Assembly: GCA_963663405.2 (NCBI GenBank)
Contig: CAXXSM010000036.1
Coordinates: 32,001-96,000 of the forward strand
Reading direction: 5' to 3'
DNA from: a bacterium
Lineage (GTDB): Bacteria > Hinthialibacterota > Hinthialibacteria > Hinthialibacterales > Hinthialibacteraceae
DNA length: 64,000 nt
Part shown: positions 1 to 64,000 of the stretch, one piece after another
Layout of the letters: the number at the start of each line of letters is the position of its first letter
Numbering within the stretch: the first letter of the stretch is position 1
The notes under the pieces: model-generated
Told to the model about the DNA's origin: nothing
What the model saw: only the letters and a program-made list of their open reading frames with translations
Database searches by the model: none
Position numbers and translations under genes: made by a program

Positions 1-596
1 TAGATGAGATTCTGGATTGGTATGGGGATTTCAACCATATCCGGAATGCGATTTATGAACGGATCGGTTTTTTTAATGGAAATCCTAACGTTGTAATCCC
101 CGCTAGCACGGGAATTTATGGGAAAAACGCGAATGGGAACGCCTGTACTCTTGATGTATTGGCCATACGTTCCCGCAATGGGCGTCCTCTCGAATTCAAG
201 CGGATGGTGAATGCCCGGCAGAATGAGGCCACAGATTATGGGTCCGCGTTCTCGCGAGGCATTACGATTCATACGGATTCCGCCGCCTGCATGTTTATCT
301 CTGGGACGGCGTCTATTGATGAGTCCGGAAAAACCATTCACTTGGGTGACATGAAGCGCCAAACCAAACGGACCTTTCAGAATATTGAGACGTTGTTGGA
401 TGGACTTGGCGCTGAGATGAAAGATATAGTACAGGCGACAGCATTTGTAAAATTTCCTGAAGACGCGGAAACTTTCTATCAAGTTCGCCGAGAAATGAAA
501 CTAGAAAATGTTCCTATGATCTGCACGGTAGCCGATGTATGCCGCGACGATCTTTTATTTGAATTGGATGCGACGGCGGTTGTGCCCACCCGTTGA
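1..596 (+). CDS. Rid/YjgF-family protein, tandem-domain type, 5'-truncated by the window edge
   Basis: The frame is open from position 3 (DEILDWYGDFNHIRN...PASTGI). It has FISGTASID and a C-terminal CRDDLLFELDA with the conserved Arg and Glu of Rid enzymes. Confidence 0.75.
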   Translation, partial: DEILDWYGDFNHIRNAIYERIGFFNGNPNVVIPASTGIYGKNANGNACTLDVLAIRSRNGRPLEFKRMVNARQNEATDYGSAFSRGITIHTDSAACMFISGTASIDESGKTIHLGDMKRQTKRTFQNIETLLDGLGAEMKDIVQATAFVKFPEDAETFYQVRREMKLENVPMICTVADVCRDDLLFELDATAVVPTR

Positions 597-613
597 AATA
601 GACATAGAGAGCC

Positions 614-2557
614 ATGTGGATTTTATATTCTTCTTATATTCAATGTCGAAGGAATAATCGAGCGATTCCATCCTCTTTTTTTTTAATAGCCTGGATGGTT
701 TTCGCCCCGATCGGCTTAACGTGGGCAAAGGAGGATTCCCAATCCGATCTTATTTTTGTCCAGATTCCTGCCGCTGCTGAACCGGCGCAGTCTCCTTCGG
801 ATCTGATCTTTTTACCATCCGCCCGTTATGTAGATGGCTGCCGGATTGTGTGTCTCTCTCTTACGGATTCGAACGCGGTACCCAAGAATCTGACACCGGA
901 ATTCCTTTCGGCTCAAGATCCCGCTGTCTCGTTTGATGGTGAGACGATACTCTTTGCAGGTAAAAAGAGCGCGGCGGATTCCTGGTCGATCTGGCGAATG
1001 AACCGTGATGGAAGCGGAAAAGTAGAAATCACTCCGGAATTGAATGATTGTGTCAGCCCCCTTTTTGTGGGGGGATTGTTTTATCTGAATGATGACGCTC
1101 CATCGGATCAGATTGTATTCATGAGCGGCGATCATAATTGGATCAACGAGCAGGGCTCCACGCCCGCCTATTCCCTCTATGTGAGTAACCTTGAAGGGAA
1201 AAATTGTCATCGCATCACTTTCAATCTAAGCGGCGATTTTGATCCAGATGTTCTGCCAAACGGGCGCGTCGTTTTTACCAGCTGGCAGCGGTATGGAGGC
1301 CGGTTCGCGCCTACGGGAATGTTCTCACTTCTTGAAGTGAGTATTGATGGAACTGATCTAATGCCGTTTTACGGCAATTTCGAAAAACCGGTTTTCAAGG
1401 GGATGATCCGAGTTTCCGATGGGGACCGGATCTATTTCATCGAATCGGATCGCTCAACCTGGCTGGGTGGGGGGCGGATCGCGTATGTCTCATTCCGGCG
1501 TCCTCTCCACTCTCATCATATATTATGCCAGGACGCGAATGGTCTATACCATAGCCCGTGTCCATTGCCGGATGGGGGTTTGATTGCGCCGTACAGGCCC
1601 AATAATGATGAAACGCCTTTCGGACTTTATCGAATCGATCCTGAATCAGGCGAACGCTTAGAGACCATATATCAAGATGACGCATGGCGCTGCTTGGACG
1701 CGCATGTGTTAGGTCCTCATCCACGCGTGAAAGGTCGATCGAGCGTCGTCAATTTTGAACTCGATAAGGGCGTGTTTTATTGCCTTAATACATACGAAAG
1801 CGATCGGCCAGAAGCAAAAGCGATTGAGCCGGGATCGATCGCCCGTATGCGTGTGATTGAGGGAGTTCCTCTTCTTGCCAATCAACCGCCTCTCTCTACC
1901 TATTCCGCCACGCCGTTTGGTCTGCGCCGGATTCTGGGGCAGATACCGGTTGAAGCGGATGGATCGTTCCATATTGAAGTTCCTTCCCAGACACCAATCG
2001 CATTTCAACTATTAGATAAAAACGGCATGGCGCTGATGACTCATCGCAGTTGGATTTGGGCGATGCCGAAGGAAATGCGGGGATGCGCCGGCTGTCATGA
2101 GGACCGGGAACTGGCTCCTTCCAACCTTCTTGTCAAAGCGGTGGTGAAACCACCCTATTCATTAACTCTGCCACCTGAAAAACGCCGGACAACGGATTTT
2201 AAACATAATGTAGTTCCAATTTTAAAAGAGAGATGTGTTTTATGCCATTCGGAGGGAATGTCGCCGTTCGATCTCGATTTTGAAGAACAGGAGAAACGTG
2301 AAGACGCCTATAATCCTGCGTATAAGACACTGCTCGGTAAATCGGGAGAGAGACAGTATATAATTCCCGGCGATTCGAGGGAAAGCCCTTTAGTGTGGAA
2401 CCTATTTGGAGAGAAATTGGGATCGAGTCCCTATTCAGGTATTGTTGAAATGATGCCTCCTGGAGAAGCGCTCTCCTCGCTCGAGAAACGAATCATCGTG
2501 GAATGGATTGATATCGGCGCACAATGGGATAATCGAGTCGCGTTTGAAAATAATTGA
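614..2557 (+). CDS. Hydrazine synthase alpha-subunit-like protein (TolB-like propeller, middle domain, two c-type hemes)
   Basis: N-terminal hydrophobic segment; PD40-like repeats (DPAVSFDGETILFAG, DPDVLPNGRVVFTSW); middle-domain motif ILGQIPVEADGSFHIEVP...FQLLDKNGMAL; heme motifs CAGCH and CVLCH. Confidence 0.75.
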   Translation: MWILYSSYIQCRRNNRAIPSSFFLIAWMVFAPIGLTWAKEDSQSDLIFVQIPAAAEPAQSPSDLIFLPSARYVDGCRIVCLSLTDSNAVPKNLTPEFLSAQDPAVSFDGETILFAGKKSAADSWSIWRMNRDGSGKVEITPELNDCVSPLFVGGLFYLNDDAPSDQIVFMSGDHNWINEQGSTPAYSLYVSNLEGKNCHRITFNLSGDFDPDVLPNGRVVFTSWQRYGGRFAPTGMFSLLEVSIDGTDLMPFYGNFEKPVFKGMIRVSDGDRIYFIESDRSTWLGGGRIAYVSFRRPLHSHHILCQDANGLYHSPCPLPDGGLIAPYRPNNDETPFGLYRIDPESGERLETIYQDDAWRCLDAHVLGPHPRVKGRSSVVNFELDKGVFYCLNTYESDRPEAKAIEPGSIARMRVIEGVPLLANQPPLSTYSATPFGLRRILGQIPVEADGSFHIEVPSQTPIAFQLLDKNGMALMTHRSWIWAMPKEMRGCAGCHEDRELAPSNLLVKAVVKPPYSLTLPPEKRRTTDFKHNVVPILKERCVLCHSEGMSPFDLDFEEQEKREDAYNPAYKTLLGKSGERQYIIPGDSRESPLVWNLFGEKLGSSPYSGIVEMMPPGEALSSLEKRIIVEWIDIGAQWDNRVAFENN

Positions 2558-2796
2558 AACTACGCAAATCGGCTGATCGGGATTTTCTTTGTCAGAATCA
2601 AGATAACCAGGATGTAAGGATGAGCAGGATTTTTTTCAGATTTATGAATTCATCTATTTGATGTCAGATTCTACTCAGACGATTTTATCCTGAATATCCT
2701 ATTATCTTGGCCATCCAGATTCAGACAAAGGATGAAAACAAGATCAAACTATTCCATCAAACGAGTGGATTGATTGTCCGATCTGCGTAACGTTAG
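2554..2796. mobile_element. MITE-like element with imperfect terminal inverted repeats and a TAA flanking duplication
   Basis: TACGCAAATCGG (2561-2572) and CCGATCTGCGTA (2778-2789) are 11/12 inverted. TAA lies at both 2551-2553 and 2797-2799. Confidence 0.45.
2587..2730. repeat. Imperfect palindromic repeat with 9-nt periodic GGAT/ATCC motifs (copy A)
   Basis: CTTTGTCAGAATC...GATTCAGACAAAG ends; same family as 56767-56870 and 56973-57076. Confidence 0.8.
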
Positions 2797-2818
2797 TAAA
2801 ATTGTATGAGGTACGAGT

Positions 2819-4531
2819 ATGCGCAAACAGCGCTGTTCTTTTAATAATACTATTAATTCTATTTGCTCTTCGAAATGGATGGGAATTCAGTGGAATGTGT
2901 ATCCGCCGGTCCATCTGATTATCGTTTCGATTCTTGCATTTTTCTCACTCTCGCTTGCGCAAAGCGCGGAAGAACCGAAATACCCAACCTTCACAGATGT
3001 CACTCTCAAGGCTGGGATTCATTTTCAGCACAGTATTGGCGATCATGAACTAAGCAATATTATCGAAGGCACTGGCGCGGGGTGTTCTTTTTTTGATTAC
3101 GACGGTGATTCCGATCTCGATATCTACTTAATGAATGGCACATATGTTAAGGATTTAAGCCATATTAGAGGTCGTGTGAATGAAGGGAAACTCTTCAACG
3201 CGCTCTATCGGAATAATGGAGATGGAACCTTCACTGACGTCTCGAATGAGGCTGGTGTCGCTCACCCTGGTTTTGGGATGGCTTGCGTGGCGGCGGATTA
3301 CGATAACGATGGAGATTCCGATCTGTGGATCACGAACTGGGGGCCGAATGTCTTATACCGCAATAACGGGAATGGAACCTTTACCGATGTCACTAAAGAA
3401 GCGGGCCTTGAAAGCGATCTCTGGGGGATTGGCAGCGTCTTCTTTGATTATGATAAAGATGGAAATCTTGATCTTTATGTAGGGAATTATCTGCTATACG
3501 ATCCAGACTACACCTATCACTACGCCCCGGAAAAGTATCCAGGACCGCTTTCGTATGAAGGGCAGCCTGACATTCTCTATCACAATAATGGGGATGGGAC
3601 TTTTACGGATGTGACGAAGGAAGCGGGTGTCTATAATCCGGAGGGCCGGGCGATGGGCGTTTCTTCCTGCGATATCGACAATGATGGGGATATGGATGTC
3701 TTTGTCGCGAACGATGGGATGGAAAATTATCTCTACCGCAATAATGGCGATAATACATTTACAAATATCGCGCTGGAAACGGCGACTGGCTTTGGGCAGA
3801 GCGGGGAAGCCACTTCCGCGATGGGGCCGGAATTTGGAGATTTCGACCTGGATGGTTATATTGATCTCCTCGTTCCGGATATGGGGTATTCCTGCATCTA
3901 CCGGAATACAGGTTTAGGTTTTTTTGAGGAAATGAGCGCGCGGATGGGATTGGCGGCGTCCTGTGGGCAGTATACCAGCTGGTCGGGTAATTTCTTTGAT
4001 TTCGACTGTGACGGATATCTCGATATTTTTATCGCCAATGGGGACAGTCATAAATTGGATGCGGAAGAGGATATCCTGTTGCGTAATATTAACGGTCAGC
4101 GATTCGAAGATATCTCATCCGAATGTGGACCGGATTTCCAGGATAAATTCGTCAGCCGGGGATCGGCGATTGGGGATTATGATGATGATGGAGATCTGGA
4201 TGTATTGGTTTTAAATATAAACAATCGCGCGCGGCTCCTGCGAAATGAAGGTGGAAACCGGAACCATTGGCTGAAGATCCATACAATTGGAACGATAAGC
4301 AATCGCGATGGAATTGGTACGCGAATCCGTGTCACGGTTGGAGGGAAAACCCAGACGCGTGACATTGTGAGCAGTTCCGGCTATTTATCTCAAAACGATT
4401 ACCGGGCGCATTTCGGACTTGGCCAGTACGAGAAAGTGGACACCATCGAAGTGAGATGGCCTAGTGGGAAGAAACAAGTCTTGGAAAATGTGATGGGGAA
4501 TCAAGTCTTGGTTTTAAAGGAACCTAAATAA
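2819..4531 (+). CDS. CRTAC1-family protein (FG-GAP/VCBS repeats plus ASPIC/UnbV domain); true start may be downstream
   Basis: Repeated DYDxDGDxDL and NxLYRNNGDGTFTDV motifs; C-terminal SGYLSQND...HFGLG...VRWPSG. Confidence 0.9.
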   Translation: MRKQRCSFNNTINSICSSKWMGIQWNVYPPVHLIIVSILAFFSLSLAQSAEEPKYPTFTDVTLKAGIHFQHSIGDHELSNIIEGTGAGCSFFDYDGDSDLDIYLMNGTYVKDLSHIRGRVNEGKLFNALYRNNGDGTFTDVSNEAGVAHPGFGMACVAADYDNDGDSDLWITNWGPNVLYRNNGNGTFTDVTKEAGLESDLWGIGSVFFDYDKDGNLDLYVGNYLLYDPDYTYHYAPEKYPGPLSYEGQPDILYHNNGDGTFTDVTKEAGVYNPEGRAMGVSSCDIDNDGDMDVFVANDGMENYLYRNNGDNTFTNIALETATGFGQSGEATSAMGPEFGDFDLDGYIDLLVPDMGYSCIYRNTGLGFFEEMSARMGLAASCGQYTSWSGNFFDFDCDGYLDIFIANGDSHKLDAEEDILLRNINGQRFEDISSECGPDFQDKFVSRGSAIGDYDDDGDLDVLVLNINNRARLLRNEGGNRNHWLKIHTIGTISNRDGIGTRIRVTVGGKTQTRDIVSSSGYLSQNDYRAHFGLGQYEKVDTIEVRWPSGKKQVLENVMGNQVLVLKEPK

Positions 4532-4553
4532 AGGTAGTAAAGGAAGAGTAAGA

Positions 4554-7391
4554 ATGAGCAGGCGTTTGGCGATTGTCTTATTCAGCGTGGTTTTGGCGCT
4601 TCCCATGATTGATGGACGGCGCGCGCAGTCCGCTGACCGGATATATATGGGAGAATCCATCTGCCGCCAGTGTCACCACGACGCGATAGGCAAGCGGAAT
4701 CAATTCAATCTATGGCGGACGTCCAAACACGCCAACGCCTATGCGGCTCTCGCCATGCCGGAAGCGAAAGAAATCGCTGAACTGTCCGGGATCGATGTGA
4801 ATCCATTTGACAGCAAGGTCTGCCTGGGATGTCACACCACCGCTCCAGAAACTGAAGCGTGGGAACGCGACAGCCGTTTCTACTTTGAAGATGGAATCCA
4901 ATGTGAAGCCTGTCACGGTCCTGGCAGTGGATATATGGAACTGGACGTGATGATGGACCGGGAAAAGGCGATGATGGCCGGATTGAAGATGCCCGGCGAA
5001 GAATTCTGTATGGTCTGTCATAAAGAAAAAGGATCGCACACCGCGGTCTTGCGAGTGAAAGAGTTTAATTACAAAGACGCGCTTCGGGAAATCGCTCACG
5101 CGGGGAAGGGAGGGGATCTCCCGCAGATGGAAAAACCCGCCGTGAAACTTGAATCCGGGCCGAAATATACGGGGGCGATGGTGTGTGGGAAATGTCACCA
5201 AGGCTCCATGATGGGCCATCAATACAGCCTGTGGCGTAATTCCCGCCATGCGCGCGCGTTTGCAGTTTTAGGCACGGAAAAAGGATTGAAGATCGCGCGC
5301 GATCAAGGGATCGACAATCCACAGAAAGCCTCCCAATGCTTGAAATGCCATTCCACAGGATACGGAAATCCACCGGGCCGGTTTCTGAAGAGTTTTGATA
5401 TTGCGCAAGGCGTACAGTGTGAAAGCTGTCACGGCCCCGGCAGTGAATACAGCCCGGAAGCGGTCATGACCGATCCCATCGCCTCCCACGAAGCGGGCCT
5501 TTTGAAGGTAAACCGGGAGACTTGTTTGAAATGTCATAACGAAGAAAATTTTGATTTTCCTAAACGAGTCAAGCGAATCGCGCATCCCAAACCGAAAGGA
5601 GATCGAGTCTCTCAAATCGAATACAAAACCCCCTTCAATCTTGCAATTACAAAAGATGGAGAACGTTTGTTCATCGCTTGTGAAGGATCGGATAGTGTTA
5701 TTGTTGTGAACACGGATATCCACCGCGTGGTGGCGGAGATAAAAATCGAAAACCTGCCTCACGCGGTTGTTCTATCACCCGATGAGACTCGTGTATACGC
5801 GGCTAACCGGGGAACGGACACCATTTCTGTGATTGACGCGAATACCTACGAAGTCCTCACAACAATCGCCGTGGGAGACGAGCCGCATGAGATGGCGCTC
5901 AATAATGTGGGGGATATACTCTACGTGGCCAACGCCGCGTCATACGATGTGTCTATAGTCGATCTGAAGCAAAACCGCGAGGTCAAACGCCTTTCCGCCG
6001 CGCGGGGAACCTGGGGAATTGCGCCTTCGCCTGACGGTAAGAGGCTTTTCGTTTCCAATAACCTTTCTCACTATGTCAAATTCCGTGAACCGTCTAAATC
6101 CGAGGTGACGGTGATCGACGCGGATCGAGGAGTTGTAACAGATCGAATTATGATTCCCTCCGCGAATTTGGTCCAAGGCGTCGCTGTAGCGCCGGATGAT
6201 GAATTCGCGCTTGTTACACTGATCCGGACGAAGAACCTTGTCCCCATGACCCGTGTGATGCAGGGATGGGTGATTACGAATGGAATTGGTGTCTTGTGGA
6301 AAGACGGGCGGGTTGATCAATTACTTCTCGATGAGGTAAATAATTTCTTCGCCGATCCGACCGATGTTGTCATTACGCCGGATGGGAAATACGCGTATGT
6401 CAGCGCGGGGGGGATCGATAAAGTAGCCGTTATTGATCTTGACAAAATGAAAGCCCTGTTGGCGCGATCGACCGATAAAGAGCGCGAAGCGATTTTGCCC
6501 AATCATCTTACCGCCAGTATGGAATTTACACTCAAACGAATCGCCGTTGGACGCAGCCCACGCGGCATGACAGTCTCACCGGATGGGCGTTTTGTTTATG
6601 TGGCTGACGGGCTGGATGACACAATTTCTGTAATTGATGTGGCGAAACAGGAACGTACGAGCGTTATCGATCTGGGTGGACCGAAAGAGATCACACTCAC
6701 CCGCAAAGGGGAACGAATCTTTCACAGCGCCGAAGTGACATATGGGCGCCAGTTCTCTTGTCATTCCTGCCATCCTGATGGCGGGATCGATGGCATTACA
6801 TACGATATTGAACCGGATGGAGTTGGTTTAGATCCAGTGGATAACCGAACCCTGCGCGGTATACTCGATACGGCTCCATTTAAATGGACGGGGAAGAATC
6901 CTTCTCTCAGCCGCCAATGCGGTCCGCGTCTGGCGGTCTTTTTTACACGTATCGATCCGTTTACTCCCGATCAGGTCAAAGCGCTCGATCGGTATATCTG
7001 TACGATCCCCCGGTCACCGAACCGGTATCGTGTGGGAGATGAGTTGACGCCAGCGCAGCGGCGTGGTAAAGAGATGTTTGAACGAACTCATTCCAACGCG
7101 GGACGAGAAATCCCAATCGGCAACCGCTGTAATACATGTCATCCTGCGCCGTATTTCACCAATCGAGAAGTGGCGGATGTCGGCACGAAATCCTGGTTAG
7201 ACCAGGAGGGAATCCTCGATGTGCCTCATCTCAACAATATTTATGAAACGCCTCCTTTTCTTCATGACGGCCGGGCGGAGACATTGGAAGAAATCTGGAC
7301 GCGCTTCAATCCGAATGACGAACATGGTCTTACAAATGATATGACCAAAGATCAACTCAACGATTTGGTTGAATATTTGAAAACACTTTAA
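4554..7391 (+). CDS. Decaheme cytochrome c: two c554-like tetraheme domains, YVTN beta-propeller, diheme cytochrome c peroxidase-like domain
   Basis: Signal peptide and 10 CxxCH motifs (CRQCH, CLGCH, CEACH, CMVCH, CGKCH, CLKCH, CESCH, CLKCH, CHSCH, CNTCH); YVANxxSxDVSIVD-type repeats; C-terminal VPHLNNIYETPPFLHDGRAETLEE...LVEYLKTL. Confidence 0.85.
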   Translation: MSRRLAIVLFSVVLALPMIDGRRAQSADRIYMGESICRQCHHDAIGKRNQFNLWRTSKHANAYAALAMPEAKEIAELSGIDVNPFDSKVCLGCHTTAPETEAWERDSRFYFEDGIQCEACHGPGSGYMELDVMMDREKAMMAGLKMPGEEFCMVCHKEKGSHTAVLRVKEFNYKDALREIAHAGKGGDLPQMEKPAVKLESGPKYTGAMVCGKCHQGSMMGHQYSLWRNSRHARAFAVLGTEKGLKIARDQGIDNPQKASQCLKCHSTGYGNPPGRFLKSFDIAQGVQCESCHGPGSEYSPEAVMTDPIASHEAGLLKVNRETCLKCHNEENFDFPKRVKRIAHPKPKGDRVSQIEYKTPFNLAITKDGERLFIACEGSDSVIVVNTDIHRVVAEIKIENLPHAVVLSPDETRVYAANRGTDTISVIDANTYEVLTTIAVGDEPHEMALNNVGDILYVANAASYDVSIVDLKQNREVKRLSAARGTWGIAPSPDGKRLFVSNNLSHYVKFREPSKSEVTVIDADRGVVTDRIMIPSANLVQGVAVAPDDEFALVTLIRTKNLVPMTRVMQGWVITNGIGVLWKDGRVDQLLLDEVNNFFADPTDVVITPDGKYAYVSAGGIDKVAVIDLDKMKALLARSTDKEREAILPNHLTASMEFTLKRIAVGRSPRGMTVSPDGRFVYVADGLDDTISVIDVAKQERTSVIDLGGPKEITLTRKGERIFHSAEVTYGRQFSCHSCHPDGGIDGITYDIEPDGVGLDPVDNRTLRGILDTAPFKWTGKNPSLSRQCGPRLAVFFTRIDPFTPDQVKALDRYICTIPRSPNRYRVGDELTPAQRRGKEMFERTHSNAGREIPIGNRCNTCHPAPYFTNREVADVGTKSWLDQEGILDVPHLNNIYETPPFLHDGRAETLEEIWTRFNPNDEHGLTNDMTKDQLNDLVEYLKTL

Positions 7392-7410
7392 GATATAAGG
7401 GATCCTAGAA

Positions 7411-8589
7411 ATGAAAGGTATCTTTCCAATCGTTTTGGCTGTGAGTTGTTTCTGTTTCACCGCATTTGGAGAAGAGAAAGCAGTTGAGAAGCCTATCCTT
7501 GCTGGGGAGCCGTATGTCTATACCGAGTGGGAAGCGTTCACGACTGAATCCACACACGGTGGTTTGATCAACGACCATATTTTCGGCCTGACGGCGGATG
7601 GGAACCGGTTGTGGATTGGAACCGAGAACGGCTTGGTTCTCTACGAAAATGGAAAATGGAAACATTGGACCGAAGAAGACGGCCTGCCGTGGCGGGTTGT
7701 CAGTTCCATCGCAGTCAGCCCTAAAACAGGTGATGTATGGGTCGGTATGTTCGGAGGAGGAATCGCTCGTTTCAGCGCTGGGCGCTTTGATCATTTCCAT
7801 CAGTTGAACAGTGGATTGGTCAATGATGTCGTCTACTCTCTTGATGTGGAAGGCGATAACATTTGGGTCGCCACGACCGCTGGAGTCAGTTCGTACAATA
7901 CAATCACGGGGGAGTGGGAAATCTACACCGAAAAAAACGCGCCGATGGAAGAAATCTGGTGCTACAGTCTCGACGCTACAAAAGATAAAGTGCATGTCGC
8001 CGTATGGGGCGGCGGTATTCTAGAATGGGATGTCAAAGACCGGACTTGGACCGATCATCACGATCCGGATGGGGAGATGGAGATTGATCTTTATCGTGAT
8101 GATGGCCTGATTCACATTATCACCACTTCCGCGTCTTACGTTGATAATATTCTGTGGGCTTCCACTTATTTCGGTTTAAGCCGTTACGATGGACGGCACT
8201 GGCGGGGATATATGGATCACGACAGCGGCCTCGCCAGCAGTTTCATCAACCTTGCTAAAGGACGGAGCGGAACCTGTTGTTATAATGCGACGGACTATGG
8301 ATTGGCGGTTTTAGTGGATTTTGAAACCGATACATGGGTCACTTATCTGCGCGAAACCGAAGACGCCAAAACGTGGACGGCGGAAGTGAAAATCGGGAAT
8401 GAATTGATTCGTAAAGTTCCGACGCAGCTCTCCCTTCCCAATCATTTCATCATTTGTGTAGAATTCATGGGTGATGATGTGTGGATTGGAACCGGTCACG
8501 GACTGGCGCGTGGCATTGGAACCGGTTATTGGCCTGGACTAAAGAAATCAGAGAAGACAGTTTCAGCGAAAACAACGAAGTCTGAATAA
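7411..8589 (+). CDS. Secreted beta-propeller protein (two-component regulator propeller repeats)
   Basis: Signal peptide; repeated GLxxxxVxxxxxxGxxxWxGT units (LWIGTENGL, IWVATTAGV, VWIGTGHGL). Confidence 0.75.
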   Translation: MKGIFPIVLAVSCFCFTAFGEEKAVEKPILAGEPYVYTEWEAFTTESTHGGLINDHIFGLTADGNRLWIGTENGLVLYENGKWKHWTEEDGLPWRVVSSIAVSPKTGDVWVGMFGGGIARFSAGRFDHFHQLNSGLVNDVVYSLDVEGDNIWVATTAGVSSYNTITGEWEIYTEKNAPMEEIWCYSLDATKDKVHVAVWGGGILEWDVKDRTWTDHHDPDGEMEIDLYRDDGLIHIITTSASYVDNILWASTYFGLSRYDGRHWRGYMDHDSGLASSFINLAKGRSGTCCYNATDYGLAVLVDFETDTWVTYLRETEDAKTWTAEVKIGNELIRKVPTQLSLPNHFIICVEFMGDDVWIGTGHGLARGIGTGYWPGLKKSEKTVSAKTTKSE

Positions 8590-8612
8590 AAACATACTTG
8601 TTACGAGGTGAT

Positions 8613-9992
8613 ATGATGAAACAGTTCTTCGGCGTAATCTTTCTAATAAGTGTGTTATCTGGCGCGTGGGTATGGGCGGATGATGTATCCAATCCGCCTG
8701 CGAAATCGGAAAGCGCCGGGATAGCGAATTCGACGGAACTGCCAAATTATGGGGGGACGCCGGAGGAATATGTCCCCTTTGGACATTTTACGAAACCATA
8801 CAAGCGCTTTTTCCTTGAACCGCTTTTGTATCGGGGGTATGGACGTCATATCCCCGAACCCAAGCATGTGGAAAGCGTTAAAATCGGCTTTATCGGCCCA
8901 ATCATGAAAACCGTGTCGGTCGCGACAGGCGGCGCTTCGCATGAAGAACCACTCGGCCTAAAGATGCTGCAAGGCGCCCGCCTGGCGATCGAACACGCCA
9001 ACGCCAACGGTGGCTATCGTGGATCAGGCATCCCGTATGAGTTGGTCGTTAAAAATGACAACGGCCTTTGGGGCGCGTCCGGAAGTGAGATTATCGACCT
9101 CGCTTACAAAGATAAAGTCTGGGCGATTGTTGGCACGATCGACGGCGCCAACAGCCATATCGCGATCCGCGTCGCTCTAAAGATTGAAATCCCCATGATG
9201 AACACCGGAGACACCGATCCGACGTTTATCGAGACCAATATCCCTTGGGTGTTCCGCAATATCACCGATGATCGTACGATGTGTTATTTGTTGGCCGATT
9301 TCGCATTCAAGAAGCTGGGATTGACCAAAATCGCCGCTCTCCGCGCCGGCAACCGCTATGGACGCATGAGCATTGATGAGTTCCGCGACGGCGCCCGGCG
9401 GCTTGGATTTCCATTTGCCACGGAAATGCAGTATCGATTGGGGGACACCGACTATACTACTCAACTTAAACGGATTCAGGATCTTAAACCGGACGCGGTG
9501 ATTACGTACGGCAATTCATATGAATCCGCGCTGGTTCTCAAACAAATGCGGGAGATGGGGATGGATCAATGGTATTTCGGCAGCGACCGTATGGTGACAC
9601 AGGAATTTCTCGATATTGTTGGAGACAAAGCGGGTAAAGTCGCCGCTGGTTATCCCTATAATCCCACCAGCAAGGATGATAGACACGTTCAATTTATTGA
9701 AGCGTTCAAAGAGCGCTTTGGCGCCGAACCGGAAACATACGCGGGCCATGCCTACGATGGCATCGAAATGTTGGTCCAGGCGATTGAAGAAGCGGGTTTG
9801 AACCGCGCGTTGATCCGTGACACTCTTGCGGAGATGACTAATTTTCATGGCGTCACCGGTATAAAAGAAATGGACGCGGTTTTCAGCAACCGTTCAAGCG
9901 CCTGTCTTGCGATTGTGGAGGATGGTGAATTCAAATTCTATACACGCGATCAAATTTTGGGTGAAGATTCCCTCGAATTTACGAAACGTTAG
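8613..9992 (+). CDS. Type I periplasmic binding protein (branched-chain amino acid ABC SBP family)
   Basis: ATG at 8613 after GAGG; VKIGFIGP, GARLAIEHANANGG, YAGHAYDG, FHGVTG motifs. Confidence 0.85.
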   Translation: MMKQFFGVIFLISVLSGAWVWADDVSNPPAKSESAGIANSTELPNYGGTPEEYVPFGHFTKPYKRFFLEPLLYRGYGRHIPEPKHVESVKIGFIGPIMKTVSVATGGASHEEPLGLKMLQGARLAIEHANANGGYRGSGIPYELVVKNDNGLWGASGSEIIDLAYKDKVWAIVGTIDGANSHIAIRVALKIEIPMMNTGDTDPTFIETNIPWVFRNITDDRTMCYLLADFAFKKLGLTKIAALRAGNRYGRMSIDEFRDGARRLGFPFATEMQYRLGDTDYTTQLKRIQDLKPDAVITYGNSYESALVLKQMREMGMDQWYFGSDRMVTQEFLDIVGDKAGKVAAGYPYNPTSKDDRHVQFIEAFKERFGAEPETYAGHAYDGIEMLVQAIEEAGLNRALIRDTLAEMTNFHGVTGIKEMDAVFSNRSSACLAIVEDGEFKFYTRDQILGEDSLEFTKR

Positions 9993-10007
9993 TCTTGGCA
10001 GGTCCCG

Positions 10008-11207
10008 ATGAGACGAATTGGAAAATGGCTCCGGGGGGGATGGTTTATCTTCCCCGGTTTCTTTATTTTTACTTATTTACACGTAAGTTACGCAGCCGAA
10101 AGCCTCCCATCCATTCCTCATAAACGCATGTTAGATGATCCGCTCGAGTTTACTGGCCGCGAGGGGCCGGTGGGCGATCCAATGAAGTTGGGAGAGATCC
10201 GCATCGGTTTTTTTGCGCCGGTTGATGGTTCCGATCCTGTGGGGGACGCAATGTGGAAGGGGGCGTCTCTCGCTGTCGAGGAGGCGAATCGCGCTGGAGG
10301 GTATCAACAAGTTCCATATCGGTTGATATCGCGTTGGGCGGATGATCCTTGGGGAGCGGGTTCAAAGGAGATGATCCGGTTGGTCTATGAAGATCGCGTC
10401 TGGGCGGTGATCGGCTCGATTGACGGTGATACGACTCATATCGCCGAACAAATTGTTACTAAAGCGCGTCTGCCTCTCATTTCACCCGTGTCGTCCGATC
10501 CTACGCTGACGTTCATCCGGATTCCCTGGATTTTTCGCCTGGCGCCGGACGATCGCTCGCAGGCGAACGTTCTTGTCAGCGATGGCATAATCCAGCATGG
10601 TTGCAAGCGAATCGGATTGATCACAGCGTCCAACCATGATGGACGGATCGCGGCGAAAGAATTGAAAGACGCGCTGGGAAAAAATAATATAGCGCCTGTC
10701 TGTCATCTTATTCTGCCACCGGATCCGGAATCCTTTGGGGAATTGGCGGATAAACTTCAGGCGTTTCACTGTGACACGCTGGCGCTGGCGATTCCTAGAG
10801 ATTCAATAGGACCATTGTTGAAGTCATTCAAAAATAATAATATCAAAATCCCTGTTTTTTTTCCTTGGATACCCGGCGCCGATGAAAGAGAGTTAAAAAA
10901 ACTATATGAAGGAATGTTGGTTACTATTCGTCCATTTGAAGAAGATACTCTAACAGAACAGTATTCCACGTTCCTTCTGGCCTATCAAAATCGGTTTGGG
11001 GAATCCCCTAACGCTTGCGCGGTGTATGCGTATGACGCGGTGAACATCATTGGTAAAGCCATTCAATCCCAAGGTTTGAACCGGGCGCGTATCCGCCGCG
11101 CATTGGCTGATATGAAATGTGGAGAAGGAGTGACGGGGAAAATCGTCTGGGATCATGGGGGAGGGAATCCAGGGCGCCCGTTGATCTATAAGATCACCGC
11201 CCCATGA
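10008..11207 (+). CDS. Second type I periplasmic binding protein, paralogue of the upstream gene
   Basis: IRIGFFAP, GASLAVEEANRAGG, VWAVIGSIDG, AVYAYDAV, GVTGKI motifs. Confidence 0.85.
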   Translation: MRRIGKWLRGGWFIFPGFFIFTYLHVSYAAESLPSIPHKRMLDDPLEFTGREGPVGDPMKLGEIRIGFFAPVDGSDPVGDAMWKGASLAVEEANRAGGYQQVPYRLISRWADDPWGAGSKEMIRLVYEDRVWAVIGSIDGDTTHIAEQIVTKARLPLISPVSSDPTLTFIRIPWIFRLAPDDRSQANVLVSDGIIQHGCKRIGLITASNHDGRIAAKELKDALGKNNIAPVCHLILPPDPESFGELADKLQAFHCDTLALAIPRDSIGPLLKSFKNNNIKIPVFFPWIPGADERELKKLYEGMLVTIRPFEEDTLTEQYSTFLLAYQNRFGESPNACAVYAYDAVNIIGKAIQSQGLNRARIRRALADMKCGEGVTGKIVWDHGGGNPGRPLIYKITAP

Positions 11208-11219
11208 GAAACTGTATGG

Positions 11220-12272
11220 CTAGGATTTTAGGTGTTCGTCGAAGAACGTGAGCGCGCGCTGTTCGATATAGGGACACACAACCATGCCCGTGAGCAGCAC
11301 GGCTGAATAATGGCCCGTGGGCACATAAAGTGTCTTAGGACAGCCCAGCGCTTGGCGCAGTCTCTCACCCGTTCGCCGGGGAACGGTCGCGTCCATCCGC
11401 GCGAGAATCAAAAATGTCTTCTGCGCATTGATATACGGCGCGAATCGAAGCGGTTCAGAGAGGATTTCTTCCCGGATCGCGTCTCGCAGTTCTTCCATTG
11501 TCCAACCGTTTTTTTCACGGATGGCGGTCCGGATACTGTCCAGTTTTTCAAGATTGCTTGTAGTTAAAATGGAACCGAAATCGCCACCCGCCAGCGCGAA
11601 TACATTCGCTTTCAAACGGGGTTCCACTCCCGCAAGGATAACATTCTTGATTCCTCCATAACTCACTCCGAAACTGCCCAGCGCTTCTGTGTCGACGCCT
11701 TCCTGCTGACAGAGCCAATCCAGCGCAATCCGATCCCGAATGACCGCGTCACACATTTGCTCTTCCAGACTGCTTAATTCGATCGCTTCTCCGCGCCGCG
11801 CTTTCTTTAAAAGATCGGGCGGGCGGTGTACGACGAGGCAGTGATACCCGCGCATTGAAAAACGCTGCGCGAAATGAGACGCCACCCGGTTTTTCCCACC
11901 CAAAATCGGTGAGATTAGAAGCCCCGGCGCTGATCCGTTTTCATCGCAGGGGTAATAATCTACTGTGAGAGGCTCATCACCGTTCTGGACTTGGATTTTT
12001 ACGCGGATGAATCCATCGGGATTTTTTTCCTGGGAGAGAACCGGGCAGCCGGTTGGCTGCCGGTAGCGTTCGTCCAATTCAGGAGGGCGGATTACAGGTC
12101 CAGTGTAATCCCGATCCAAACGCACGGTGGCGCATTGAAACTGCGATAAACAAAGCGCAAAGAAAAACAACCAGCGAATTGAAAATAAATTTCCCAGGAA
12201 TATCTTGCTCAAATAGGTTTTTATACGTATCATAATTAAACTTAATATAACTCGCGTTTCTGTGAGTGTCAT
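11220..12272 (-). CDS. Alpha/beta-hydrolase, probably exported; start may be internal
   Basis: Nucleophile elbow GVSYGG, D in RMDATVP, H in PTGHY. Confidence 0.75.
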   Translation of the reverse strand: MTLTETRVILSLIMIRIKTYLSKIFLGNLFSIRWLFFFALCLSQFQCATVRLDRDYTGPVIRPPELDERYRQPTGCPVLSQEKNPDGFIRVKIQVQNGDEPLTVDYYPCDENGSAPGLLISPILGGKNRVASHFAQRFSMRGYHCLVVHRPPDLLKKARRGEAIELSSLEEQMCDAVIRDRIALDWLCQQEGVDTEALGSFGVSYGGIKNVILAGVEPRLKANVFALAGGDFGSILTTSNLEKLDSIRTAIREKNGWTMEELRDAIREEILSEPLRFAPYINAQKTFLILARMDATVPRRTGERLRQALGCPKTLYVPTGHYSAVLLTGMVVCPYIEQRALTFFDEHLKS

Positions 12273-12293
12273 GAAAAATCTCTGGAGGATAGA

Positions 12294-12611
12294 ATGAAAT
12301 ATAATCGTCTAATTTTACTTTTCGCGGTAGGTTTCCTGTGTGTCTCTATGTTTGGATGCGCGGGTGGATCGAGAAGAGTCGTTCTCGATGATCAAACCAT
12401 CGCCCTGCAAATCAAAGACCAGCTCGAAGCCACCAGCGGGCCGGAAGGTCCATTTGAAATTGATGTCATTGTGGATGCTGGAGAAGTTACTTTAGATGGA
12501 GAAGTCCCAACTCCACTTGCGAAAGAAAAAGCGATCGAAATCACCCAGATCACAGAGGGTGTCAAGGATGTGAAAAGCTACTTGATCGTCCGGCAACCGT
12601 CCAACCAGTGA
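12294..12611 (+). CDS. BON-domain lipoprotein
   Basis: GGAGG RBS; lipobox-like MFGC; DDQTIALQIK...GEVTLDGEV...EGVKDVKSYL. Confidence 0.85.
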   Translation: MKYNRLILLFAVGFLCVSMFGCAGGSRRVVLDDQTIALQIKDQLEATSGPEGPFEIDVIVDAGEVTLDGEVPTPLAKEKAIEITQITEGVKDVKSYLIVRQPSNQ

Positions 12612-12628
12612 GAAAAATGGTTTGAAAT

Positions 12629-13165
12629 ATGAAGAAAACAGTGAAGGCGTCCACAGTCGAACTCGTCCAAGGGGATATCACCCAACAGGACACTGCGGCG
12701 ATCGCCAACGCGGCGAATACGTCGCTGTTAGGGGGGGGAGGCGTTGACGGCGCGATTCACCGGGCGGGTGGTCCTCAAATCCTTGAAGAATGTAAAAAAC
12801 TGAATGGCTGTAAAACCGGCGACGCCAAGATTACAACCGGTGGAAACCTGAAAGCCAAGTATGTAATCCATACCCCCGGCCCCATTTATCGAGGCGGAAC
12901 CGCTGGAGAATCGAAACTGCTCGAATCCTGCTACCGGCGTTGCCTCGAAGTGGCCGTGGAAAACGATATTGATTCAATCGCTTTTCCATCCATCAGCACG
13001 GGCGTCTATGGCTATCCCGTCAATGAAGCGGCGGAAATCGCCCTTCGAACCGTCAGAACCTTCCTGGAAAACAATCCTTCCTTACACCTTGTTCGATTTG
13101 TTCTTTTTGATAAGAAGACTTATCAGGCGTTTGTTGGTGCGATGGGAAAGGTGTGGGAAGATTAA
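12629..13165 (+). CDS. ymdB: Macrodomain O-acetyl-ADP-ribose deacetylase (YmdB-like)
   Basis: GDIT, NAANTSLLGGGGVDGAIHRAGG, SIAFPSISTGVYGYP. Confidence 0.9.
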   Translation: MKKTVKASTVELVQGDITQQDTAAIANAANTSLLGGGGVDGAIHRAGGPQILEECKKLNGCKTGDAKITTGGNLKAKYVIHTPGPIYRGGTAGESKLLESCYRRCLEVAVENDIDSIAFPSISTGVYGYPVNEAAEIALRTVRTFLENNPSLHLVRFVLFDKKTYQAFVGAMGKVWED

Positions 13166-13226
13166 TATCGAATTAACCATCATGATTGAGATCACAACGC
13201 GAAAGTGAAAATGAGTCGCGGAAGCG

Positions 13227-13305
13227 GTAGGGCGCCTCACGCTTTATCGACCCACCGGGAATGATTTACGAAAATGGCGCCTCAAAAAGACGCGACCCAC
13301 CCTAC
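13227..13305. repeat. Degenerate REP-like element
   Basis: Bounded by GTAGGG and CCCTAC, with two GACCCACC copies; a similar GGTGGG...CCACCCTA lies at about 51011-51036. Confidence 0.4.
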
Positions 13306-13520
13306 ATGCTATTTCTTATCTGTCGATTTCTTCTTATCAGAAGAAAGAGGAGGCACACCGGTTCCACCCTTGGGTGGATTATTGGGATCTAGATTTTCAT
13401 ATATTGGTTGATAGCCTTTCATTAACAGATTATTTACTTCTTGCATTTTTCTGAATATCTTTTGTTTTTTTTCTTTATCCATTTTTTATTCCCATAGTGA
13501 GAGAATTATTGGGCTGGAAT

Positions 13521-13835
13521 TTAGACAGGTTGCAAGTTTTTGTTGACTGGGACGAATGATATTTGAAGCCGCTTATTCAAAACAGAAGCAATACGTTGAA
13601 GCATACGCAAGGAATGACCTTCGTAGTCAGCATTTTCTAGATCGGCGATTATGGATTGACTAATCCCTAAAAGTTTTGCTAATTCGGCCTGTGTTAGGTT
13701 CGCGTTCATTCGCGCATCATAAATAAGTTGCGCAACCTGAGCGTTAATAGCCGCTTGTTCAACAAGCTCACGGAGTTCACTATCGGTTCCAATCATCTGA
13801 TCGATAATTTTCAGAGCATTATTTGTTTTAGGCAT
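13521..13835 (-). CDS. XRE/HTH antitoxin (HigA-like)
   Basis: ARMNANLTQAELAKLLGISQSIIADLEN HTH motif; overlaps the stop of the upstream toxin; ATG at 13835. Confidence 0.85.
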   Translation of the reverse strand: MPKTNNALKIIDQMIGTDSELRELVEQAAINAQVAQLIYDARMNANLTQAELAKLLGISQSIIADLENADYEGHSLRMLQRIASVLNKRLQISFVPVNKNLQPV

Positions 13836-14238
13836 CGGAAATGATCTCCTCAAGAGCGTGATTTTCCGGTTCTTGTTCGTATTGTTTTTTTCGGATTAAG
13901 GCGCGATTGATATCTATATCAGGTACTTTTGCTTTCTTTGTAAGAGCGTGGGCAAGTAAAGCCACATTTCTTCCATGAAAAAAGTATAGGATGCGGTAAT
14001 TTACATGTTCTTTCTTTACTCGAAGCTCATAGATTCCTTCACGAAGATAGTCGGCTTGAGGCCTTCTGAGTTCGTGACCAAACGTGGCCAGCTGGTAGAT
14101 CGCCGCCACGCAATTGGCGAAGGCCTTACGATCTTTTTGTTGCAGATCGAAAAGCCAATCCCGAACGGGCGAATTACCATTTTCTTCTTGATAAAAGAAT
14201 ACTTTCGTCTCTGGCACAGAATCCTCGAAATTACTCAC
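13828..14238 (-). CDS. RelE/ParE-family toxin (HigB/Gp49-like)
   Basis: GNSPVRDWL, RRPQADYLREGIYELR, YRILYFFHG, HALTKK; toxin-first gene order. Confidence 0.85.
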   Translation of the reverse strand: MSNFEDSVPETKVFFYQEENGNSPVRDWLFDLQQKDRKAFANCVAAIYQLATFGHELRRPQADYLREGIYELRVKKEHVNYRILYFFHGRNVALLAHALTKKAKVPDIDINRALIRKKQYEQEPENHALEEIISDA

Positions 14239-14364
14239 TATTAAATATGTTATATCATAAGAAAAAAATACTCAATACACATTTTAACTTATACAAAATT
14301 GTGTTTGAATAGTATTTCTTAATTGGCCGAAAAGATCTATTAAACCTGCTATTTGTTGGCTACA

Positions 14365-15495
14365 TTATCCCGCTGGTGGTATCGTCTCCCCATCTTCCTT
14401 GTCTTTTGAAGCAATTCCTTCATCTGAGCTGTATGCTAAAGATGAATTCTGTTCTTCCAATGGGATATCCCGGAATGAAATAGGTCCTGTTGGGATGGGG
14501 GTGGGATTCCATTCGGGAGTGGATAGGATGACGGATTCCTTTTTTTTGACGGGTGTCTTGAATGAATAGGCTGCGTTTCCTGTCAGATCATTCATAAACG
14601 CAATGGCGAACGCGTCTTTTAAAATGGGAATCGGCAGGAGGAAAAACGCGCCGAATAGTGACGCGGGAATCGTCAATAAAAAAAGAACCAATTCCCGCAT
14701 GACGCCACTGACGTGAAATAGACCGATTAAGGAATACGTGAATACGCCCGTAAAAAGCGCGGCGAATAGGAAAATTATGGTTTCCGCAATTCCAATCGTG
14801 AACCGGTAATAAGCGTAGAGGATGAACTCGCCCAGCGACGCGAAAATCAGGTCGAACGCCCGTGACCAGGCTTTCATAACTCCATAATCTTGAAAGATCA
14901 TCAGCGGTACAACGATTGAATCCAGTGTTATTGAATAAAAAAATCCAAATAAAAGGATGTTGATCAAACCACCAATCCCTAGAGTGAGTAACAGCAGCAA
15001 TCCTGCTTGATCTCCTTTCATCTCCACCAACCAAGCTGAAAGAGCAAGGGCGCATATACTGAGAAAAATAAATCCCGTAAGCGCAAAGACCGCAAACGTG
15101 ATCTTCCAAACAAAATAACAAAAAACCGCATAACAATGTTTACGGAAACTGGAGAGATAATCCATTAAGCCAGTCCGGACACCGTCATAAAAAAGAATCC
15201 GTGACGCCGCCGCATAAAAGGTGGCGATGATTTTGAAAAGGATCAATCCCACAAGGAGTGTAACCGTGGCGGTAATCAAAAAAGGCAGCAGTTTCAGATT
15301 CCATATGCTGATTTGTGTTAAATCCAGATCCGCTGTGTGTTCTTCAAATTGGAGATATAGATTGATAAGGGAGAAGCCTTGCATCAAAAAATAGAGCAGG
15401 GCCATCCTCAGCCAAAAACTCAACCGGAAGGGCCGGAATAAAAGACGTGGAACCTGTCTCCACGCCCGGCGAAACGCGCCGGCGGTTGTGGTCAT
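14365..15495 (-). CDS. Integral membrane protein of unknown function
   Basis: 376-aa ORF with about 6-7 hydrophobic segments; AAGGA RBS. Confidence 0.7.
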   Translation of the reverse strand: MTTTAGAFRRAWRQVPRLLFRPFRLSFWLRMALLYFLMQGFSLINLYLQFEEHTADLDLTQISIWNLKLLPFLITATVTLLVGLILFKIIATFYAAASRILFYDGVRTGLMDYLSSFRKHCYAVFCYFVWKITFAVFALTGFIFLSICALALSAWLVEMKGDQAGLLLLLTLGIGGLINILLFGFFYSITLDSIVVPLMIFQDYGVMKAWSRAFDLIFASLGEFILYAYYRFTIGIAETIIFLFAALFTGVFTYSLIGLFHVSGVMRELVLFLLTIPASLFGAFFLLPIPILKDAFAIAFMNDLTGNAAYSFKTPVKKKESVILSTPEWNPTPIPTGPISFRDIPLEEQNSSLAYSSDEGIASKDKEDGETIPPAG

Positions 15496-15626
15496 TGTTA
15501 TTGTCCTTTTATAAAATATGAACTGAAATCAAGAAATCGCTGGTATACCTTTCCCCGCGTCGATCCCTGCGCCAGAATGAATATATCAGCATCAATATCA
15601 ATAAGCCATGAATTGAATGATAAGGC

Positions 15627-16751
15627 GTGTTTATGATACATCATACTCGAGTTTTAATTAATCCGCGCGCGTATGAAAATAACATCCGGTATTTCGCCGC
15701 GCTTTCCCCGCATTCACTATGCGCCGTGGTGAAAGCGGACGCGTATGGTCATGGTCTGCGGGAATTGGCGCCGGTCGCGGTCCAGGCGGGCGCGGAGTAT
15801 TTGGGAATTTCTGATAATTGGGAAGCGGGAGAGATTCGCCGGTTGGGATTGCAGTGTCCGATCCTGCGTCTCCGGCCCGCGTTGCGGGATGAGTGCGAAG
15901 AAGCGCAATCGTGGGGTGTGGAAGAGTTGGTTGGATCATTGGAATCGGCGGAGATGTTGTCGGAAATTGGAAAACGGTCGGAAACGCCTATCTCCATACA
16001 TGTAAAAATTGATGCCGGAATGGGGCGTATGAGTTTTTCATCGCCCCGGCAAAATCAAGAGATCGAACGGATCTGTCAATTGCCAGGAGTTCGTGTGAAA
16101 GGATTGATGACTCATTTTCCCTGCGCGGATGAAGAAGATATTGAATTAACAAAGGATCAACTCAAACGCTTTGAAGAATTGGCTCACGCGCTAACTCCCA
16201 TCCTGCCTAAGGATGTAATGTGGCACACCGCGAACAGCGCCGCAACGCTGAGACTTCCGGAAAGTCATTATTCTCTTACGCGGGTGGGAATCGCTTCCTA
16301 TGGATTGAAGCCATCTCCGATTACACCGGTTCCTCAGGACTTACATCCGGTGATGTCTTTCCAGACACGAGTAGCGCAACTTAGGGAACTTCCAAAAGGC
16401 AGTACGATCGGATACGGCATGACCTATACCTCCGATCGAGATATGTGGTTGGCGACTCTGCCCGTTGGATACGCCGATGGCTACCTGCGTGATTTCTCTA
16501 ACCGGGCGTATGTTCTAATTCAAGGCGTCCGTTGCCCTGTCGTGGGGCGGATCACGATGAATATGATCATCGTGGATGTGTCCGGTCTTCCACAAGTTAG
16601 CATAGGAGACGAAGCGATTCTGATGGGCAGGCAGGGAAGCGAAGAAATTTCGGCGGATGAACTCGCCCAATTAGCCAATACTATTAATTATGAGATTACT
16701 TGCCTGTTTGGGAAATGCAGTTATCAAAGAGTCTTGGATGAGACCTGTTGA
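15627..16751 (+). CDS. alr: Alanine racemase
   Basis: AVVKADAYGHG PLP-lysine motif, HVKIDAGMGR, IGYG, PVGYADGY, VVGRITMN, TINYE. Confidence 0.95.
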   Translation: MFMIHHTRVLINPRAYENNIRYFAALSPHSLCAVVKADAYGHGLRELAPVAVQAGAEYLGISDNWEAGEIRRLGLQCPILRLRPALRDECEEAQSWGVEELVGSLESAEMLSEIGKRSETPISIHVKIDAGMGRMSFSSPRQNQEIERICQLPGVRVKGLMTHFPCADEEDIELTKDQLKRFEELAHALTPILPKDVMWHTANSAATLRLPESHYSLTRVGIASYGLKPSPITPVPQDLHPVMSFQTRVAQLRELPKGSTIGYGMTYTSDRDMWLATLPVGYADGYLRDFSNRAYVLIQGVRCPVVGRITMNMIIVDVSGLPQVSIGDEAILMGRQGSEEISADELAQLANTINYEITCLFGKCSYQRVLDETC

Positions 16752-16759
16752 GTTTGTAG

Positions 16760-17404
16760 TTAGGGCGTGTTTTGTGTGGATTGGAGGAGAGAAACGATCG
16801 CGTTCGTCACTTCCCGGATACCCTGCCGTTTCAGAACAGAGGTTAAAATACAAGATTCTTCTTTGGAAAGGCCCAGCGCGCGAATCGTCTGCGCGCGGGA
16901 TTTTTGGATGGCGTTCTTTTTCAATTTATCAGTTTTTGTCAGGATCGTGACGGCGGCGCGATTCGAATGAGTGATCCATTCCCGCATTTGCAGATCCAGT
17001 GTTTGTGGCTCATGACGCGAATCGACCAGTTGCAGAATCCCGATCAACGGCTTCCGCCGTTCAAGAAATTCTCCCATTGTTTTTCCCCACTGCTCTTGCA
17101 CCGTCTTCCCTGTTTTTGTGTAGCCATAGCCGGGAAGATCGACCAGATGCAGGTGGATCGATCCAGGTTCAATACGCAGGTGAAAGTAATTGATCATCTG
17201 CGTTTTCCCTGGAGTGCGGGAGGTTTTGGCCAGGTTTTTCTGGTTGCAGAGTAGATTGATTAAACTTGATTTGCCGACATTGGAACGTCCGGCGATCGCG
17301 ATTTCTGGATAGATTGGATCGGGGCAGCTTCGCAAATTGGGTGAACTGACAACATACGACGCTTCCACAACGCGATAGGGAGTATGATCACTTTTTTCTA
17401 ACAT
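16760..17404 (-). CDS. engB: Ribosome biogenesis GTPase EngB/YihA/YsxC
   Basis: GRSNVGKSSLIN, TPGKT, DLPGYG, TKTDK. Confidence 0.95.
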   Translation of the reverse strand: MLEKSDHTPYRVVEASYVVSSPNLRSCPDPIYPEIAIAGRSNVGKSSLINLLCNQKNLAKTSRTPGKTQMINYFHLRIEPGSIHLHLVDLPGYGYTKTGKTVQEQWGKTMGEFLERRKPLIGILQLVDSRHEPQTLDLQMREWITHSNRAAVTILTKTDKLKKNAIQKSRAQTIRALGLSKEESCILTSVLKRQGIREVTNAIVSLLQSTQNTP

Positions 17405-18324
17405 AGATACTGCGCCTCTCGTTCTAGTTCGACGCCGAACTTCTCTTTCACGAGCGCCGCCATTTGATTCGCCAGTTCGATAATGTCCGCCGCCGTGGCG
17501 GCGCCGGTGTTTACGATGATGTTCGCATGTTTTGGAAATACGCGGGCGCCTCCCACCCGCAGCTCTTTCGCCCCCGCTTCATCCAATAATTTCCCTGCGG
17601 GAATCCGATGGGCGCCCGGTTCGGGAGGGGGAAGGTTTTTGAAAAACGAGCCGGCTGAAGGTAAATCAGCGCCTGGATGTTTTTGTTTTCGCTCCTCTTG
17701 GACGCGTTGAATCTCACTCAGAAGCGCCTCGGTGGATTGTGATGAAAACGTGCCCATTGTAACTGCGAGTAGAATATCCCCACGGCGCCGGGCTTCGCTA
17801 TCGCGGTATTGAATGCCTAAATCTTTCGCGTCCATTACACAGATCGATCCATCGCGCCGGAGGATGTCCGCGTCAAGCAAATAATCCACAACCAGCCGTC
17901 CGAACGCCCCGGCTCCTCCAACAATGGCGCCGCCCAGCGAACCAGGAATCCCCGCCGCGAAGGTTAAATCTCCCCAGCCCCGTTGGGATACTTCCCGCAC
18001 AAATCGATCGAGATTGTATCCACTGTCGACACGCGCGTTATTGTCTTTGCCCCACTGGATTCCAGCTGATTTATTGATGACTACGAATCCCCGCAGACCT
18101 TCATCACTAATCACTACATTCGAGCCCCCCGCCAAGAGTTGAAAGGGTATTTTGAGTTCCAAGGCAAGACGGTACGCTTGAATTAACTCATCCGACGAAT
18201 GCGCTTCGAGAAGAAATTCAGCGGGGCCGCCGACACGAAAGGTCGTATAGGGCGCCAGTGGAATCTCGAATTGAACCGCTTCACCAAACCGGTCTCGCAG
18301 TATAGATTGAATTGAATTGCTAAT
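17398..18324 (-). CDS. murB: UDP-N-acetylenolpyruvoylglucosamine reductase, probable ATT start (308 aa)
   Basis: GGSNV, GIPGSLGGA, YRDS, PSAGSFFKN, KHANIIVN. The frame continues upstream of the called TTG through LAPYTTFRVGGPA to ATT at 18324, with GGAG 7 nt before it. Confidence 0.9.
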   Translation of the reverse strand: MSNSIQSILRDRFGEAVQFEIPLAPYTTFRVGGPAEFLLEAHSSDELIQAYRLALELKIPFQLLAGGSNVVISDEGLRGFVVINKSAGIQWGKDNNARVDSGYNLDRFVREVSQRGWGDLTFAAGIPGSLGGAIVGGAGAFGRLVVDYLLDADILRRDGSICVMDAKDLGIQYRDSEARRRGDILLAVTMGTFSSQSTEALLSEIQRVQEERKQKHPGADLPSAGSFFKNLPPPEPGAHRIPAGKLLDEAGAKELRVGGARVFPKHANIIVNTGAATAADIIELANQMAALVKEKFGVELEREAQYLC

Positions 18325-18328
18325 GAGA

Positions 18329-18904
18329 TTACTCCAATCGAACTTCCATCCAAGAATGCAGCAACTTGTCTTCGCCTTTCAGCAGCAGGCATGCGGGGGT
18401 TTTTTTAACTTCTTCGACCACATTGGCCAAAGGTTCCTCAAGGCCTTTTAAATCTTCGAACGTCATTTGCAACAATCTCACGACCATACCGGTATAGCCC
18501 AATGGAACCGGCAGTTTAATCTGGTCGGTAGTAATTCGAAGCGTGTTGGGTTTTGGTCCGGGCGGCGCTTTGACTGTTTTTTTAGTAATGCGCAGGTGAT
18601 AATCGTTTTTACTCACCTCAAATTCTTCGCCGTTGGGCATCAGTTCCACGGCGTTCGCAATGGCGAGAATATCAAAGCCTTCCTCTTTGGATTCCTCAAG
18701 CGTCCGAGGGGGCACAGTGTCCACGATGGCTTTAGCCAAGGGAAGTGGAAGCGTCGCATGGCCGATCACGGGTGACGCCGATTGCACTTCCTCAAAAAAA
18801 ACATGAATCCAAATCGTCTCGATTTCCTCGCTTTCCTGCCCGTAGACATTCATGAGCAGTCCCATCCACGCCACACTACAGAAAATCAGTTTACGAAATC
18901 TCAT
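18329..18904 (-). CDS. Hypothetical exported protein
   Basis: 191-aa ORF with signal-peptide-like N-terminus, GGAGG upstream, tightly coupled to murB. Confidence 0.65.
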   Translation of the reverse strand: MRFRKLIFCSVAWMGLLMNVYGQESEEIETIWIHVFFEEVQSASPVIGHATLPLPLAKAIVDTVPPRTLEESKEEGFDILAIANAVELMPNGEEFEVSKNDYHLRITKKTVKAPPGPKPNTLRITTDQIKLPVPLGYTGMVVRLLQMTFEDLKGLEEPLANVVEEVKKTPACLLLKGEDKLLHSWMEVRLE

Positions 18905-19006
18905 TCGCTTATCCTTCCTCCCACTCGGATTCAGTATTCATGTTTCCTGAAATGTAATTCTCTTGGATGCTCCGGTCAACCGGCTTTGCATACTTCGTTG
19001 ATTCCT

Positions 19007-20203
19007 CTATAAAAGAAGCAGTGAAGCGGTGATCACAGCGGTAAGAATGATTAAAGCGCGAGCGGCGTTACCCAGTAGAATCTCAAATGCGGATGGCTTT
19101 AGAGGGATCGTTTGACCAGTCCGCGATATAGTGATCCAGCCCACAAATACACCGCCGAGAAATCCTCCGACGTGCGCCGCGTTGTCGATGATCGCGAATG
19201 CGGCCAATCCCATCATGGCGATTAAAGTGATCATCAAGGTGATCGATTGAGAAAAACCGCGGGGCATGACCGATTTGCGCCGCCGCCCTAAAACCGCCAG
19301 AAATCCAACGAATCCCATCAATCCGCCCGACGCTCCCACTGAAATGACGTTTGGGTATAGAAACAGGCTGAAAACACTTCCGGCAAGCGCCGATACGACA
19401 AAAACCGTATAGACATAGGTTCGATGAGCCAACGCTTCCATAAGCCATCCCAGTGTCACGAGTCCCGCCGTGTTAAAACAGATATGCAGTAAACCGCCGT
19501 GAATCATCGAATAAGTCAACAGACGCCACACCTCTCCTTTCCATACCTCGGGTTTAACGAGACCAGCCTGGTAAATCGATTCTTCCATCCCCGTGATACA
19601 CTGAACCAGAAACACCGATAGAAGACAAGCGCCGGTGATCCATGTGGCAGTGATTTTTCGTGTCCGCAGCCATGTTAGATACCGGTTGAGAAACGCGTCA
19701 GAAACCATGTTTTGTGGGGTATAGGTTCGTAGAAGAACGAATTGCTGCGCGTTTCGGTACGCGGGAAGCGCGCCGAGAAACACCAGATTGAAGAGGAACA
19801 GCCAACTTAATGAATGCGCCTGGCTTGTATCGATCGGCAGGGATTCGGCCAGGTAGAAAAGGAATCCCCATAAAAACAGATGAATGATGTTGAAACCAAT
19901 CCGTTTCACCATCCGCCGCCGGCTGTTTTGTCTCACAGCTTCAAAAAGATAATAGACTTCACCCGGTGGGACTAAACGGGGTGTGGCGGGGGTCCAAACG
20001 AGATGAATTCGGGGAATGCGGTCTTTTTTACATTTCTCAAATAGTTCCTCCCGCGCGCAGCCGATCATCTTTCCACCGGAGAGATAGCCATACTCCATTC
20101 CTGCGGGACGTTCAGGAAATACATCAGGACGCAGCCAGGGAGACAAGGCGCGGGGGTGGGATTCTCCTTCTAATGGATTTTCGGTGTTCTGAGGTTCCAT
20201 CAC
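19007..20203 (-). CDS. Rhomboid intramembrane serine protease
   Basis: EVWRLLT, HxxxxHxxxN, VGASG, AHVGGFLGG. Confidence 0.9.
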   Translation of the reverse strand: MMEPQNTENPLEGESHPRALSPWLRPDVFPERPAGMEYGYLSGGKMIGCAREELFEKCKKDRIPRIHLVWTPATPRLVPPGEVYYLFEAVRQNSRRRMVKRIGFNIIHLFLWGFLFYLAESLPIDTSQAHSLSWLFLFNLVFLGALPAYRNAQQFVLLRTYTPQNMVSDAFLNRYLTWLRTRKITATWITGACLLSVFLVQCITGMEESIYQAGLVKPEVWKGEVWRLLTYSMIHGGLLHICFNTAGLVTLGWLMEALAHRTYVYTVFVVSALAGSVFSLFLYPNVISVGASGGLMGFVGFLAVLGRRRKSVMPRGFSQSITLMITLIAMMGLAAFAIIDNAAHVGGFLGGVFVGWITISRTGQTIPLKPSAFEILLGNAARALIILTAVITASLLLL

Positions 20204-20301
20204 AGTTCAATCTTATACTTGACGATCTACGTTGTAGTGGCATCCCGTCGAAGAGACGATTTCAATCGTTATAACGCGGAAGCGCTCATTACCTATACAG
20301 T

Positions 20302-20334
20302 ATAACAGGATCGCGCGAATGGCGATCCTGTTAT
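20302..20334 (-). terminator. Stem-loop downstream of the TlpA gene
   Basis: ATAACAGGATCGC / GCGATCCTGTTAT 13-bp perfect stem; no strong U-tract. Confidence 0.5.
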
Positions 20335-20366
20335 GATGAAAGGAAGATAATAGTAAGAATTAGTGA

Positions 20367-20924
20367 TTAGGCCTCGGCTTCTTCTTTCGGCTTAGGAAGA
20401 TTTTTGATATGTTTTTCGATTTCTTGCTCCAGCTTGTGTCCACGCAATTGAACTCCCTTGGCGACGATTTTTCCCGTATGATCCACGAGGAAGGGTGAAG
20501 GAATCGCTCGAACGGCGTAGGCTTTTCCAATTATGTTATTGCTATCCCTTACATGTTGCCAGGGCATAGGATTTTTCTTGATGAACGCTTTGAGTGTCTC
20601 ACTTTTTTCGTTGCTGATACTAATGATTTCCAGTCCATCCTTATGATACTTTTCATGCGCTTTTTGCAAATGAGGAATCTCTCCCCGGCAAGGTGGACAC
20701 CACGTCGCCCAGAAATCGATCAGAACCAGTTTTCCCTGTAATTTTTCCAGATTGACCAGTTTTTCGTCAATCGTCTGTCCTTTGAAAAGAGGCGCTTTTT
20801 CCCCAACTTCTGGCGCTTTAGCTTTTTTCACGATACTTTCCGACGCGTTCGCGATGGAAAGAACGCCGATACTCAGTAAAAGGGATACAGTAAGAATCAG
20901 GCCGCGATAACGTTTCATATTCAT
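20367..20924 (-). CDS. TlpA-family thiol-disulfide oxidoreductase
   Basis: Signal peptide; LIDFWATWCPPC; AIP cis-Pro loop. Confidence 0.9.
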   Translation of the reverse strand: MNMKRYRGLILTVSLLLSIGVLSIANASESIVKKAKAPEVGEKAPLFKGQTIDEKLVNLEKLQGKLVLIDFWATWCPPCRGEIPHLQKAHEKYHKDGLEIISISNEKSETLKAFIKKNPMPWQHVRDSNNIIGKAYAVRAIPSPFLVDHTGKIVAKGVQLRGHKLEQEIEKHIKNLPKPKEEAEA

Positions 20925-21164
20925 CTCCTATTTTTATAATTGTCTCAAAAAATACTTGAGACATTTTCTTCTTAAATGATACAGATTTTTAGAAAATTAA
21001 CAAACACTGAATCCTTAATACCAAAAAAAAAGAGAAAATACGGTATTATTTCTGGTTATAGGATTTGACTTACTTGAAACCTTTATTCTTCAATTATATT
21101 AAGAGCAAATTACATGCCTATAAGAATTATTTCGATTTATTTGTTCGTTTTTAGGAAAAATCAG

Positions 21165-21204
21165 AAAAAAGAATCCCCCCGGCGATGATCTCAAACCGGG
21201 GGGA
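21165..21204 (-). terminator. Intrinsic terminator
   Basis: TCCCCCCGG / CCGGGGGGA stem with an adjacent A-tract (U-tract on the minus strand), just after the stop at 21234. Confidence 0.7.
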
Positions 21205-21233
21205 AAATTAAATTCGTTCAATCAGAGAATTGA

Positions 21234-23366
21234 TTACTCCATCAGCATCCAACCATCCACTGCGACTTCACCATCTGCTGGCATCGCCCAGATGTCGTAC
21301 AGGTTGAATCCAGGATCGCTAGCGCTTTTGTCAAGATCCAATTCCAACGTTACGGAAACCAGAACTTTATCCGAATTAATTATAGTAGCCTTGTCTTCAT
21401 TTACTGCTGGATCATTGGCATCAGAGAAGTTGTTGGTGTCGGTAAGCCGGTCCATACCATTGATCAGCAGACGCACATCGGCATACTGCCAAGAACTATC
21501 CGTCGGATCACGGAACCAGTCATCCGCATGGAGTTCAGTCACTTCCGTGGTACCGTCTTCAAAGTTGAGCGTGGTTTTTAGAGCGCCAAAACCATTACCA
21601 ACCGTGGCGGACATACGTAATTCTCTATACCGCCCTGGAGGAACCATATCAAACGTGAAGGGACCATGCTGATCCTCGTTCCTGGCCATGAATTTGATGG
21701 AGTTCTTTAATCCCAAGCCAAGAGAGGCGTTGTTGTAAGGTCCAAATACGTGACCGTTCAAACCGCTCATACGATCCGGTGGTAAACCGTTCGCGACATA
21801 AATGTTAGTGCCGTCATCATAGATATAACCAGCAACGAGGAGATAGTAGTTGTTGCCATTGTCATGACCAAAACCTCTTTGACCTGTAACTTCAGTTGCA
21901 TCATCATATTTATCGATGGAGATAACATCCCATGCGGGAAGAGCAGGATCACGGTCTGGATCGTTGAAGGTCAGATCGACACGGCCCGCGCCGGCGGGAG
22001 GCAACGCGGCGTCTGAACTGATCCAGATATTGTCAAAGTAGGAAGAACCATCCGCTCCACCACGGCGCAAGCGAATTTCGGCAATGTCAAGGATCTCATC
22101 ATTGTACTCACCACCAGCGTCATAGGTGTCCAGACGGTCGGTTTCATCTGGATTGATCCACAAGTAGACGCTGTCATTTTGGCCTTCACCCGGCTCAAGA
22201 ACGATCCGCGCGAGGAAATGATTGGGAACGGTATAATCGATATCGGTTAAGCTATCTCCGCCTGGTAAGTTGCCTATACCACAGAATGCTGAGTTGTAGG
22301 GTTTACCGATAAAAACGGATTCTGAACCATCCGAAGCGTAAAGTGTCATACCGGACCAATGACTATCCGCAGGACCTTCTTCCTGGAAGACGAAGGAAAC
22401 CCAGATATCACCAGAAGCTTCGGTTGACATCAAGCGCCCCATACCATCACTCGCATCGCCCGTGATCTTCGCGGAAAAGCCACCGACGTTTAAATCCGGA
22501 GAAGGTTGATTTTCAACAATACCTGCTTCGAGTATTGTGCTATCCAGTACGCAGGGAGAATTTGCGCCGGAAGCGGTCCAGTCACCGGCCCACCCTAGAC
22601 CACCGTTGGCGGCAAGCGCATCCAGCGATGTGCCAGCGTCTTCATTTGGATAGGAGAAGGTTTCATAAATATTGAAGGAACGGTACTCAATACCCACATT
22701 TTGCCAGAAACCTGTTGAGATTTGACCGTCATCATGGGAAGTAACCGCCATGCCGACGTATACAGGATCTTGCATATCGGGAACAACATGGGTTTCTGCA
22801 AGCACGCGTTCACCATCAACATTGATATAATAATAATTGAAGGTGTTGCCGCGGCGTTCCAATTCCATGGTATTCGTCACGCCTTCATCATAATAACCGG
22901 CAATTTGATCGGCTGGAACGGCTTTGCTATCGTCCCCATTAGCGCTGCCGTCCTGTTCATCACGCCACTGCGAATACATGGTCATATCCGCGCGCATCAT
23001 GGCATAGGCATAAGCGGAACCAGGAGTCAAGTTGTTGCGGACCATGAGACCCGATTTGACCCACTCAGAACTGCTTGAACCGACAAGAATATCCGTTTTA
23101 CCATAAATAGAGAAATCGCCTTCGACTTCCATATAGACGAAATGGAATTCGTCCGCCGTTCCCCAGATATCCGCGCCACTGGCTTGGATCTCATACTCCC
23201 AAATAGCCGCGCCAAAATCTCCACTTCCATCACCAACATCCACCGCTGTGGCCGAACCAGCTGCGCCAACGTCACCGATATCCATATTGCTATCGAAAGC
23301 GCCGATTTGCGCAAACGCAGGAGCAGCCATTAGACACAGAGCCAATAAGACTATCCCTTTCCTCAT
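21234..23366 (-). CDS. Secreted acidic multidomain beta-sandwich protein with C-terminal AVDGWMLME tail
   Basis: Signal peptide AFA-Q; DUF1349/ConA-like SGADIWGTADEFHFVY...KSGLMVR...VYVGMAVTSH; C-terminal domain shared with the genes at 24091 and 54099. Confidence 0.8.
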   Translation of the reverse strand: MRKGIVLLALCLMAAPAFAQIGAFDSNMDIGDVGAAGSATAVDVGDGSGDFGAAIWEYEIQASGADIWGTADEFHFVYMEVEGDFSIYGKTDILVGSSSSEWVKSGLMVRNNLTPGSAYAYAMMRADMTMYSQWRDEQDGSANGDDSKAVPADQIAGYYDEGVTNTMELERRGNTFNYYYINVDGERVLAETHVVPDMQDPVYVGMAVTSHDDGQISTGFWQNVGIEYRSFNIYETFSYPNEDAGTSLDALAANGGLGWAGDWTASGANSPCVLDSTILEAGIVENQPSPDLNVGGFSAKITGDASDGMGRLMSTEASGDIWVSFVFQEEGPADSHWSGMTLYASDGSESVFIGKPYNSAFCGIGNLPGGDSLTDIDYTVPNHFLARIVLEPGEGQNDSVYLWINPDETDRLDTYDAGGEYNDEILDIAEIRLRRGGADGSSYFDNIWISSDAALPPAGAGRVDLTFNDPDRDPALPAWDVISIDKYDDATEVTGQRGFGHDNGNNYYLLVAGYIYDDGTNIYVANGLPPDRMSGLNGHVFGPYNNASLGLGLKNSIKFMARNEDQHGPFTFDMVPPGRYRELRMSATVGNGFGALKTTLNFEDGTTEVTELHADDWFRDPTDSSWQYADVRLLINGMDRLTDTNNFSDANDPAVNEDKATIINSDKVLVSVTLELDLDKSASDPGFNLYDIWAMPADGEVAVDGWMLME

Positions 23367-24090
23367 AGTACTTCTCCTTCCACTTTTGAAATAAAAAATA
23401 GAGATTGCTAGGCAATCTAAAAAGTATTCTAGAATCTGATATTTTGTTGATCATGTCAACAGGCAAATGCATATTTTTTTTAATATCGCTCATTTGAATT
23501 ATTATGAATATAATTCTTGTGCAACTATTTTTTTATAGTCTATAGAACTATTTTTATAATTAATTTAATCTGAGAGTGACTTTATTAATTCAATAAATTG
23601 TGGACGAATCTGGATAGAAGTAGAATATTAAATATTAATTTATTCTCATATAAATATGATGATAATATTTATTGAATTCTATCTATGGTTTCTGGTTATC
23701 TTGTTTATTACTAAGATATTAGTTAATATGGTGAATTAATTGAAATTTTATAATTAAAAATGTTTTTTTATCGGTAAACATTGACAGAGAATTCAATTTA
23801 TATAATCATATTCAATCTGTTCATATTAATGTCTAGAGAATGTGATCCTCTATTTATATTAATTATATACATTTATTTATTGATTTGTTTTTTTCTATTT
23901 TAAATCATTTAAAAATGCTAAATAGAAATCTTCTATAAAAAAGTGGATTCAATTAACCGTTGATTTTTGCGATTTGTTATAGAATGAGTGTAAGTAATAT
24001 TTTACTTTGATTCTTATATCAATATTGTTGAATTTTTATTTCGGTTAATTATTTAACCGAATTTAATTCCTCTGTTACAAGGAGAAGACG

Positions 24091-25425
24091 ATGTATAAAA
24101 CACTTTGGAGAATGGTGGTTTGTGTGGGGCTCGCTTGTTTGATTATGGCCCCTGCGAGTCAGGCGCAGAAGTATGAAAGCGTGCCCGTGGATCTGTCGGA
24201 TTTCTGGAACGCGGATGGCTGGTATCATGATGATGCGGATGATCCAACCGTCGGCACGACACATGGGTCGTCGCCGGGATCTTCGTGGGTTCTGGATGGC
24301 GGCTCCACCGAGCGAATCCGGATCACGACTCTGCCGGCAACCGTTATCCCCGGTCAGGTCAATGTGACCGATGACGGTGTTGTCGCATTCATGTTGCCGG
24401 AAATGAATATCGGTGACTTGGATGTGTATTACGTGGTGGGTGATACGATTCCCGTGCCTCCGGGCAATTATGAATCCGTTTTCTTCGCCGTTATGTCCGG
24501 CAGTGGCAACTGGCCCGGCAATGTCAGCCAATGGGCCGCTGATGTCGATCCCGACACAGGCGAAGTCTATGACGCCCGCAGTGAAGTGAACAGTTTCAAA
24601 CCGATCTACTCCGATGGCGAAGGTGATTGGATACCCGTCGGCACCGTCAATGACTGGTTCTGGAAAGTGCCCGAATGGGTGGCGCCGGAAAGCGGTGATC
24701 CGAGCGAAATCGTTCTTGAATACCTCGCCTATGAAGGTGATGTGAATGGACCCATCTACTTCTGGGACGCTGTGAATCAATCCAATCATGACTACGGTCA
24801 GTATACGTATGTAAACGGTGAAGGTTTCTTTACCTATTACCTCGATGGACTGACCGGACTTACGGAAGCGACTCTCTGGACCGAATTCTGGGGCAACGCC
24901 AAAGTCTCGATTTCAACTGACGATGTGGAATATACACAAATATTTGACACTACTCAAGAAGATCCACTGTTCACTCCGCAAGTCTACACTGCTCCCGCGG
25001 GTAACCTTGATGGTTATTTCCCGAATCGTGGCTTGCGTAGTTTTGATTTGGCTCCCTATATCTCTTCTGGTGATGTGGAAGAAATTTTCGTCAAATTTGA
25101 AGACGCCGCGCCGGATAACGCAGCAGGCGAAGAAAACAATCCTTGGGGCGCCCGGCTTCGCAGCATTGGGATCTTCACCGGCCCAGTCGTTGTCAGCGCT
25201 CTCGGAACTCGTCTCTGGCCAGGTCTCGTCCGCGCTGATGGAGCCTCGCCACAGGGCGGTCTCATTCTGATTTACAAACGCTATTTCCTCGATGAATCCA
25301 GAACACTGGAAGCGATCACGATGCCAAACAATATTCCTAGAAAATCCCCTATTCTGAGCGTTTTCGCGATTACCCTTTCAACGGGTGAATCCGAAACGGC
25401 TGTCTCGGACTTTATGCTGTTCTAA
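24091..25425 (+). CDS. Secreted acidic protein with C-terminal AVSDFMLF tail; paralogue of the gene at 54099
   Basis: AGGAG RBS, signal peptide AQA-Q; shares the PVDLSD, PPGNYES, YSDG..WF and WGA motifs. Confidence 0.8.
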   Translation: MYKTLWRMVVCVGLACLIMAPASQAQKYESVPVDLSDFWNADGWYHDDADDPTVGTTHGSSPGSSWVLDGGSTERIRITTLPATVIPGQVNVTDDGVVAFMLPEMNIGDLDVYYVVGDTIPVPPGNYESVFFAVMSGSGNWPGNVSQWAADVDPDTGEVYDARSEVNSFKPIYSDGEGDWIPVGTVNDWFWKVPEWVAPESGDPSEIVLEYLAYEGDVNGPIYFWDAVNQSNHDYGQYTYVNGEGFFTYYLDGLTGLTEATLWTEFWGNAKVSISTDDVEYTQIFDTTQEDPLFTPQVYTAPAGNLDGYFPNRGLRSFDLAPYISSGDVEEIFVKFEDAAPDNAAGEENNPWGARLRSIGIFTGPVVVSALGTRLWPGLVRADGASPQGGLILIYKRYFLDESRTLEAITMPNNIPRKSPILSVFAITLSTGESETAVSDFMLF

Positions 25426-25450
25426 ATTCGTGCTCTTAATTAATTGTTAT

Positions 25451-25481
25451 AAAGCCTCCCCATTTGTTTGGGGAGGCTTTT
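25451..25481. terminator. Bidirectional intrinsic terminator
   Basis: AAAGCCTCCCCA / TGGGGAGGCTTT between convergent genes. Confidence 0.8.
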
Positions 25482-25545
25482 CATTTCACGGGTGGGGACG
25501 CCTGTGCTCTATTAAGTCAGCCCGCGCTCATTCGGATGTCCTAGT

Positions 25546-27528
25546 TCAATTGGGCAGGATCAGCGATTGCCGCCAGGGTTTTTGGTCTGTTTGTTCTGGG
25601 GAAGGTTCGATTGGTTTTGTTTCAAAAATCCATTGCGCTTCTTCTGCTTTAATCCCCTTGCTGGATTGAAAACCGGTGGGGGGATCATTACCAGCTGGAT
25701 TAATGATAATGTGATGGCGGATTCCTGGTTTTAAAATAACTGGAATCAAGAATAGATTGGCGTCTCTTTCATAACGGACTTCACCGTGTTCCAGGTAACC
25801 GCCTTCTTTCCAAACCAAGTGAACAGCTTGAGGATTCATCGGCCGGTCAAATTGAACGCAGAGTTCTGTTTCTGGCTTCACGTTTTTCGTTCCATAAAAC
25901 GGAGTCAGCATTTGCACGGATGGATTCACTTGAACCCAAGGTGGGAGCGGTTCATTTTTCAGCCGTTCGATCGCTGTGGAGAGAAGCTCGTCGCGATTTT
26001 CTGTGAAGGAATCCGGCTTCGCTTCAAAAAAGATATCGGGTTGGATGCCTCGTTCGTCCAGCGGTTTCTCATCCATCAGCAGATCAATCCATTTAGGCAT
26101 CCGTACATTGACACCGATGGAGAGTTCGATCATTTTCGGATTCCCGCTGGAACCGCAAGTCCGGTCTCCCATCGTTGTCACTTGGGGGCATTGCTCCATC
26201 ATGGCGATGAATGATTCATTGCTGCTCATACACTTCTGCCCGATAAGAATGAGTGTGGGCTGCGTGTATTTCCACTCTCCGCGCGGTTCAAAGCGGCGGG
26301 GGATCTTTTCTGTTAGATCGGTGTGTTTTGGCCCGTTCCGGTATTGGCTGTAGGAATACACTCTTGATTCTTTTGTGAATCGTCCCGCCACCTGCATGGC
26401 GAGATCTTCACCTCCTCCACCGTTTACCCGGACGTCAACGATCAATCCTCTTGTATCCCGCAGAATGTCGAGCGCTTTATCCACCTGTTGGGGAATTAAG
26501 GGATCGGTCCATGAATCGATGCTGATGTAACCCACATCATCTTCTGTTTTGCCCCATTTCACGTAACGCCCCAGCCACATCCCATCTTTCATAAATGTAT
26601 CGAGAGCGTTTGGATTGGCGTTCAATTCCCGTGGGCGGTAAAATCCTGGTACGCCTTCCTCTCCCATGGATACACCAATGTGGAGATCGCGCAGATGGCT
26701 TAACATTTCGGCGCAGACATTGGCGAATTGGTAGACGGTTTGACACGCCGCCGCTTGGGGACGGTATGTCTCGCGCATCTGGTTCCAGTCCACCTCCGGG
26801 CGAATTACGAACATCGCGTATTCCCGGTCGTACGTTTCCCATAGGAGATCAAAGTTCTTTTCCGCCTCTTCTTTTGTTATGGATTTCGATTCAGGAAGAA
26901 CGGCGTCAGCGAGACTCCGCGCGTAATTAACTTGTTTTTTATTGCGATCGACTCCAAAGAACCGGCGGAACCTCTTTTGTGTTGCGTTTTCTGTATCGGC
27001 GTCGAAAATCAGGATCGCGGGTTCATTAATGTATGCCAAAGAGCCGCTATGCATACTATTGTGGAATTTGAAATGAGCGATTCGCAGGATAGTGGCATAG
27101 AGGAGTGGATCCCCTTTCCCCACAACTGTTTCTTGGGGGAAAAGAGATTGAAGTTTAGCCGGATGAAAGCGAATCCATACATGGCGCATCTTCTCTGGTT
27201 CCTCCAATTGGTTACATTCAATATCTCCTTCTGTTTTAGGGATTAAAGCGGCCCACACGGCGCCATATTCTCCGTGGCCAAATCCCACATAGCTTGGACC
27301 GGTTTCGATCTTAATCGAATCATTCATCGAAAATGAGAACGAGGATATTTCATAAATATCCTCTTTTGTAAATTCCCAGCTGCATTTCACATCATACTCA
27401 TCTTTGGTCAATGACGATGGATAAAGAGTTGGAAGATTGGGCGCCTCTGCCTGTGTAAAGGAACCGGTCAGTAGGATGGGAAAAAAAACAATGCAGAATT
27501 GACGGGTGTATTTTGAAACGGATGACAT
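25546..27528 (-). CDS. S41-family peptidase with C-terminal Ig-like domain
   Basis: LIVDVRVNGGG, CMSSNESF, GDRTCGSSG, GIQPDI; VQFDRPMN Big_5-like motif. Confidence 0.85.
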   Translation of the reverse strand: MSSVSKYTRQFCIVFFPILLTGSFTQAEAPNLPTLYPSSLTKDEYDVKCSWEFTKEDIYEISSFSFSMNDSIKIETGPSYVGFGHGEYGAVWAALIPKTEGDIECNQLEEPEKMRHVWIRFHPAKLQSLFPQETVVGKGDPLLYATILRIAHFKFHNSMHSGSLAYINEPAILIFDADTENATQKRFRRFFGVDRNKKQVNYARSLADAVLPESKSITKEEAEKNFDLLWETYDREYAMFVIRPEVDWNQMRETYRPQAAACQTVYQFANVCAEMLSHLRDLHIGVSMGEEGVPGFYRPRELNANPNALDTFMKDGMWLGRYVKWGKTEDDVGYISIDSWTDPLIPQQVDKALDILRDTRGLIVDVRVNGGGGEDLAMQVAGRFTKESRVYSYSQYRNGPKHTDLTEKIPRRFEPRGEWKYTQPTLILIGQKCMSSNESFIAMMEQCPQVTTMGDRTCGSSGNPKMIELSIGVNVRMPKWIDLLMDEKPLDERGIQPDIFFEAKPDSFTENRDELLSTAIERLKNEPLPPWVQVNPSVQMLTPFYGTKNVKPETELCVQFDRPMNPQAVHLVWKEGGYLEHGEVRYERDANLFLIPVILKPGIRHHIIINPAGNDPPTGFQSSKGIKAEEAQWIFETKPIEPSPEQTDQKPWRQSLILPN

Positions 27529-27600
27529 TTCAATCCCTCCAGGGGGAATGTAACTATCGAGTAAGCAAAACGAATTGTATGGGGAAAAGGTTTAGAGAGA

Positions 27601-29901
27601 TCAGTTTTCGGCTAAAGGAGAAGAGGAGACAACGCGGAAACCCAATCCGGAACCTTTATTGTCTTCACCACCCCGGTTGCGGCTCGCTGAACGCATAATT
27701 TCAGCGGAAACGCTCCAACTGCCGCTTCGAGTTACATGGAAGGCGCCGGAAGGACTCCCTTTGGGATCGGTTTGATCCCCTTCTGGATACGCGCCGTACC
27801 AATCCGCGCACCATTCCCAAACGCTGCCACTCATATCGCGCAGACCCCAGGTGTTTGGTTTTTTCTGGCCAACGTTATGTGTCTGGTAATTCGCGTTCCC
27901 CTCATACCAGGCGTATTCCTCAATCTGCTGGATCGAGGGATCGTTTCCCCAATAGAAACGCTGGGTGGTTCCCGCGCGGCAGGCGTATTCCCATTCCGCC
28001 TCCGTAGGCAGGCGGAACGTATATTGAGTCACTTTTGATAACCAGGCGCAAAACGCAGTGGCGTCATTCCAACTAACGTAGACGACAGGTTGATTGGCGC
28101 CGTTCAATGAGAATCCTCGGTAAGATTGGCTATTATGTTCGGGCCGGAACGCATGATACTGCTTGTTTGTCACTTCATGTGTACTCATCCAGAATGACTG
28201 TGTGATTTTTACTTTATGCGCAGGGCCTTCATCCGCATACCGTCCCTTCTCGTTCGGAGGACTCCCCATGACAAATTCTCCAGGGGGAATAAAACGGAAT
28301 TTCATGGGAATCTTGCCCGGAAGAACGATAGTGGTTTCATCCCCCGCTTTGTTTGACAGCGGCGTTTCGGTGGCGGGCGCCGGACTGGGGACTGGAGTGG
28401 GAGGCGCAGGCGTAGCGGCCGGTGTTTGTTTTTTTAGGATTGGTTTATAATCCCTTTCCTCTCCTTCTTTCAGGTCGATCCACACTGTTGAAGTTTCATA
28501 ATCGTTGGCGGAAACCTCTATCTGATATCGACCTGGTTCCAATTCCATCCCTTGTTCGAATTTGGGGCTGATATTTAAAATACGAACGCGCGCGTCCGCT
28601 GGTTCGGGATGAACGGTTAAATGGGCAGAATTGAGAGAAGCCATCGCTGATGGCGCTGGAACGGGGATGGATGGTGTTACCGTAATGAAGGGAGCAACGG
28701 ATCCTAGCGTGGGTGTTGGATAGTATGCGATGGTTTCAAACGTGGGGTGAGGAGTAGGAGTCGAAACCTTTATTTGAGTGACGGATTTTTCCGATTGAAA
28801 ACTTTTCGAGAACTCGAATCCCATTACAATTAAGAGAAAAGCCAAGAGGATGGATAAAAGTACCGCCAGCGTTCGATTAACGCGCTCTGTTCCACCGATG
28901 GCCGGAACCGTATACCTTTTAACCATCGCAGGTTCGGGCGGCGTGTCATATCGTTGTAATTGAAGAGCCTCTACCGGCAGTTCCGCGAGGATATCTTCTA
29001 ATCCCGGTCTCTTTTCCTGAGCCTTCTCCAAGATCCGGCTTAAGAGAAAACGGTATTGTTCCGGCGCGTTTTCGACTAAGGACTGGGTAGGATCATCTTC
29101 TTTATGTTTCTGCATTAAAACAAACGGATTTTCGTCATCAAACAACCGTTTGCCGGTCAGCATTTCGTACCACAGAATTCCCAGCGAATATATATCACTC
29201 GCTGGTGTGATGTTTTCGCTTCCTTCACATTGTTCGGGGGACATATACGCTACGGTTCCAAATCCTCCCACCGTCACACTTTTGGAATCCACCCGTTTTG
29301 CGACACCAAAGTCACAAACGACGATACGTTCCAGATCGCCGTTATAGAGCAGGACATTGCTGGGTTTTAAATCGCGGTGAATAACGCCTCGTTCGTGAGC
29401 CGCCGCTAACGCCCGTATAATTTGCGCGACGATTTTCGCCGCTTCATCCGGCGTCAAATGTCCACGCGCTTTGATGGTGTCGGCTAAATCCATATCACCG
29501 GGAATATATTCCATTTCAATAAACGGCGCTTCAGCCAGCTGCGTGGAGATTGTGCCCATCGTAAAGACGTTGACAACGGGGGCTTCCGGTACCTGCTGCT
29601 TGATCGTTTGCAGGATTTCCCCTTCCCGCCGGAAGCGCTTGACGATTTCTGGATCGCCCAGTTGTTCCGGCCGCAGTACTTTCAGCACACACTCTCGTCC
29701 CGCTTCGCTGTTGTAGGCTTTATAGACCTTCGCCATCCCGCCCTTTTCGGAAAGAAGCGTCATGCGCCGGTACGGGCCTAATTGTGTCAGGGATATACCC
29801 GGCCCGCCTGCGTTTCCCTTCCGCATCAACACGATCAGCAGTGTTACCAGAACGGTAAGAAGCGCTCCTCCGAGAATGTATAGACCGGCCTCCGTACTCA
29901 T
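27601..29901 (-). CDS. Membrane Ser/Thr protein kinase with extracytoplasmic PEGA-like and FGE-sulfatase (CLec-fold) domains
   Basis: Likely ATG at 29901; HRDLKPSN, DFG, GTVAYMSPEQ; TM helices on both sides of the kinase; FRLPTEAEWEYACRAG, DMSGSVWEWC. Confidence 0.9.
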   Translation of the reverse strand: MSTEAGLYILGGALLTVLVTLLIVLMRKGNAGGPGISLTQLGPYRRMTLLSEKGGMAKVYKAYNSEAGRECVLKVLRPEQLGDPEIVKRFRREGEILQTIKQQVPEAPVVNVFTMGTISTQLAEAPFIEMEYIPGDMDLADTIKARGHLTPDEAAKIVAQIIRALAAAHERGVIHRDLKPSNVLLYNGDLERIVVCDFGVAKRVDSKSVTVGGFGTVAYMSPEQCEGSENITPASDIYSLGILWYEMLTGKRLFDDENPFVLMQKHKEDDPTQSLVENAPEQYRFLLSRILEKAQEKRPGLEDILAELPVEALQLQRYDTPPEPAMVKRYTVPAIGGTERVNRTLAVLLSILLAFLLIVMGFEFSKSFQSEKSVTQIKVSTPTPHPTFETIAYYPTPTLGSVAPFITVTPSIPVPAPSAMASLNSAHLTVHPEPADARVRILNISPKFEQGMELEPGRYQIEVSANDYETSTVWIDLKEGEERDYKPILKKQTPAATPAPPTPVPSPAPATETPLSNKAGDETTIVLPGKIPMKFRFIPPGEFVMGSPPNEKGRYADEGPAHKVKITQSFWMSTHEVTNKQYHAFRPEHNSQSYRGFSLNGANQPVVYVSWNDATAFCAWLSKVTQYTFRLPTEAEWEYACRAGTTQRFYWGNDPSIQQIEEYAWYEGNANYQTHNVGQKKPNTWGLRDMSGSVWEWCADWYGAYPEGDQTDPKGSPSGAFHVTRSGSWSVSAEIMRSASRNRGGEDNKGSGLGFRVVSSSPLAEN

Positions 29902-29909
29902 GCGATTTG

Positions 29910-30887
29910 TTACAACCCTCTCTCCGGCGCCAAGGCCGATTGTTGGATGAAGAGATAAATCAAGAAGAACAACCATCCTGTTGTAAAAATAATGGCGGCC
30001 CAAAGAGCCCATTTCATGGTCTTTCTTGGTTGCGCTGGAACATTTCTTTCAGCCGTGTTTCTTTGCTGTAATGCTTCAATTGATGGCAAGACAGGTATGG
30101 ATTCTTCCCTCCGTGTTAGATCCCCGATTTCCAATAAGACCACTGTGATATTATCAGACGAGCCGTTCTGATAGGCTAACCGAGTCAGATTTTCGGCGGC
30201 GGTTTGCAGATCCGGGGTGGCGGTTGTATATTTCCAAATCTCATAGGGAGAGACTAAAAAATCAACAACACTGCCGGTTAAGCCATCGCTGCAAAAAAGA
30301 AAACACTCCCCTCCGAAAAGGGGAATCTCATTAATATCCGCTTTTATGTTCGATTCAGGGCCTAAACACTGCAGCAGAGCGGACGCCATGTAGTGTAATC
30401 CCGCGTCATCTCGAACTTGATCGAGTGTGTATAGGCCCCGGTCGATCGCGTCCTGGATCGCAGTGTGATCACGTGTTCGCTGGATTGCGCCTTTTTCTTC
30501 AATCTGATACACCCGGCTATCGCCGATGTTTGCGATCCAGAGAGACTGGTCTGTCACTATCCCCAACGCCAACGTGGTTCCCATTTCTTTGAGGTTTGGA
30601 TCTTCGGCGCTTTTTTCTTTCATGTGGCGTTGGATCGTGTGGATCGTATCCCTTATCCAGGTTTCCACCTGGTTATTATCCGCAGGGGGTGTTTCAATCT
30701 GTTTCGTGATCACATCGATCGCGAGTTGGCTGGCGATCTGTCCACCCGCGTGTCCTCCCATTCCATCACAGACCGCCACGAGACCCCGAATTCCTCCACG
30801 GGGCGTCTCATACATTTCGCAGATATAATTGTCTTGATTTTCGTCTCTGCGTCCTGTTATGGTGGTTCCAACACATTCGATTTTCAT
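29910..30887 (-). CDS. PP2C-family Ser/Thr phosphatase with C-terminal TM helix
   Basis: RDENQD, VCDGMGGH, MGTT, NIGDSR, CSDGL, SSDNIT. Confidence 0.95.
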   Translation of the reverse strand: MKIECVGTTITGRRDENQDNYICEMYETPRGGIRGLVAVCDGMGGHAGGQIASQLAIDVITKQIETPPADNNQVETWIRDTIHTIQRHMKEKSAEDPNLKEMGTTLALGIVTDQSLWIANIGDSRVYQIEEKGAIQRTRDHTAIQDAIDRGLYTLDQVRDDAGLHYMASALLQCLGPESNIKADINEIPLFGGECFLFCSDGLTGSVVDFLVSPYEIWKYTTATPDLQTAAENLTRLAYQNGSSDNITVVLLEIGDLTRREESIPVLPSIEALQQRNTAERNVPAQPRKTMKWALWAAIIFTTGWLFFLIYLFIQQSALAPERGL

Positions 30888-30896
30888 CCCTTGATC

Positions 30897-31895
30897 CTAT
30901 TTCTCATGGTAGATCAACGCGGCGTGTCCCATCTCGATCCGGTCTCCATCTTTCAACTCCCGGCATTCATTCGCCTCCATTCGTTCGTGGTTGAGAATGG
31001 TCGCGTTGCGGTCGGGATCGTATGGGTCGGGGATGTTTTCAAGGATATATTTACCATCAAAAAATTGCAGTTTAGCTTGGTGACTCGATACGGTGGGATC
31101 GTTCAATTGAATGTGCGATAAAGGAGGACCTGGCAGACGGCCTAGTGTATACTCCGGTGTCTGGTTGACCGATCCCTGGGGACGAATCAAACGGATTTCT
31201 TTTAGCTCAGAACCACCGGCCACTTCGAACCATCCCGGCAGGATTTTCACTGTACCCGCCTGGATCGCTTCTTCTTTCGCCACTGGAGCTGTGATTTTCT
31301 GGGTATGATCGGCGACTGTCACGACCGCCGTGCTGTCAAAATGGGGAAGCGGGGAGCCGGACCAGCCCCCCAGCAGTAATACGATTAATAAAATCAATAC
31401 GACCACAACCGCTCCAATCAAGCCGATCAAGTACCAATTCGCGCCGGTTTCCTCTTCCTGTGGGGTGGATTCCTGCGTCGATTCTTCCGCTGGAACGATT
31501 GGCGCCGGCGCTGGAGTGGTTTCAACTACGGCGGGTTGCGGGGCCGGGGAAGCGTCCAGCGCCTCCCGTTTGTTTTCCATAATTAAATAGGAACTCGCCG
31601 CTTGCTCGAACGCCACGTATCCTTCAACCCGGTATCGTTTATTGAGTTCAGGATGGCGTTCGCTCTTTGAAATGATGATGATCTTATCCCCCCAATTATC
31701 CTTGAGTTCATAGGCGATCGTGTTTTCGGCTTTTCCCTTATCCCATCGCTCGATTAATCCTTCCACCGTCACGTAAGCGTTCACCAATTGGCCGTCATTG
31801 ATCTGTTTGACGATCCGTTCATTTTCTTCGCAGTGGATGGGATTAATCAGAAATATAACAAGAAATAGAAAAAAAACAGACAAAAAACCTCTCAT
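30897..31895 (-). CDS. Membrane-anchored FHA-domain protein
   Basis: Signal peptide, Pro/Ala linker, TM helix, then LGR...DPTVSSHQA...NAT...LKDGDRIEMG. Confidence 0.85.
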   Translation of the reverse strand: MRGFLSVFFLFLVIFLINPIHCEENERIVKQINDGQLVNAYVTVEGLIERWDKGKAENTIAYELKDNWGDKIIIISKSERHPELNKRYRVEGYVAFEQAASSYLIMENKREALDASPAPQPAVVETTPAPAPIVPAEESTQESTPQEEETGANWYLIGLIGAVVVVLILLIVLLLGGWSGSPLPHFDSTAVVTVADHTQKITAPVAKEEAIQAGTVKILPGWFEVAGGSELKEIRLIRPQGSVNQTPEYTLGRLPGPPLSHIQLNDPTVSSHQAKLQFFDGKYILENIPDPYDPDRNATILNHERMEANECRELKDGDRIEMGHAALIYHEK

Positions 31896-32063
31896 GAATC
31901 TCTCCTTTATTTTGTAAAAATCGCTCGAACGCTACGTCCCATTTTTCGCGCTGTTTATAAATAACAATACTTGCGCCGCCGTGTTTTTAAAATCCCTGCA
32001 TGATTCCATGTTTTTACTATGCTTTGAGATTAAATTCTGGTTAAAAAGAAAGATCCTAAGCGC

Positions 32064-34307
32064 TCATTCCAGTGTATAGCCGATCCGCAGTGTTCCCAGC
32101 CATTGTTTTTCCTGGTAGACAGCCGTTGTCATTTCATGGATTGTCTTTTCGTTCCAGGTATGGGTTTCGTAAAGAAAGTATGGATTCTGGTTGGCTTTGG
32201 TATTGTTGAGAATTACGTCAGGAATGCTGGGCGGTTCGGTGTGAAGGATTTCGATTGCCCCGTCTTGTTTTTTTCTTCCCGCCACGATTATATACTCCGG
32301 CTCCGCCAGCCACGCGCGGGCGTTGAGAGTGGCTTTTACCCAATTGTCCCATGTCAGTGATTGCGCTTTAAAAACCCGCCCGAGTGTTTTAGTCATTTGT
32401 GATCCGCATGTATACGCTAAATGCGTTTTCAGCGCCAACCAAGTTTTTTCATTCATCGGCTCGCTTTGGATCTGCCTTACCATGGATTGTTCTTCCAGCG
32501 CCCGGAGCCGGTTGTCGTAACAGAACACAACTGCGCCTTTCGCTTCGCCTTTTCTTGCAGGAACGATGATCGCCGCCACCCGGAAACGTTCTTCTTCCCA
32601 ATCCACCCAAATTGGATTATTGATCCGTGAGAGATCCAGATGACGCATGGAAGGATATAAAACGCGCAGGTTTTTCCCCTCAAGTTCCGGAGCCGTTGAA
32701 AAAACAATCACACCGGCGCTGTCAATAAAACCGATCCAGCGCACGTCTTCCATGTCTTGGTATTCTTTTGTTATTTCCTCAAATTCACTACGCTTTTTCA
32801 CACTGGGCAGAACGGAAGCGAGGGAGCGCGCTGCGATTCCATGCCAATAGCCTTTCCAGAACAGGGGAAGATGCAGCCATAAAGAATTGTTCCACGGTGG
32901 AATCCGCAGACGGTTGTAGAGGATCGATTCCGCAGACGAGAATTGAAATTCTCCGCTATACGCTCTTGCTTGAATTCCCAGCAGTTCATCATCTCCCTCC
33001 GCTCTCGCGCCGTGAGTGTATAACCATTTCGCTGATAACCTTGCCCCGGCGTAATCAAAGATCGCCAATTGGCAATTCAGTATCTTTTCATAAACCGCTT
33101 CGGAGGGTTGGATTTTGATAGCCTGTTCATAATACTGAATTGCTTCGTAAGGCTTTTCTTTATCCATCAACAAGTCTGCCAGACGCTCATAATACTTAGG
33201 CGATCTTTTTTTCCCCGTATCGCTTTCTCTCAGAATTTCTTGCAGCCGGTCTAGAATTTGTATACTTCTGGATACATCAATGTCTAAGTATGTGCCCTGC
33301 GCCCATTCTCGCATGGATTCCAAAAAAGGCGTTAAATTCGTTATAGAATAACGTGTCAGGAGCGTGTTCATTACAGCGTCCACATCCCCTGTTTCTTCTA
33401 TTGTCCCAAGAGCCGCCGCCCATTCCCGTTCTCTCCATTTTTGTAAAACATCGTCAACCGGTGTGGCGGTTATGTCATGGTGGAATTCATACGGGGGGGA
33501 TTGGATTGTGATCTGATACGTCCGTTCTTTGGAGCCGGGATTCCAGTCCCGATCCACAAATGTCAAATGGTAGAGATTCTCTTCCGGGGATTCGTTTTTT
33601 TTGAGTGAAACAATCCCGTTCACCGCTTGGGGCGTATCGGGGAAATAGCGTTCGAGAGGCATGGACGCGCCTTCGCTCCATGTGGCGTTTTCAATGGTTG
33701 AAGAAGGAAACGCGATCGTAATGTCTGTTTCTTTTAGGTTGGTGATGGGTTTCTTGTTTTTTCCGGATAGACGGAATTGAATGGAGAGGATAGGAAAGTT
33801 CTCGCCGCTTTCTTCTGTTACGATTATTGTTTCTGGAACATCCGGTGTTTTTATCGTCTCGGCCGCAGTAAGCTTCGGGGTTTGTTTCTCGGTGGTCTCG
33901 GCAGAACCGGGTGTGTCTATTTCCTGTTTTTCTGGTTCTATTTGACTCGATTGTTCCGGTATCTCTTCCTCCGGCGCTGTGGATGTGTCAAAAGTGGGGG
34001 GAACTTCTCCATCTGTAAATTCGAACGTCATAGTGGAACTGGCAATCTGTTCCCGTTGCGCTTCAGGTTGTTTAAGTGAGTAGGGGATCTCATCATCTGT
34101 GTTCATAATTAATCCGGTTGGTTCAAGAATTACCCCGGCGCCTTCCGAAGCTGTATCGATGGGCGCTTTTGGAGAATTCGTTTGACAGGAAATCGAAAGA
34201 AAGGCGCTGATACAAACGCAAGCAACAAATAGATTTCGTTTTCGATTATACCTTATTTTATTCTCTTTCATCCTTTGCCTTATCCTTAGTCCGGTTCTAT
34301 TTTTCAT
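32064..34307 (-). CDS. TPR-containing probable lipoprotein; start may be internal
   Basis: LSISC lipobox-like motif, acidic linker, YERLADLL...EAIQYYEQAIKIQP TPR. Confidence 0.65.
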   Translation of the reverse strand: MKNRTGLRIRQRMKENKIRYNRKRNLFVACVCISAFLSISCQTNSPKAPIDTASEGAGVILEPTGLIMNTDDEIPYSLKQPEAQREQIASSTMTFEFTDGEVPPTFDTSTAPEEEIPEQSSQIEPEKQEIDTPGSAETTEKQTPKLTAAETIKTPDVPETIIVTEESGENFPILSIQFRLSGKNKKPITNLKETDITIAFPSSTIENATWSEGASMPLERYFPDTPQAVNGIVSLKKNESPEENLYHLTFVDRDWNPGSKERTYQITIQSPPYEFHHDITATPVDDVLQKWREREWAAALGTIEETGDVDAVMNTLLTRYSITNLTPFLESMREWAQGTYLDIDVSRSIQILDRLQEILRESDTGKKRSPKYYERLADLLMDKEKPYEAIQYYEQAIKIQPSEAVYEKILNCQLAIFDYAGARLSAKWLYTHGARAEGDDELLGIQARAYSGEFQFSSAESILYNRLRIPPWNNSLWLHLPLFWKGYWHGIAARSLASVLPSVKKRSEFEEITKEYQDMEDVRWIGFIDSAGVIVFSTAPELEGKNLRVLYPSMRHLDLSRINNPIWVDWEEERFRVAAIIVPARKGEAKGAVVFCYDNRLRALEEQSMVRQIQSEPMNEKTWLALKTHLAYTCGSQMTKTLGRVFKAQSLTWDNWVKATLNARAWLAEPEYIIVAGRKKQDGAIEILHTEPPSIPDVILNNTKANQNPYFLYETHTWNEKTIHEMTTAVYQEKQWLGTLRIGYTLE

Positions 34308-34602
34308 GTTTAATATTGGTATAGAGTCCCCGGTCGACGGCTCTCGCCAAGTCTCTTAAGGAATTAGAGAGTTCTCTTGGAGAGATGCGTCCTTTGACTT
34401 TTACCACAATCGGCCAGGCGCTATCGGCGTAATCTTCTCCAACCGAAAGGCAGAGAGCCGTTTCTCCCTCAATTTTCATTTTCGAAGGTCCTCGTGAGAG
34501 CGCCCGTGGCACAGCGTCTTCTTTCGGCGCTGCGACATAAATCATAACAAGTGGTCCCGCTCCTGGTTCTGTGCGCTTTGTCTTCGATTCTTTTGATTTC
34601 AT
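34297..34602 (-). CDS. Hypothetical protein
   Basis: 101-aa ORF with AGGT upstream, co-oriented with the operon. Confidence 0.5.
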   Translation of the reverse strand: MKSKESKTKRTEPGAGPLVMIYVAAPKEDAVPRALSRGPSKMKIEGETALCLSVGEDYADSAWPIVVKVKGRISPRELSNSLRDLARAVDRGLYTNIKHEK

Positions 34603-35015
34603 TAATTTACCCTGTTTTTACATTCAAGCCCTTTCCATCCTACAGAATGGGGGATTGAAAAAAATCTGTTGATTTATGTTCCTCGATGGAACAGGAACAA
34701 CCATAACATGACGATTCGGCTGCAATTGAGGTCACTATTGATGGCTAACACGAAAGCCTTTTTAGGAATTCTTTTAAAAACATGAAAAACCGCCATTAAT
34801 AAACCTGAATTACCGCCAATATATTATAGTATATAATATTCTTTCCTTTGAAATATTTTCCCATTTTTAGGCGTATCTTTTATCAACGATACCATCATGA
34901 ATGAGATCGCAACTTGCAAATGCTAATGAGTTGTGATAGTGAATTCGTATGCGATAGTTTTGGAAACTCATTTTCATCATAAATCTTATCCCAAAAAAGA
35001 TCGAGGAATTTTACA

Positions 35016-35972
35016 GTGAGCCAACATATGTACGATGAATTTAACAGACAATTAATAGAAATTGAAGAACGGCGGCGGCAGAAGAAAAAAATCGGCGAAC
35101 GCTTAAAACAGGCGCAAATCCAGCTGAACTCGGAACAGGACCGCCTTTCGGCGCTGCAGGAGCGGTTGGATAAAGAGGAAGGCGATGTGAAAAAACTGGA
35201 AGGAATGAGCCTCGCCTCGATGTTCTATTCTGTGTTGGGTGGGAAAGACGAGAAACTGAAGAAAGAACGGCAGGAATTTCTCGCGGCCAAGCTTCAATAT
35301 GATGAATGCGCCGAATCGGTTCAGGCCCTGCAGGATGAGACGGAGGCGCTTACAAATCAGTGGAACGGCTTCAGCAATCTGGAATCAGAATATCAATTGA
35401 TCCTCAATCAGAAAGAACAAGTCCTGTCACAATCAAACAGCGGCAGCGCGCGGCGCTTGGTTGCTTTGACGGAAGAATTCGCGGATATACGGTCGGATGC
35501 GCGCGAAATCAAGGAAGCGATCCAAGCGGGAAACGCCGCCCTGCGGTCGCTCAATCAAGTCGTGAATTCGTTGAACAGCGCCCGGAATTGGGGAATCGGC
35601 GATATGATCGGCGGAGGCTTGATCGTGACGGCGATCAAACATTCCAAAATCGATTCCGCCCGGTCGGAAGCCAATCAGGCTCAACGGCTCCTGCGAAATT
35701 TTCAACGTGAGCTCGCCGATGTGCAGGATGAACCGCATTCCAACCTAACCGTTGAAATCGGCGGTTTTACGAAATTCGCGGATTATTTCTTTGATGGATT
35801 GATCTTTGATTGGATGGTTCAATCCCGCATTAACCGCTCCCGCCAAGAAGCGGAAAAAGTGTTATCAAAGTTGGAGCAAACAATCCAGCGGCTGCGAGCC
35901 CGTGAAACACAGATCAATCAACGTGTTGATGAATTGGATCGAACCCGGACAACGCTGATCAAAAACGCATAG
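35016..35972 (+). CDS. Coiled-coil hypothetical protein
   Basis: GAGG RBS; long heptad-rich helices; WGIGDMIGGG and FADYFFDGLIFDW segments. Confidence 0.75.
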   Translation: MSQHMYDEFNRQLIEIEERRRQKKKIGERLKQAQIQLNSEQDRLSALQERLDKEEGDVKKLEGMSLASMFYSVLGGKDEKLKKERQEFLAAKLQYDECAESVQALQDETEALTNQWNGFSNLESEYQLILNQKEQVLSQSNSGSARRLVALTEEFADIRSDAREIKEAIQAGNAALRSLNQVVNSLNSARNWGIGDMIGGGLIVTAIKHSKIDSARSEANQAQRLLRNFQRELADVQDEPHSNLTVEIGGFTKFADYFFDGLIFDWMVQSRINRSRQEAEKVLSKLEQTIQRLRARETQINQRVDELDRTRTTLIKNA

Positions 35973-36256
35973 GTGTTTCATCTACAATTTGATTCGAAAA
36001 TCGAACATTCGAATCCTTCCACTGTCTTTGATATCTGACCGGCTCCAGTTCCTCCACTAATACTGACAAACAATTCCAATCCCATGCCTGATCCTTGAAT
36101 CAAGATAATTTCCTCGTATTTCGATTTATGTGAAATAATAAAAATACCTGCTTTGTACTCATTCTACTCGTGTCTGCGTAGTATATAGTAAGAACTATAG
36201 TTCCCACGAAACCAACTTAGATATCGTATCCATTCAGGATAGCTCAATATGCTATT

Positions 36257-38041
36257 ATGGAGGTATATTGTCATGTGCCAGCGTTTGTTCAATGCAGTTT
36301 CCATCTTTTATTTTGCTTGTGTGATGTCTTGTGTTTTTGGACGATGCGAATCACATATCCAAAAGGATTTGTCGCCGTGGCGAATGGGGATCTGCTGAAC
36401 CGGGAAGAGAAAAACGATTGGATTCGAGACGAATGGAAATCCCTATCTATATCGCCGGGCATGCCCTATCTTTTCGCCGGGCCGTACAAAACCGCGAAAT
36501 GGACGGATAATGGGATGACCTTCGAGATCTACATCGCGGATGAAAATCGCTTAAAAATGACAGTCGATCAGTTCGAGATCTACGCCCGCATTTTCCAATA
36601 CGGTTCGGAGTTATATGGAGAACCAGCGCGCCCGGTTTACCGTTTAGTGGGCAGCGCCGTCGCCGGAGTGGCGAATTCAATCACCAATGGGCATATCATT
36701 GAAATGTATCGATTGGAGGATATACGTGTGAACGCGCATGAGATGGCGCATACCTGGTGGGGTGGCTTAGTATCGACCTATGGAGAGGGCGGCGAATTTC
36801 TCAGCGAAGCCCTGGCGGAATTCACAGCCCGATGGATATTGAATGTGATGGAAAAAGATCAGGATTATTATAATATTCTGGATGGAACAATTATTGGTTG
36901 GAAGCAAAGACGATATTGCGCTTATCTTCCTGCGGACAACTATGATCCCCATAATTTTTCCCGCTTGATCGTCCCAGCAAATACCAATTTTAGACAGGCT
37001 TCAGTAAGACATTGGGGCGTTCTGGTGGTGAACCAGATCCGTCAGGTTCTTGGAGATGATGTCTTCTTCCGATGTATGAGAACGTTCGTGGATACCTTCA
37101 GGGGACGTCAGGCCTGTATCGAGGATTTCTTCCACACAATTAAAACGGTCTCTGGAACAGATTGGACTCCATTGCTGAAAGGAATGTTGTATACATCGGG
37201 ATTCGCCAGTTACCGGGTAACTGGATTGGAATCCAATAAACACAGTGATGGCTATCGAACAACAGTACGGATCGTGAATAAGGGAGAAATTGGATTGCCC
37301 TGCCCCATGCTGCTAAAAACGGTTGGAGGAGAGAATCGAAAGACGATCGCCGTGGAAGCTGGGCAGGAGATGGAATTCACCTATACGACATCGCATCGGG
37401 TCCTCGATGCTATCATTGATCCGGAGATGACGACGGTTCTGCAATACCACCCGGTTCAGAAACTGTGTCTCTATAAAAAAATGCTGGAGACGATGGATGG
37501 CTATGGCAACAACGAGGCGTACGGGGCGTCATATTTACACTATGCGCAAGGCGCCTTTGACAAGGCCGTGGAACCCGTCACAGATTATTTGAACGATCGA
37601 ATGAAAGATAATCATGTCAACAGTATCGAAGAATACGTGAAGAATCATGGTTGCAATGAGTATGTTTTCATGCGTGGAATCTTCCACCTGGCGGCAGGCG
37701 ATTCCGAACAGGCGGAAAAGGATATCAAAATCGCTTTCCCGCAGATGCTGGACGCGCTGGAACATGACGGAGCCGTAAGCGCGCCCAATCACTACTATCA
37801 AACCGGTACGATTCAAAAGAAGGACTTAAATGAATATCTGAGCCTGCTGGGATTGATCGCTGGACGCGAATTTTCCTTTGATGAGGGGATGAAGGATGAA
37901 GCAAAAATCGAGAAAATCAAGGAATGGAAAGAATGGTGGGAACAAAAAGGCAAGCAGAGAAAACTCGATTTGAAACCAATCCACAAACGATTTGAAGCCC
38001 AGCGTTTGGCGTTCCGCAATAGCGTGAACCTGACCGATTGA
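36257..38041 (+). CDS. M1-like (gluzincin) metallopeptidase, probably N-terminally truncated
   Basis: HEMAH-x18-E (EALAE); RQVLGDDVFFRCMRTFV; plausible homology starts only near 36343 and there is no signal peptide. Confidence 0.7.
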   Translation: MEVYCHVPAFVQCSFHLLFCLCDVLCFWTMRITYPKGFVAVANGDLLNREEKNDWIRDEWKSLSISPGMPYLFAGPYKTAKWTDNGMTFEIYIADENRLKMTVDQFEIYARIFQYGSELYGEPARPVYRLVGSAVAGVANSITNGHIIEMYRLEDIRVNAHEMAHTWWGGLVSTYGEGGEFLSEALAEFTARWILNVMEKDQDYYNILDGTIIGWKQRRYCAYLPADNYDPHNFSRLIVPANTNFRQASVRHWGVLVVNQIRQVLGDDVFFRCMRTFVDTFRGRQACIEDFFHTIKTVSGTDWTPLLKGMLYTSGFASYRVTGLESNKHSDGYRTTVRIVNKGEIGLPCPMLLKTVGGENRKTIAVEAGQEMEFTYTTSHRVLDAIIDPEMTTVLQYHPVQKLCLYKKMLETMDGYGNNEAYGASYLHYAQGAFDKAVEPVTDYLNDRMKDNHVNSIEEYVKNHGCNEYVFMRGIFHLAAGDSEQAEKDIKIAFPQMLDALEHDGAVSAPNHYYQTGTIQKKDLNEYLSLLGLIAGREFSFDEGMKDEAKIEKIKEWKEWWEQKGKQRKLDLKPIHKRFEAQRLAFRNSVNLTD

Positions 38042-38257
38042 AAAACGCTAAATGAATGCGGAAGGAATAAAACTAGCTTATTCATTCTGAATAATAGTGA
38101 GAGAATATAAGTATCTTACTTAACATATCCTGCTGAATATCTCCTGTGAATCCAAAAATCCTCAATCAGCCCATATGAGTTGAATCGCAACACTTTCCTG
38201 CCATCCCCAACCTATGGTACCATTCCAGAATAATAAAAAACAAGGAATGAATAATCA

Positions 38258-39199
38258 ATGAGTGAAAAGTTAATCCTTTCGTATGGGGAGACCTTGTGGG
38301 ATTTGTTGCCCGCTGGGCCGGAACTGGGAGGCGCGCCATTTAACTTCGCCTACCGCGCGCGGTCGTTGGGGGATAGGGGGATCATTATCACCCGCTTGAA
38401 TCAAGACACATTAGGCCGTGACGCTTACGAGCGCATGTTGAATCTGGGGATGGAGACCACCTTCGTCCAATGGGATGAATCAGCGCCCACGGGAACCGTT
38501 GAGATTGCCCTCGACGAAAATGGAGAGCCGGATTATTACATCGTGCCCAATGTCGCGTACGACAACATTGAATTGAATGAGCCGTTGCTCTTGATCGCTT
38601 CCCAAGCGGATTGCCTCTGCTTTGGCACACTCGTTCAACGCGCCGCCACATCTCGAAAAACGCTAATGCGCGTACTTGATGAGTGCGGAGAGTGTTTAAA
38701 GGTTCTCGATATCAACCTGCGAAAGAATTGTTATACTAAAGAAACAATCTCCGAATCGTTGGAACGGGCGGATATCTTAAAATTGAACGAACAAGAAGCT
38801 CCGTTTACCGCTGAACTCTTCGGTTTTTCCTCAGATTCTATTCCTGCATTCTGTGCGGCCGCGATTGAGAAATGGTCTCTTTCACACTGCATGGTCACAC
38901 TGGGTGAAAAAGGCGCTTTCGCCGCGTCCGCAGACGGAACGCAAGTGTACGATCCTGGCTATGCGGTTGGATTAACGGATCCTTGTGGATCGGGTGACGC
39001 GTTCACAGCAGGTTTCATTTATCGTTTGCTCCGGGAACATCCCCTTCATGAATGTTGCGCGCTCGGAAACGCCTTGGGCGCGATGGTGGCTACACATTCC
39101 GGCGCTACAACTCCCATTGAACAAGCGGAAATCGACCATTTTTTAAAGAGTGACCGCAAACGGATTGTTGAATCTTCTCTGGAAAAATATCGAGTTTAG
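38258..39199 (+). CDS. PfkB-family carbohydrate kinase (fructokinase-like)
   Basis: GGAPFNFA, DINLR, KLNEQE, VTLGEKGA, DPCGSGDAFTAGF. Confidence 0.9.
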   Translation: MSEKLILSYGETLWDLLPAGPELGGAPFNFAYRARSLGDRGIIITRLNQDTLGRDAYERMLNLGMETTFVQWDESAPTGTVEIALDENGEPDYYIVPNVAYDNIELNEPLLLIASQADCLCFGTLVQRAATSRKTLMRVLDECGECLKVLDINLRKNCYTKETISESLERADILKLNEQEAPFTAELFGFSSDSIPAFCAAAIEKWSLSHCMVTLGEKGAFAASADGTQVYDPGYAVGLTDPCGSGDAFTAGFIYRLLREHPLHECCALGNALGAMVATHSGATTPIEQAEIDHFLKSDRKRIVESSLEKYRV

Positions 39200-39227
39200 G
39201 AGTAAGAAAGTTTTTCCGGTTATAACT

Positions 39228-39548
39228 ATGACGAAAACGGCGTTGACAGATCCCAGCCACTGGGTTGAACGATATGGAGATTCTCTGTATCGTTACGCGC
39301 TCCTGCGGCTGCAGAGCAGGGAACTGGCGGAGGATTTGATCCAGGAAACATTCGCCGCGGCGTTGCGGAACCGTTCTTCTTTTTCCGGTCATTCGTCAGA
39401 ACGCACATGGTTGATCGGGATTTTAAAGCATAAAATAGTGGATTACCTGCGCGCGAAATATCGCGAACAATCAAATGTGGCTTTGTCCGTTGAAATGGAT
39501 CGTCTTCGTACCCGACCTTTTACTATAACGCCGCTGGCGAGACCATAA
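39228..39548 (+). pseudogene. Truncated ECF sigma-70 factor (region 2 only)
   Basis: YGDSLYRYALLRL..AEDLIQETF...FSGHSSERTWLIGILKHKIVDY, then an early stop; no region 4 follows. Confidence 0.75.
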
Positions 39549-39657
39549 GTTCTTCTCTTTACATTGGATTATAGACATGCTATACAAAAAGCCTGTATGG
39601 ATGTTTAATCTGATCTCAAATCGGATATTGATAAGATTGTAATGTAAGGAGATTAAA

Positions 39658-40920
39658 ATGATTTGTGTATGGTTGAAAGACAAAATGAATTCTGTTTCGT
39701 CTATTCTATTTATCTCTTTATTTACTGTGGTTTCAGCGAATGCTGATGTCTCACGTTGGACCCATTTCACAATTGACAATCCTTTACCCGCCAAAGAGTG
39801 GGGAACCGGTGGGCCTACTATTGCGGATTATGATGGCGACGGTGATTTAGACCTTGCGCTATCCAGGCGTAGAGCCCAAACCGCCTTTTGGTATGAGTAT
39901 GTGGAAGACGCGAAGTGGATTCTGCATATTATGGGATCTTCCGAACACCTTGCCAAGACATTGGGATCAGCGGCGCTTGATATCAACCATGACGGTCATT
40001 TGGATGTCGCATTTAGTCATATCTGGTTTGAAAATCCCGGAAATTTAGCCGAAAATCCAAACGCTCCCTGGCCCGCGCATGAATACGATGGCGGTGGACA
40101 TGATGTTGTCGCGGCGGATATCAACAACGATGGCAAGGAAGATCTGGTGGCGGACCTGGGATGCGCGTGGTTCGATTCTGTGAAGAACCTTGAAAAAGTG
40201 ACTATCTGTGGTCCATTGGATATTCATGGCGGAACGGCGCCCAACGGTGTGGGCGATTTAGATGGAGATGGCGATATCGATGTCGTCACGCCGGGCCTTT
40301 GGTTTGAAAATCCAGGAAACGGGCGTGGAACATGGCGCGAACACAAATGGCCCCATACACCGATCCCAAACGCGTCGTATGGAACGAGTATCCGTTCATG
40401 GGTCGTGGATCTGAATGGGGACGGGTGGAATGATATTGTTTACAGCGATTGTGACACAGGATGGTCCCATGTCTATTGGGTGGAAAATACCGGCGAAGGC
40501 GCTGGGTGGAAACTGCATCCGCTTGCTGATCCTCCCACCGCTCCAGGTGACGTGCCCGAAACGGGATCGTTTCATTCCTTATGCGTCGCGGACTTCGACT
40601 TGGACGGCGATTTGGATATCTTCGCCGGTGAACAAGAAGATCCAGACACATACATGAAAAGCAGTGGGAAACTGGCGATGAAACCGGTTGGTTTAAAAGA
40701 ACGAGGCGTCATCTGGGAACATACTGGCTCAAAAACACAGCCTACGTTTACACCCGTCGTCATCCATACTGACAATCCCGGTTGGCATGACGCCCAAGTT
40801 GGGGATGTGGACGGCGATGGGGATATGGATATTGTGACTAAAATCTGGAATCGGGATGGGTTAACTTATCACGCAGATTTTTGGCGGAATGACAGTATTA
40901 TCAAACCGAAAAATAAATGA
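39658..40920 (+). CDS. Secreted FG-GAP/VCBS repeat protein
   Basis: Multiple DxDGDGDxD repeats, WFENPG motifs, signal-peptide-like segment. Confidence 0.85.
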   Translation: MICVWLKDKMNSVSSILFISLFTVVSANADVSRWTHFTIDNPLPAKEWGTGGPTIADYDGDGDLDLALSRRRAQTAFWYEYVEDAKWILHIMGSSEHLAKTLGSAALDINHDGHLDVAFSHIWFENPGNLAENPNAPWPAHEYDGGGHDVVAADINNDGKEDLVADLGCAWFDSVKNLEKVTICGPLDIHGGTAPNGVGDLDGDGDIDVVTPGLWFENPGNGRGTWREHKWPHTPIPNASYGTSIRSWVVDLNGDGWNDIVYSDCDTGWSHVYWVENTGEGAGWKLHPLADPPTAPGDVPETGSFHSLCVADFDLDGDLDIFAGEQEDPDTYMKSSGKLAMKPVGLKERGVIWEHTGSKTQPTFTPVVIHTDNPGWHDAQVGDVDGDGDMDIVTKIWNRDGLTYHADFWRNDSIIKPKNK

Positions 40921-40994
40921 TAGTTTAATATGAAGCATTTTTGAGAGTAAATGCCATACTGAAAACGGATATCAGATATTCAAAAGGGAATCCA

Positions 40995-41420
40995 ATGTTA
41001 CTTAAAACAGGGGCGATTCTGCTGACTATCAGTTCTGGATTCAATGCGTTACTCGCAAGTGCTATCCTAACGATCTTGATCATTTTCAAAAAAAACGCGC
41101 CGTTTCTTTATATTGTTTTTGACGAAACGGCGATCTCTCAACTGAATTCAAAAATCATCGCCATGACAAATTCATTGGCCGTCTTGTTTAATGCAAGCGC
41201 GGCGTCGTTTTCTATTTTGAGTATTTATGTAATCTAGTCAGGTTTGGCGCAGGGGAATCCGTGGGCGTATTGGATTTTACTGATCACACATGGACTTTCG
41301 TTGGCCTGTGGATTTATGCCAGACGCAATGATTGGCAATCAAATCATTGGCGCCAACTTGGTTTTCAGTGTTATCTTTCTCCTCGGTTTTGGTCTTGCCG
41401 GTTATGCGATTTACAGATGA
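40995..41420 (+). pseudogene. Small membrane protein interrupted by an in-frame TAG
   Basis: After TAG at 41235-41237 the same frame continues hydrophobic (SGLAQGNPWAYWILLITHG...GYAIYR) to TGA at 41418-41420. Confidence 0.65.
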
Positions 41421-41436
41421 CAAGACAAAATCAAAA

Positions 41437-41752
41437 GGGTGTAACTCGCGCTTCTCGCTATGCGGCCTGTTCCCAGATTTCATTGATCATCTCTTGATAC
41501 GGATATAATTTATGTATGTTTTGTTGAATGCGACGGCGCTCTACAGGCGTTCCATAACGTGATAAATATCGATGATGCAGACTGTATCGACTTCATAGGC
41601 TTCGGTTTTTTCCACAACACCCGTTCCCCGTCCATCAAACAAACGACCGCCTTTTTTCCAGCATAATTCGCCCAAGATTCAAAAGGCCGTTCCATAGATC
41701 TCTCTCGATTTGATCGATCGGGATTCCGTTTACGGCCGCTTCTTTCACCTCA
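41437..41752 (-). mobile_element. Internally deleted ISKra4-like IS remnant (copy 1)
   Basis: End GGGTGTAACTCGC; fragments translate as IDQIERDLWNGLLNLG, VCLMDGERVLW and CIIDIYHVMERL; about 230 bp match 47198-47426 in inverted orientation. Confidence 0.65.
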
Positions 41753-42084
41753 TTCTACAACGCGGCAAACTGATCTTTCGACTTGAAAATATTCACTAAT
41801 ATCGATGATCGCATATGTTGTTGTTATGCTTGAATCAGGCCACATAATAGCGATTGAAAGAGTGTTATTTGCAGTTTTTTCAGATTTGATGAAAGGCAGT
41901 TTGATGTTTTTATTCAATTTATTAATCAAATCTTGAAATTCATTTCCTGTAAATGCAACTTTCTCTGATTGATCGAAAATTCACGATACGATTAAACAGA
42001 TTCTATACCACTTTGGAAGAAGAAAAGCCATTGTATTTGTTACTATGAAACTGAAAAAATATATTGAACAAGAGTGGCAGCTCA

Positions 42085-44283
42085 TCAAAATGGATTTGAG
42101 GGTATGATTTCCCACGCCTTGACTGATTTGACATGAGCAGGCGCGCCATTCGAGAATAGAGTCACGCCTACACTGTCTTTACGTGTTGGATAAATCCGCC
42201 TCATAACCGCCTGACGGCTATTGGAGAAGACTTCGACAACCGATTTATCAATAAAAACACGCAGTGTGAGAGATTCGTTTTCTTTCAATTCCAATGGGCC
42301 CGCTTCGATTCCTTTTGGACTATTCGTTAATCCTGATTTGTTAGTATCAATTTTCAGTTTGTTGTCAGTTGCGTCATAATAAACTAACGTTTCTTCCTCA
42401 TGATCCGGCGCCACGCAAACCTTGAGACCATACTGTTTTGCCTCTTTGTTTTCGAATTGAATGGCAAGTTCTAGACTATTGCCATGAATTTCATTGAGAC
42501 GCAATTCTGAATTTGCATCCACGACCAGGTTGTTTATCCGCTTAGGATTGTACCGAAGGAGTTCGATTTCTTTGGGGACATCCATGCGTAGAGAGCCATC
42601 TTCCGCGAGTGACAATACACGCGGCAGACTCATTGTTCCTGACCAGCCGAAATCCTTGCGCACCCCAAATCCGGGTGTATCAAATATCCACGCCCACATG
42701 ATCCGGCGCCCTCGATCGTCAAGAAGACTCTCCGGAGCGAAGAATGAATTATCCACCCAACTCATTTTCTCATGAAACTCCGGATGGAACTGTTCATTCT
42801 CCCAACGGCCAAGATAGTAGCGGCATCCGAGTTTATGACTGATGCAAAGAAGCATACGCCGATCGCCGATTTTGAAAAAGTCCGCGCAGGATACATCCTC
42901 ATCGATCGAAACGCCATCGACGGGATTGGCCATCAAATCGCCTACGTACTTCCATTCCCCCGCCATACTGGGACTCTTCACAACGGCGGGGCGGTTACCG
43001 CCAAAGATCGCATAATAGGAATCATCCTCAACCCAACCATAGGGATCCCATGACCGGTATTTGCCATGAGAAGGATCCCCCTCGGTTGTCTTCGGTGTGA
43101 TCGGATTTGTGTCGAGTTTTTTCCATTGATTTAAATCATCGTCAAGCGCAACCGCCAACGCATTCCCTTGGCCAACCTGGTGATAACACATCGTAGGGAC
43201 GCCGTCTTTATTGAGAAAGCAGTTTCCGCTGAACATCCCACCAATCAGGTTGGTATCATGAAAACGCCAGTGGAACAGATCTGTGCTGGATACATGCCCC
43301 CAATGATGATCTTGTTGGCCATTACGATCATCCTGGAAAATATAGAAAAGGTGATACCGGCCCTTCCAATAGATTGCGCCATTCGGATCGAAAGGCATAC
43401 AAACGCCTTCCGGAACAACAAAGTGATAGCCAGGTCGATGAGGATCACGGAGGAGTTTCTCACGAAAGGCGCGGGAACAATCAGCGGGCGTTCTTTGCGC
43501 GATCGCCGCATTTTCGAGTGGCTCCGCGGAATTCGAAGCCATCATATACGCGCCTCCCTCTTCAAGTATGAGTTTCCCATCCTTAACGCTTGCTTTACCA
43601 AAGAGCATACTCGATGAATAGGTTTTCATTGAATCAAAGAGAGTCCCGTCCTCAAAATGCCACCATGCCAAAGGCTTAGGATCCGATTGTGTGTTTGGTT
43701 TCAATCCGGCGATCGTCTCTTCGCTAAGCGCTTTGTCATAAATCCTAGCGTCATCGATTTGACCGGAAAAGAATCGATTATTTGGATTGGCGTCGAGATG
43801 CCGCAAGCCGAGTAAGACTTTGCTATCCATTCCGAACGATTCCGCGCCTGACGTTTCATACTCCGCATAGAGGCTTCCATTGCGATACATCGTAATATGG
43901 GCGCCCTTATAAACGATGGCGATTTGTACGAACGTTCCAGAATCAACCGTTTCGTTGGGAAAGTGATCTTGTTCTTTATGTGTACGGCTGAAACTGTTAC
44001 TGCCGGGCATCCACTTTGATTTCGCAATCTCACCAAAAACGATACTATCAAACACTCCGCCCGATTTCTCGATCGTCAAAACACCTCCCCCCCTCTGATT
44101 CAAGTTGGCGGGAGAAACCCAAACGGCCAATGTCTTATCTGTAATAACGATTTCGGATTCTGTTGCGAGCGCTGTTATCGAAAGAATCATGAAACTGGAA
44201 ATGAGAAAAAATGATAGTTTCATTTTCCAATTCAATGGTGTCAACATGAAATCCATCCTTTCCGTTTGAGCGTTGTGAATCAA
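42085..44283 (-). CDS. GH32-family glycoside hydrolase with N-terminal LamG domain
   Basis: RPGYHF..PFDPNG, YHLFY, WGHVSSTDLFHW, FFAPES, WSGTMSLPR, IDKSVVEVF; FSGQIDDARIY LamG motif. Confidence 0.85.
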   Translation of the reverse strand: MIHNAQTERMDFMLTPLNWKMKLSFFLISSFMILSITALATESEIVITDKTLAVWVSPANLNQRGGGVLTIEKSGGVFDSIVFGEIAKSKWMPGSNSFSRTHKEQDHFPNETVDSGTFVQIAIVYKGAHITMYRNGSLYAEYETSGAESFGMDSKVLLGLRHLDANPNNRFFSGQIDDARIYDKALSEETIAGLKPNTQSDPKPLAWWHFEDGTLFDSMKTYSSSMLFGKASVKDGKLILEEGGAYMMASNSAEPLENAAIAQRTPADCSRAFREKLLRDPHRPGYHFVVPEGVCMPFDPNGAIYWKGRYHLFYIFQDDRNGQQDHHWGHVSSTDLFHWRFHDTNLIGGMFSGNCFLNKDGVPTMCYHQVGQGNALAVALDDDLNQWKKLDTNPITPKTTEGDPSHGKYRSWDPYGWVEDDSYYAIFGGNRPAVVKSPSMAGEWKYVGDLMANPVDGVSIDEDVSCADFFKIGDRRMLLCISHKLGCRYYLGRWENEQFHPEFHEKMSWVDNSFFAPESLLDDRGRRIMWAWIFDTPGFGVRKDFGWSGTMSLPRVLSLAEDGSLRMDVPKEIELLRYNPKRINNLVVDANSELRLNEIHGNSLELAIQFENKEAKQYGLKVCVAPDHEEETLVYYDATDNKLKIDTNKSGLTNSPKGIEAGPLELKENESLTLRVFIDKSVVEVFSNSRQAVMRRIYPTRKDSVGVTLFSNGAPAHVKSVKAWEIIPSNPF

Positions 44284-44608
44284 TCAAGCACATGATTGTA
44301 CCATAATAGAGTCAGCGTCATCTACTCCTGTGCGGCGCGTATATTCCTAGCGGTGGGATCGTACCATCAAAAGGCAGAATGAAGCAATAGGCGCCGTATC
44401 TGACCGCAATCATTTCGGATCTTGACGCTACAGTGGGCTTCTGCGAGAATCGTAATGATTCAATCGCAAGGTTGTTACGATACGGATTTCAAATAATGAG
44501 TCGCTATAAGATCTCTGGCCAGTTGTTATTACTGAACCGGTATTTTGTATAAATACCTGTTTAACGCAAATCATCGGATTGACATTTCGACTCTCAAATG
44601 GAGCTGCC

Positions 44609-46129
44609 ATGCGCCATCGAAAACGAAAGCCTGTTTATTACTGTTTGCTGATCATCTTATTATCTGTCTTATCGTTCTCGGTGATTGGCAGCGAACCAGA
44701 GAGTATTTTCAACGAAGAATCCGGCTACACGAGGTATGTCCGATCCCATCTGGATTGCGTGACACTGCGTTCCGCCGACAGATATGGCTCGGTCCACACA
44801 CGGATGTGGTTGGCGGCGATCGATATCACGACAGGCGGCTTACCGGAAAGTCCGTTGCCGCGTGAGTTGCGATGGTACAGGAAGATTACTTCTCCAAACG
44901 GCTCGAATCTTTACTGGGACCAACCGACAATTCTTGCCGCTTATGCGTTGAGCGAATACACGAACGAAAAACGCTATGCCAATAGCGCTGATGGTTACAT
45001 CCTTGATTTTCTCAAACGGTGCGTGGCCGAAAAGAGTGGTTTGTTTCAATGGGGAAATCACATCTACTACGATGTGGTGCGCGATCAAGTTCACCCTTTC
45101 AATGGTGGATATCATGAATGCCGTCCCCACACACCCGCTTGGGAAACGTTTTGGAAACACGATCCGGAAACGGCCGCGGCTGCGATTCGAGCGATGGGAC
45201 AAGCCCACATCAAGAACAAAGAGTCCGGTCAATTCTGCCGTCACGCAAATCCGAACGCCACTCCCGGCAAATTCACAGAGGAGGAAGCCAAATACGCAAT
45301 GCCGTTTCTCGAGGCCGGAGCGTCTCTGATTGATTCGTTGTGCTGGTTGGCGAAACAAACCGAAGATCGCAAAGGAGAACTGATGGAGTTGGCATTACTT
45401 GCGGCTCAATACAGTTTTGCTCAGCGTGACGTAACGACGGGGCTGCTGCGGAATCAGCCGGTGGAAAAGCGGTGGGACTACTACGCGTCGACAACCGAGA
45501 TCGGTTTGTGGGCAGGCAGTCTGCTGCGAGCAAGCGAATACACGGGCGAGGAAGAGTTCGGACAAATTGCAGAGGCCGCGATGCGATCTTGGCTCCAATT
45601 TGGCTTCGACGAGAACACCGGCAAGTACTACGGACGGTTGGCCGTGGAAAGTGGCCTTCCTCAGCCGCCCGAGGCGCCACGAGGTTGGATACCGCCCATG
45701 TATGCGGAAGTTTTCGATATCCACGAGCGTCCGACGCATAACTATCCAATGCCGATGGCGGAGACGTGTCTGCGGCTCTACGAAAAAACGCGGGATCCCC
45801 TCTTCGGACAAGCCGTCGAGCGATGGGTGACTCACATCCGCAACAGCCTGCCGGCCAATGACGGCCGAGGCGCCTACGCGGAAGATTACGGCCGGGTAAT
45901 TCATTTTCTAACTCGGGCCTCTTTGTCGTTGAGCCGCTCGGAATATCGGACGCTCGCGCAACAAATCGCTGATGAAGCGATCGGCCACTTGTTTGTGGAG
46001 GAGGCGGGTATGTTTTGCAGCCACCCCGGTGAAGATCGCTGTGACGCCGTTGATGGTCCGGGCATTCTGTTGCTGGCCCTGCTGTATTTAGACACCGGAA
46101 TGGAACCCGAAAGCGCATTTGCATTTTAG
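44609..46129 (+). CDS. Alpha/alpha-barrel protein resembling polysaccharide lyase family 2 (pectate lyase)
   Basis: Signal/TM segment; SNLYWDQ...LSEYT..KRY, SGLFQWGNHIYYD and YHECRPHTP recall PL2 motifs (from memory, not aligned). Confidence 0.55.
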   Translation: MRHRKRKPVYYCLLIILLSVLSFSVIGSEPESIFNEESGYTRYVRSHLDCVTLRSADRYGSVHTRMWLAAIDITTGGLPESPLPRELRWYRKITSPNGSNLYWDQPTILAAYALSEYTNEKRYANSADGYILDFLKRCVAEKSGLFQWGNHIYYDVVRDQVHPFNGGYHECRPHTPAWETFWKHDPETAAAAIRAMGQAHIKNKESGQFCRHANPNATPGKFTEEEAKYAMPFLEAGASLIDSLCWLAKQTEDRKGELMELALLAAQYSFAQRDVTTGLLRNQPVEKRWDYYASTTEIGLWAGSLLRASEYTGEEEFGQIAEAAMRSWLQFGFDENTGKYYGRLAVESGLPQPPEAPRGWIPPMYAEVFDIHERPTHNYPMPMAETCLRLYEKTRDPLFGQAVERWVTHIRNSLPANDGRGAYAEDYGRVIHFLTRASLSLSRSEYRTLAQQIADEAIGHLFVEEAGMFCSHPGEDRCDAVDGPGILLLALLYLDTGMEPESAFAF

Positions 46130-46526
46130 TGGGGATAAAAACCAGTGGCCAATACAGTTGCGCGATGAGCGGATGGTCACGGCTGCTTTAACCGCTCCGC
46201 AAACATTGAATTTTTTATGGCTCATCCGGAAATTGGGCGCATTGCGTTTTTTCTTAGGAAATTTCACCATATTTTGTAAGTTTTATCATTGTGATACCTC
46301 AAATTTCCTAGGAAAAAAGCATCGATACTCCGTGATCTGTTAAATGTCAAAAGTAATCTGTCAAATATTTGTGTATCTTATTCTATGATTATCTAATCTT
46401 TGAATAGACTATCGGAATATTGATTATTGGGTGTTTTGCAATCTGTTTTTTAAAATGATCAATACAAGGATTTCTTTAAATCTTAGCAAGTTTTTCAAGA
46501 TTCTTAAGTATAGAATATTCAATCAG

Positions 46527-46640
46527 TTATTAACAAAGAAAAAATAGAATTGGTATTATCCGTATAACTGTGGAGCGTGTGGATAACGGCTTTATCGTTA
46601 TCCAAGTGGCTGTGGGCAATATCGATAGATTTGTCCACAG
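46527..46640. promoter_or_regulatory. Cluster of DnaA-box-like 9-mers next to an AT-rich tract (candidate replication origin)
   Basis: TGTGGATAA (46578-46586, perfect), TTGTCCACA (46631), TGTGGGCAA (46611), TTATCCAAG (46598), TTATCCGTA (46556), TTATTAACA (46527). Confidence 0.45.
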
Positions 46641-47067
46641 ACACGTCACGATCCATAGGGCTTTCGATTACACTTTTTATTAAAAATTCAATCGATGTGC
46701 CCAATTTCCGGATGAACCTTTTTTATAGTAAATCCGAGAAAATTGTGTCAAGTGTAGCTTGGATCGCTGTAAGTATTATTGACCCGGATTTAAAAGACGC
46801 TTTTTAACAGCCGTTAGCACATGGTTTTTGATTTTTCTCATTTCGTTGGCGCCGATAAATCTCCAATTCTGGTTCCGATTGGTAAAATTTAATCGTGTAA
46901 AATCAAATCTCAACTTTCCCATTCTCATTTTTGACCAAGAAGTTAAGTAATCTTTGGATCCGATTCCTTCCTGCTCAACGAGTCGAGAGTATAAGAGCCT
47001 TGAGGATCAATGGAGTCGCTGCATGAATTATGTCCATAGAGGTTCGATTTACAAGTCTGAATCAAAC

Positions 47068-47426
47068 GGGTGTAACCCGCTGAGTTCGATTTCATAACGT
47101 ATTGATAGTATTATAATTAGTGTAATTATTGGCTTGTTGAAAAGGGCCTTAACAGGTATAACATTAGTCCATGAAAACTATGTATATCCTGACTGATTAT
47201 GCTGGAAAAAAGGCGGTCGTTTGTTTGATGGTCGGGGAACGGGCGTTGTGGAAAAAAGCCAAGGCCATGAAGTCGATACAGTCTGCATCATTGACATTTA
47301 TCACGTCATGGAACGCCTGTGAAGCGCCGTCGCATTCAACAAAACATACATAGATTATATCCGTATCGAGAGATGATCAATGTAATCTGGGAACAGACTG
47401 CATTGCGAGGAGCGCGAGTTACACTC
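47068..47426 (+). mobile_element. Internally deleted ISKra4-like element (MITE, copy 2) with both terminal IRs
   Basis: Left end GGGTGTAACCCGC, right end GCGAGTTACACTC; same transposase fragments as copy 1. Confidence 0.7.
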
Positions 47427-47446
47427 TTTTCTTTGATAGAGGGATC

Positions 47447-47558
47447 GTGTGATTGTCTGAACCATGATTCGAAGGATTATAGGATTTCCATGATTAATAA
47501 TTACGCAGGCCTGAGCCGTGCGTAGGCGGCTTGAATCATGCAAATCGAGAAAATCAAT
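47447..47558. repeat. 9-nt-periodic hairpin repeat, subfamily B, right arm truncated
   Basis: Direct repeat of 50881-51003 (GTGTGATTGTCTGAACCATGATT...AGGATTTCCATGATT...AGGCCTGAGCCG...GGCGGCTT...GAAAATCAA). Confidence 0.8.
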
Positions 47559-47746
47559 GACGTGTTAGCTTAAAAGTGCCTATGCTATGTAATTATGGTG
47601 TTTTCAAAGGTTATATCTTCTCCTCAATAAAAAGGGATTGGTGAATATTTGTATTGTAATGATTCGTTCCATTTTTTTTGTGAATGTGAATATAGTATTG
47701 ACATGAAATTCATTTTGATGATAGTATTGATTTACATTTTTTTCTG

Positions 47747-47775
47747 TTGACTTACTTTTTTTAGATCCATAAAGT
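47747..47775 (+). promoter_or_regulatory. Sigma70-type promoter upstream of the riboswitch
   Basis: TTGACT-N17-TAAAGT. Confidence 0.5.
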
Positions 47776-47815
47776 GGATCTGTCTGGGTTGAGTGAGGGA
47801 AGTTTTTCCCAATAC

Positions 47816-47897
47816 AGTCAGATAAAGCCAAACCTGTTGTGAAACAGGGACGGAAAGCTGCGGGTCTTGTTTATAAAGAGACAGCCGGGCCGCCTGA
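47816..47897 (+). ncRNA. Cyclic di-GMP-I (GEMM-I) riboswitch aptamer
   Basis: AAAGCCAAACC-stem/GAAA loop-GGGACGGAAAGC..GGGTCT...AGACAGCCGGGCCGCC matches the GEMM-I consensus; TCAG/CTGA can close P1. Confidence 0.9.
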
Positions 47898-47925
47898 GTG
47901 AGTTTGTAGGCGGCTCGGTTTTTTT
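47885..47925 (+). terminator. Riboswitch expression-platform terminator
   Basis: CCGGGCCGCCT / AGGCGGCTCGG stem followed by T7; the 5' arm overlaps the aptamer 3' end. Confidence 0.85.
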
Positions 47926-47969
47926 ATGTTTCAATAAAAATTGACATTCCATTATCAAGGAGGCTGTTC

Positions 47970-50639
47970 ATGTTAGAGAGAACGGTTCGTTTCATCACAG
48001 TATTGTTTGTTTCCGTATTTTTTACATCTTTAGCGAGCGCAGCGGTGCCGGGGATTATTGGGTACCAGGGACGAGTGATGGTGGATGGATCACCCTTTGA
48101 TGGGACGGGACATTTCAAGTTCGCGATCGTGACATCCACCGGTGAGATTTTATGGAGCAACGATGGGACGGCCGGGACGAATCTCGTTCCCGGTTCCGCG
48201 GTTTCGCTTTCCGTGAACGAAGGATTGTTCTCGCTTGGATTGGGGGATACGAATCTGGAAAAAATGGATTATGTGATTCCGCCGGATATTTTCAGTAATC
48301 CGGAAGTCTATCTGCGGGTCTGGTTCAGTTCGGATGGATCAACGTTTGAGCAACTCTCGACCGATCAGCGGATTCTGGTTGTCGGCTATGCGATGGAAGC
48401 GGCGCATGCGGAAGAAGCCGATCAGGCGGCCACATCGAATCACGCCGATGTGGCGGATGCCTTAACCGGTTTCGATATCACAACGCTCTGGGGGCTGACA
48501 GGCAACGCGGGGACCACGCCCGGAACTGATTTTCTGGGGACAACGGATAATCAGGCTCTCGAATTCAAAGTGAACAGTCTACGCGCGATGCGGCTGGAAC
48601 CGAATCCCTTCTCTCCCAATGTCATTGGTGGAAATCCTGGAAACAGCGTCACAGCGGGGATGTATGGCGCTAGTATTGGTGGTGGTGGACAGGGAGGACA
48701 ACTCAATCAAGTAACCGCCCATTTTGGAACCATCGGTGGTGGCCGAAACAATACGGCAGGAGCTGTCGATTCGACCATTGGAGGAGGATTTACTAATACC
48801 GCATCCGGTGAAAGAGCTACCGTTGGTGGAGGACAAGGCAACACCGCGAGTGGGAATTATGGAACCGTCGCGGGAGGGCAAAGCAACACCGCGGAAGGGA
48901 ATTATGGAACTGTACCGGGAGGATTGGATAACACTGCGGAGGGAATCTTAAGTTTCGCGGCGGGCCGAAGGGCAAAAGCGTTGCACGATGGTAGTTTCGT
49001 CTGGGGAGACAAAACCAACGCAGATATTGAATCCACAGGGGAAAATCAGTTTGTGGTTCGGGCCAATGGGGGGACGTTTATTCATGGAAATATGGATGTT
49101 TCGGGAACGGCTGAAGTGGATCAACTTACTGTTACAGGAACGTTAACCGCTGATACATTCAAAGCGAAAGATTCTGATCACGCCGATGTAGCGGATACCC
49201 TAACCGGATTCGATCCCAATTCAAAATGGGGACTCTCTGGTAATACGGGAACGATTCCGGGGACTGATTTTCTAGGCACAACGGACAACCAGGCTCTTGA
49301 ATTCAAAGTGAACAATCAACGCGTGATGCGGCTGGAACCAAACTCCTTCTCTCCCAATATCATTAGTGGGAATCCTGGAAACAGTGTTACAGCAGGGATG
49401 TATGGCGCCACTATTGGTGGTGGTGGGCAGGGACAGGGAAATCAACTTAACCAAGTAACCGCCCATTATGGAACCATCGGTGGTGGCCGAAACAATACGG
49501 CAGGAGCTGTCGATTCGACCATTGGAGGAGGATTTACTAATACCGCATCCGGTGAAAGAGCTACCGTTGGTGGAGGACAAGGCAACACCGCGAGTGGGAA
49601 TTATGGAACCGTCGCGGGAGGGCAAAGCAACACTGCGGAGGGAATCTTAAGTTTCGCGGCGGGGCGAAGGGCGAAAGCGCTGCATGATGGAAGTTTCGTC
49701 TGGGGTGACAAAACCAACGCGGATATTGAATCCACAGGGGAAAACCAATTTGTGGTGCGCGCGAATGGCGGGACGTTCATTCATGGAGATCTCACTGTTA
49801 CCGGAAATGTATCGGTGCCAGCGAAATGGCCAAGTGGATTTGAGGTAATTACGGTCAATCTACCTAATCTAGCGGCCGGTTCCAAACCATTACAACTTGT
49901 CAATATAAACGCGGGGGTATTTCGAATAGGTAGCCTGAACAGCGATCCGGATGCAGACTCTTTGGAGAAACCTCAACATAGTGTATTTATCAGTAAGGAT
50001 TATTACATGGGGAAGTATGAGGTGACGCAGGCGCAGTGGGAGGCGGTGATGGATGGGAATCCATGGGGAATCAGTACAACTCCTTCGTATTTTAGCGGGA
50101 ACGACCGTCCTGTGGAGATGGTTAGTTGGTACGATTGCGCGCGATTTTGCAATCGATTAAGTGAGATGGAGGGAAGGACGTCCGTGTACGATCTGTCAAC
50201 GTGGGCGATTGATTATGAAGCGGATGGGTATCGGATGCCGACGGAGGCGGAATGGGAGAACGCGTGCCGCGCGGGGACTACGACGCGGTATTATTGGGGG
50301 GATGATTTGAGTTATACGGAGATCGGGGATTACGCTTGGTATTATTATAATTCATCGTCACAAACACATGAAGCCGGTTTAAAACTACCAAATGCCTGGG
50401 GCCTATATGATATGAGTGGAAATGTCTGGGAATGGTCTAATGATTGGTATAGTAGCACGTATTATACCATTGAAAATAAAATCGATCCAACCGGTGCGGC
50501 AACGGGCTCGCTCCGTGTGCTTCGCGGTGGCGGTTGGGGCTACGGCGCCGAGGACTGCCGGTCTGCGTTTCGCTACTACTACTCGCCCGGCAACCGCGCC
50601 AGCTCCGTTGGCTTCCGGCTCCTGAGGTCTTACCCTTGA
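47970..50639 (+). CDS. Secreted fibre-like adhesin: tail-fibre-type N-domain, duplicated YadA-head-like 14-aa repeats, C-terminal FGE-sulfatase/CLec domain (putative DGR target)
   Basis: AAGGAGG RBS, signal peptide, IGYQGRV, NTASGxxxTVxGGxx repeats, YRMPTEAEWENACRAG, YDMSGNVWEW, RVLRGGGW...VGFRL. Confidence 0.85.
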   Translation: MLERTVRFITVLFVSVFFTSLASAAVPGIIGYQGRVMVDGSPFDGTGHFKFAIVTSTGEILWSNDGTAGTNLVPGSAVSLSVNEGLFSLGLGDTNLEKMDYVIPPDIFSNPEVYLRVWFSSDGSTFEQLSTDQRILVVGYAMEAAHAEEADQAATSNHADVADALTGFDITTLWGLTGNAGTTPGTDFLGTTDNQALEFKVNSLRAMRLEPNPFSPNVIGGNPGNSVTAGMYGASIGGGGQGGQLNQVTAHFGTIGGGRNNTAGAVDSTIGGGFTNTASGERATVGGGQGNTASGNYGTVAGGQSNTAEGNYGTVPGGLDNTAEGILSFAAGRRAKALHDGSFVWGDKTNADIESTGENQFVVRANGGTFIHGNMDVSGTAEVDQLTVTGTLTADTFKAKDSDHADVADTLTGFDPNSKWGLSGNTGTIPGTDFLGTTDNQALEFKVNNQRVMRLEPNSFSPNIISGNPGNSVTAGMYGATIGGGGQGQGNQLNQVTAHYGTIGGGRNNTAGAVDSTIGGGFTNTASGERATVGGGQGNTASGNYGTVAGGQSNTAEGILSFAAGRRAKALHDGSFVWGDKTNADIESTGENQFVVRANGGTFIHGDLTVTGNVSVPAKWPSGFEVITVNLPNLAAGSKPLQLVNINAGVFRIGSLNSDPDADSLEKPQHSVFISKDYYMGKYEVTQAQWEAVMDGNPWGISTTPSYFSGNDRPVEMVSWYDCARFCNRLSEMEGRTSVYDLSTWAIDYEADGYRMPTEAEWENACRAGTTTRYYWGDDLSYTEIGDYAWYYYNSSSQTHEAGLKLPNAWGLYDMSGNVWEWSNDWYSSTYYTIENKIDPTGAATGSLRVLRGGGWGYGAEDCRSAFRYYYSPGNRASSVGFRLLRSYP
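50505..50639 (+). other. Putative DGR variable region (VR)
   Basis: Only 9 A in 50505-50624 (120 nt) and none at third codon positions; ligand-facing codons are almost all NNC/NNT. Confidence 0.7.
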
Positions 50640-50712
50640 GTGCTTTTACCCTATAGGGCTTGGAGGGAGAAAACTCGGAGAACGGAATAGGTAGAGAATG
50701 GAATCTGGAATG

Positions 50713-50862
50713 AACGGGCGGCGGCGAAGCGATAGCCGGCGTCCGCCCGTTAAGGCTCCGGCGCAAGCGCCGGTTCATGGAAGATGGAATGAACGGTGGT
50801 AGAAGGAAAGATTTGGAGTTCATAAACCGGAGAGGGGCGCTGGGGAGATATATCTCCCCAGC
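50713..50862. other. GC-rich hairpins downstream of the VR
   Basis: AACGGGCGG/CCGCCCGTT (50713-50751), CCGGCG-CAAG-CGCCGG (50758-50773), perfect 24-bp palindrome GCTGGGGAGATATATCTCCCCAGC (50839-50862). Confidence 0.7.
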
Positions 50863-50880
50863 TCGCGCGGGATTTGAATA

Positions 50881-51003
50881 GTGTGATTGTCTGAACCATG
50901 ATTATAAGGATTAAAGGATTTCCATGATTTAAAATCAAGTAGGCCTGAGCCGCGCGATGGCGGCTTTTATCAAGTAAATCATGAAAATCAAGGTTCAGAC
51001 AAA
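50881..51003. repeat. 9-nt-periodic hairpin repeat, subfamily B, complete
   Basis: TTGTCTGAACC...GGTTCAGACAA terminal stem with periodic GATT/ATC motifs. Confidence 0.85.
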
Positions 51004-51058
51004 ATATTCGGTGGGCTATAAAACTGATCCACCCTATATCAACAAAGGAAAATAAAAA

Positions 51059-52177
51059 ATGAAATCGAAAATTATAACCATAGCATTTCTACTGTGTATT
51101 ATTCTATACCCACCCGGATTACATGCCGGAGTAGAGATCAATCCCAACGGGATAGGCTCAGGAGCCCACGCGTCAGGCGGAGGCTCCATCTCAATGTTCG
51201 CCGCGCTGGAGACAGGAGGAACATCTTCGTCAGGGAATGGTCGAGTAATAATTCATTCCGGTTTCATCGGGCAACTATCAACCGGCGGAAGCAACACAGC
51301 GCCCGTTGTCGATCCAAATATCGATGTGCTCGTGACCGGCTATCAAGCCGATTTAACAGCAATCTTCACCGATCCAGACGCGTCTGACACACATACCGCC
51401 TCGATTGATTGGGGAGATGGATTTACATACCCAGGTGTGGTCACACCTGGAACCGGTGGAGGTACCGTGACGGGAAACCATCTCTATACGGGAGATGGGA
51501 TCTACACAATTACAGTGACGGTTGAGGATTCACCGGGTGAAACCGGATCGGCTGATGTGACGATCTGTATCTTCTCGTATCTAGTCAACAGTGATGGAAC
51601 GGGAGGCGGTGTCAACAAATACTGGCCGGGAACGCTCGGATATTTCGACGCATGGTGGACCGCGACGGATTACGCAGGCGGTGATTCGAGCAATCCAGCG
51701 TATCCCTTCTATCCCGCCTGGTGCGCGTATTTGGATACGCTCATCCAGCTGGGCGTATGGTACAACAATGTCGGAATGTATTCCTCCCTGACCGATACGT
51801 GTTCATTGGTTGACAATCCAGAAAACCTGGACTTGGTGAATTACTTATTATTTAAATATCGTCTTGGAACGTATATCCCATATGGCGCAACCAATAGAGA
51901 AATCCAGGCGGTGATTTGGCGGCTCCTCTTTAACAGCAGTTTTAAGTGGGATGAGACCAACCATGTGCCGGATGGAGGAATTACGTGGGATATTGGCATC
52001 GCTGATCAAGTCTATACGAATGTGTTAGGTGGATCGCTTCCCCCGTATGATAGTAATGACACACTTCCTATCGTTGTTATCATCGATTGCGGCGATCAGG
52101 TGAATTTGATTGAGATACCTTATTACATTTTTGTTGAATTATTATCACGTGGGATCGTGGTGGATGGGTGTCTGTAA
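51059..52177 (+). CDS. Secreted PKD-domain protein
   Basis: Signal peptide LHA-G; FTDPDASDTHTASIDWGDG...HLYTGDGIYTITVTVED. Confidence 0.8.
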   Translation: MKSKIITIAFLLCIILYPPGLHAGVEINPNGIGSGAHASGGGSISMFAALETGGTSSSGNGRVIIHSGFIGQLSTGGSNTAPVVDPNIDVLVTGYQADLTAIFTDPDASDTHTASIDWGDGFTYPGVVTPGTGGGTVTGNHLYTGDGIYTITVTVEDSPGETGSADVTICIFSYLVNSDGTGGGVNKYWPGTLGYFDAWWTATDYAGGDSSNPAYPFYPAWCAYLDTLIQLGVWYNNVGMYSSLTDTCSLVDNPENLDLVNYLLFKYRLGTYIPYGATNREIQAVIWRLLFNSSFKWDETNHVPDGGITWDIGIADQVYTNVLGGSLPPYDSNDTLPIVVIIDCGDQVNLIEIPYYIFVELLSRGIVVDGCL

Positions 52178-52446
52178 ATAATCATATCTGTTTGCATCCG
52201 TTTTACGGCTTTTACAATCTCGCAGAGCGCGGCTGAACTTTTCGTTTATGGGAAAGCGGTTCGATTACGCTGGGAGTAAATCTCCTACACGATTCATTTT
52301 CGAGAAAGCATTTGATAGAACGACCGAAGGTGTGCCGCCGCGCAGTTTCTTTTTTTCTCAATCATTATTCCATCGCTATTGAAGTTGAATTTTGAATCTG
52401 TTAGGATCAAACAAGAATTGATTATATTCTTGTTTTTAGGAGGTTT

Positions 52447-53910
52447 ATGATGAGAATACGGTTTGGGTATCTCAGTCTTATTTCCGTTTTTCTGTTGGCC
52501 GGTTGCGCTGTAGCTGGCGCGGATACCGTAGGATACTGGAAGTTCGACAACACGAATGTCGGAACGGCGTTGGATCAGAATGTTGCATTTCAGGATTCCA
52601 GCGCTAGTGGTTTAACCGGTATATTGGGGCTGCCGTTCAGTTCACCCGGTTCGGCGCCGGGGCCGTCCGGTTTGGCGGAGGATTTAGCCTTATCGCTGGA
52701 TGGGGAAGCCTGCCTGATCGTGGATGATTCGGATGCTGAATTGTTGAACATTCTGGCGCCTCCCATGACGCTTGAAGCGTGGATTCGCGCGGACGAAATG
52801 CAGGATGGGCATGTCGGACTCGTCAGTTACGGCGTCCCCGGCGGCCGGGATGGCCGGGGCGGATGGAAACTGGGACTCAACAATGGTGACCTTTTATTCA
52901 CTACATTCGGCGTTGTGGATGTGTATTCTTCTGTTCCTTTCCCATATGATGGCGCGTGGCATCACATCGCCGCCGTCTACTCAGACGTAGACGCATGGGT
53001 GCTCTTTTACATTGACGGCGAGGAATTGGGAGTCGTGGAAGAGAGCCGTGCCTTACTGGATCCCTCTTCCAAGGAATTAAATATTGGAGCGCAGTATACC
53101 TCGATCGGCCGCTTTCTGGGGGATATTGATCGTGTGCGGATTTCCAATGCGGCTTTATCGGAAGATGAACTGGACACCGATCCCGCGAATGTAAAACCTG
53201 TGGTTGAGAGCACACTCGCGTTTTACGATTTCGATGAAGGCGCCGTTCCTTATGACAGCCAAGGCGCCGAACCCACACGTACGGCGATTTCGTTGGAAAC
53301 CTGGGTTGAAACGAATATTCCCCGTACCAATATGAATCTTCCAACGGTGGAAGAGAACAGCCCCTCTGGTGAAGCGGGTGATATGTCGCTGTTATTTGAT
53401 TTAGACGCGGGCAGCCGCGCGTTTGTGATGGATCCGGACGGGTTGTTGGATTTTAGTGATGGCAGCTGGACGCTGGAGGCGTGGGTGAGCACCGAACTGA
53501 TGAGTTTGGAACGTATGGTATTGTTTTATTACGGCCGGCCCGGTGAAGGCTATTCTTTGTCAATTAACGAGGATGGAACGCTTCAAGTGACCACACTTGG
53601 CATCGCCGACCTGCCTTCCACAAACGCCATTGTTCCGTATGACTTGGAATGGACCCATGTGGCCGTCTCCCATGTAGCTGGTGAATCGATCAACTTTTTC
53701 ATTAATGGCGAGTTAGTCGAAACCCAGGAGTATACAAGACTTACGAATCCCGCCAACGGGGGCGTTCTCTACATTGGCGCGGAATATAATGGCGGATTGC
53801 CGTTCTTCGGTAATATCGATCGGATCCGGATCAGCAATAGCGCGCTTGCGGCGGAGGATTTGGACTCGAATGCGGTTGTTGTTGATATCTCGATGTGGCC
53901 TTTATATTAA
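52447..53910 (+). CDS. Secreted tandem LamG/ConA-like domain protein with C-terminal DISMWPLY tail
   Basis: AGGAGG RBS, signal peptide; two repeats of TLEAW...WxHxA...YIDG/FING...IGA..F.G.IDRxRISNxAL. Confidence 0.85.
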   Translation: MMRIRFGYLSLISVFLLAGCAVAGADTVGYWKFDNTNVGTALDQNVAFQDSSASGLTGILGLPFSSPGSAPGPSGLAEDLALSLDGEACLIVDDSDAELLNILAPPMTLEAWIRADEMQDGHVGLVSYGVPGGRDGRGGWKLGLNNGDLLFTTFGVVDVYSSVPFPYDGAWHHIAAVYSDVDAWVLFYIDGEELGVVEESRALLDPSSKELNIGAQYTSIGRFLGDIDRVRISNAALSEDELDTDPANVKPVVESTLAFYDFDEGAVPYDSQGAEPTRTAISLETWVETNIPRTNMNLPTVEENSPSGEAGDMSLLFDLDAGSRAFVMDPDGLLDFSDGSWTLEAWVSTELMSLERMVLFYYGRPGEGYSLSINEDGTLQVTTLGIADLPSTNAIVPYDLEWTHVAVSHVAGESINFFINGELVETQEYTRLTNPANGGVLYIGAEYNGGLPFFGNIDRIRISNSALAAEDLDSNAVVVDISMWPLY

Positions 53911-53943
53911 TCCTCTACTAATCCATAACGATTATAACATTTT

Positions 53944-53989
53944 AAAGCGGCCACTGGCGATTGCATTAACGCCAGTGGCCGCTTTTTTT
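53944..53989 (+). terminator. Intrinsic terminator
   Basis: AAAGCGGCCACTGGCG / CGCCAGTGGCCGCTTT 16-bp stem with a T7 run. Confidence 0.9.
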
Positions 53990-54098
53990 ATTTCTCTCTT
54001 TTCTCTTCTTCGTTTGAACGCGCTCAAATTATGAGTATACTGTTAGGCTGAAATCAATTGTTCTATGCTCCATTCATTTTCAAGCAAGAAAGGAAAAC

Positions 54099-56177
54099 AT
54101 GATGAGACTTTTCTATTTGTTGACACTTAGCCTTTTTGTCTGTTCGTTGGGCGCCGCTCAGCCTGTGTACGTTGATTTGGCGGATTTATTCGATACTGAC
54201 GTTGTAGTGGAACCAGGGGGAGCGGGGTTGACCGATCCGTTGGATGAAGAGGACGGGTGGATTGACGGCGCGTCATTGTCTAAATCGTATAACAGCGAAC
54301 TGCCAACTTTCACGCAGGATGGATCGACTTCCTTTTTCTTCGCTCCGTTGGACGCCTCTGGATTGGACGCGCTGGCTCTGAATGGGCAATCGATCGCCGC
54401 CCCAGTGAGACATTATGAATCGCTTGATCTGGCGCTGCTTTCCGCGCCGGGATCGTTTGGGTATCCATTTGACAGGATTGAATTGCGGTACATGGATGGT
54501 TCAAGCGATTCGTATCGATGGGGGCCCGTCGCCGGATGGTTCGCCAGTCCTACAGCTTTTGACAATACTCGATATTCGTATACGGATTCCAGCAGCGTGG
54601 AAACGATCGCCTCGTTCCCTACTAATTTCTCGGATGAAGAGCTGATCTATTTACTGCAGGAAAGGGGAAATGGGAACTCCGGGGGTACCCGCTTCGTGGA
54701 TGGAACCGGATTCGTTCTGTATGTCTTTGAAGATTTACCATTGGATATGGAATCGGCGAAATTGGGAGTCACCGTCGGGAATAACTTTGTTGTGTCCGCC
54801 GCGGCCTATTATTTCAATCCAGAAGATCCGGTTGAAGTCGAGAGCTATACTGTGCTTGCCAATTCAATGGAACTCTACGATGGATTTGAGCATCGGGCGC
54901 TGGGGAATTTAAAATTGTATGAGTTCGATGTTTCGCCCTTTTTAGCGGAGCAGACGGGAGAATTGTATGTCTTATTGACCGACGCGACGCCGGGAAACGG
55001 GTGGGGGCCATACATTCAAAATATCAGTCTCTATACGGGTGAGTATCTGACGTTTGAAGAAACCTTGGAACCTGTTGTTGACACCAGCGAGGCGAACGTA
55101 TACGCCATGTTTCAAACCAATGGCGGCGAGGATGAGAGTCCTTATCTCTATGACAACAGTGGTTCCGGCCCGTCAAACCGGGATCATCGATTCGCCGATG
55201 GCGCAGGTTCGATCACCTATCGCTTCGATCTGCCGGACGATGTGACGGACGCTCAGCTGACGGTCGATATGGCGAATAATTTTGTAGTGAGTCTGGGCGG
55301 CCCCACTGGCGTGGTTCGATACGCGCAAATGTCTCCCGGCACAGCGGATGAGAGCAATTATCTCATCGATGAAGGCGGCAGCATTTTAGGCGGAAATTAC
55401 CGCTTCGCGGATGCGGCCGCGTATATGGTCTACCAATTCGATCTGCCGGATGATCTCACCAGCGCTGTCGCGCAGATCAATGTGGGCAATCAGTTCATTA
55501 TCGAAGTGGCCGGTGGAACAGACAGCGCGTTTGAAATTGAATACGATTGGGTGTTTGATTCAGGAGAGGAGACGCGGGATAACAGCAATCTAGATGTATA
55601 CGAAGTCTCTCTCGATCCCTATTTGCAAAACAATCCGGAAAACATCGTGCAGATCCGGCTTTCCGATGGGATTCCCGCGGATGGATGGGGACCCTATTTG
55701 ACGGGGATCGCGATCGTCAATCAATCGGGAACGGATGAAGATCCATTTACCGAAGTGTTGTCTTCCATGGACTTGTTTGGCGATGATATTCATACGGAAT
55801 ACAACAAAGACTATTACACGATCGATCTCTCGCAGGTTCTCCAATCGGATAATCCGGGGAAAGAAGTGTTTGTGAAATTCACGGATGGCAGCACGGGCGA
55901 TGGCTGGGGACCGGGAATCTTCTGGATGGCGGTGTACAGTGGATCGATCGATATTCAAACGGATACGCTTGTATTCAATGATTTAAAAGCGACGAGTGGG
56001 GAACCCGTAAACTATGGCCTTGGATTACTCAGCCGCCGGTTTCCAGTGGATTCATCAAAGAATCTGTCTGAGATTGTGTTCCCCACGCAGCCGGAGATTG
56101 AATCGGATGTAGTCTACCTGCTTGGGGCGACACTGAATGCTGTCGATAACGCGGTTTCTGATTGGATGATGTTCTGA
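54099..56177 (+). CDS. Secreted acidic protein with three internal repeats and C-terminal AVSDWMMF tail
   Basis: Signal peptide GAA-Q; RF[VA]D x3, N[NQ]F[VI][VI] x3, GWGP x3. Confidence 0.8.
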   Translation: MMRLFYLLTLSLFVCSLGAAQPVYVDLADLFDTDVVVEPGGAGLTDPLDEEDGWIDGASLSKSYNSELPTFTQDGSTSFFFAPLDASGLDALALNGQSIAAPVRHYESLDLALLSAPGSFGYPFDRIELRYMDGSSDSYRWGPVAGWFASPTAFDNTRYSYTDSSSVETIASFPTNFSDEELIYLLQERGNGNSGGTRFVDGTGFVLYVFEDLPLDMESAKLGVTVGNNFVVSAAAYYFNPEDPVEVESYTVLANSMELYDGFEHRALGNLKLYEFDVSPFLAEQTGELYVLLTDATPGNGWGPYIQNISLYTGEYLTFEETLEPVVDTSEANVYAMFQTNGGEDESPYLYDNSGSGPSNRDHRFADGAGSITYRFDLPDDVTDAQLTVDMANNFVVSLGGPTGVVRYAQMSPGTADESNYLIDEGGSILGGNYRFADAAAYMVYQFDLPDDLTSAVAQINVGNQFIIEVAGGTDSAFEIEYDWVFDSGEETRDNSNLDVYEVSLDPYLQNNPENIVQIRLSDGIPADGWGPYLTGIAIVNQSGTDEDPFTEVLSSMDLFGDDIHTEYNKDYYTIDLSQVLQSDNPGKEVFVKFTDGSTGDGWGPGIFWMAVYSGSIDIQTDTLVFNDLKATSGEPVNYGLGLLSRRFPVDSSKNLSEIVFPTQPEIESDVVYLLGATLNAVDNAVSDWMMF

Positions 56178-56184
56178 TAACAAG

Positions 56185-56745
56185 ATGGTTCAAACTCAAT
56201 CCAGTTCATTTACGTTGATTGAACTTCTCATTGTCGTCGCGATCATTGGGATTTTAGCCGCGATCGCTGTTCCCAATTTTCTGAACGCGCAGGTGCGGGC
56301 GAAAGTGACCCGCGTCGAAGCGGATTTCCGGACTCTGGCGACAGCGTTGGAAGCCTACCGGTTGGAATTTGGTAACTATCCGGTCGCGCATCTAATCGAT
56401 CAACAGATCGCGTCAGGTTCCGCGATAAGCCGCTTTTCCGCGTTGACGACGCCGATTTCATATATTTCGTATTACCCCGCGGACCCATTCGGTCAACCGC
56501 GGCAAGACGGTGTCTTTCATACGGAAACATACGATTATTACGATTGGACATCCGCGAAAATCGCCAATAACGCGCCACAGTCAACTCGTGGCGCGTATTG
56601 GCGGATCGCCAGCGCCGGGCCGGACAAGATTCAACTGGTCGGCACGCAGGTCGATTACGACGCCAGCAACGGTATGCTGAGCCTGGGCGATATTGTCCGC
56701 GTAGGAGCCCAGTGGATGCCGTTTGATCGAAGGCGATTGCAGTAA
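56185..56745 (+). CDS. Type IV pilin-like / T2SS pseudopilin (GspG-like)
   Basis: FTLIELLIVVAIIGILAAIAVPNF, ALEAYRLEFGNYP, DPFG, SAGPD. Confidence 0.9.
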   Translation: MVQTQSSSFTLIELLIVVAIIGILAAIAVPNFLNAQVRAKVTRVEADFRTLATALEAYRLEFGNYPVAHLIDQQIASGSAISRFSALTTPISYISYYPADPFGQPRQDGVFHTETYDYYDWTSAKIANNAPQSTRGAYWRIASAGPDKIQLVGTQVDYDASNGMLSLGDIVRVGAQWMPFDRRRLQ

Positions 56746-56766
56746 ACCAGTATTTACACCGTCTAT

Positions 56767-56870
56767 TTTGTCAGAATCAGGATGGACCGGATTTTTAGGA
56801 TAAACAGGATAAGGTATTAAATAGTCATCCTGAATATCCTACCCATCCTGCATATCCAGATTCAGACAGA
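56767..56870. repeat. 9-nt-periodic hairpin repeat, subfamily A
   Basis: TTTGTCAGAATC-AGGAT..CGGAT..AGGAT..AGGAT-loop-ATCCT..ATCCT..ATCCT..ATCCA-GATTCAGACA. Confidence 0.9.
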
Positions 56871-56972
56871 AATTCACCGCTACGCTAACAATCCATCCCA
56901 TCATACACATCGCCATTGCCGCAAATCCCATATCTTGATTCCAATCCACCTACTTGTCTATTCTACATTAGC

Positions 56973-57076
56973 TTTGTCAGAATCGGGATGGACTGGATTT
57001 TTAGGATAAACAGGATAAGGTATTAAATAGCCATCCTGAATATCCTGCCCATCTTGTATATCCAGATTCAGACAAA
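56973..57076. repeat. 9-nt-periodic hairpin repeat, subfamily A, second tandem copy
   Basis: 104-bp near-identical direct copy of 56767-56870, offset by 206 bp. Confidence 0.9.
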
Positions 57077-57189
57077 TATTTACTGCATTCCGGGTAAAAT
57101 AACACCCTGATCTCACCAAAAAACAATCTGCAGGCCGAAGGCCAAAGAATTAAACCTTCAGCCTTCTACCTTCAACCTAATCCCCTCCC

Positions 57190-57953
57190 TCAAGGCAATT
57201 GAAGTGGAATCATTTTGATATTACGGTAAGCGACGGGGCCGTGGTCTCCCTGCAGCATCAACGGGCCCAGCGGCGCTTCTTCTTTATCCGGCATATGAGC
57301 GCGGGTCGGGCCGGTCAAGATCACGTTTTCATGAACGATCGTACCGTTATGAACGATGATTAAAAACTTGGCGTGTTCAATCAATTTTCCATCTTCGTCA
57401 AACCGGGGCGCGCGGAACACCGCGTCGAAGGTCTGCCATTCGCCGGGGCTTTGCTGGCGTTGATCGCAGGTGGATGGCCGTCATATGTTTCCCCATCTTT
57501 ATATCGCGCGTACACCCCGCCGCAGTCGGAAAAGTCGACCTTATCTTTCCCCCAGCTGTCGAAGACCTGAATTTCATACAAGCCTTGAAAATAAACTCCC
57601 GAATTCGATCCCAACGGCACGCAGAATTCAATGTGAAGATAGCAATCCCCATGCTGAAACTTACTCAACAGGTTACTCGTCGGTTTCCCATCGGTTCCAT
57701 TCACCATGATTCCTTGCCCCGGCTTCACATCAAACAATTTTTCGTTCTTCTCATTGATTGAAACGGAGCCGGCCGTGACCCAGGCGTGATTCGCGTGAAG
57801 CCCTACCCATTCCGAAAAATCGTTTCCATTAAATAAAGTAATGACTTCGCCCTTCGTCTCAGACGCGGCGGCGATTCCTGGAAGGCAAACCATCATCAGC
57901 GCCCCCATCAACACCCAAGCGGCGCCCTTTAATATTTTGATGTTCGTATTCAT
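57190..57953 (-). CDS. DUF1080 / 3-keto-disaccharide hydrolase, one frameshift near 57445
   Basis: GGAGGAG RBS before ATG at 57953; LFNGND, NSGVYF..YEIQV; the second frame gives FRAPRFD...LQGDHGPVAYRNI. Confidence 0.85.
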
Positions 57954-58082
57954 GTACTGTCTCCTCCATCCAGATAGAATGAATAAAGCGCCTATAGTAT
58001 GACGCGCATTCGCGCGAGACGACAGGTTTATCCAACAGGGTATTAAGAATACGTCAAATAGGAACAACACAGGAGATTCATA

Positions 58083-58408
58083 ATGAAGCCGTATTTAACA
58101 ATAACAAAACTAGAAGATTGCCTCGCGGAAAGTCATAAGCAGCCGGTGATGATTTTAAAACACAGTAAAACCTGCCCTATTTCATCCATGCGAAAGCCCA
58201 GGTTGACCGCTATCTGAAAGAAGGAACCGCGCCTGTCTACTTAGTGGTGGTTCAAAAAGAACATCCTCTCTCACAAGAGATTGCGGACCAGTTAAAGATC
58301 AAACACGAAAGCCCCCAGCTGATCATCCTTAGAGACGGCGCGGTTCACACTTTTTTCAACCATTACCAAATTGAAGAAGAGACTATCCGCCGCGAATTAG
58401 CAAAATAA
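58083..58408 (+). CDS. YtxJ/DUF2847 thioredoxin-like protein, one frameshift near 58190 (absent from the ORF track)
   Basis: AGGAG RBS; ILKHSKTCPISS, then in the shifted frame YLVVVQKEHPLSQEIADQLKIKHESPQLII...RELAK*. Confidence 0.8.
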
Positions 58409-58444
58409 AAACGCGGTCCAGAGGACAATCCCTGGACCGCGTTT
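58409..58444. terminator. Bidirectional terminator
   Basis: AAACGCGGTCCAG / CTGGACCGCGTTT between convergent genes. Confidence 0.75.
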
Positions 58445-58469
58445 CCAACTAGTTTATTACAAACAGATG

Positions 58470-61400
58470 CTACTCCTCATAGAAATGCAAGAACACCGGA
58501 TTCTCATTTGTAACGTCAATCTCACCATACAATGAATGCGTAATCGTAGCGGGAAGATTGTAGACCGTATCCCCCGCCGTTCCAATCACTCTACGGCTTC
58601 AATCGGCTCTTCTGTAATTTGTACCCACCGCGTATTGTTCGCGCGGGGAGGATCGCCGATGATGAATTTATACAAATGCGCTTTACCGGGATTTTCTTGT
58701 TGACGGTGAATTGCGCCGTTTCCGGGGACGCGGTGTAGAAATAAGACACATTGTTCTTGTACCGCCATATCGCGCCCCATTTATCCCCATCGGCTGTGGT
58801 CCATCCGCAGGTCATCGTATTGTCTTTCTCCGGATCATCATCCTCCCGCCGATCACTCTGCGCGGGAATCCAGACTTGATACTCCTCATTAAGGCCTAAA
58901 TTCCATCTTCCGGCGCTCCGGAGGAATGGAGCGCCTGACCGATGGTCCGAATCACCCGGTCCGAGCCGGATTCAGCCGTTCTGAACCATCCTGTATCATA
59001 GGAGGTGTCTCCATTGTAATGGTGAACCCAATAGAGGCAGTAATCCCAATGACTCCCCGATTCAGACTGCATCGTCGCATCCATCAAAATCGTACGCAGG
59101 TAATAAATGCCCTGTGTGCGTTCGTTGGCGTCCGCGCATCCATATACACTGTTTGGATTGGGCTAAGCCCATATTCAGAGACAGCGTAGCGGGGATAGTA
59201 ATCATAGAAATGACAGATGGTATCCAGCGTATCAAGGCGTTCGATCCATTCCTTGGTTCCTTCCCCTTCATGCAGATATTCAGGGGGCGCGATACCAGGA
59301 TAACCATTGATGGCGATAATCTCAGGCAATAATTCGGTTGATCCATCCGCTGTTTCTATAATTTTCTGGATAAATCCATTGAGAAACGCCAGCCCGGTCC
59401 GGCCGTTGTCCTCTTTCCAAGGACTCGACACACCTTCCGTGATAAAATCAAGGATCGGTGACTTTCGATGCTGCCACTCAAGATAGGCAGGTTCGGCCAC
59501 CGTGTTTTGATCCGCTCACGCGCGGCGAGATAATAATCCGCGAAGATCTGACCCGCATAGAAACAATTGCCATCCAGATATCCCCATTTTTCCTCTTCTT
59601 CATTGCCCAGCTGCACGCCGATTAACGTCGAACCAATCGCGCCGGGCACAGCCAGTTCGATTAATTCCAAACGGTATTCCACCCAATCCGCGTAGCCTTC
59701 AGGATCGCAGGTATACCGCCGCTCGAATTCATCCGTATTCTGATCGTATGCGATTAAATCCAAGTTCCACCAGCAGTCACTGCATGTCAATGGATGAAGG
59801 TCGCAGTCGATCCCATAATGGAGATTCCCACAACCGAACAGCATAATCATTTTCATCCCACGTTCCTGCGCTTTTAGAACCATATCAATATTGTCCCGGA
59901 ACGTTTCTTGCGCAAAGTAACGGATGATTGTTTGATTGTCATCGTTCATCTCATCGATATCATCTTCCGTAGGCTCATAACTCGCGTAACTCTGAATACT
60001 CGCGCCGAATTGAGGGACCGATAGAGCGGGGATTGGCGTCTCAGTGGATTCAGGAACAGGTTTATCATATTCGGGATCTACCATGACAAGACGGAGTGAT
60101 ATCGATGTGGAACTGATAAACGGCTGCATTTTACCGCGGGCGGCCGAACGGCAACCTACTGGATCGCCATTCCAGAATCCGCCGCGTATCACACGCGAAT
60201 CCCCCGAAACAGGCCCGTCAGGATCGGTCTTCGAACCGGTTTCATACGGTCCATACCAATCATGGCACCATTCGTAACAACCGCCGCTCATATCATAGAT
60301 TCCCCAATTGTTCGGTTTCTCTCCCCAACGGGCCGTGTCCGGCCATAGGAGTTGTACCAGTTCCAGGCGTACGCGTCGATCTGTTCGTATGTGGGATCGT
60401 TCCCCCAATAGTACCGTGTCGCCGTTCCTGCGCGGCAGGCGTGCTCCCATTCCGCTTCCCTCGGCAACCGGAACTCGCCCAATCCCATATCGTTCAAGTT
60501 CTGAATAAATTCCAGACAGTCATACCAATTCACCGATTCTACGGGAAGGTTTTCATCTCCCCCGAAAAATGAAGGATTCTTCCCCATCACCGCTTCCCAC
60601 TGCGCTTGGGTGATGAGATATTTACTAATATAAAATCCTTTGGTGAGAATCACTTGATGCTGAGGCCCTTCTTCCTCAAGCCGCTCTTGTTCATTGTCCG
60701 GACTGCCCATCAGATACGCCCCTGCCGGGACATAGACCATTTCTAAAGGTTTTACATCTTCAGAAAGATTGGGGATCTCAATCACAATCGTCTCTCCCCC
60801 TTGCTTGGGAAGAGTCGGCGTTGGACTGACATACGGCGTATCCGTCGGCGTCAACGTCGGAGTCGAGGTAGGGAGCGGTGGAGATGTATGTGTTGGAATC
60901 GGCGTTGGTGTAGTAATCCCATAGTTTTCCGGAACACTCAGGCGCGCCGGATCGAGTTCATCATTATTTAAGAAATCCGCGTGATAGAATCTCTCAATAT
61001 CAAAGAGATAAACATCGAAATTATCCAAATATACTGTAAGCGGATCGTCCTCACTCGTGTTGACGATTTGAATCAATGGTTGGAAACCAGTGGAGGGAGG
61101 CACAAAGAATGTCGAAAGCCTCTTATATTGATTCACGTAATACGATCCATCGCTCGCGGCGTGAGTAGAAATAAACACCGGTGAATCCTGCCCGACAGTG
61201 GCGATCGTAATCGATGAGTGCGCCGCGTCCGATCGAACCGAACAGCGGATCATGGCCGCATTTTCCGTTTCAATCATCGGCCCGAAAATCATCAATCCTT
61301 CCCCGGATCGGCGGTAATAATCGCGCCAACGCCATCCGTGGCGTCTTCAAACGCTTGGTCCATTGGAATAGCGCCGTATTCGATTTCCGCTCGCGGATAT

Positions 61401-61990
61401 GTGTCAAATCCAGCCCCCATCACGGTGAATTCATCGCCATCGGAAAAATCGAAACGGTCCGGTTTCGTTGGAGGCTCTGTAGGAGTGGGGGTGGGCAACG
61501 CTTCATCGAAATAAACAATATCATCGGAGGTGATTTTATCCACCATCGAATCCCCGCTGGTTTCATCCTTCCAAATACCATAAATAGTAAATTGATAGGC
61601 GCGGCCAAACTGAGGGCCGTCATCAAACGCGGGATTCATATGATAGATGTTGGAATCCGCGTCCTCTTTCCATTCAAAAAAGTCCTCACTCGTTTCCCGC
61701 CAGCCAATAAACGCGTCATCATTACTTCTGTCAATACGCGCATAGAGGTGATACTGAGTGTAATCATCCCGCTCAAGATGAAAGCGGATCACCAAAATTC
61801 GCTCGCTGGGATCATCCCAATCGGTGATATTCAATAAATCTTCCGTCGAATCAAGATCGTCCGTCACGATCAGCTGGTTAAGAGGAACATCAACAGATCC
61901 GTCATATCGGTTCATCGCGGACATGGCGTTCAACGCAAATAAAAAAAGAACAAGCAGCTGAATCGCTTTAACACAAACACGCGGAATCAT
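58470..61990 (-). CDS. Large secreted protein (PT linkers, FGE-sulfatase domain, possible TIM-barrel glycosidase domain) split by several frameshifts
   Basis: ORFs 61292-61990, 60288-61295, 59356-60450 and smaller pieces abut in different frames. The FGE motifs RLPREAEWEHACRAG and YDMSGGCYEWC lie in two frames; QLGNEEE follows. Confidence 0.7.
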
Positions 61991-62392
61991 GATTTTGGTC
62001 TCCTGTTAAAAAAATAATTGATTGAACGATAGAACGGCAAAAGCCGGAAAATAGATTATATCCCCCAAGATACGATCATTCATAGAGGCGCCGCATAGAG
62101 ACTATACGGATATATCGTCATATGAGAATGATTATAACGCCACGCATTCTATCTTGAACAACGATATAACACGCCCGGCGTTTTGTCCGCTTTTTTTGTT
62201 TTGAATTCATTTTTCAGAATGCTTTCTAGTAAGATCAAACAGACAGCAGGGAAATTTAACTTGGGAGAATATTCGGGAATGATCACCAATCATGAAATAT
62301 TCTATAGATAGATCCTCTATTAGATATAAACAGAATGATCTCAATACATATGACCCATTCCAATAACTCTCACCGAAAAAAGGGGTGGTATT

Positions 62393-63926
62393 GTGACTCG
62401 TTATTTCTCATCGTCATTGTTGTCTCTTTTCACTATTGGATCAGCGCTTTTATCTCTTCCTATCTCAGTTCATAGTGACTTTCCTATGGCCACACCGGAA
62501 AGCCAGGGGCTTTCCAGTGAGTCGTTGAATGAATTGGGGGATGTCGTTCAGTTCTATTTTGATAACGAAATGATTGTAGGGGCGGAACTACTCGTTATCA
62601 AAAACCGCTGTACTGTTTTCCACCAAGCCTACGGTTGGATGGACCGGAAAAAAGGAAATCGATGGCGCTGAATTCCATATTCAATGTCCGTTCGATGACC
62701 AAGCCATTCACCGGCGCGGCGGCGCAAATGTTAATCGATGAAGGAAAACTCCAACTCGATGATCCCGTGGCGAACTACCTGCCTGGATTCGACAATGACA
62801 AATCAAGAGCCATCACCATCGAGCAGTTATTAACACACCGGGGCGGATTGCCGCTAAGCCTGCTCATGGATTTAAATTTTGATTATAAAAACTTATTTGA
62901 ACTGGGAGACGCGGCGGGTATTAATGGTCCGATCTATCCTCCGGTAGCAAATTCTGGTATAGTGACGCCGGCTCAGAATCATTAGGCGCTGTGGTCGAAT
63001 CGTATCGGGACAACCGTTAGACGAATTCATCACAGAGCGATTACTCATTCCATTAAGTATGAACGATTCGTTTTCCTTCAATCTCGAAAGTTCGAACGAT
63101 CCATTATGGGATCGGGTATGTAGCCTCTATGTTGGATTTACCGGAGATTGGACAAAATATTGGGAACCAGCTGAACAGTCGTTCTATCCATTCGTTTTCG
63201 GTTCACAAAGCCTTTACAGCACGCCTATGGATTACGCTCATTTCCTGGCGATGTGGATGGATGGTGGATTGACAAGCGTCTGGCGAACGGATTCTATCCA
63301 CCGAAGCGATCGGGCGCACTCTGGCGCCAGTGTCCGAATTGACATCCCTCGGTTCCGATATCCGTTCGCCTTGTGGCTTTGAGGGATTATGGGGATTTTA
63401 CGGGCAAATGTCGGTTCTTTACGTTCCTTCAGAACATCTCAGCGGCGCAAAAGCGGAAGTAATCGGCCATAGTGGATCGGATGGAACCATCGCCATGGCT
63501 TGGCCGGAACTCGATTTAATCATCTGTTATTTCACCCAATCACGCAATGGACTGACCGCGATCAAAATCCAGCGGGATATTGACCGTTTGCTGATCAATC
63601 CAGGAAAGACGCCAATCATACCGGAAGAATATAAGCCTTACGTAGGTATATACCAAGCCAATTCCGGCGCCTACAGGGGGATGGAATTTACCGTCTTTAT
63701 GTTCAACGGCAACTTGACAGTGGATATACCCAATATTTTATTCTTTGAGTTGCAAGAGCCAACAAGCGCAGGCTTTTGGAAATTTACGATGGATCCCAGC
63801 GCATTCATCACTTTTGAAGAAGACGCAGATGGAATCGTAACCGGCATGCGATTTCACGAACCCGGCGCGACGCACTATTTGACTAAAATCCAAACCACTC
63901 CGGTATATGGCTGGTACCTATATTGA
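62393..63926 (+). CDS. Serine hydrolase (class C beta-lactamase-like) with C-terminal PVYGWYLY tail, split by about three frameshifts
   Basis: ATPESQGLS, SMTK, LLTHRGG, GHSGSDG occur in successive frames. Confidence 0.8.
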
Positions 63927-64000
63927 ATTTCGATATTCTATAATTGAAAGAAGAAACTTATTCTAATAACCGGAAAGCAATTCAGCGGGAACACTTCCCG

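Follow-up and report, generated by a model that had tools for sequence, protein, structure and literature searches.

A gene cluster that resembles hydrazine synthase (HZS) outside the anammox bacteria raises the question of whether it makes hydrazine at all or whether the same architecture serves a different chemistry. Such a cluster is present in the window analysed here, a 64,000-nucleotide stretch of contig CAXXSM010000036.1 from a bacterium of the Hinthialibacterota lineage. An earlier note had placed an operon at 614-11207, and all the genes that it named were found in this block, co-oriented on the + strand and encoding six exported proteins in the order A-B-C-D-E-F. The block stands as described but the operon start does not, as a further gene, Z, lies upstream and begins 372 nt before window position 1.

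1..596, + strand: Z, Rid/FkbO-like, 3' part in the window (whole gene 31628-32596 of the contig, 322 aa)
614..2557, + strand: A, HzsA-like dihaem protein, 647 aa (Pfam, NCBIfam, phmmer, AF2/Foldseek)
2819..4531, + strand: B, CRTAC1-like exported protein, 570 aa as an ORF (FG-GAP_3 and UnbV_ASPIC)
4554..5600, + strand: C, N-terminal part, residues 1-349, signal peptide and 8 CxxCH (Cytochrome_C554)
5601..6653, + strand: C, middle part, residues 350-700, HzsB-like seven-bladed YVTN propeller (5c2v_B match)
6654..7391, + strand: C, C-terminal HzsC-like dihaem domain with CcP/MauG fold, residues 701-945 (5c2v_C match)
7411..8589, + strand: D, 392 aa, exported, one Reg_prop-type beta-propeller (Pfam Reg_prop, AF2 model)
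8598..9992, + strand: E, type-I periplasmic binding protein, 464 aa (Peripla_BP_6)
10008..11207, + strand: F, 399 aa, type-I periplasmic binding protein, the more divergent of the two (Peripla_BP_6)

Z is preceded by approximately 520 bp of intergenic DNA and then a divergent GH42 gene; the operon ends with F, beyond which the neighbouring gene is on the opposite strand. The genes for C, D, E and F are spaced by 9 to 20 nt, D starting 20 nt past C. A GH42 glycosidase, a macro-domain protein and an alanine racemase are encoded in the flanks. Attachment of c-type haem requires export, and hydrophobic N-termini were visible by eye on each of A to F. Profile annotation of the block and its flanks revealed no ABC permease or ATPase gene and no membrane partner.

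The relationship of A to the HZS alpha subunit was evident from several directions. The protein matched Pfam HZS_alpha (88.8 bits, E 3.4e-25) and, using phmmer, 5c2v_A (181 bits, E 3.3e-52, in four stretches across residues 44-640), and shares 26-28% identity with anammox HzsA. Its AF2 model (pLDDT 81.3) found 5c2v_A as the best Foldseek match (E 5.7e-42, TMq 0.76, 753 columns), followed by TolB propellers at a TMq of only 0.33-0.36, which points to a predicted fold like that of the HZS subunit. With CxxCH motifs at residues 491 and 541, the description in the earlier note of an HzsA-like gene with two haem sites was borne out. In a phylogeny, A fell inside a 49-row clade (SH-aLRT 98) separate from 11 anammox HzsA sequences (SH-aLRT 100).

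C (4554-7391, 945 aa) is a fusion in which two cytochrome c554 domains precede an HzsB-like propeller and then an HzsC-like dihaem domain, with 10 CxxCH motifs in total. Residues 357-697 aligned with 5c2v_B (145 bits, E 2.3e-41) and residues 710-945 with 5c2v_C (59 bits, E 1.8e-15), as expected from the earlier observation, two genes on from A, of a YVTN propeller joined to a diheme domain. A and C are true HZS homologues over their whole length, and all three subunit types are represented. The eight N-terminal CxxCH motifs of C (residues 37, 90, 117, 152, 211, 262, 289 and 324) had not been reported in the earlier note. This region matched Pfam Cytochrome_C554 (110.5 bits, 2 stretches) and cytochrome c554 of PDB 1bvb (29.6 bits), and presumably constitutes a built-in electron wire. 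Each half of the first 350 residues matches the tetrahaem family of Nitrosomonas europaea cytochrome c554 (1BVB/1FT5); that protein is an unattached carrier linking HAO with the membrane, whereas C has two copies of the domain, joined to an enzyme-like module. All 154 invariant columns of a 24-row alignment of C lay within residues 376-941, the most conserved part being the catalytic-type gamma-I region and not the haem wire.

The residues around the haems set these proteins apart from HZS. At haem alpha-I, Brocadia HzsA reads CSGCHDGSY and A reads CAGCHED--RE, the two-residue gap falling exactly on the Ser-Tyr position. Absence of the alpha-I Tyr, as claimed earlier, was thereby upheld, but the Glu proposed as its substitute was a product of simple counting. 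No Tyr occurred within 8 residues past the alpha-I His in any of the 47 cluster alpha proteins with an alpha-I motif (49 examined). The haem alpha-II motif was CX2CH in some of the cluster alpha proteins and CX4CH in others, an alternation that is new. At the place of the distal His of haem alpha-II in anammox HzsA, A carries Met-Pro-Pro, as found in 23 of the 45 sequences scored there; the others (printed rows, read by eye) have Cys-Pro-Pro, His, Ile or further residues. In C, the haem gamma-I motif is CHSCH (736-740) and the haem gamma-II motif CNTCH (859-863), with Trp778 and Cys789 between them in the sequence. Alignment of the gamma region showed a Cys kept at the gamma-165 place and a Trp at the gamma-144 place, with gamma-Asp168 and gamma-His144 of HZS absent. 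The beta loop RTKNLVPMTRVxQGW is conserved at the position of the Glu-containing loop of anammox HzsB, and the Glu itself is absent. The residues by which HZS is a hydrazine synthase are missing from A and C.

The best-known comparison is the hydrazine synthase of Kuenenia stuttgartiensis, the HzsA/B/C complex reportedly solved by Dietl et al. in 2015 (PDB 5C2V/5C2W). The three subunit folds and the haem positions are the same: an alpha subunit built from a propeller, a middle domain and a haem domain at the C-terminus (as predicted for A), a beta propeller of seven blades, blade 6 carrying an insertion, and a CcP-like dihaem gamma domain with an extra Cys. In contrast, the window proteins share only 25-28% identity with it, alpha is shorter by about 160 aa, the beta and gamma parts are fused and eight haems longer, the gene order is reversed and four extra conserved genes are present, in an 82%-complete genome in which neither hydrazine dehydrogenase (HDH) nor an anammox context was found.

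Clusters of this type, and the conclusion that their chemistry differs, have already been published as non-anammox HZS-like "clade I" by Hagglund et al. 2025 (Genome Biol Evol 18:evaf244, PMC12758564), which names Aquisphaera giovannonii, Thermogutta terrifontis, Novipirellula artificiosorum, Syntrophobacter fumaroxidans (alpha homologue WP_011698479.1), Paludibaculum fermentans and Opitutus terrae as members. As described there, clade I loci have alpha upstream, a CRTAC1/FG-GAP gene, then a fused beta-gamma gene with eight extra N-terminal CxxCH (two c554 domains), and two substrate-binding-protein genes downstream; both alpha haem motifs are kept with a two-residue gap at alpha-Ser590/Tyr591, and the gamma-165 Cys and gamma-144 Trp accompany loss of the beta-loop Glu. 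Every clade I feature named there was found at the window locus, which is assigned as a putative member by these features; its host lineage is new. The same source reports that alpha-Cys303, of the zinc site at haem alpha-I, is not conserved in any homologue, and describes several hosts as obligate anaerobes. No mention of the Reg_prop propeller or the upstream Rid/FkbO-like gene was found in the parts of its text, or in the one supplement, that were checked. A broader HZS-like family with alternative substrates was proposed by Dalcin Martins et al. 2023 (PMC10732223), where Phycisphaerae UBA1845 MAGs are discussed as possible new anammox bacteria. Compared by description, these share a non-Brocadiia host and an hzsA-like gene upstream of a fused hzsBC-like gene, but there the former lies immediately upstream of the latter.

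The search for beta-gamma relatives returned 265, of which the best 80 loci were examined, counting only loci with contig room. Among these, A was present in 61/62, B directly upstream of C in 68/69, D following C in 74/75, E in 63/64 and F in 58/62, and Z stood upstream of A in 28/59. The co-occurrence of the two haem genes in fixed order that the earlier note had asked about extends over about ten phylum labels, all non-anammox. Retention of the six-gene order A-F by almost every one of the best 80 loci is new, as is the Reg_prop propeller D as a constant member. There was no other recurrent neighbour, the most frequent being a TPR protein (14/80 loci). A full-length alpha orthologue (E < 1e-100) was present in 16/19 genomes of the same family and 1/6 of the same order; 12 of 15 relatives' loci had the complete Z-A-B-C-D-E-F order, two others being cut by contig ends and one having no F. 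B (49-76% identity across phyla), C, D and E (D and E 52-79%) are more conserved than alpha.

Pfam matches confirmed the Rid, CRTAC1, propeller and binding-protein genes said to accompany the haem genes. Z matched Ribonuc_L-PSP (59.2 bits) and reached just 57.6 bits against a cut-off of 325 for the TIGR04444 FkbO/Hyg5 chorismatase; it is probably cytoplasmic because no N-terminal hydrophobic signal was seen by eye. B has FG-GAP/VCBS repeats (FG-GAP_3, 6 stretches, 169.9 bits) and ends in an ASPIC/UnbV domain (UnbV_ASPIC, 87.8 bits), and its real start is likely the Met at residue 21, after which comes the hydrophobic signal. D matched Reg_prop (27.5 bits), and its AF2 model (pLDDT 87, pTM 0.84) aligned best with sensor propellers from the periplasmic part of hybrid two-component systems in Bacteroides (3v9f and 4a2m; E 3e-13, TMq 0.63); 109/392 residues are at least 95% conserved (76 sequences). 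E (Peripla_BP_6, 156.6 bits) has the amino-acid-binding HAAT proteins 4gnr (92.7 bits), 3td9 and 4nqr as its nearest solved relatives, a conserved extension of about 60 aa ahead of the fold, and 110/464 residues at least 95% conserved. In F (Peripla_BP_6, 129.6 bits) this holds for just 18/399 residues, and nearly all LivJ ligand-contact residues are missing. No transporter genes lie near E, and both E and F are orphan binding proteins.

We consider it rather likely that the locus is a non-anammox clade I HZS-like cluster in an uncultured saccharolytic bacterium. Homology and synteny suggest that the alpha and beta-gamma proteins probably assemble like HZS, as a periplasmic two-site haem enzyme. 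Our best guess at its function is a periplasmic two-site multihaem oxidoreductase for a small N- or O-oxide, and the different redox chemistry foreseen by the earlier note for an exported HZS-architecture system is supported by true homology, the missing synthesis-specific residues and the fixed order. A detailed scheme is a tentative proposal that, taken whole, is more doubtful. Electrons would enter at the fused eight-haem c554 wire of C and travel by way of haem gamma-II and the Trp between the haems to a Cys-cross-linked haem gamma-I, where a small oxidant (at first guess NO or hydroxylamine, at second peroxide) would be reduced; the intermediate might then move to haem alpha-I, with its canonical His ligation, where a second step would follow, such as hydroxylamine to ammonium and not condensation to hydrazine. 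B, D, E and F may act as accessory subunits that capture substrate or serve in docking. By analogy, the wire is favoured by the need of HZS for external electrons at gamma-II (PMC12758564 and PMC12607021), here matched by eight haems on the same polypeptide. Against the scheme, the Asp beside haem gamma-I implicated in HZS function (PMC12607021) is replaced in C, the Trp between the gamma haems would equally suit peroxide or high-valent chemistry as a CcP/MauG signature, and the NO or hydroxylamine model leaves it unexplained why B, D, E and F are kept as strictly as the haem proteins. Against the clade I explanation itself stand a genome whose alpha orthologue lies on another contig than C-D-E-F, the locus L088 (A-B-C present, D-E-F absent) and the non-uniform alpha-II distal position.

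A genuine hydrazine synthase in a cryptic anammox bacterium would account for homologues of all three subunits and the retained gamma-165 Cys, and the genome does carry one HAO-family octahaem gene that adjoins NrfD/DsrP-like and DsrO-like genes; the hydroxylamine reductase Hcp is encoded two genes further along. This reading is nevertheless close to refuted. Models for every HZS subunit type matched, all far under their NCBIfam cut-offs (hydrazine_alpha 206 bits against 800 for A; for C, hydrazine_BC 212 against 1250, hydrazine_beta 191 against 560 and hydrazine_gamma 67 against 625); the key residues are missing, the alpha clade is apart from anammox HzsA, and the genome, 82% complete, yielded no HDH gene, its sole HAO-family match scoring 70 bits against a hydrazine_HDH cut-off of 900. 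The lack of anammox context claimed earlier was supported, and the flanking genes and the ten or so non-anammox phylum labels also speak against this reading. The neighbours might instead have no common task, the cytochromes acting separately and the propeller and binding proteins belonging to unrelated sensing or uptake, as the absence of transporter and membrane partners and the genome with C-D-E-F together and its alpha orthologue on another contig could suggest. Given that A-F order persists in 58-74 of 62-75 testable loci from distant phyla with differing flanks, that the gaps between genes are very short and that D and E are unusually conserved, we regard this as very unlikely.

A peroxide-driven or MauG-like oxidative system deserves more weight, but is still improbable. 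Here the gamma-like domain would act as a dihaem CcP/MauG through the Trp and high-valent iron, in peroxide detoxification, oxidation of a substrate delivered by the binding proteins, or post-translational modification of the CRTAC1-like protein or propeller. The last 245 residues of C have the fold of CcP and MauG/MbnH, with two CxxCH and a Trp between the haems; there are weak matches to the CCP_MauG (PF03150), MauG and MbnH models, although that to CCP_MauG is marginal (27.3 bits, no single stretch passing), and the alpha-II Met-Pro-Pro would mean a His/Met haem of higher potential, comparable to the one that transfers electrons in CcP. However, the domain is joined to a propeller and to eight haems, a wire exceeding the needs of a two-electron peroxidase, and retains at the HZS cross-link position the extra Cys of haem gamma-I, which is not known as a CcP/MauG trait. 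No modified-residue target was identifiable. The gamma-144 Trp is compared with CcP and MauG in PMC12758564; that several hosts are described there as obligate anaerobes speaks against peroxide chemistry. The clade I oxidoreductase reading also faces one in which the proteins conduct electrons to a substrate that is extracellular, insoluble or a metal, which we judge highly improbable: the N-terminal haem region matches MtrC/MtrF domain II/IV (49.1 bits) and decahaem DmsE/OmcA models, and a TPR-multihaem protein adjoins 4/80 loci, but the block has no outer-membrane porin or MtrB-like gene, and conservation in C peaks in the gamma-I region.

The first gene of the cluster, the Rid/FkbO-like Z gene, begins ahead of the window; its start was located in the preceding 14 kb of the contig. 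Upstream of this gene come an intergenic stretch of about 520 bp and then a divergent GH42 glycosidase gene. The spacing of the genes that follow it, A to F, is tight, and the gene after F lies on the opposite strand. The Z gene start, the divergent GH42 gene before it and the strand switch after F thus delimit an operon Z-A-B-C-D-E-F among ordinary heterotroph genes:

From 372 nt before the window, 3' part inside, plus strand: Z gene, 322 aa, Rid (L-PSP) domain; FkbO/Hyg5 match far below threshold
614-2557, plus strand: A, HzsA-like
2819-4531, plus strand: B, FG-GAP/UnbV (CRTAC1-like)
4554-7391, plus strand: C, HzsB-like and HzsC-like, with two cytochrome c554 domains
7411-8589, plus strand: D, weak Reg_prop match
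8598-9992, plus strand: E, Peripla_BP_6
10008-11207, plus strand: F, Peripla_BP_6

The co-oriented Rid, CRTAC1, propeller and binding-protein genes described in the earlier note were all recovered, as L-PSP, FG-GAP/UnbV, Reg_prop and Peripla_BP_6 matches. The N-termini of A to F are hydrophobic as judged by eye, and A and C together contain 12 c-type haem motifs; such motifs require export. PADLOC returned no match for any of A to F. Scanning window positions 1-12600 for promoters and terminators gave 20 promoter-like sites (17.0 in shuffles) and 12 terminator-like sites (13.2), an uninformative outcome. A fraction of 0.21-0.42 of sampled words was found in three DNA-type sequencing runs from two studies, and no RNA run was listed. 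Beyond F lie a weak ABHD18-like alpha/beta-hydrolase match, a macro-domain protein, a DUF7544 protein and an alanine racemase. The macro-domain O-acetyl-ADP-ribose deacetylase (229 bits; 12629-13165) and the DUF7544 protein (14365-15495), just downstream of the operon, seem unrelated to it.

Both alpha haem motifs of hydrazine synthase (HZS) are present in A, as CAGCH at residue 491 and CVLCH at residue 541, and the protein matched the Pfam HZS_alpha middle domain with 88.8 bits. Comparison with the alpha chain of the solved Kuenenia enzyme (5c2v_A) by phmmer gave an E value of 3.3e-52 in four stretches over residues 44-640, covering the whole chain. The HzsA-like gene with two CxxCH motifs reported in the earlier note was thereby substantiated. 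Its proposed structural likeness to HZS was likewise recovered when an AlphaFold2 model of A (20-row alignment, pLDDT 81.3) was submitted to Foldseek. The first match was 5c2v_A (E 5.7e-42, TMq 0.76, TMt 0.65), indicating the fold and domain order of HZS alpha, and it was followed only by TolB-type propellers at TMq 0.33-0.36.

The 945-residue protein C had been described as ending in a propeller and a dihaem peroxidase-like domain, in agreement with its matches to HzsB (5c2v_B; E 2.3e-41, residues 357-697) and HzsC (5c2v_C; E 1.8e-15, residues 710-945). Overlooked at that stage were eight N-terminal CxxCH motifs comprising two cytochrome c554 domains which, besides the gamma pair, bring the haem motifs of C to ten. 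The gamma part scored 27.3 bits against CCP/MauG (PF03150; Pfam gathering threshold 25.6), with no single stretch passing, and possesses a Trp between the haems. From homology and synteny, A and C probably assemble as alpha with beta-gamma of HZS. A complex prediction for C (350-945) with D (30-380), from 24-row alignments, gave 0.01 where the mark was 0.32, an outcome that counts neither for nor against an interaction.

Profile comparison placed the operon well away from the anammox enzymes: every NCBIfam HZS model was matched, all far below cut-off. A scored 206 bits against the alpha model (NF052339; cut-off 800), while C scored 191 bits against beta (NF052340; 560), 67 bits against gamma (NF052341; 625) and 212 bits against the beta-gamma fusion (NF052342; 1250).

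For residue checks, A and C were aligned with relatives and with the HzsA, HzsB and HzsC encoded at a locus of a complete Brocadia pituitae genome. In anammox HZS, haem alpha-I has as its proximal ligand alpha-Tyr591, which stands four positions beyond the CxxCH His. Brocadia HzsA reads CSGCHDGSY at this site, whereas all 18 of 18 aligned homologues read CxGCHE(D/N)--xE with a two-residue gap at Ser-Tyr. No Tyr was found within eight residues in any of the 47 cluster alpha proteins with an alpha-I motif (49 examined). The loss of this Tyr, which the earlier note had read from the window, holds in substance. A distal His, alpha-His772, makes haem alpha-II bis-His in the anammox enzyme. It too is absent, Brocadia VMHDKF aligning with MMPPGE (Met-Pro-Pro) in the window. 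This position varies in the cluster and the residue before Pro-Pro is not uniform; a Met ligand of haem alpha-II was rejected as a general trait, since no more than 23 of 45 scored sequences have MPP. The alpha-II haem motif itself alternates between CX2CH (26/47) and CX4CH (21/47) in the sequences with an alpha-I motif (49 examined).

In the beta subunit of anammox HZS, the blade-6 loop contributes a Glu that holds Mg within the tunnel between subunits. This Glu is absent here, and the Brocadia sequence PVCEAENGQ is replaced by a strongly conserved PMTRVxQGW in the cluster. Of the gamma features, Cys165, which provides a third covalent haem link in HZS, is kept as a residue: the Cys of RQCG(P/A)R aligns with that of Brocadia DRVCG, and C789, at this place in C, is invariant in 24 sequences. 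In contrast, gamma-Asp168 beside haem gamma-I is replaced by Arg or Leu, and gamma-His144 between the haems by an invariant Trp (Trp778). The alpha-Cys303 zinc site is described as conserved in no homologue and as variable even among anammox bacteria (PMC12758564). Judged on these sequence features, the operon product is not a hydrazine synthase.

Phylogeny also set A apart from the anammox clade, as far as a quick maximum-likelihood search, midpoint-drawn only, can indicate. In this IQ-TREE analysis of 63 alpha rows, the 11 anammox HzsA proteins formed one clade (SH-aLRT 100) on a long stem of 1.73; A fell outside it and grouped with the cluster proteins, 49 rows in all, in a clade of their own (SH-aLRT 98). 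One anammox-type HzsA nesting among Brocadiaceae came from a contig of 2640 bases titled Terriglobia bacterium (L016). As the contig is tiny, the sequence may have strayed into this bin and not be acidobacterial.

A full-length alpha orthologue (E < 1e-100) was present in 16 of 19 same-family, 1 of 6 same-order and 0 of 15 more distant genomes searched. Among the loci of 15 relatives, Z-A-B-C-D-E-F was complete in 12; two end at a contig edge and one is without F. To assess wider spread, species-representative genomes were scanned after the beta-gamma alignment had been reduced to two peptide patterns. This yielded 265 beta-gamma relatives, the best 80 of which are 51-78% identical to C along almost the entire protein. 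The record titles of these best 80, which are labels as deposited for MAGs and span about ten phylum labels, include Aminicenantes, Thermoanaerobaculia, Sulfomarinibacter, Solibacteraceae, Omnitrophota, Gemmatimonadota, Calditrichia, Fidelibacterota, Deferribacteres, Verrucomicrobiota, Phycisphaerae, Pirellulales, Deltaproteobacteria and Cytophagia. The best 80 do not contain the clade I members that Hagglund et al. (PMC12758564) name.

Gene order and co-occurrence, proposed earlier as a check, proved to be conserved. When loci among the best 80 of 265 were counted only if the contig extended far enough on the side concerned, A was in place in 61/62, B in 68/69, D in 74/75, E in 63/64, F in 58/62 and the Z gene in 28/59. 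At one locus (L055), A and B are absent within 10 kb and the alpha orthologue lies on another contig of that genome; another (L088) has no D to F, and three (L064, L124 and L132) have no F. No further neighbour was general in the best 80 loci; the extra neighbours comprised a TPR protein (14), CN_hydrolase (6), and sulfatase-TPR, FG-GAP-TPR and DAHP_synth_1-family proteins (5 each). In the vicinity of the block, the opposite strand often carries additional CRTAC1-like paralogues, of which some have TPR repeats fused to them (for example at L058, L063, L066, L110 and L112).

With matches restricted to scores of 150 bits or more and coverage of 80% or more, residues conserved at 95% or more numbered 247/945 in C, 109/392 in D, 110/464 in E, 79/647 in A and 18/399 in F, and from these counts alpha was taken to be the fastest-evolving member (F: 18/399). 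The alignment of B had no column at 95% or above, probably as a consequence of paralogous CRTAC1 copies being pulled in. Two same-family loci (L051 and L053) encode beta-gamma proteins of 794-796 aa with four N-terminal CxxCH motifs, equivalent to one c554 domain; Opitutus terrae is likewise described with one c554 domain (PMC12758564). In a Gemmatimonadales MAG, the D gene (L079:12879-14030) contains one in-frame stop in an otherwise intact cluster, for which sequencing error, a pseudogene or recoding are possible explanations.

Hydrazine synthase was long believed to be without relatives. Dalcin Martins et al. (2023; PMC10732223) described hzsA-like genes together with fused hzsBC-like ones in Phycisphaerae, and suggested that the family is broader and uses other substrates. 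Subsequently, Hagglund et al. (2025; PMC12758564) described non-anammox clusters of clade I, in which the alpha gene lies upstream and a CRTAC1-annotated FG-GAP gene sits between it and the fused beta-gamma gene. They report eight additional N-terminal haem motifs that make up two c554 domains, the presence of both alpha haem sites (the alpha-II motif being absent from clades II and III), a two-residue gap at alpha-Ser590/Tyr591, Cys at gamma-165, Trp at gamma-144, loss of the beta-loop Glu and two substrate-binding-protein genes downstream. Every one of these defining features was found in the window cluster: the same gene order, which holds for alpha in 61/62 and for CRTAC1 in 68/69 related loci, two c554 domains, both alpha haem motifs and two downstream binding-protein genes. 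By gene order and residue features, we therefore place the window cluster as a real, well-conserved system of this published family. The reading of the earlier note, an HZS-architecture system with different chemistry, was right, and had already been published as a family without known function. According to Hagglund et al. (PMC12758564), homologues of clade I type cannot make hydrazine, and no function is given. A literature search on the function of HZS homologues found no functional study, only PMC10732223 and PMC12758564, neither of which assigns a function. The present analysis adds the constant propeller D, unit-like conservation across phyla, the alpha-II haem-motif variants and a new host lineage.

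D is a constant member of the block. The text and one supplement of PMC12758564, the gene-order figure aside, make no mention of D or the Z gene. In its predicted structure (pLDDT 87), D is similar to a single propeller of the sensor domains that Bacteroides hybrid two-component systems place in the periplasm, and in the ESM Atlas it matched only Reg_prop clusters without function. E and F share their fold (Peripla_BP_6) with HAAT amino-acid binding proteins of the LivJ/LivK type. In LivJ, S79, A100, T102, Y202 and E226 hold the backbone of the amino acid, their numbering and letters having been checked on the E. coli sequence. In the comparison with E. coli LivJ and LivK, E keeps LivJ T102 and Y150, with Asp for E226, Gly for S79 and Asn or Asp for Y202, while F lacks nearly all amino-acid-holding residues. 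No permease or ATPase genes adjoin E and F among the local genes or in related loci.

If A and C do assemble as alpha with beta-gamma, the fused c554 domains might take the place of the separate cytochrome that feeds HZS. Electrons could then pass via gamma-II and the Trp to a Cys-linked gamma-I haem, where a small oxidant might be reduced, with a second step perhaps at haem alpha-I, now canonically His-ligated. Conversion of NO or hydroxylamine to ammonium would be a first guess for the chemistry. The Trp between the gamma haems makes peroxide or MauG-like chemistry a serious rival. The strict retention of B, D, E and F is explained by neither of these two models. A more inclusive reading, which we regard as rather unlikely, would unite the six exported proteins in one self-contained periplasmic machine: E and F would capture a nitrogenous small molecule, and the two haem sites would perform ancestral HZS chemistry, either converting NO by way of hydroxylamine into ammonium or carrying out N-O/N-N chemistry with an organic amine as substrate. 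Were this so, the widespread module would be a living forerunner of hydrazine synthesis, and sediment heterotrophs would have a nitrogen-cycle step that is new and so far unrecognised.

Clusters of the clade I type are the nearest kin of hydrazine synthase and bear on the origin of anammox. Furthermore, hzs-like matches in metagenomes risk being misread as anammox potential, against which residue checks and the NCBIfam cut-offs guard. The module is notable for concentrating its haem motifs in two proteins accompanied by four strictly co-conserved non-haem partners. As several cultured hosts are named in PMC12758564, among them Thermogutta terrifontis, Paludibaculum fermentans, Opitutus terrae and Syntrophobacter fumaroxidans, it is open to experiment.

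The source genome (8.4 Mb, 170 contigs) is 82% complete. The hdh/hao search suggested in the earlier note returned a single HAO-family gene, at 70 bits against a hydrazine_HDH cut-off of 900; no hydrazine dehydrogenase was found at this completeness (its absence is thus not proven), nor was NrfA. Two loci of this genome outside the window were also noted:

G000:C92 (locus L136 1343-8540), minus strand: module of the HAO-family octahaem cytochrome (494 aa), with adjoining NrfD/DsrP-like and DsrO-like genes
G000:C149:145100-149700 (locus L135 5101-9696), minus strand: a further HZS-like pair of the same genome, less closely related

Two genes on from the NrfD/DsrP-like and DsrO-like set lies an Hcp hydroxylamine reductase (819 bits), and the HAO-family/NrfD/Hcp set looks like a quinol-linked reductive N-oxide module. 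In the further HZS-like pair, the alpha-like gene encodes 869 aa (hydrazine_alpha, 37 bits) and is directly upstream of a 633-aa beta-gamma-like gene (hydrazine_BC, 161 bits) without N-terminal c554 domains; two adjoining ORFs were scanned and neither matched an NCBIfam family. Additionally, the source genome and its relatives contain a very large HZS_alpha-domain family, with dozens of paralogues of 700-1300 aa that are about 30% identical to the central part of A, and up to 23 matches in one relative.

Follow-up and report, generated by a model that had tools for sequence, protein, structure and literature searches.

The window analysed here, a 64,000-nt stretch of a bacterial contig, carries a gene for a long fibre protein whose 3' end looks like the variable region (VR) of a DGR target. 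A preliminary description had taken the gene for a riboswitch-controlled, tail-fibre-like surface adhesin diversified in trans, and had seen no RT, Avd or template repeat (TR) beside it; searches of the 64-kb window likewise returned none of the three. The gene and the domains of its product are located as follows.

47957-47963, + strand: AAGGAGG ribosome-binding site of the fibre gene, read directly from the sequence
47970..50639, + strand: CDS (ORF) of 889 aa, a secreted fibre protein whose C-terminal domain is variable and of DGR type
47970..48041, + strand: probable Sec signal peptide, a hydrophobic core followed by ASA|A, read from the translation
48439..49107, + strand: fibre module 1, UspA1-head-like beta-roll repeats (internal duplicate and PDB match)
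49177..49806, + strand: fibre module 2 (internal duplicate and PDB match)
49893..50627, + strand: FGE-sulfatase/C-type-lectin-fold domain, residues 642-886 (PF03781)

The neighbouring genes encode GH32, pectate lyase, PKD, LamG and pseudopilin proteins. The two fibre modules are 82% internal duplicates of each other (blastn); residues 236-421 match the UspA1 head (PDB 3pr7, E 5.8e-20) and residues 510-614 match UspA1 (PDB 3ntn, E 5.2e-8). Of 8000 candidates scored against the N-terminal 630 aa, at least 7814 were homologues at E<=0.001. The family is labelled "tail fiber domain-containing", and PF13884 (Peptidase_S74) occurs in most of the 120 homologues listed. The UspA1 head match and this family label bear out the earlier view of the protein as tail-fibre-like. 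Pfam detected PF03781 alone on the whole 889 aa. The UspA1-head-like repeats are thus shared with the UspA1/YadA trimeric autotransporters, whereas a YadA-type membrane anchor is absent. Similarly, N-terminal homology is shared with the S74 tail-fibre-like proteins, but the FGE variable domain takes the place of their S74 chaperone; PF13884 is present in paralogue P0003 and absent from the fibre protein.

PF03781 matched residues 642-886 with an E value of 2.1e-49 over profile positions 4-255 of 255, a full-profile match shared with the FGE/SUMF1 enzymes. The best PDB sequence match of the C-terminal domain was TvpA of Treponema denticola (2y3c, E 3.6e-41, 144.5 bits), in an alignment that runs through the VR, and FGE enzymes in PDB scored about 1e-19. 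In the alignment with 6muj, the first Cys of a C-x4-C pair, which we take to be catalytic, lies opposite Tyr858, a variable site occupied by Asn in the paralogue on contig C6; judged from this alignment, the fibre protein is very unlikely to be an enzyme. In TvpA, as in the fibre protein, the VR lies at the very end of the chain, in a C-type-lectin domain of FGE type, and the available text of PMC5758913 describes seven related remote DGR targets in T. denticola. However, TvpA has a known TR/RT, whereas the fibre gene lacks a matching one; unlike TvpA, the fibre protein has about 640 aa of putatively trimeric fibre repeats before the domain, and its gene has a riboswitch leader.

The base composition reported for the end of the gene was reproduced. 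Only 9 of the 120 nt at 50503-50622 are A, and no lower count occurs on either strand of the 64 kb; the 120-nt segments starting at 50503-50505 have 9 A each, against a mean of 30.7 (sd 6.6). Counts of 10 A or fewer occurred on the + strand in 50502-50631 alone, and no place qualified on the - strand (T<=10 on +). The GC fraction is 0.70 in 50496-50615 versus 0.478 over the whole window. A is absent from the wobble position, as had been stated: the last 45 codons have 4, 8 and 0 A at positions 1, 2 and 3, and the A fractions in the remainder of the gene are 0.29, 0.28 and 0.22. A tblastn search with the FGE domain gave 46 HSPs, 37 of which reach the C-terminal block, and the last 120 nt of the fibre gene had the fewest A (11) among the FGE genes compared. 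Elsewhere in the window, the two further FGE genes, 27616-28308(-) and 60073-60315(-), have 23 A each, so the contrast drawn with them was right. Since the three further VRs of the genome (17, 20 and 20 A) overlap ordinary FGE paralogues (18-22 A), the A-count is by itself not diagnostic, and we rejected it as a VR classifier.

The identification rests on comparison with the C6 paralogue, the one other target with the same VR scaffold that was found in the genome. This paralogue lacks fibre module 2. It is identical to the fibre locus over about 50438 to 50700 apart from 31 sites, all of them inside one interval:

50496..50607, + strand: DGR variable region; differs from C6 at 31 sites, spread over 21 codons, with A in both copies at 7 more sites

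Mismatches between the two genes number 31/112 in this interval, 12/276 in 50220-50495 and 0/93 in 50608-50700 (Fisher p 9.8e-13 for the concentration in 50496-50607). They fall at codon positions 1/2/3 in a ratio of 17/9/5, so that five variable sites sit at codon position 3, and the ratio in 49980-50495 is 9/10/24. Because the scaffold and 3' flank show 0 mismatches (81+93 sites) and the adjacent 276 nt show 12, homing would postdate a recent homogenisation of the two loci.

The variable sites were then compared with the adenines of TRs that belong to relatives or to other DGRs and serve as stand-ins, on the basis of this one pairwise comparison of two paralogues. With a TR relic from a relative (L033), 17/24 A sites vary versus 4/61 non-A sites (Fisher p 4.3e-9), and of the 7 A sites that do not vary, 6 have A in the window and in C6 alike. 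The corresponding values were 19/28 versus 7/91 (p 4.9e-10) for the TR of a metagenome contig (L040), 14/23 versus 1/60 (p 4.1e-9) for the TR of a second relative (L046), and 19/33 versus 4/56 (p 2.7e-7) for the TR on contig C100 of the same genome. Between 1 and 7 variable sites per stand-in thus lie on non-A positions; in the stand-in systems themselves, TR-to-VR mismatches are A-specific at 16/18 and 17/19 sites. As the variable sites coincide with adenines in the TRs of three related DGRs, 50496-50607 is a genuine DGR VR in an FGE/C-type-lectin domain, as the preliminary description had proposed, and by this sequence comparison the fibre gene is a remote or orphan DGR target. The TR predicted there came near the real TRs of the scaffold family (L046 and L040) and the A-retaining C6 allele. 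Its guess of AAT for CTT at 50519-50521 failed, since the window, C6 and the L033 TR relic all have CTT there.

Downstream of the variable sites, the following features were found, together with a repeat that also flanks the cassette on the left.

50608..50641, + strand: invariant, putatively IMH-like 3' end of the VR, with GC-rich start TTGGCTTCCGGCTCC; 0/93 mismatches with C6 over 50608-50700
50703..50785, + strand: conserved long hairpin in the 3' UTR (RNAalifold, 4 sequences from 2 genomes)
50839..50862, + strand: perfect palindrome CTGGGGAGATATATCTCCCCAG; L033 has a compensated counterpart
47444..47557, + strand: short dispersed repeat, left flank of the cassette, 84% identical to 50878-50991
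50878..50991, + strand: short dispersed repeat, right flank of the cassette, where C6 homology stops

The reading of the invariant VR end as IMH-like follows the definition in the available text of PMC5758913. In L046, TR and VR part after a homologous CTGAG; by analogy, the stretch homologous to a TR would here probably reach to about 50626. Each of the four VRs of the genome (the window, C6 and two on C100) is followed closely on its 3' side by the 10-mer GCTTTTACCC. The prototype of DGR targets, Mtd of Bordetella phage BPP-1, shares with the fibre gene a variable C-type-lectin fibre tip, A-to-N mutagenesis and an invariant GC-rich VR 3' end, which in the BPP-1 DGR is followed by inverted repeats (PMC3240598, available text). 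Mtd is a phage gene, whereas the fibre gene is cellular and of the FGE subclass, the two being likened by description. Directly after the invariant VR end of the fibre gene there is only a 10-nt palindrome, CCCTATAGGG, and unlike in Mtd the clearly conserved hairpin begins about 65 nt past the stop (65-150 nt) rather than directly after the VR. Stem pairs of this hairpin are kept between genomes by double changes, and a 24-nt mini-hairpin is inserted at 50749-50772 that is absent from C6. A core of about 50 nt of the short dispersed repeat is present on more than 30 contigs.

The riboswitch noted ahead of the fibre gene is real, and comprises two overlapping elements.

47818..47898, + strand: c-di-GMP-I-type riboswitch aptamer, best model the c-di-GMP-I-GGC variant (RF03167)
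47883..47927, + strand: intrinsic terminator, 14-bp stem and T-run (minimum-free-energy and centroid folds)

The aptamer matched RF03167 with 70.8 bits (gathering score 59) over model positions 1-80 of 80, and also passed the gathering score of c-di-GMP-I (GEMM-I), RF01051 (62.6 bits, gathering score 35). The best-fitting GGC variant has reportedly been proposed as a possible altered-specificity variant. The source available in part groups it with the c-di-GMP classes and does not state a ligand there. The ligand is most likely c-di-GMP. The 3' half of the aptamer doubles as the 5' arm of the terminator, and this overlap, together with the stem and T-run, is kept in all six aptamer copies of the genome. 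Because the 5' arm overlaps the 3' strands of the aptamer, the element would act as an ON switch. Two riboswitch-led paralogues, on C110 and C29, end in S74-type C-termini, an assignment that rests on P0003 (PF13884) for C110 and on similar C-terminal sequence, by eye, for C29. Rfam models found no riboswitch at the VR loci of five relatives, so the riboswitch link is not general for the VR family.

A template was sought in the genome assembly, which is 82% complete in 170 contigs. The TR of such a target would be expected to match its VR at about 80-90% identity and to differ from it by A-to-N changes alone. The preliminary description had expected a copy differing only at adenines next to an RT gene; the genome search and blastn matched the C6 copy alone. 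A regex over the whole assembly, which left the variable sites open and tolerated as many as 20 mismatches, returned the two VRs and no TR; a relative's TR used as blast query matched only the C6 VR in the 82%-complete assembly; and a scan of the genome for AAC density gave low-complexity coding repeats only. The viral_contigs set gave 0 matches to the scaffold pattern and 0 to the 3'-end 22-mer. One scan of genome_contigs gave two loci, neither a matching TR: L037, where a NACHT-like protein from a MAG with the label Deltaproteobacteria has a VR, and L038, which is the L033 TR relic. One scan of metagenome_contigs gave five loci of other organisms, four unrelated VRs and the unrelated TR L040, whose contig carries its own VR beside it.

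Sequencing run X1, the sole run with the stretch (contigs, depth about 2), contained one 172-nt piece with the window allele and one with the C6 allele. X1 also contained short pieces at higher depth with A at 50564, 50569 and 50574, which probably derive from VRs or TRs of other organisms. A 1886-nt X1 contig fuses a C6-type 3' UTR to window-type downstream sequence; it is possibly an assembly chimera, since the join runs through 60 nt of identical sequence and has a depth of 2.

Contig C100 has the only DGR-type RT in the assembly (RVT_1, 55 bits), along with a bAvd (77 bits), two VRs and a TR of its own; a further DGR-type RT or bAvd above cut-off was not found in the 82%-complete assembly, and the remaining RT belongs to a group II intron. 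This DGR is of a defence type (TIR/NACHT), and its cassette looks degraded: RT and targets are split over frames, and the RT appears frameshifted in the assembly. Its TR was rejected as the template, with no match to the fibre VR in the genome search or blastn, failure of the regex allowing up to 20 mismatches, and a 3' end unlike that of the window VR. Related genomes have TR and RT cassettes of the scaffold family of the fibre VR. In L033, the 3'-truncated TR relic, flanked by short repeats, lies some 850 nt downstream of the VR, with no RT within the 13.6 kb examined. Judged by eye, the C-terminus of a fibre-FGE protein 74% identical to ours (P0002) resembles a VR with the C100 type of scaffold.

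We hold it highly probable, as the best explanation of the locus as a whole, that the tip was written by a DGR and that the fibre is under a c-di-GMP-type riboswitch. The gene product would be a secreted, probably trimeric fibre and a putative adhesin, with its distal FGE/C-type-lectin domain a DGR variable protein of TvpA type. Mutagenic retrohoming would have written codons 843-880: an RT would have copied the TR with random misincorporation opposite adenine, and the cDNA would then have replaced 50496 to about 50626, at least once since the fibre locus and the C6 paralogue last had an identical 3' end. Bound ligand would stabilise the aptamer, leaving the terminator 5' arm unavailable and permitting transcription read-through, and the fibre would be made at high levels of the second messenger. 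As for the matching TR and RT, they would lie within the unassembled 18% of the genome or would have been lost recently.

The view that the pair differs for reasons other than a DGR, as ordinary FGE paralogues diverged by selection or compositional drift, could appeal to the missing TR and to the failure of the A-count to separate VRs from other FGE paralogues. Yet the differences are held to 112 nt within an otherwise identical 263-nt tract and favour codon positions 1 and 2, and their match to the TR adenines of four independent stand-ins argues strongly against it; we judge this view very improbable. Service of the fibre genes by the C100 DGR seems scarcely credible, even though its RT and bAvd are the sole ones of DGR type in the assembly and the shared 10-mer follows all four VRs: retrohoming requires TR/VR homology, which the C100 TR and the window VR, with their different 3' ends, lack.

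A DGR origin of the tip leaves two readings of its present state. A TR-RT(-Avd) in the unassembled genome may still rewrite both tips in trans, which we place just short of an even chance. The incomplete assembly, the 100% identity of scaffold and 3' flank, and the intactness of both the fibre gene and the C6 gene favour it, and remote targets are documented: the available text of PMC5758913 counts 45 of 372 DGRs with non-adjacent targets, 10 of them with targets more than 100 kb away. However, neither a TR nor a second DGR-type RT or bAvd appeared in that assembly. This absence would also follow if the writing DGR had been lost and the two alleles frozen, now to evolve as ordinary sequence, and decay of this kind is seen in L033 and likewise in the C100 cassette. 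But the scaffold sites have gained no substitutions since the last homing, so any loss would be very recent, and the unassembled 18% explains the missing TR equally well; loss is a serious possibility, only slightly less likely than continued rewriting.

With either outcome the fibre VR is a DGR target invisible to RT- or TR-anchored finders, because no other DGR part lies within reach. Composition flagged it and comparison with a paralogue confirmed it, an approach applicable to MAGs generally. The FGE-VR module with its structured 3' UTR is a cassette borne on different N-termini in related genomes: its N-terminal partner is a fibre in this genome but a TM-anchored repeat protein in L035. 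At this locus a DGR-written binding domain would be placed at the tip of a riboswitch-controlled fibre; such control of a DGR target was not found in the available text of the literature joining DGRs with riboswitches or c-di-GMP. We tentatively suggest, well below even confidence, a hypervariable adhesin gated by a second messenger, in which six c-di-GMP-type riboswitches form a small regulon that drives secreted fibres and two tips are still rewritten in trans by an unlinked, unassembled DGR distinct from that on C100. If so, the organism would show a fresh diversified binding surface only on commitment to the surface-attached state.

We compared the gene under study (47970-50639, + strand, 889 aa), which encodes a secreted fibre protein with a C-terminal FGE/C-type-lectin domain, with its paralogue on contig C6 of the same genome, G000 (G000:C6:24095-26356, - strand). 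The genes are ~75–95% identical over most of their length, and ~50438-50700 is identical except at 31 sites, all of which lie in 50496-50607. Mismatches numbered 31/112 in this variable region (VR), 12/276 upstream and 0/93 downstream (Fisher p 9.8e-13), and the VR sites fell 17, 9 and 5 times on codon positions 1, 2 and 3, compared with 9, 10 and 24 in the upstream domain. Adenine is retained in one copy at 19 of the 31 sites and occurs in both copies at seven additional sites; a template with 38 or more adenines is predicted, 11 of them retained by the window allele and 22 by the C6 allele. Because the real template was unavailable, template repeats (TRs) of the same scaffold family served as stand-ins in the adenine test, and the variable sites matched template adenines with all four.

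Sites varying between the window and C6 at adenine (A) and non-A positions of four stand-in TRs, with Fisher p.
L033, TR relic beside the VR in a relative: 17/24 A, 4/61 non-A, p 4.3e-9
L046, intact TR beside a reverse transcriptase (RT) gene in another relative: 14/23 A, 1/60 non-A, p 4.1e-9
L040, metagenomic TR: 19/28 A, 7/91 non-A, p 4.9e-10
C100, non-matching TR of G000: 19/33 A, 4/56 non-A, p 2.7e-7

The TR-to-VR differences within L046 and L040 themselves fell on A in 16/18 and 17/19 cases, and across relatives the A content of this scaffold is 8–14% in VRs and 24–29% in TRs. As a whole, the best explanation, which we consider highly probable, is that adenine-specific mutagenic retrohoming produced the present sequence of 50496-50607, and we conclude that at least one homing event postdates the last identical 3′ end shared by the window and C6 loci. 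The preliminary description had read the gene end as a VR of a diversity-generating retroelement (DGR), and the clustering of mismatches in 112 nt, coincident with the adenines of the four stand-ins, bears this out.

The 3′ end of the gene also has the lowest adenine count anywhere in the window when 120-nt segments are scanned, with 9 A in the windows starting at 50503-50505 (mean 30.7, sd 6.6) and no second place with ≤10 A per 120 nt on either strand. Its GC content is 0.70 versus 0.478 window-wide, and the last 45 codons carry 4, 8 and 0 A at codon positions 1, 2 and 3, third-position A making up 22% in the remainder of the gene. A tblastn search of G000 with the FGE domain gave 46 HSPs, 37 of them extending to the C-terminal block; the gene had the lowest count among the compared domains (11 A in the last 120 nt), against 23 in each of the window's other two FGE genes. 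The A-depleted, GC-rich end and its absence from those two genes were thus both correctly noted beforehand. The three other VRs of G000 have 17, 20 and 20 A, inside the range of ordinary FGE paralogues, and composition by itself is not diagnostic of a VR.

The only Pfam domain of the protein is FGE-sulfatase (residues 642-886, E 2.1e-49). Its closest solved relative by sequence is TvpA (2y3c, E 3.6e-41), the DGR variable protein of Treponema denticola, a far better match than the true formylglycine-generating enzymes (~1e-19). In the printed alignment to an FGE enzyme, the variable site Tyr858 stands opposite the first cysteine of that enzyme's C-x4-C pair, which we take to be catalytic. Since a variable Tyr replaces this Cys, the domain would be a binding module and is very unlikely to be an enzyme. 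The features around it are as follows.

47818-47898, + strand: c-di-GMP-I-GGC aptamer (Rfam, 70.8 bits; gathering score 59)
47883-47927, + strand: terminator with a 14-bp stem and T-run (fold), its 5′ arm being the 3′ half of the aptamer
48439-49107 and 49177-49806, + strand: fibre modules, 82% identical to each other (blastn)
50703-50785: long hairpin with conserved GGAATCTGGAATG and CATGGAAGATGG boxes on its flanks
50839-50862: 22-nt palindrome

The start of the N-terminal 630 residues resembles a signal peptide, and the fibre modules resemble the UspA1 head (3pr7, E 5.8e-20). Among 8000 candidates scored, this region had 7814 homologues at E ≤ 0.001; some are labelled “tail fiber domain-containing protein” in their sources, and most of the homologues among the 120 matches listed end in a Peptidase_S74 chaperone. 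The surrounding genes are cellular (GH32, pectate lyase, PKD protein, LamG, pseudopilin), which, with the UspA1-head match, agrees with the earlier view of a fibre-like cellular gene. The PKD-domain secreted protein (51059-52177) is encoded directly downstream; by eye its C-terminal part resembles the protein behind a riboswitch on contig C85 (G000:C85:29398-30378), and the C6 fibre gene is likewise followed by a homologue. This pair may cooperate with the fibres.

The aptamer also scored 62.6 bits with the canonical c-di-GMP-I model, confirming the c-di-GMP-type riboswitch that had been proposed before the gene; the GGC variant is grouped with the c-di-GMP classes in the part of PMC12452182 consulted. 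As the terminator shares its 5′ arm with the aptamer, the two are predicted to be mutually exclusive, and the riboswitch would be an ON switch. G000 has six copies, all with the terminator, and they precede the window fibre-FGE gene, the 753-aa fibre-FGE paralogue on C6, fibres with S74-type C-termini on C110 and C29 and a 326-aa secreted protein on C85; behind the copy on C64, no ORF reaches 150 aa. Downstream of that copy (G000:C64:14931-15303, locus L048; 68 bits), homology to the fibre gene extends over only ~220 coding nt, at 93.5% identity to the window, and the locus is probably a truncated paralogue.

Downstream of the last variable site, 34 nt are invariant and GC-rich at the start, like the GC-rich invariant 3′ end described for the IMH in the consulted part of PMC5758913. 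The long hairpin and the palindrome are conserved between the two G000 copies and at two loci in one relative. Across these four sequences from two genomes, 41 pairs are predicted overall, 16 of which show double changes in one or more sequences, and several stem pairs are maintained despite changes on both sides. A hairpin/cruciform directly 3′ of the BPP-1 VR promotes homing, according to the abstract of PMC3240598, whereas the conserved hairpin here lies farther off and its role is putative. The window hairpin carries an inserted 24-nt GC-rich mini-hairpin, GGCTCCGGCGCAAGCGCCGG (50749-50772), which C6 lacks; near-identical copies occur on C23, C73, C92, C104 and C141. The 10-mer GCTTTTACCC (window 50642-50651; C6 24092; C100 30304 and 35254) is found at 17 places in the 8.4-Mb genome, close to the number expected by chance. 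Four of these sites follow the stop codons of the four VRs of G000 at a distance of 2-20 nt, and these VRs fall into two unrelated TR families. Some metagenomic VRs (L039, L042) are followed by similar CTTTTAC strings.

Repeats lie around the gene. A ~505-nt element (46213-46727), with no ORF above ~75 aa, has 98–99.6% identical copies on at least eight more contigs (C110, C151, C153, C73, C103, C23, C148, C7) and has the appearance of a non-autonomous mobile element with recent activity. Direct copies of a short repeat, 84% identical (47444-47557 and 50878-50991), flank the riboswitch-fibre cassette; their ~50-nt core is found on >30 contigs and resembles a REP or MITE element. In a relative, L035 (6610-8037, - strand) joins the same FGE-VR module and conserved 3′ hairpin to a different N-terminus with helical repeats and a transmembrane segment, without fibre or riboswitch. 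In this respect the VR module behaves like a shuffled cassette.

No matching TR was found in the G000 assembly (8.44 Mb, 170 contigs, 82% complete). The proposed search for a copy differing only at adenines beside an RT gene recovered no TR: both in a genome search and with blastn, the VR matched C6 alone, itself a VR. A regular expression leaving variable sites free (≤20 mismatches) returned the two VRs only, a blast with a relative’s TR returned the C6 VR only, and scanning viral, genome and metagenome collections with patterns yielded only VRs and TRs of other organisms. G000 has two RT genes, on C77 and C100. On C77 the RT belongs to a group II intron, where both a GIIM domain and intron RNA models were matched. 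C100 holds a complete-looking DGR (G000:C100:30218-36507; L012 about 4200-10500) with bAvd (77 bits), RT and the following repeats.

C100 33619-33746: TR
C100 30331-30455 and 35281-35408: VRs, sharing 87% and 84% identity with the TR

These VRs lie within TIR-FGE and TIR/NACHT-associated FGE genes; as assembled, each of these targets and the RT gene is broken across at least two frames. The element adjoins a tRNA and genes that by eye resemble integrase and phage portal genes. Its TR shares the general scaffold but differs from the window VR in sequence and 3′ end, so it cannot be the donor.

The window VR may be an active remote target, as originally suggested, or a very recent orphan. Complete TR-RT cassettes of its family are present in relatives, and L033 appears to show a decayed DGR state in one of them, with no RT in the 13.6 kb of sequence covered. 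There, a 3′-truncated AAC-rich TR relic (~12317-12403, - strand) lies ~850 nt downstream of the VR (13246-13575); between the two are short dispersed repeats and a GxxExxY-like ORF interrupted by an in-frame stop codon. Given these cassettes, this decay and the lack of a TR in an 82% complete assembly, we hold the active target and the orphan to be about equally probable. One public sequencing run, with the contigs at a depth of ~2, contained the window and C6 alleles only.

The VR family also occurs in a public MAG labelled Candidatus Omnitrophota (L038), and a homologous FGE protein is labelled likewise. FGE-type, multiple and remote DGR targets are already established (PMC5758913, as far as consulted), and in the papers listed for DGRs with riboswitches or c-di-GMP, titles and abstract openings revealed no such link. 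To the established targets the locus adds a fibre-tip architecture in a cellular gene and a c-di-GMP-type riboswitch leader.
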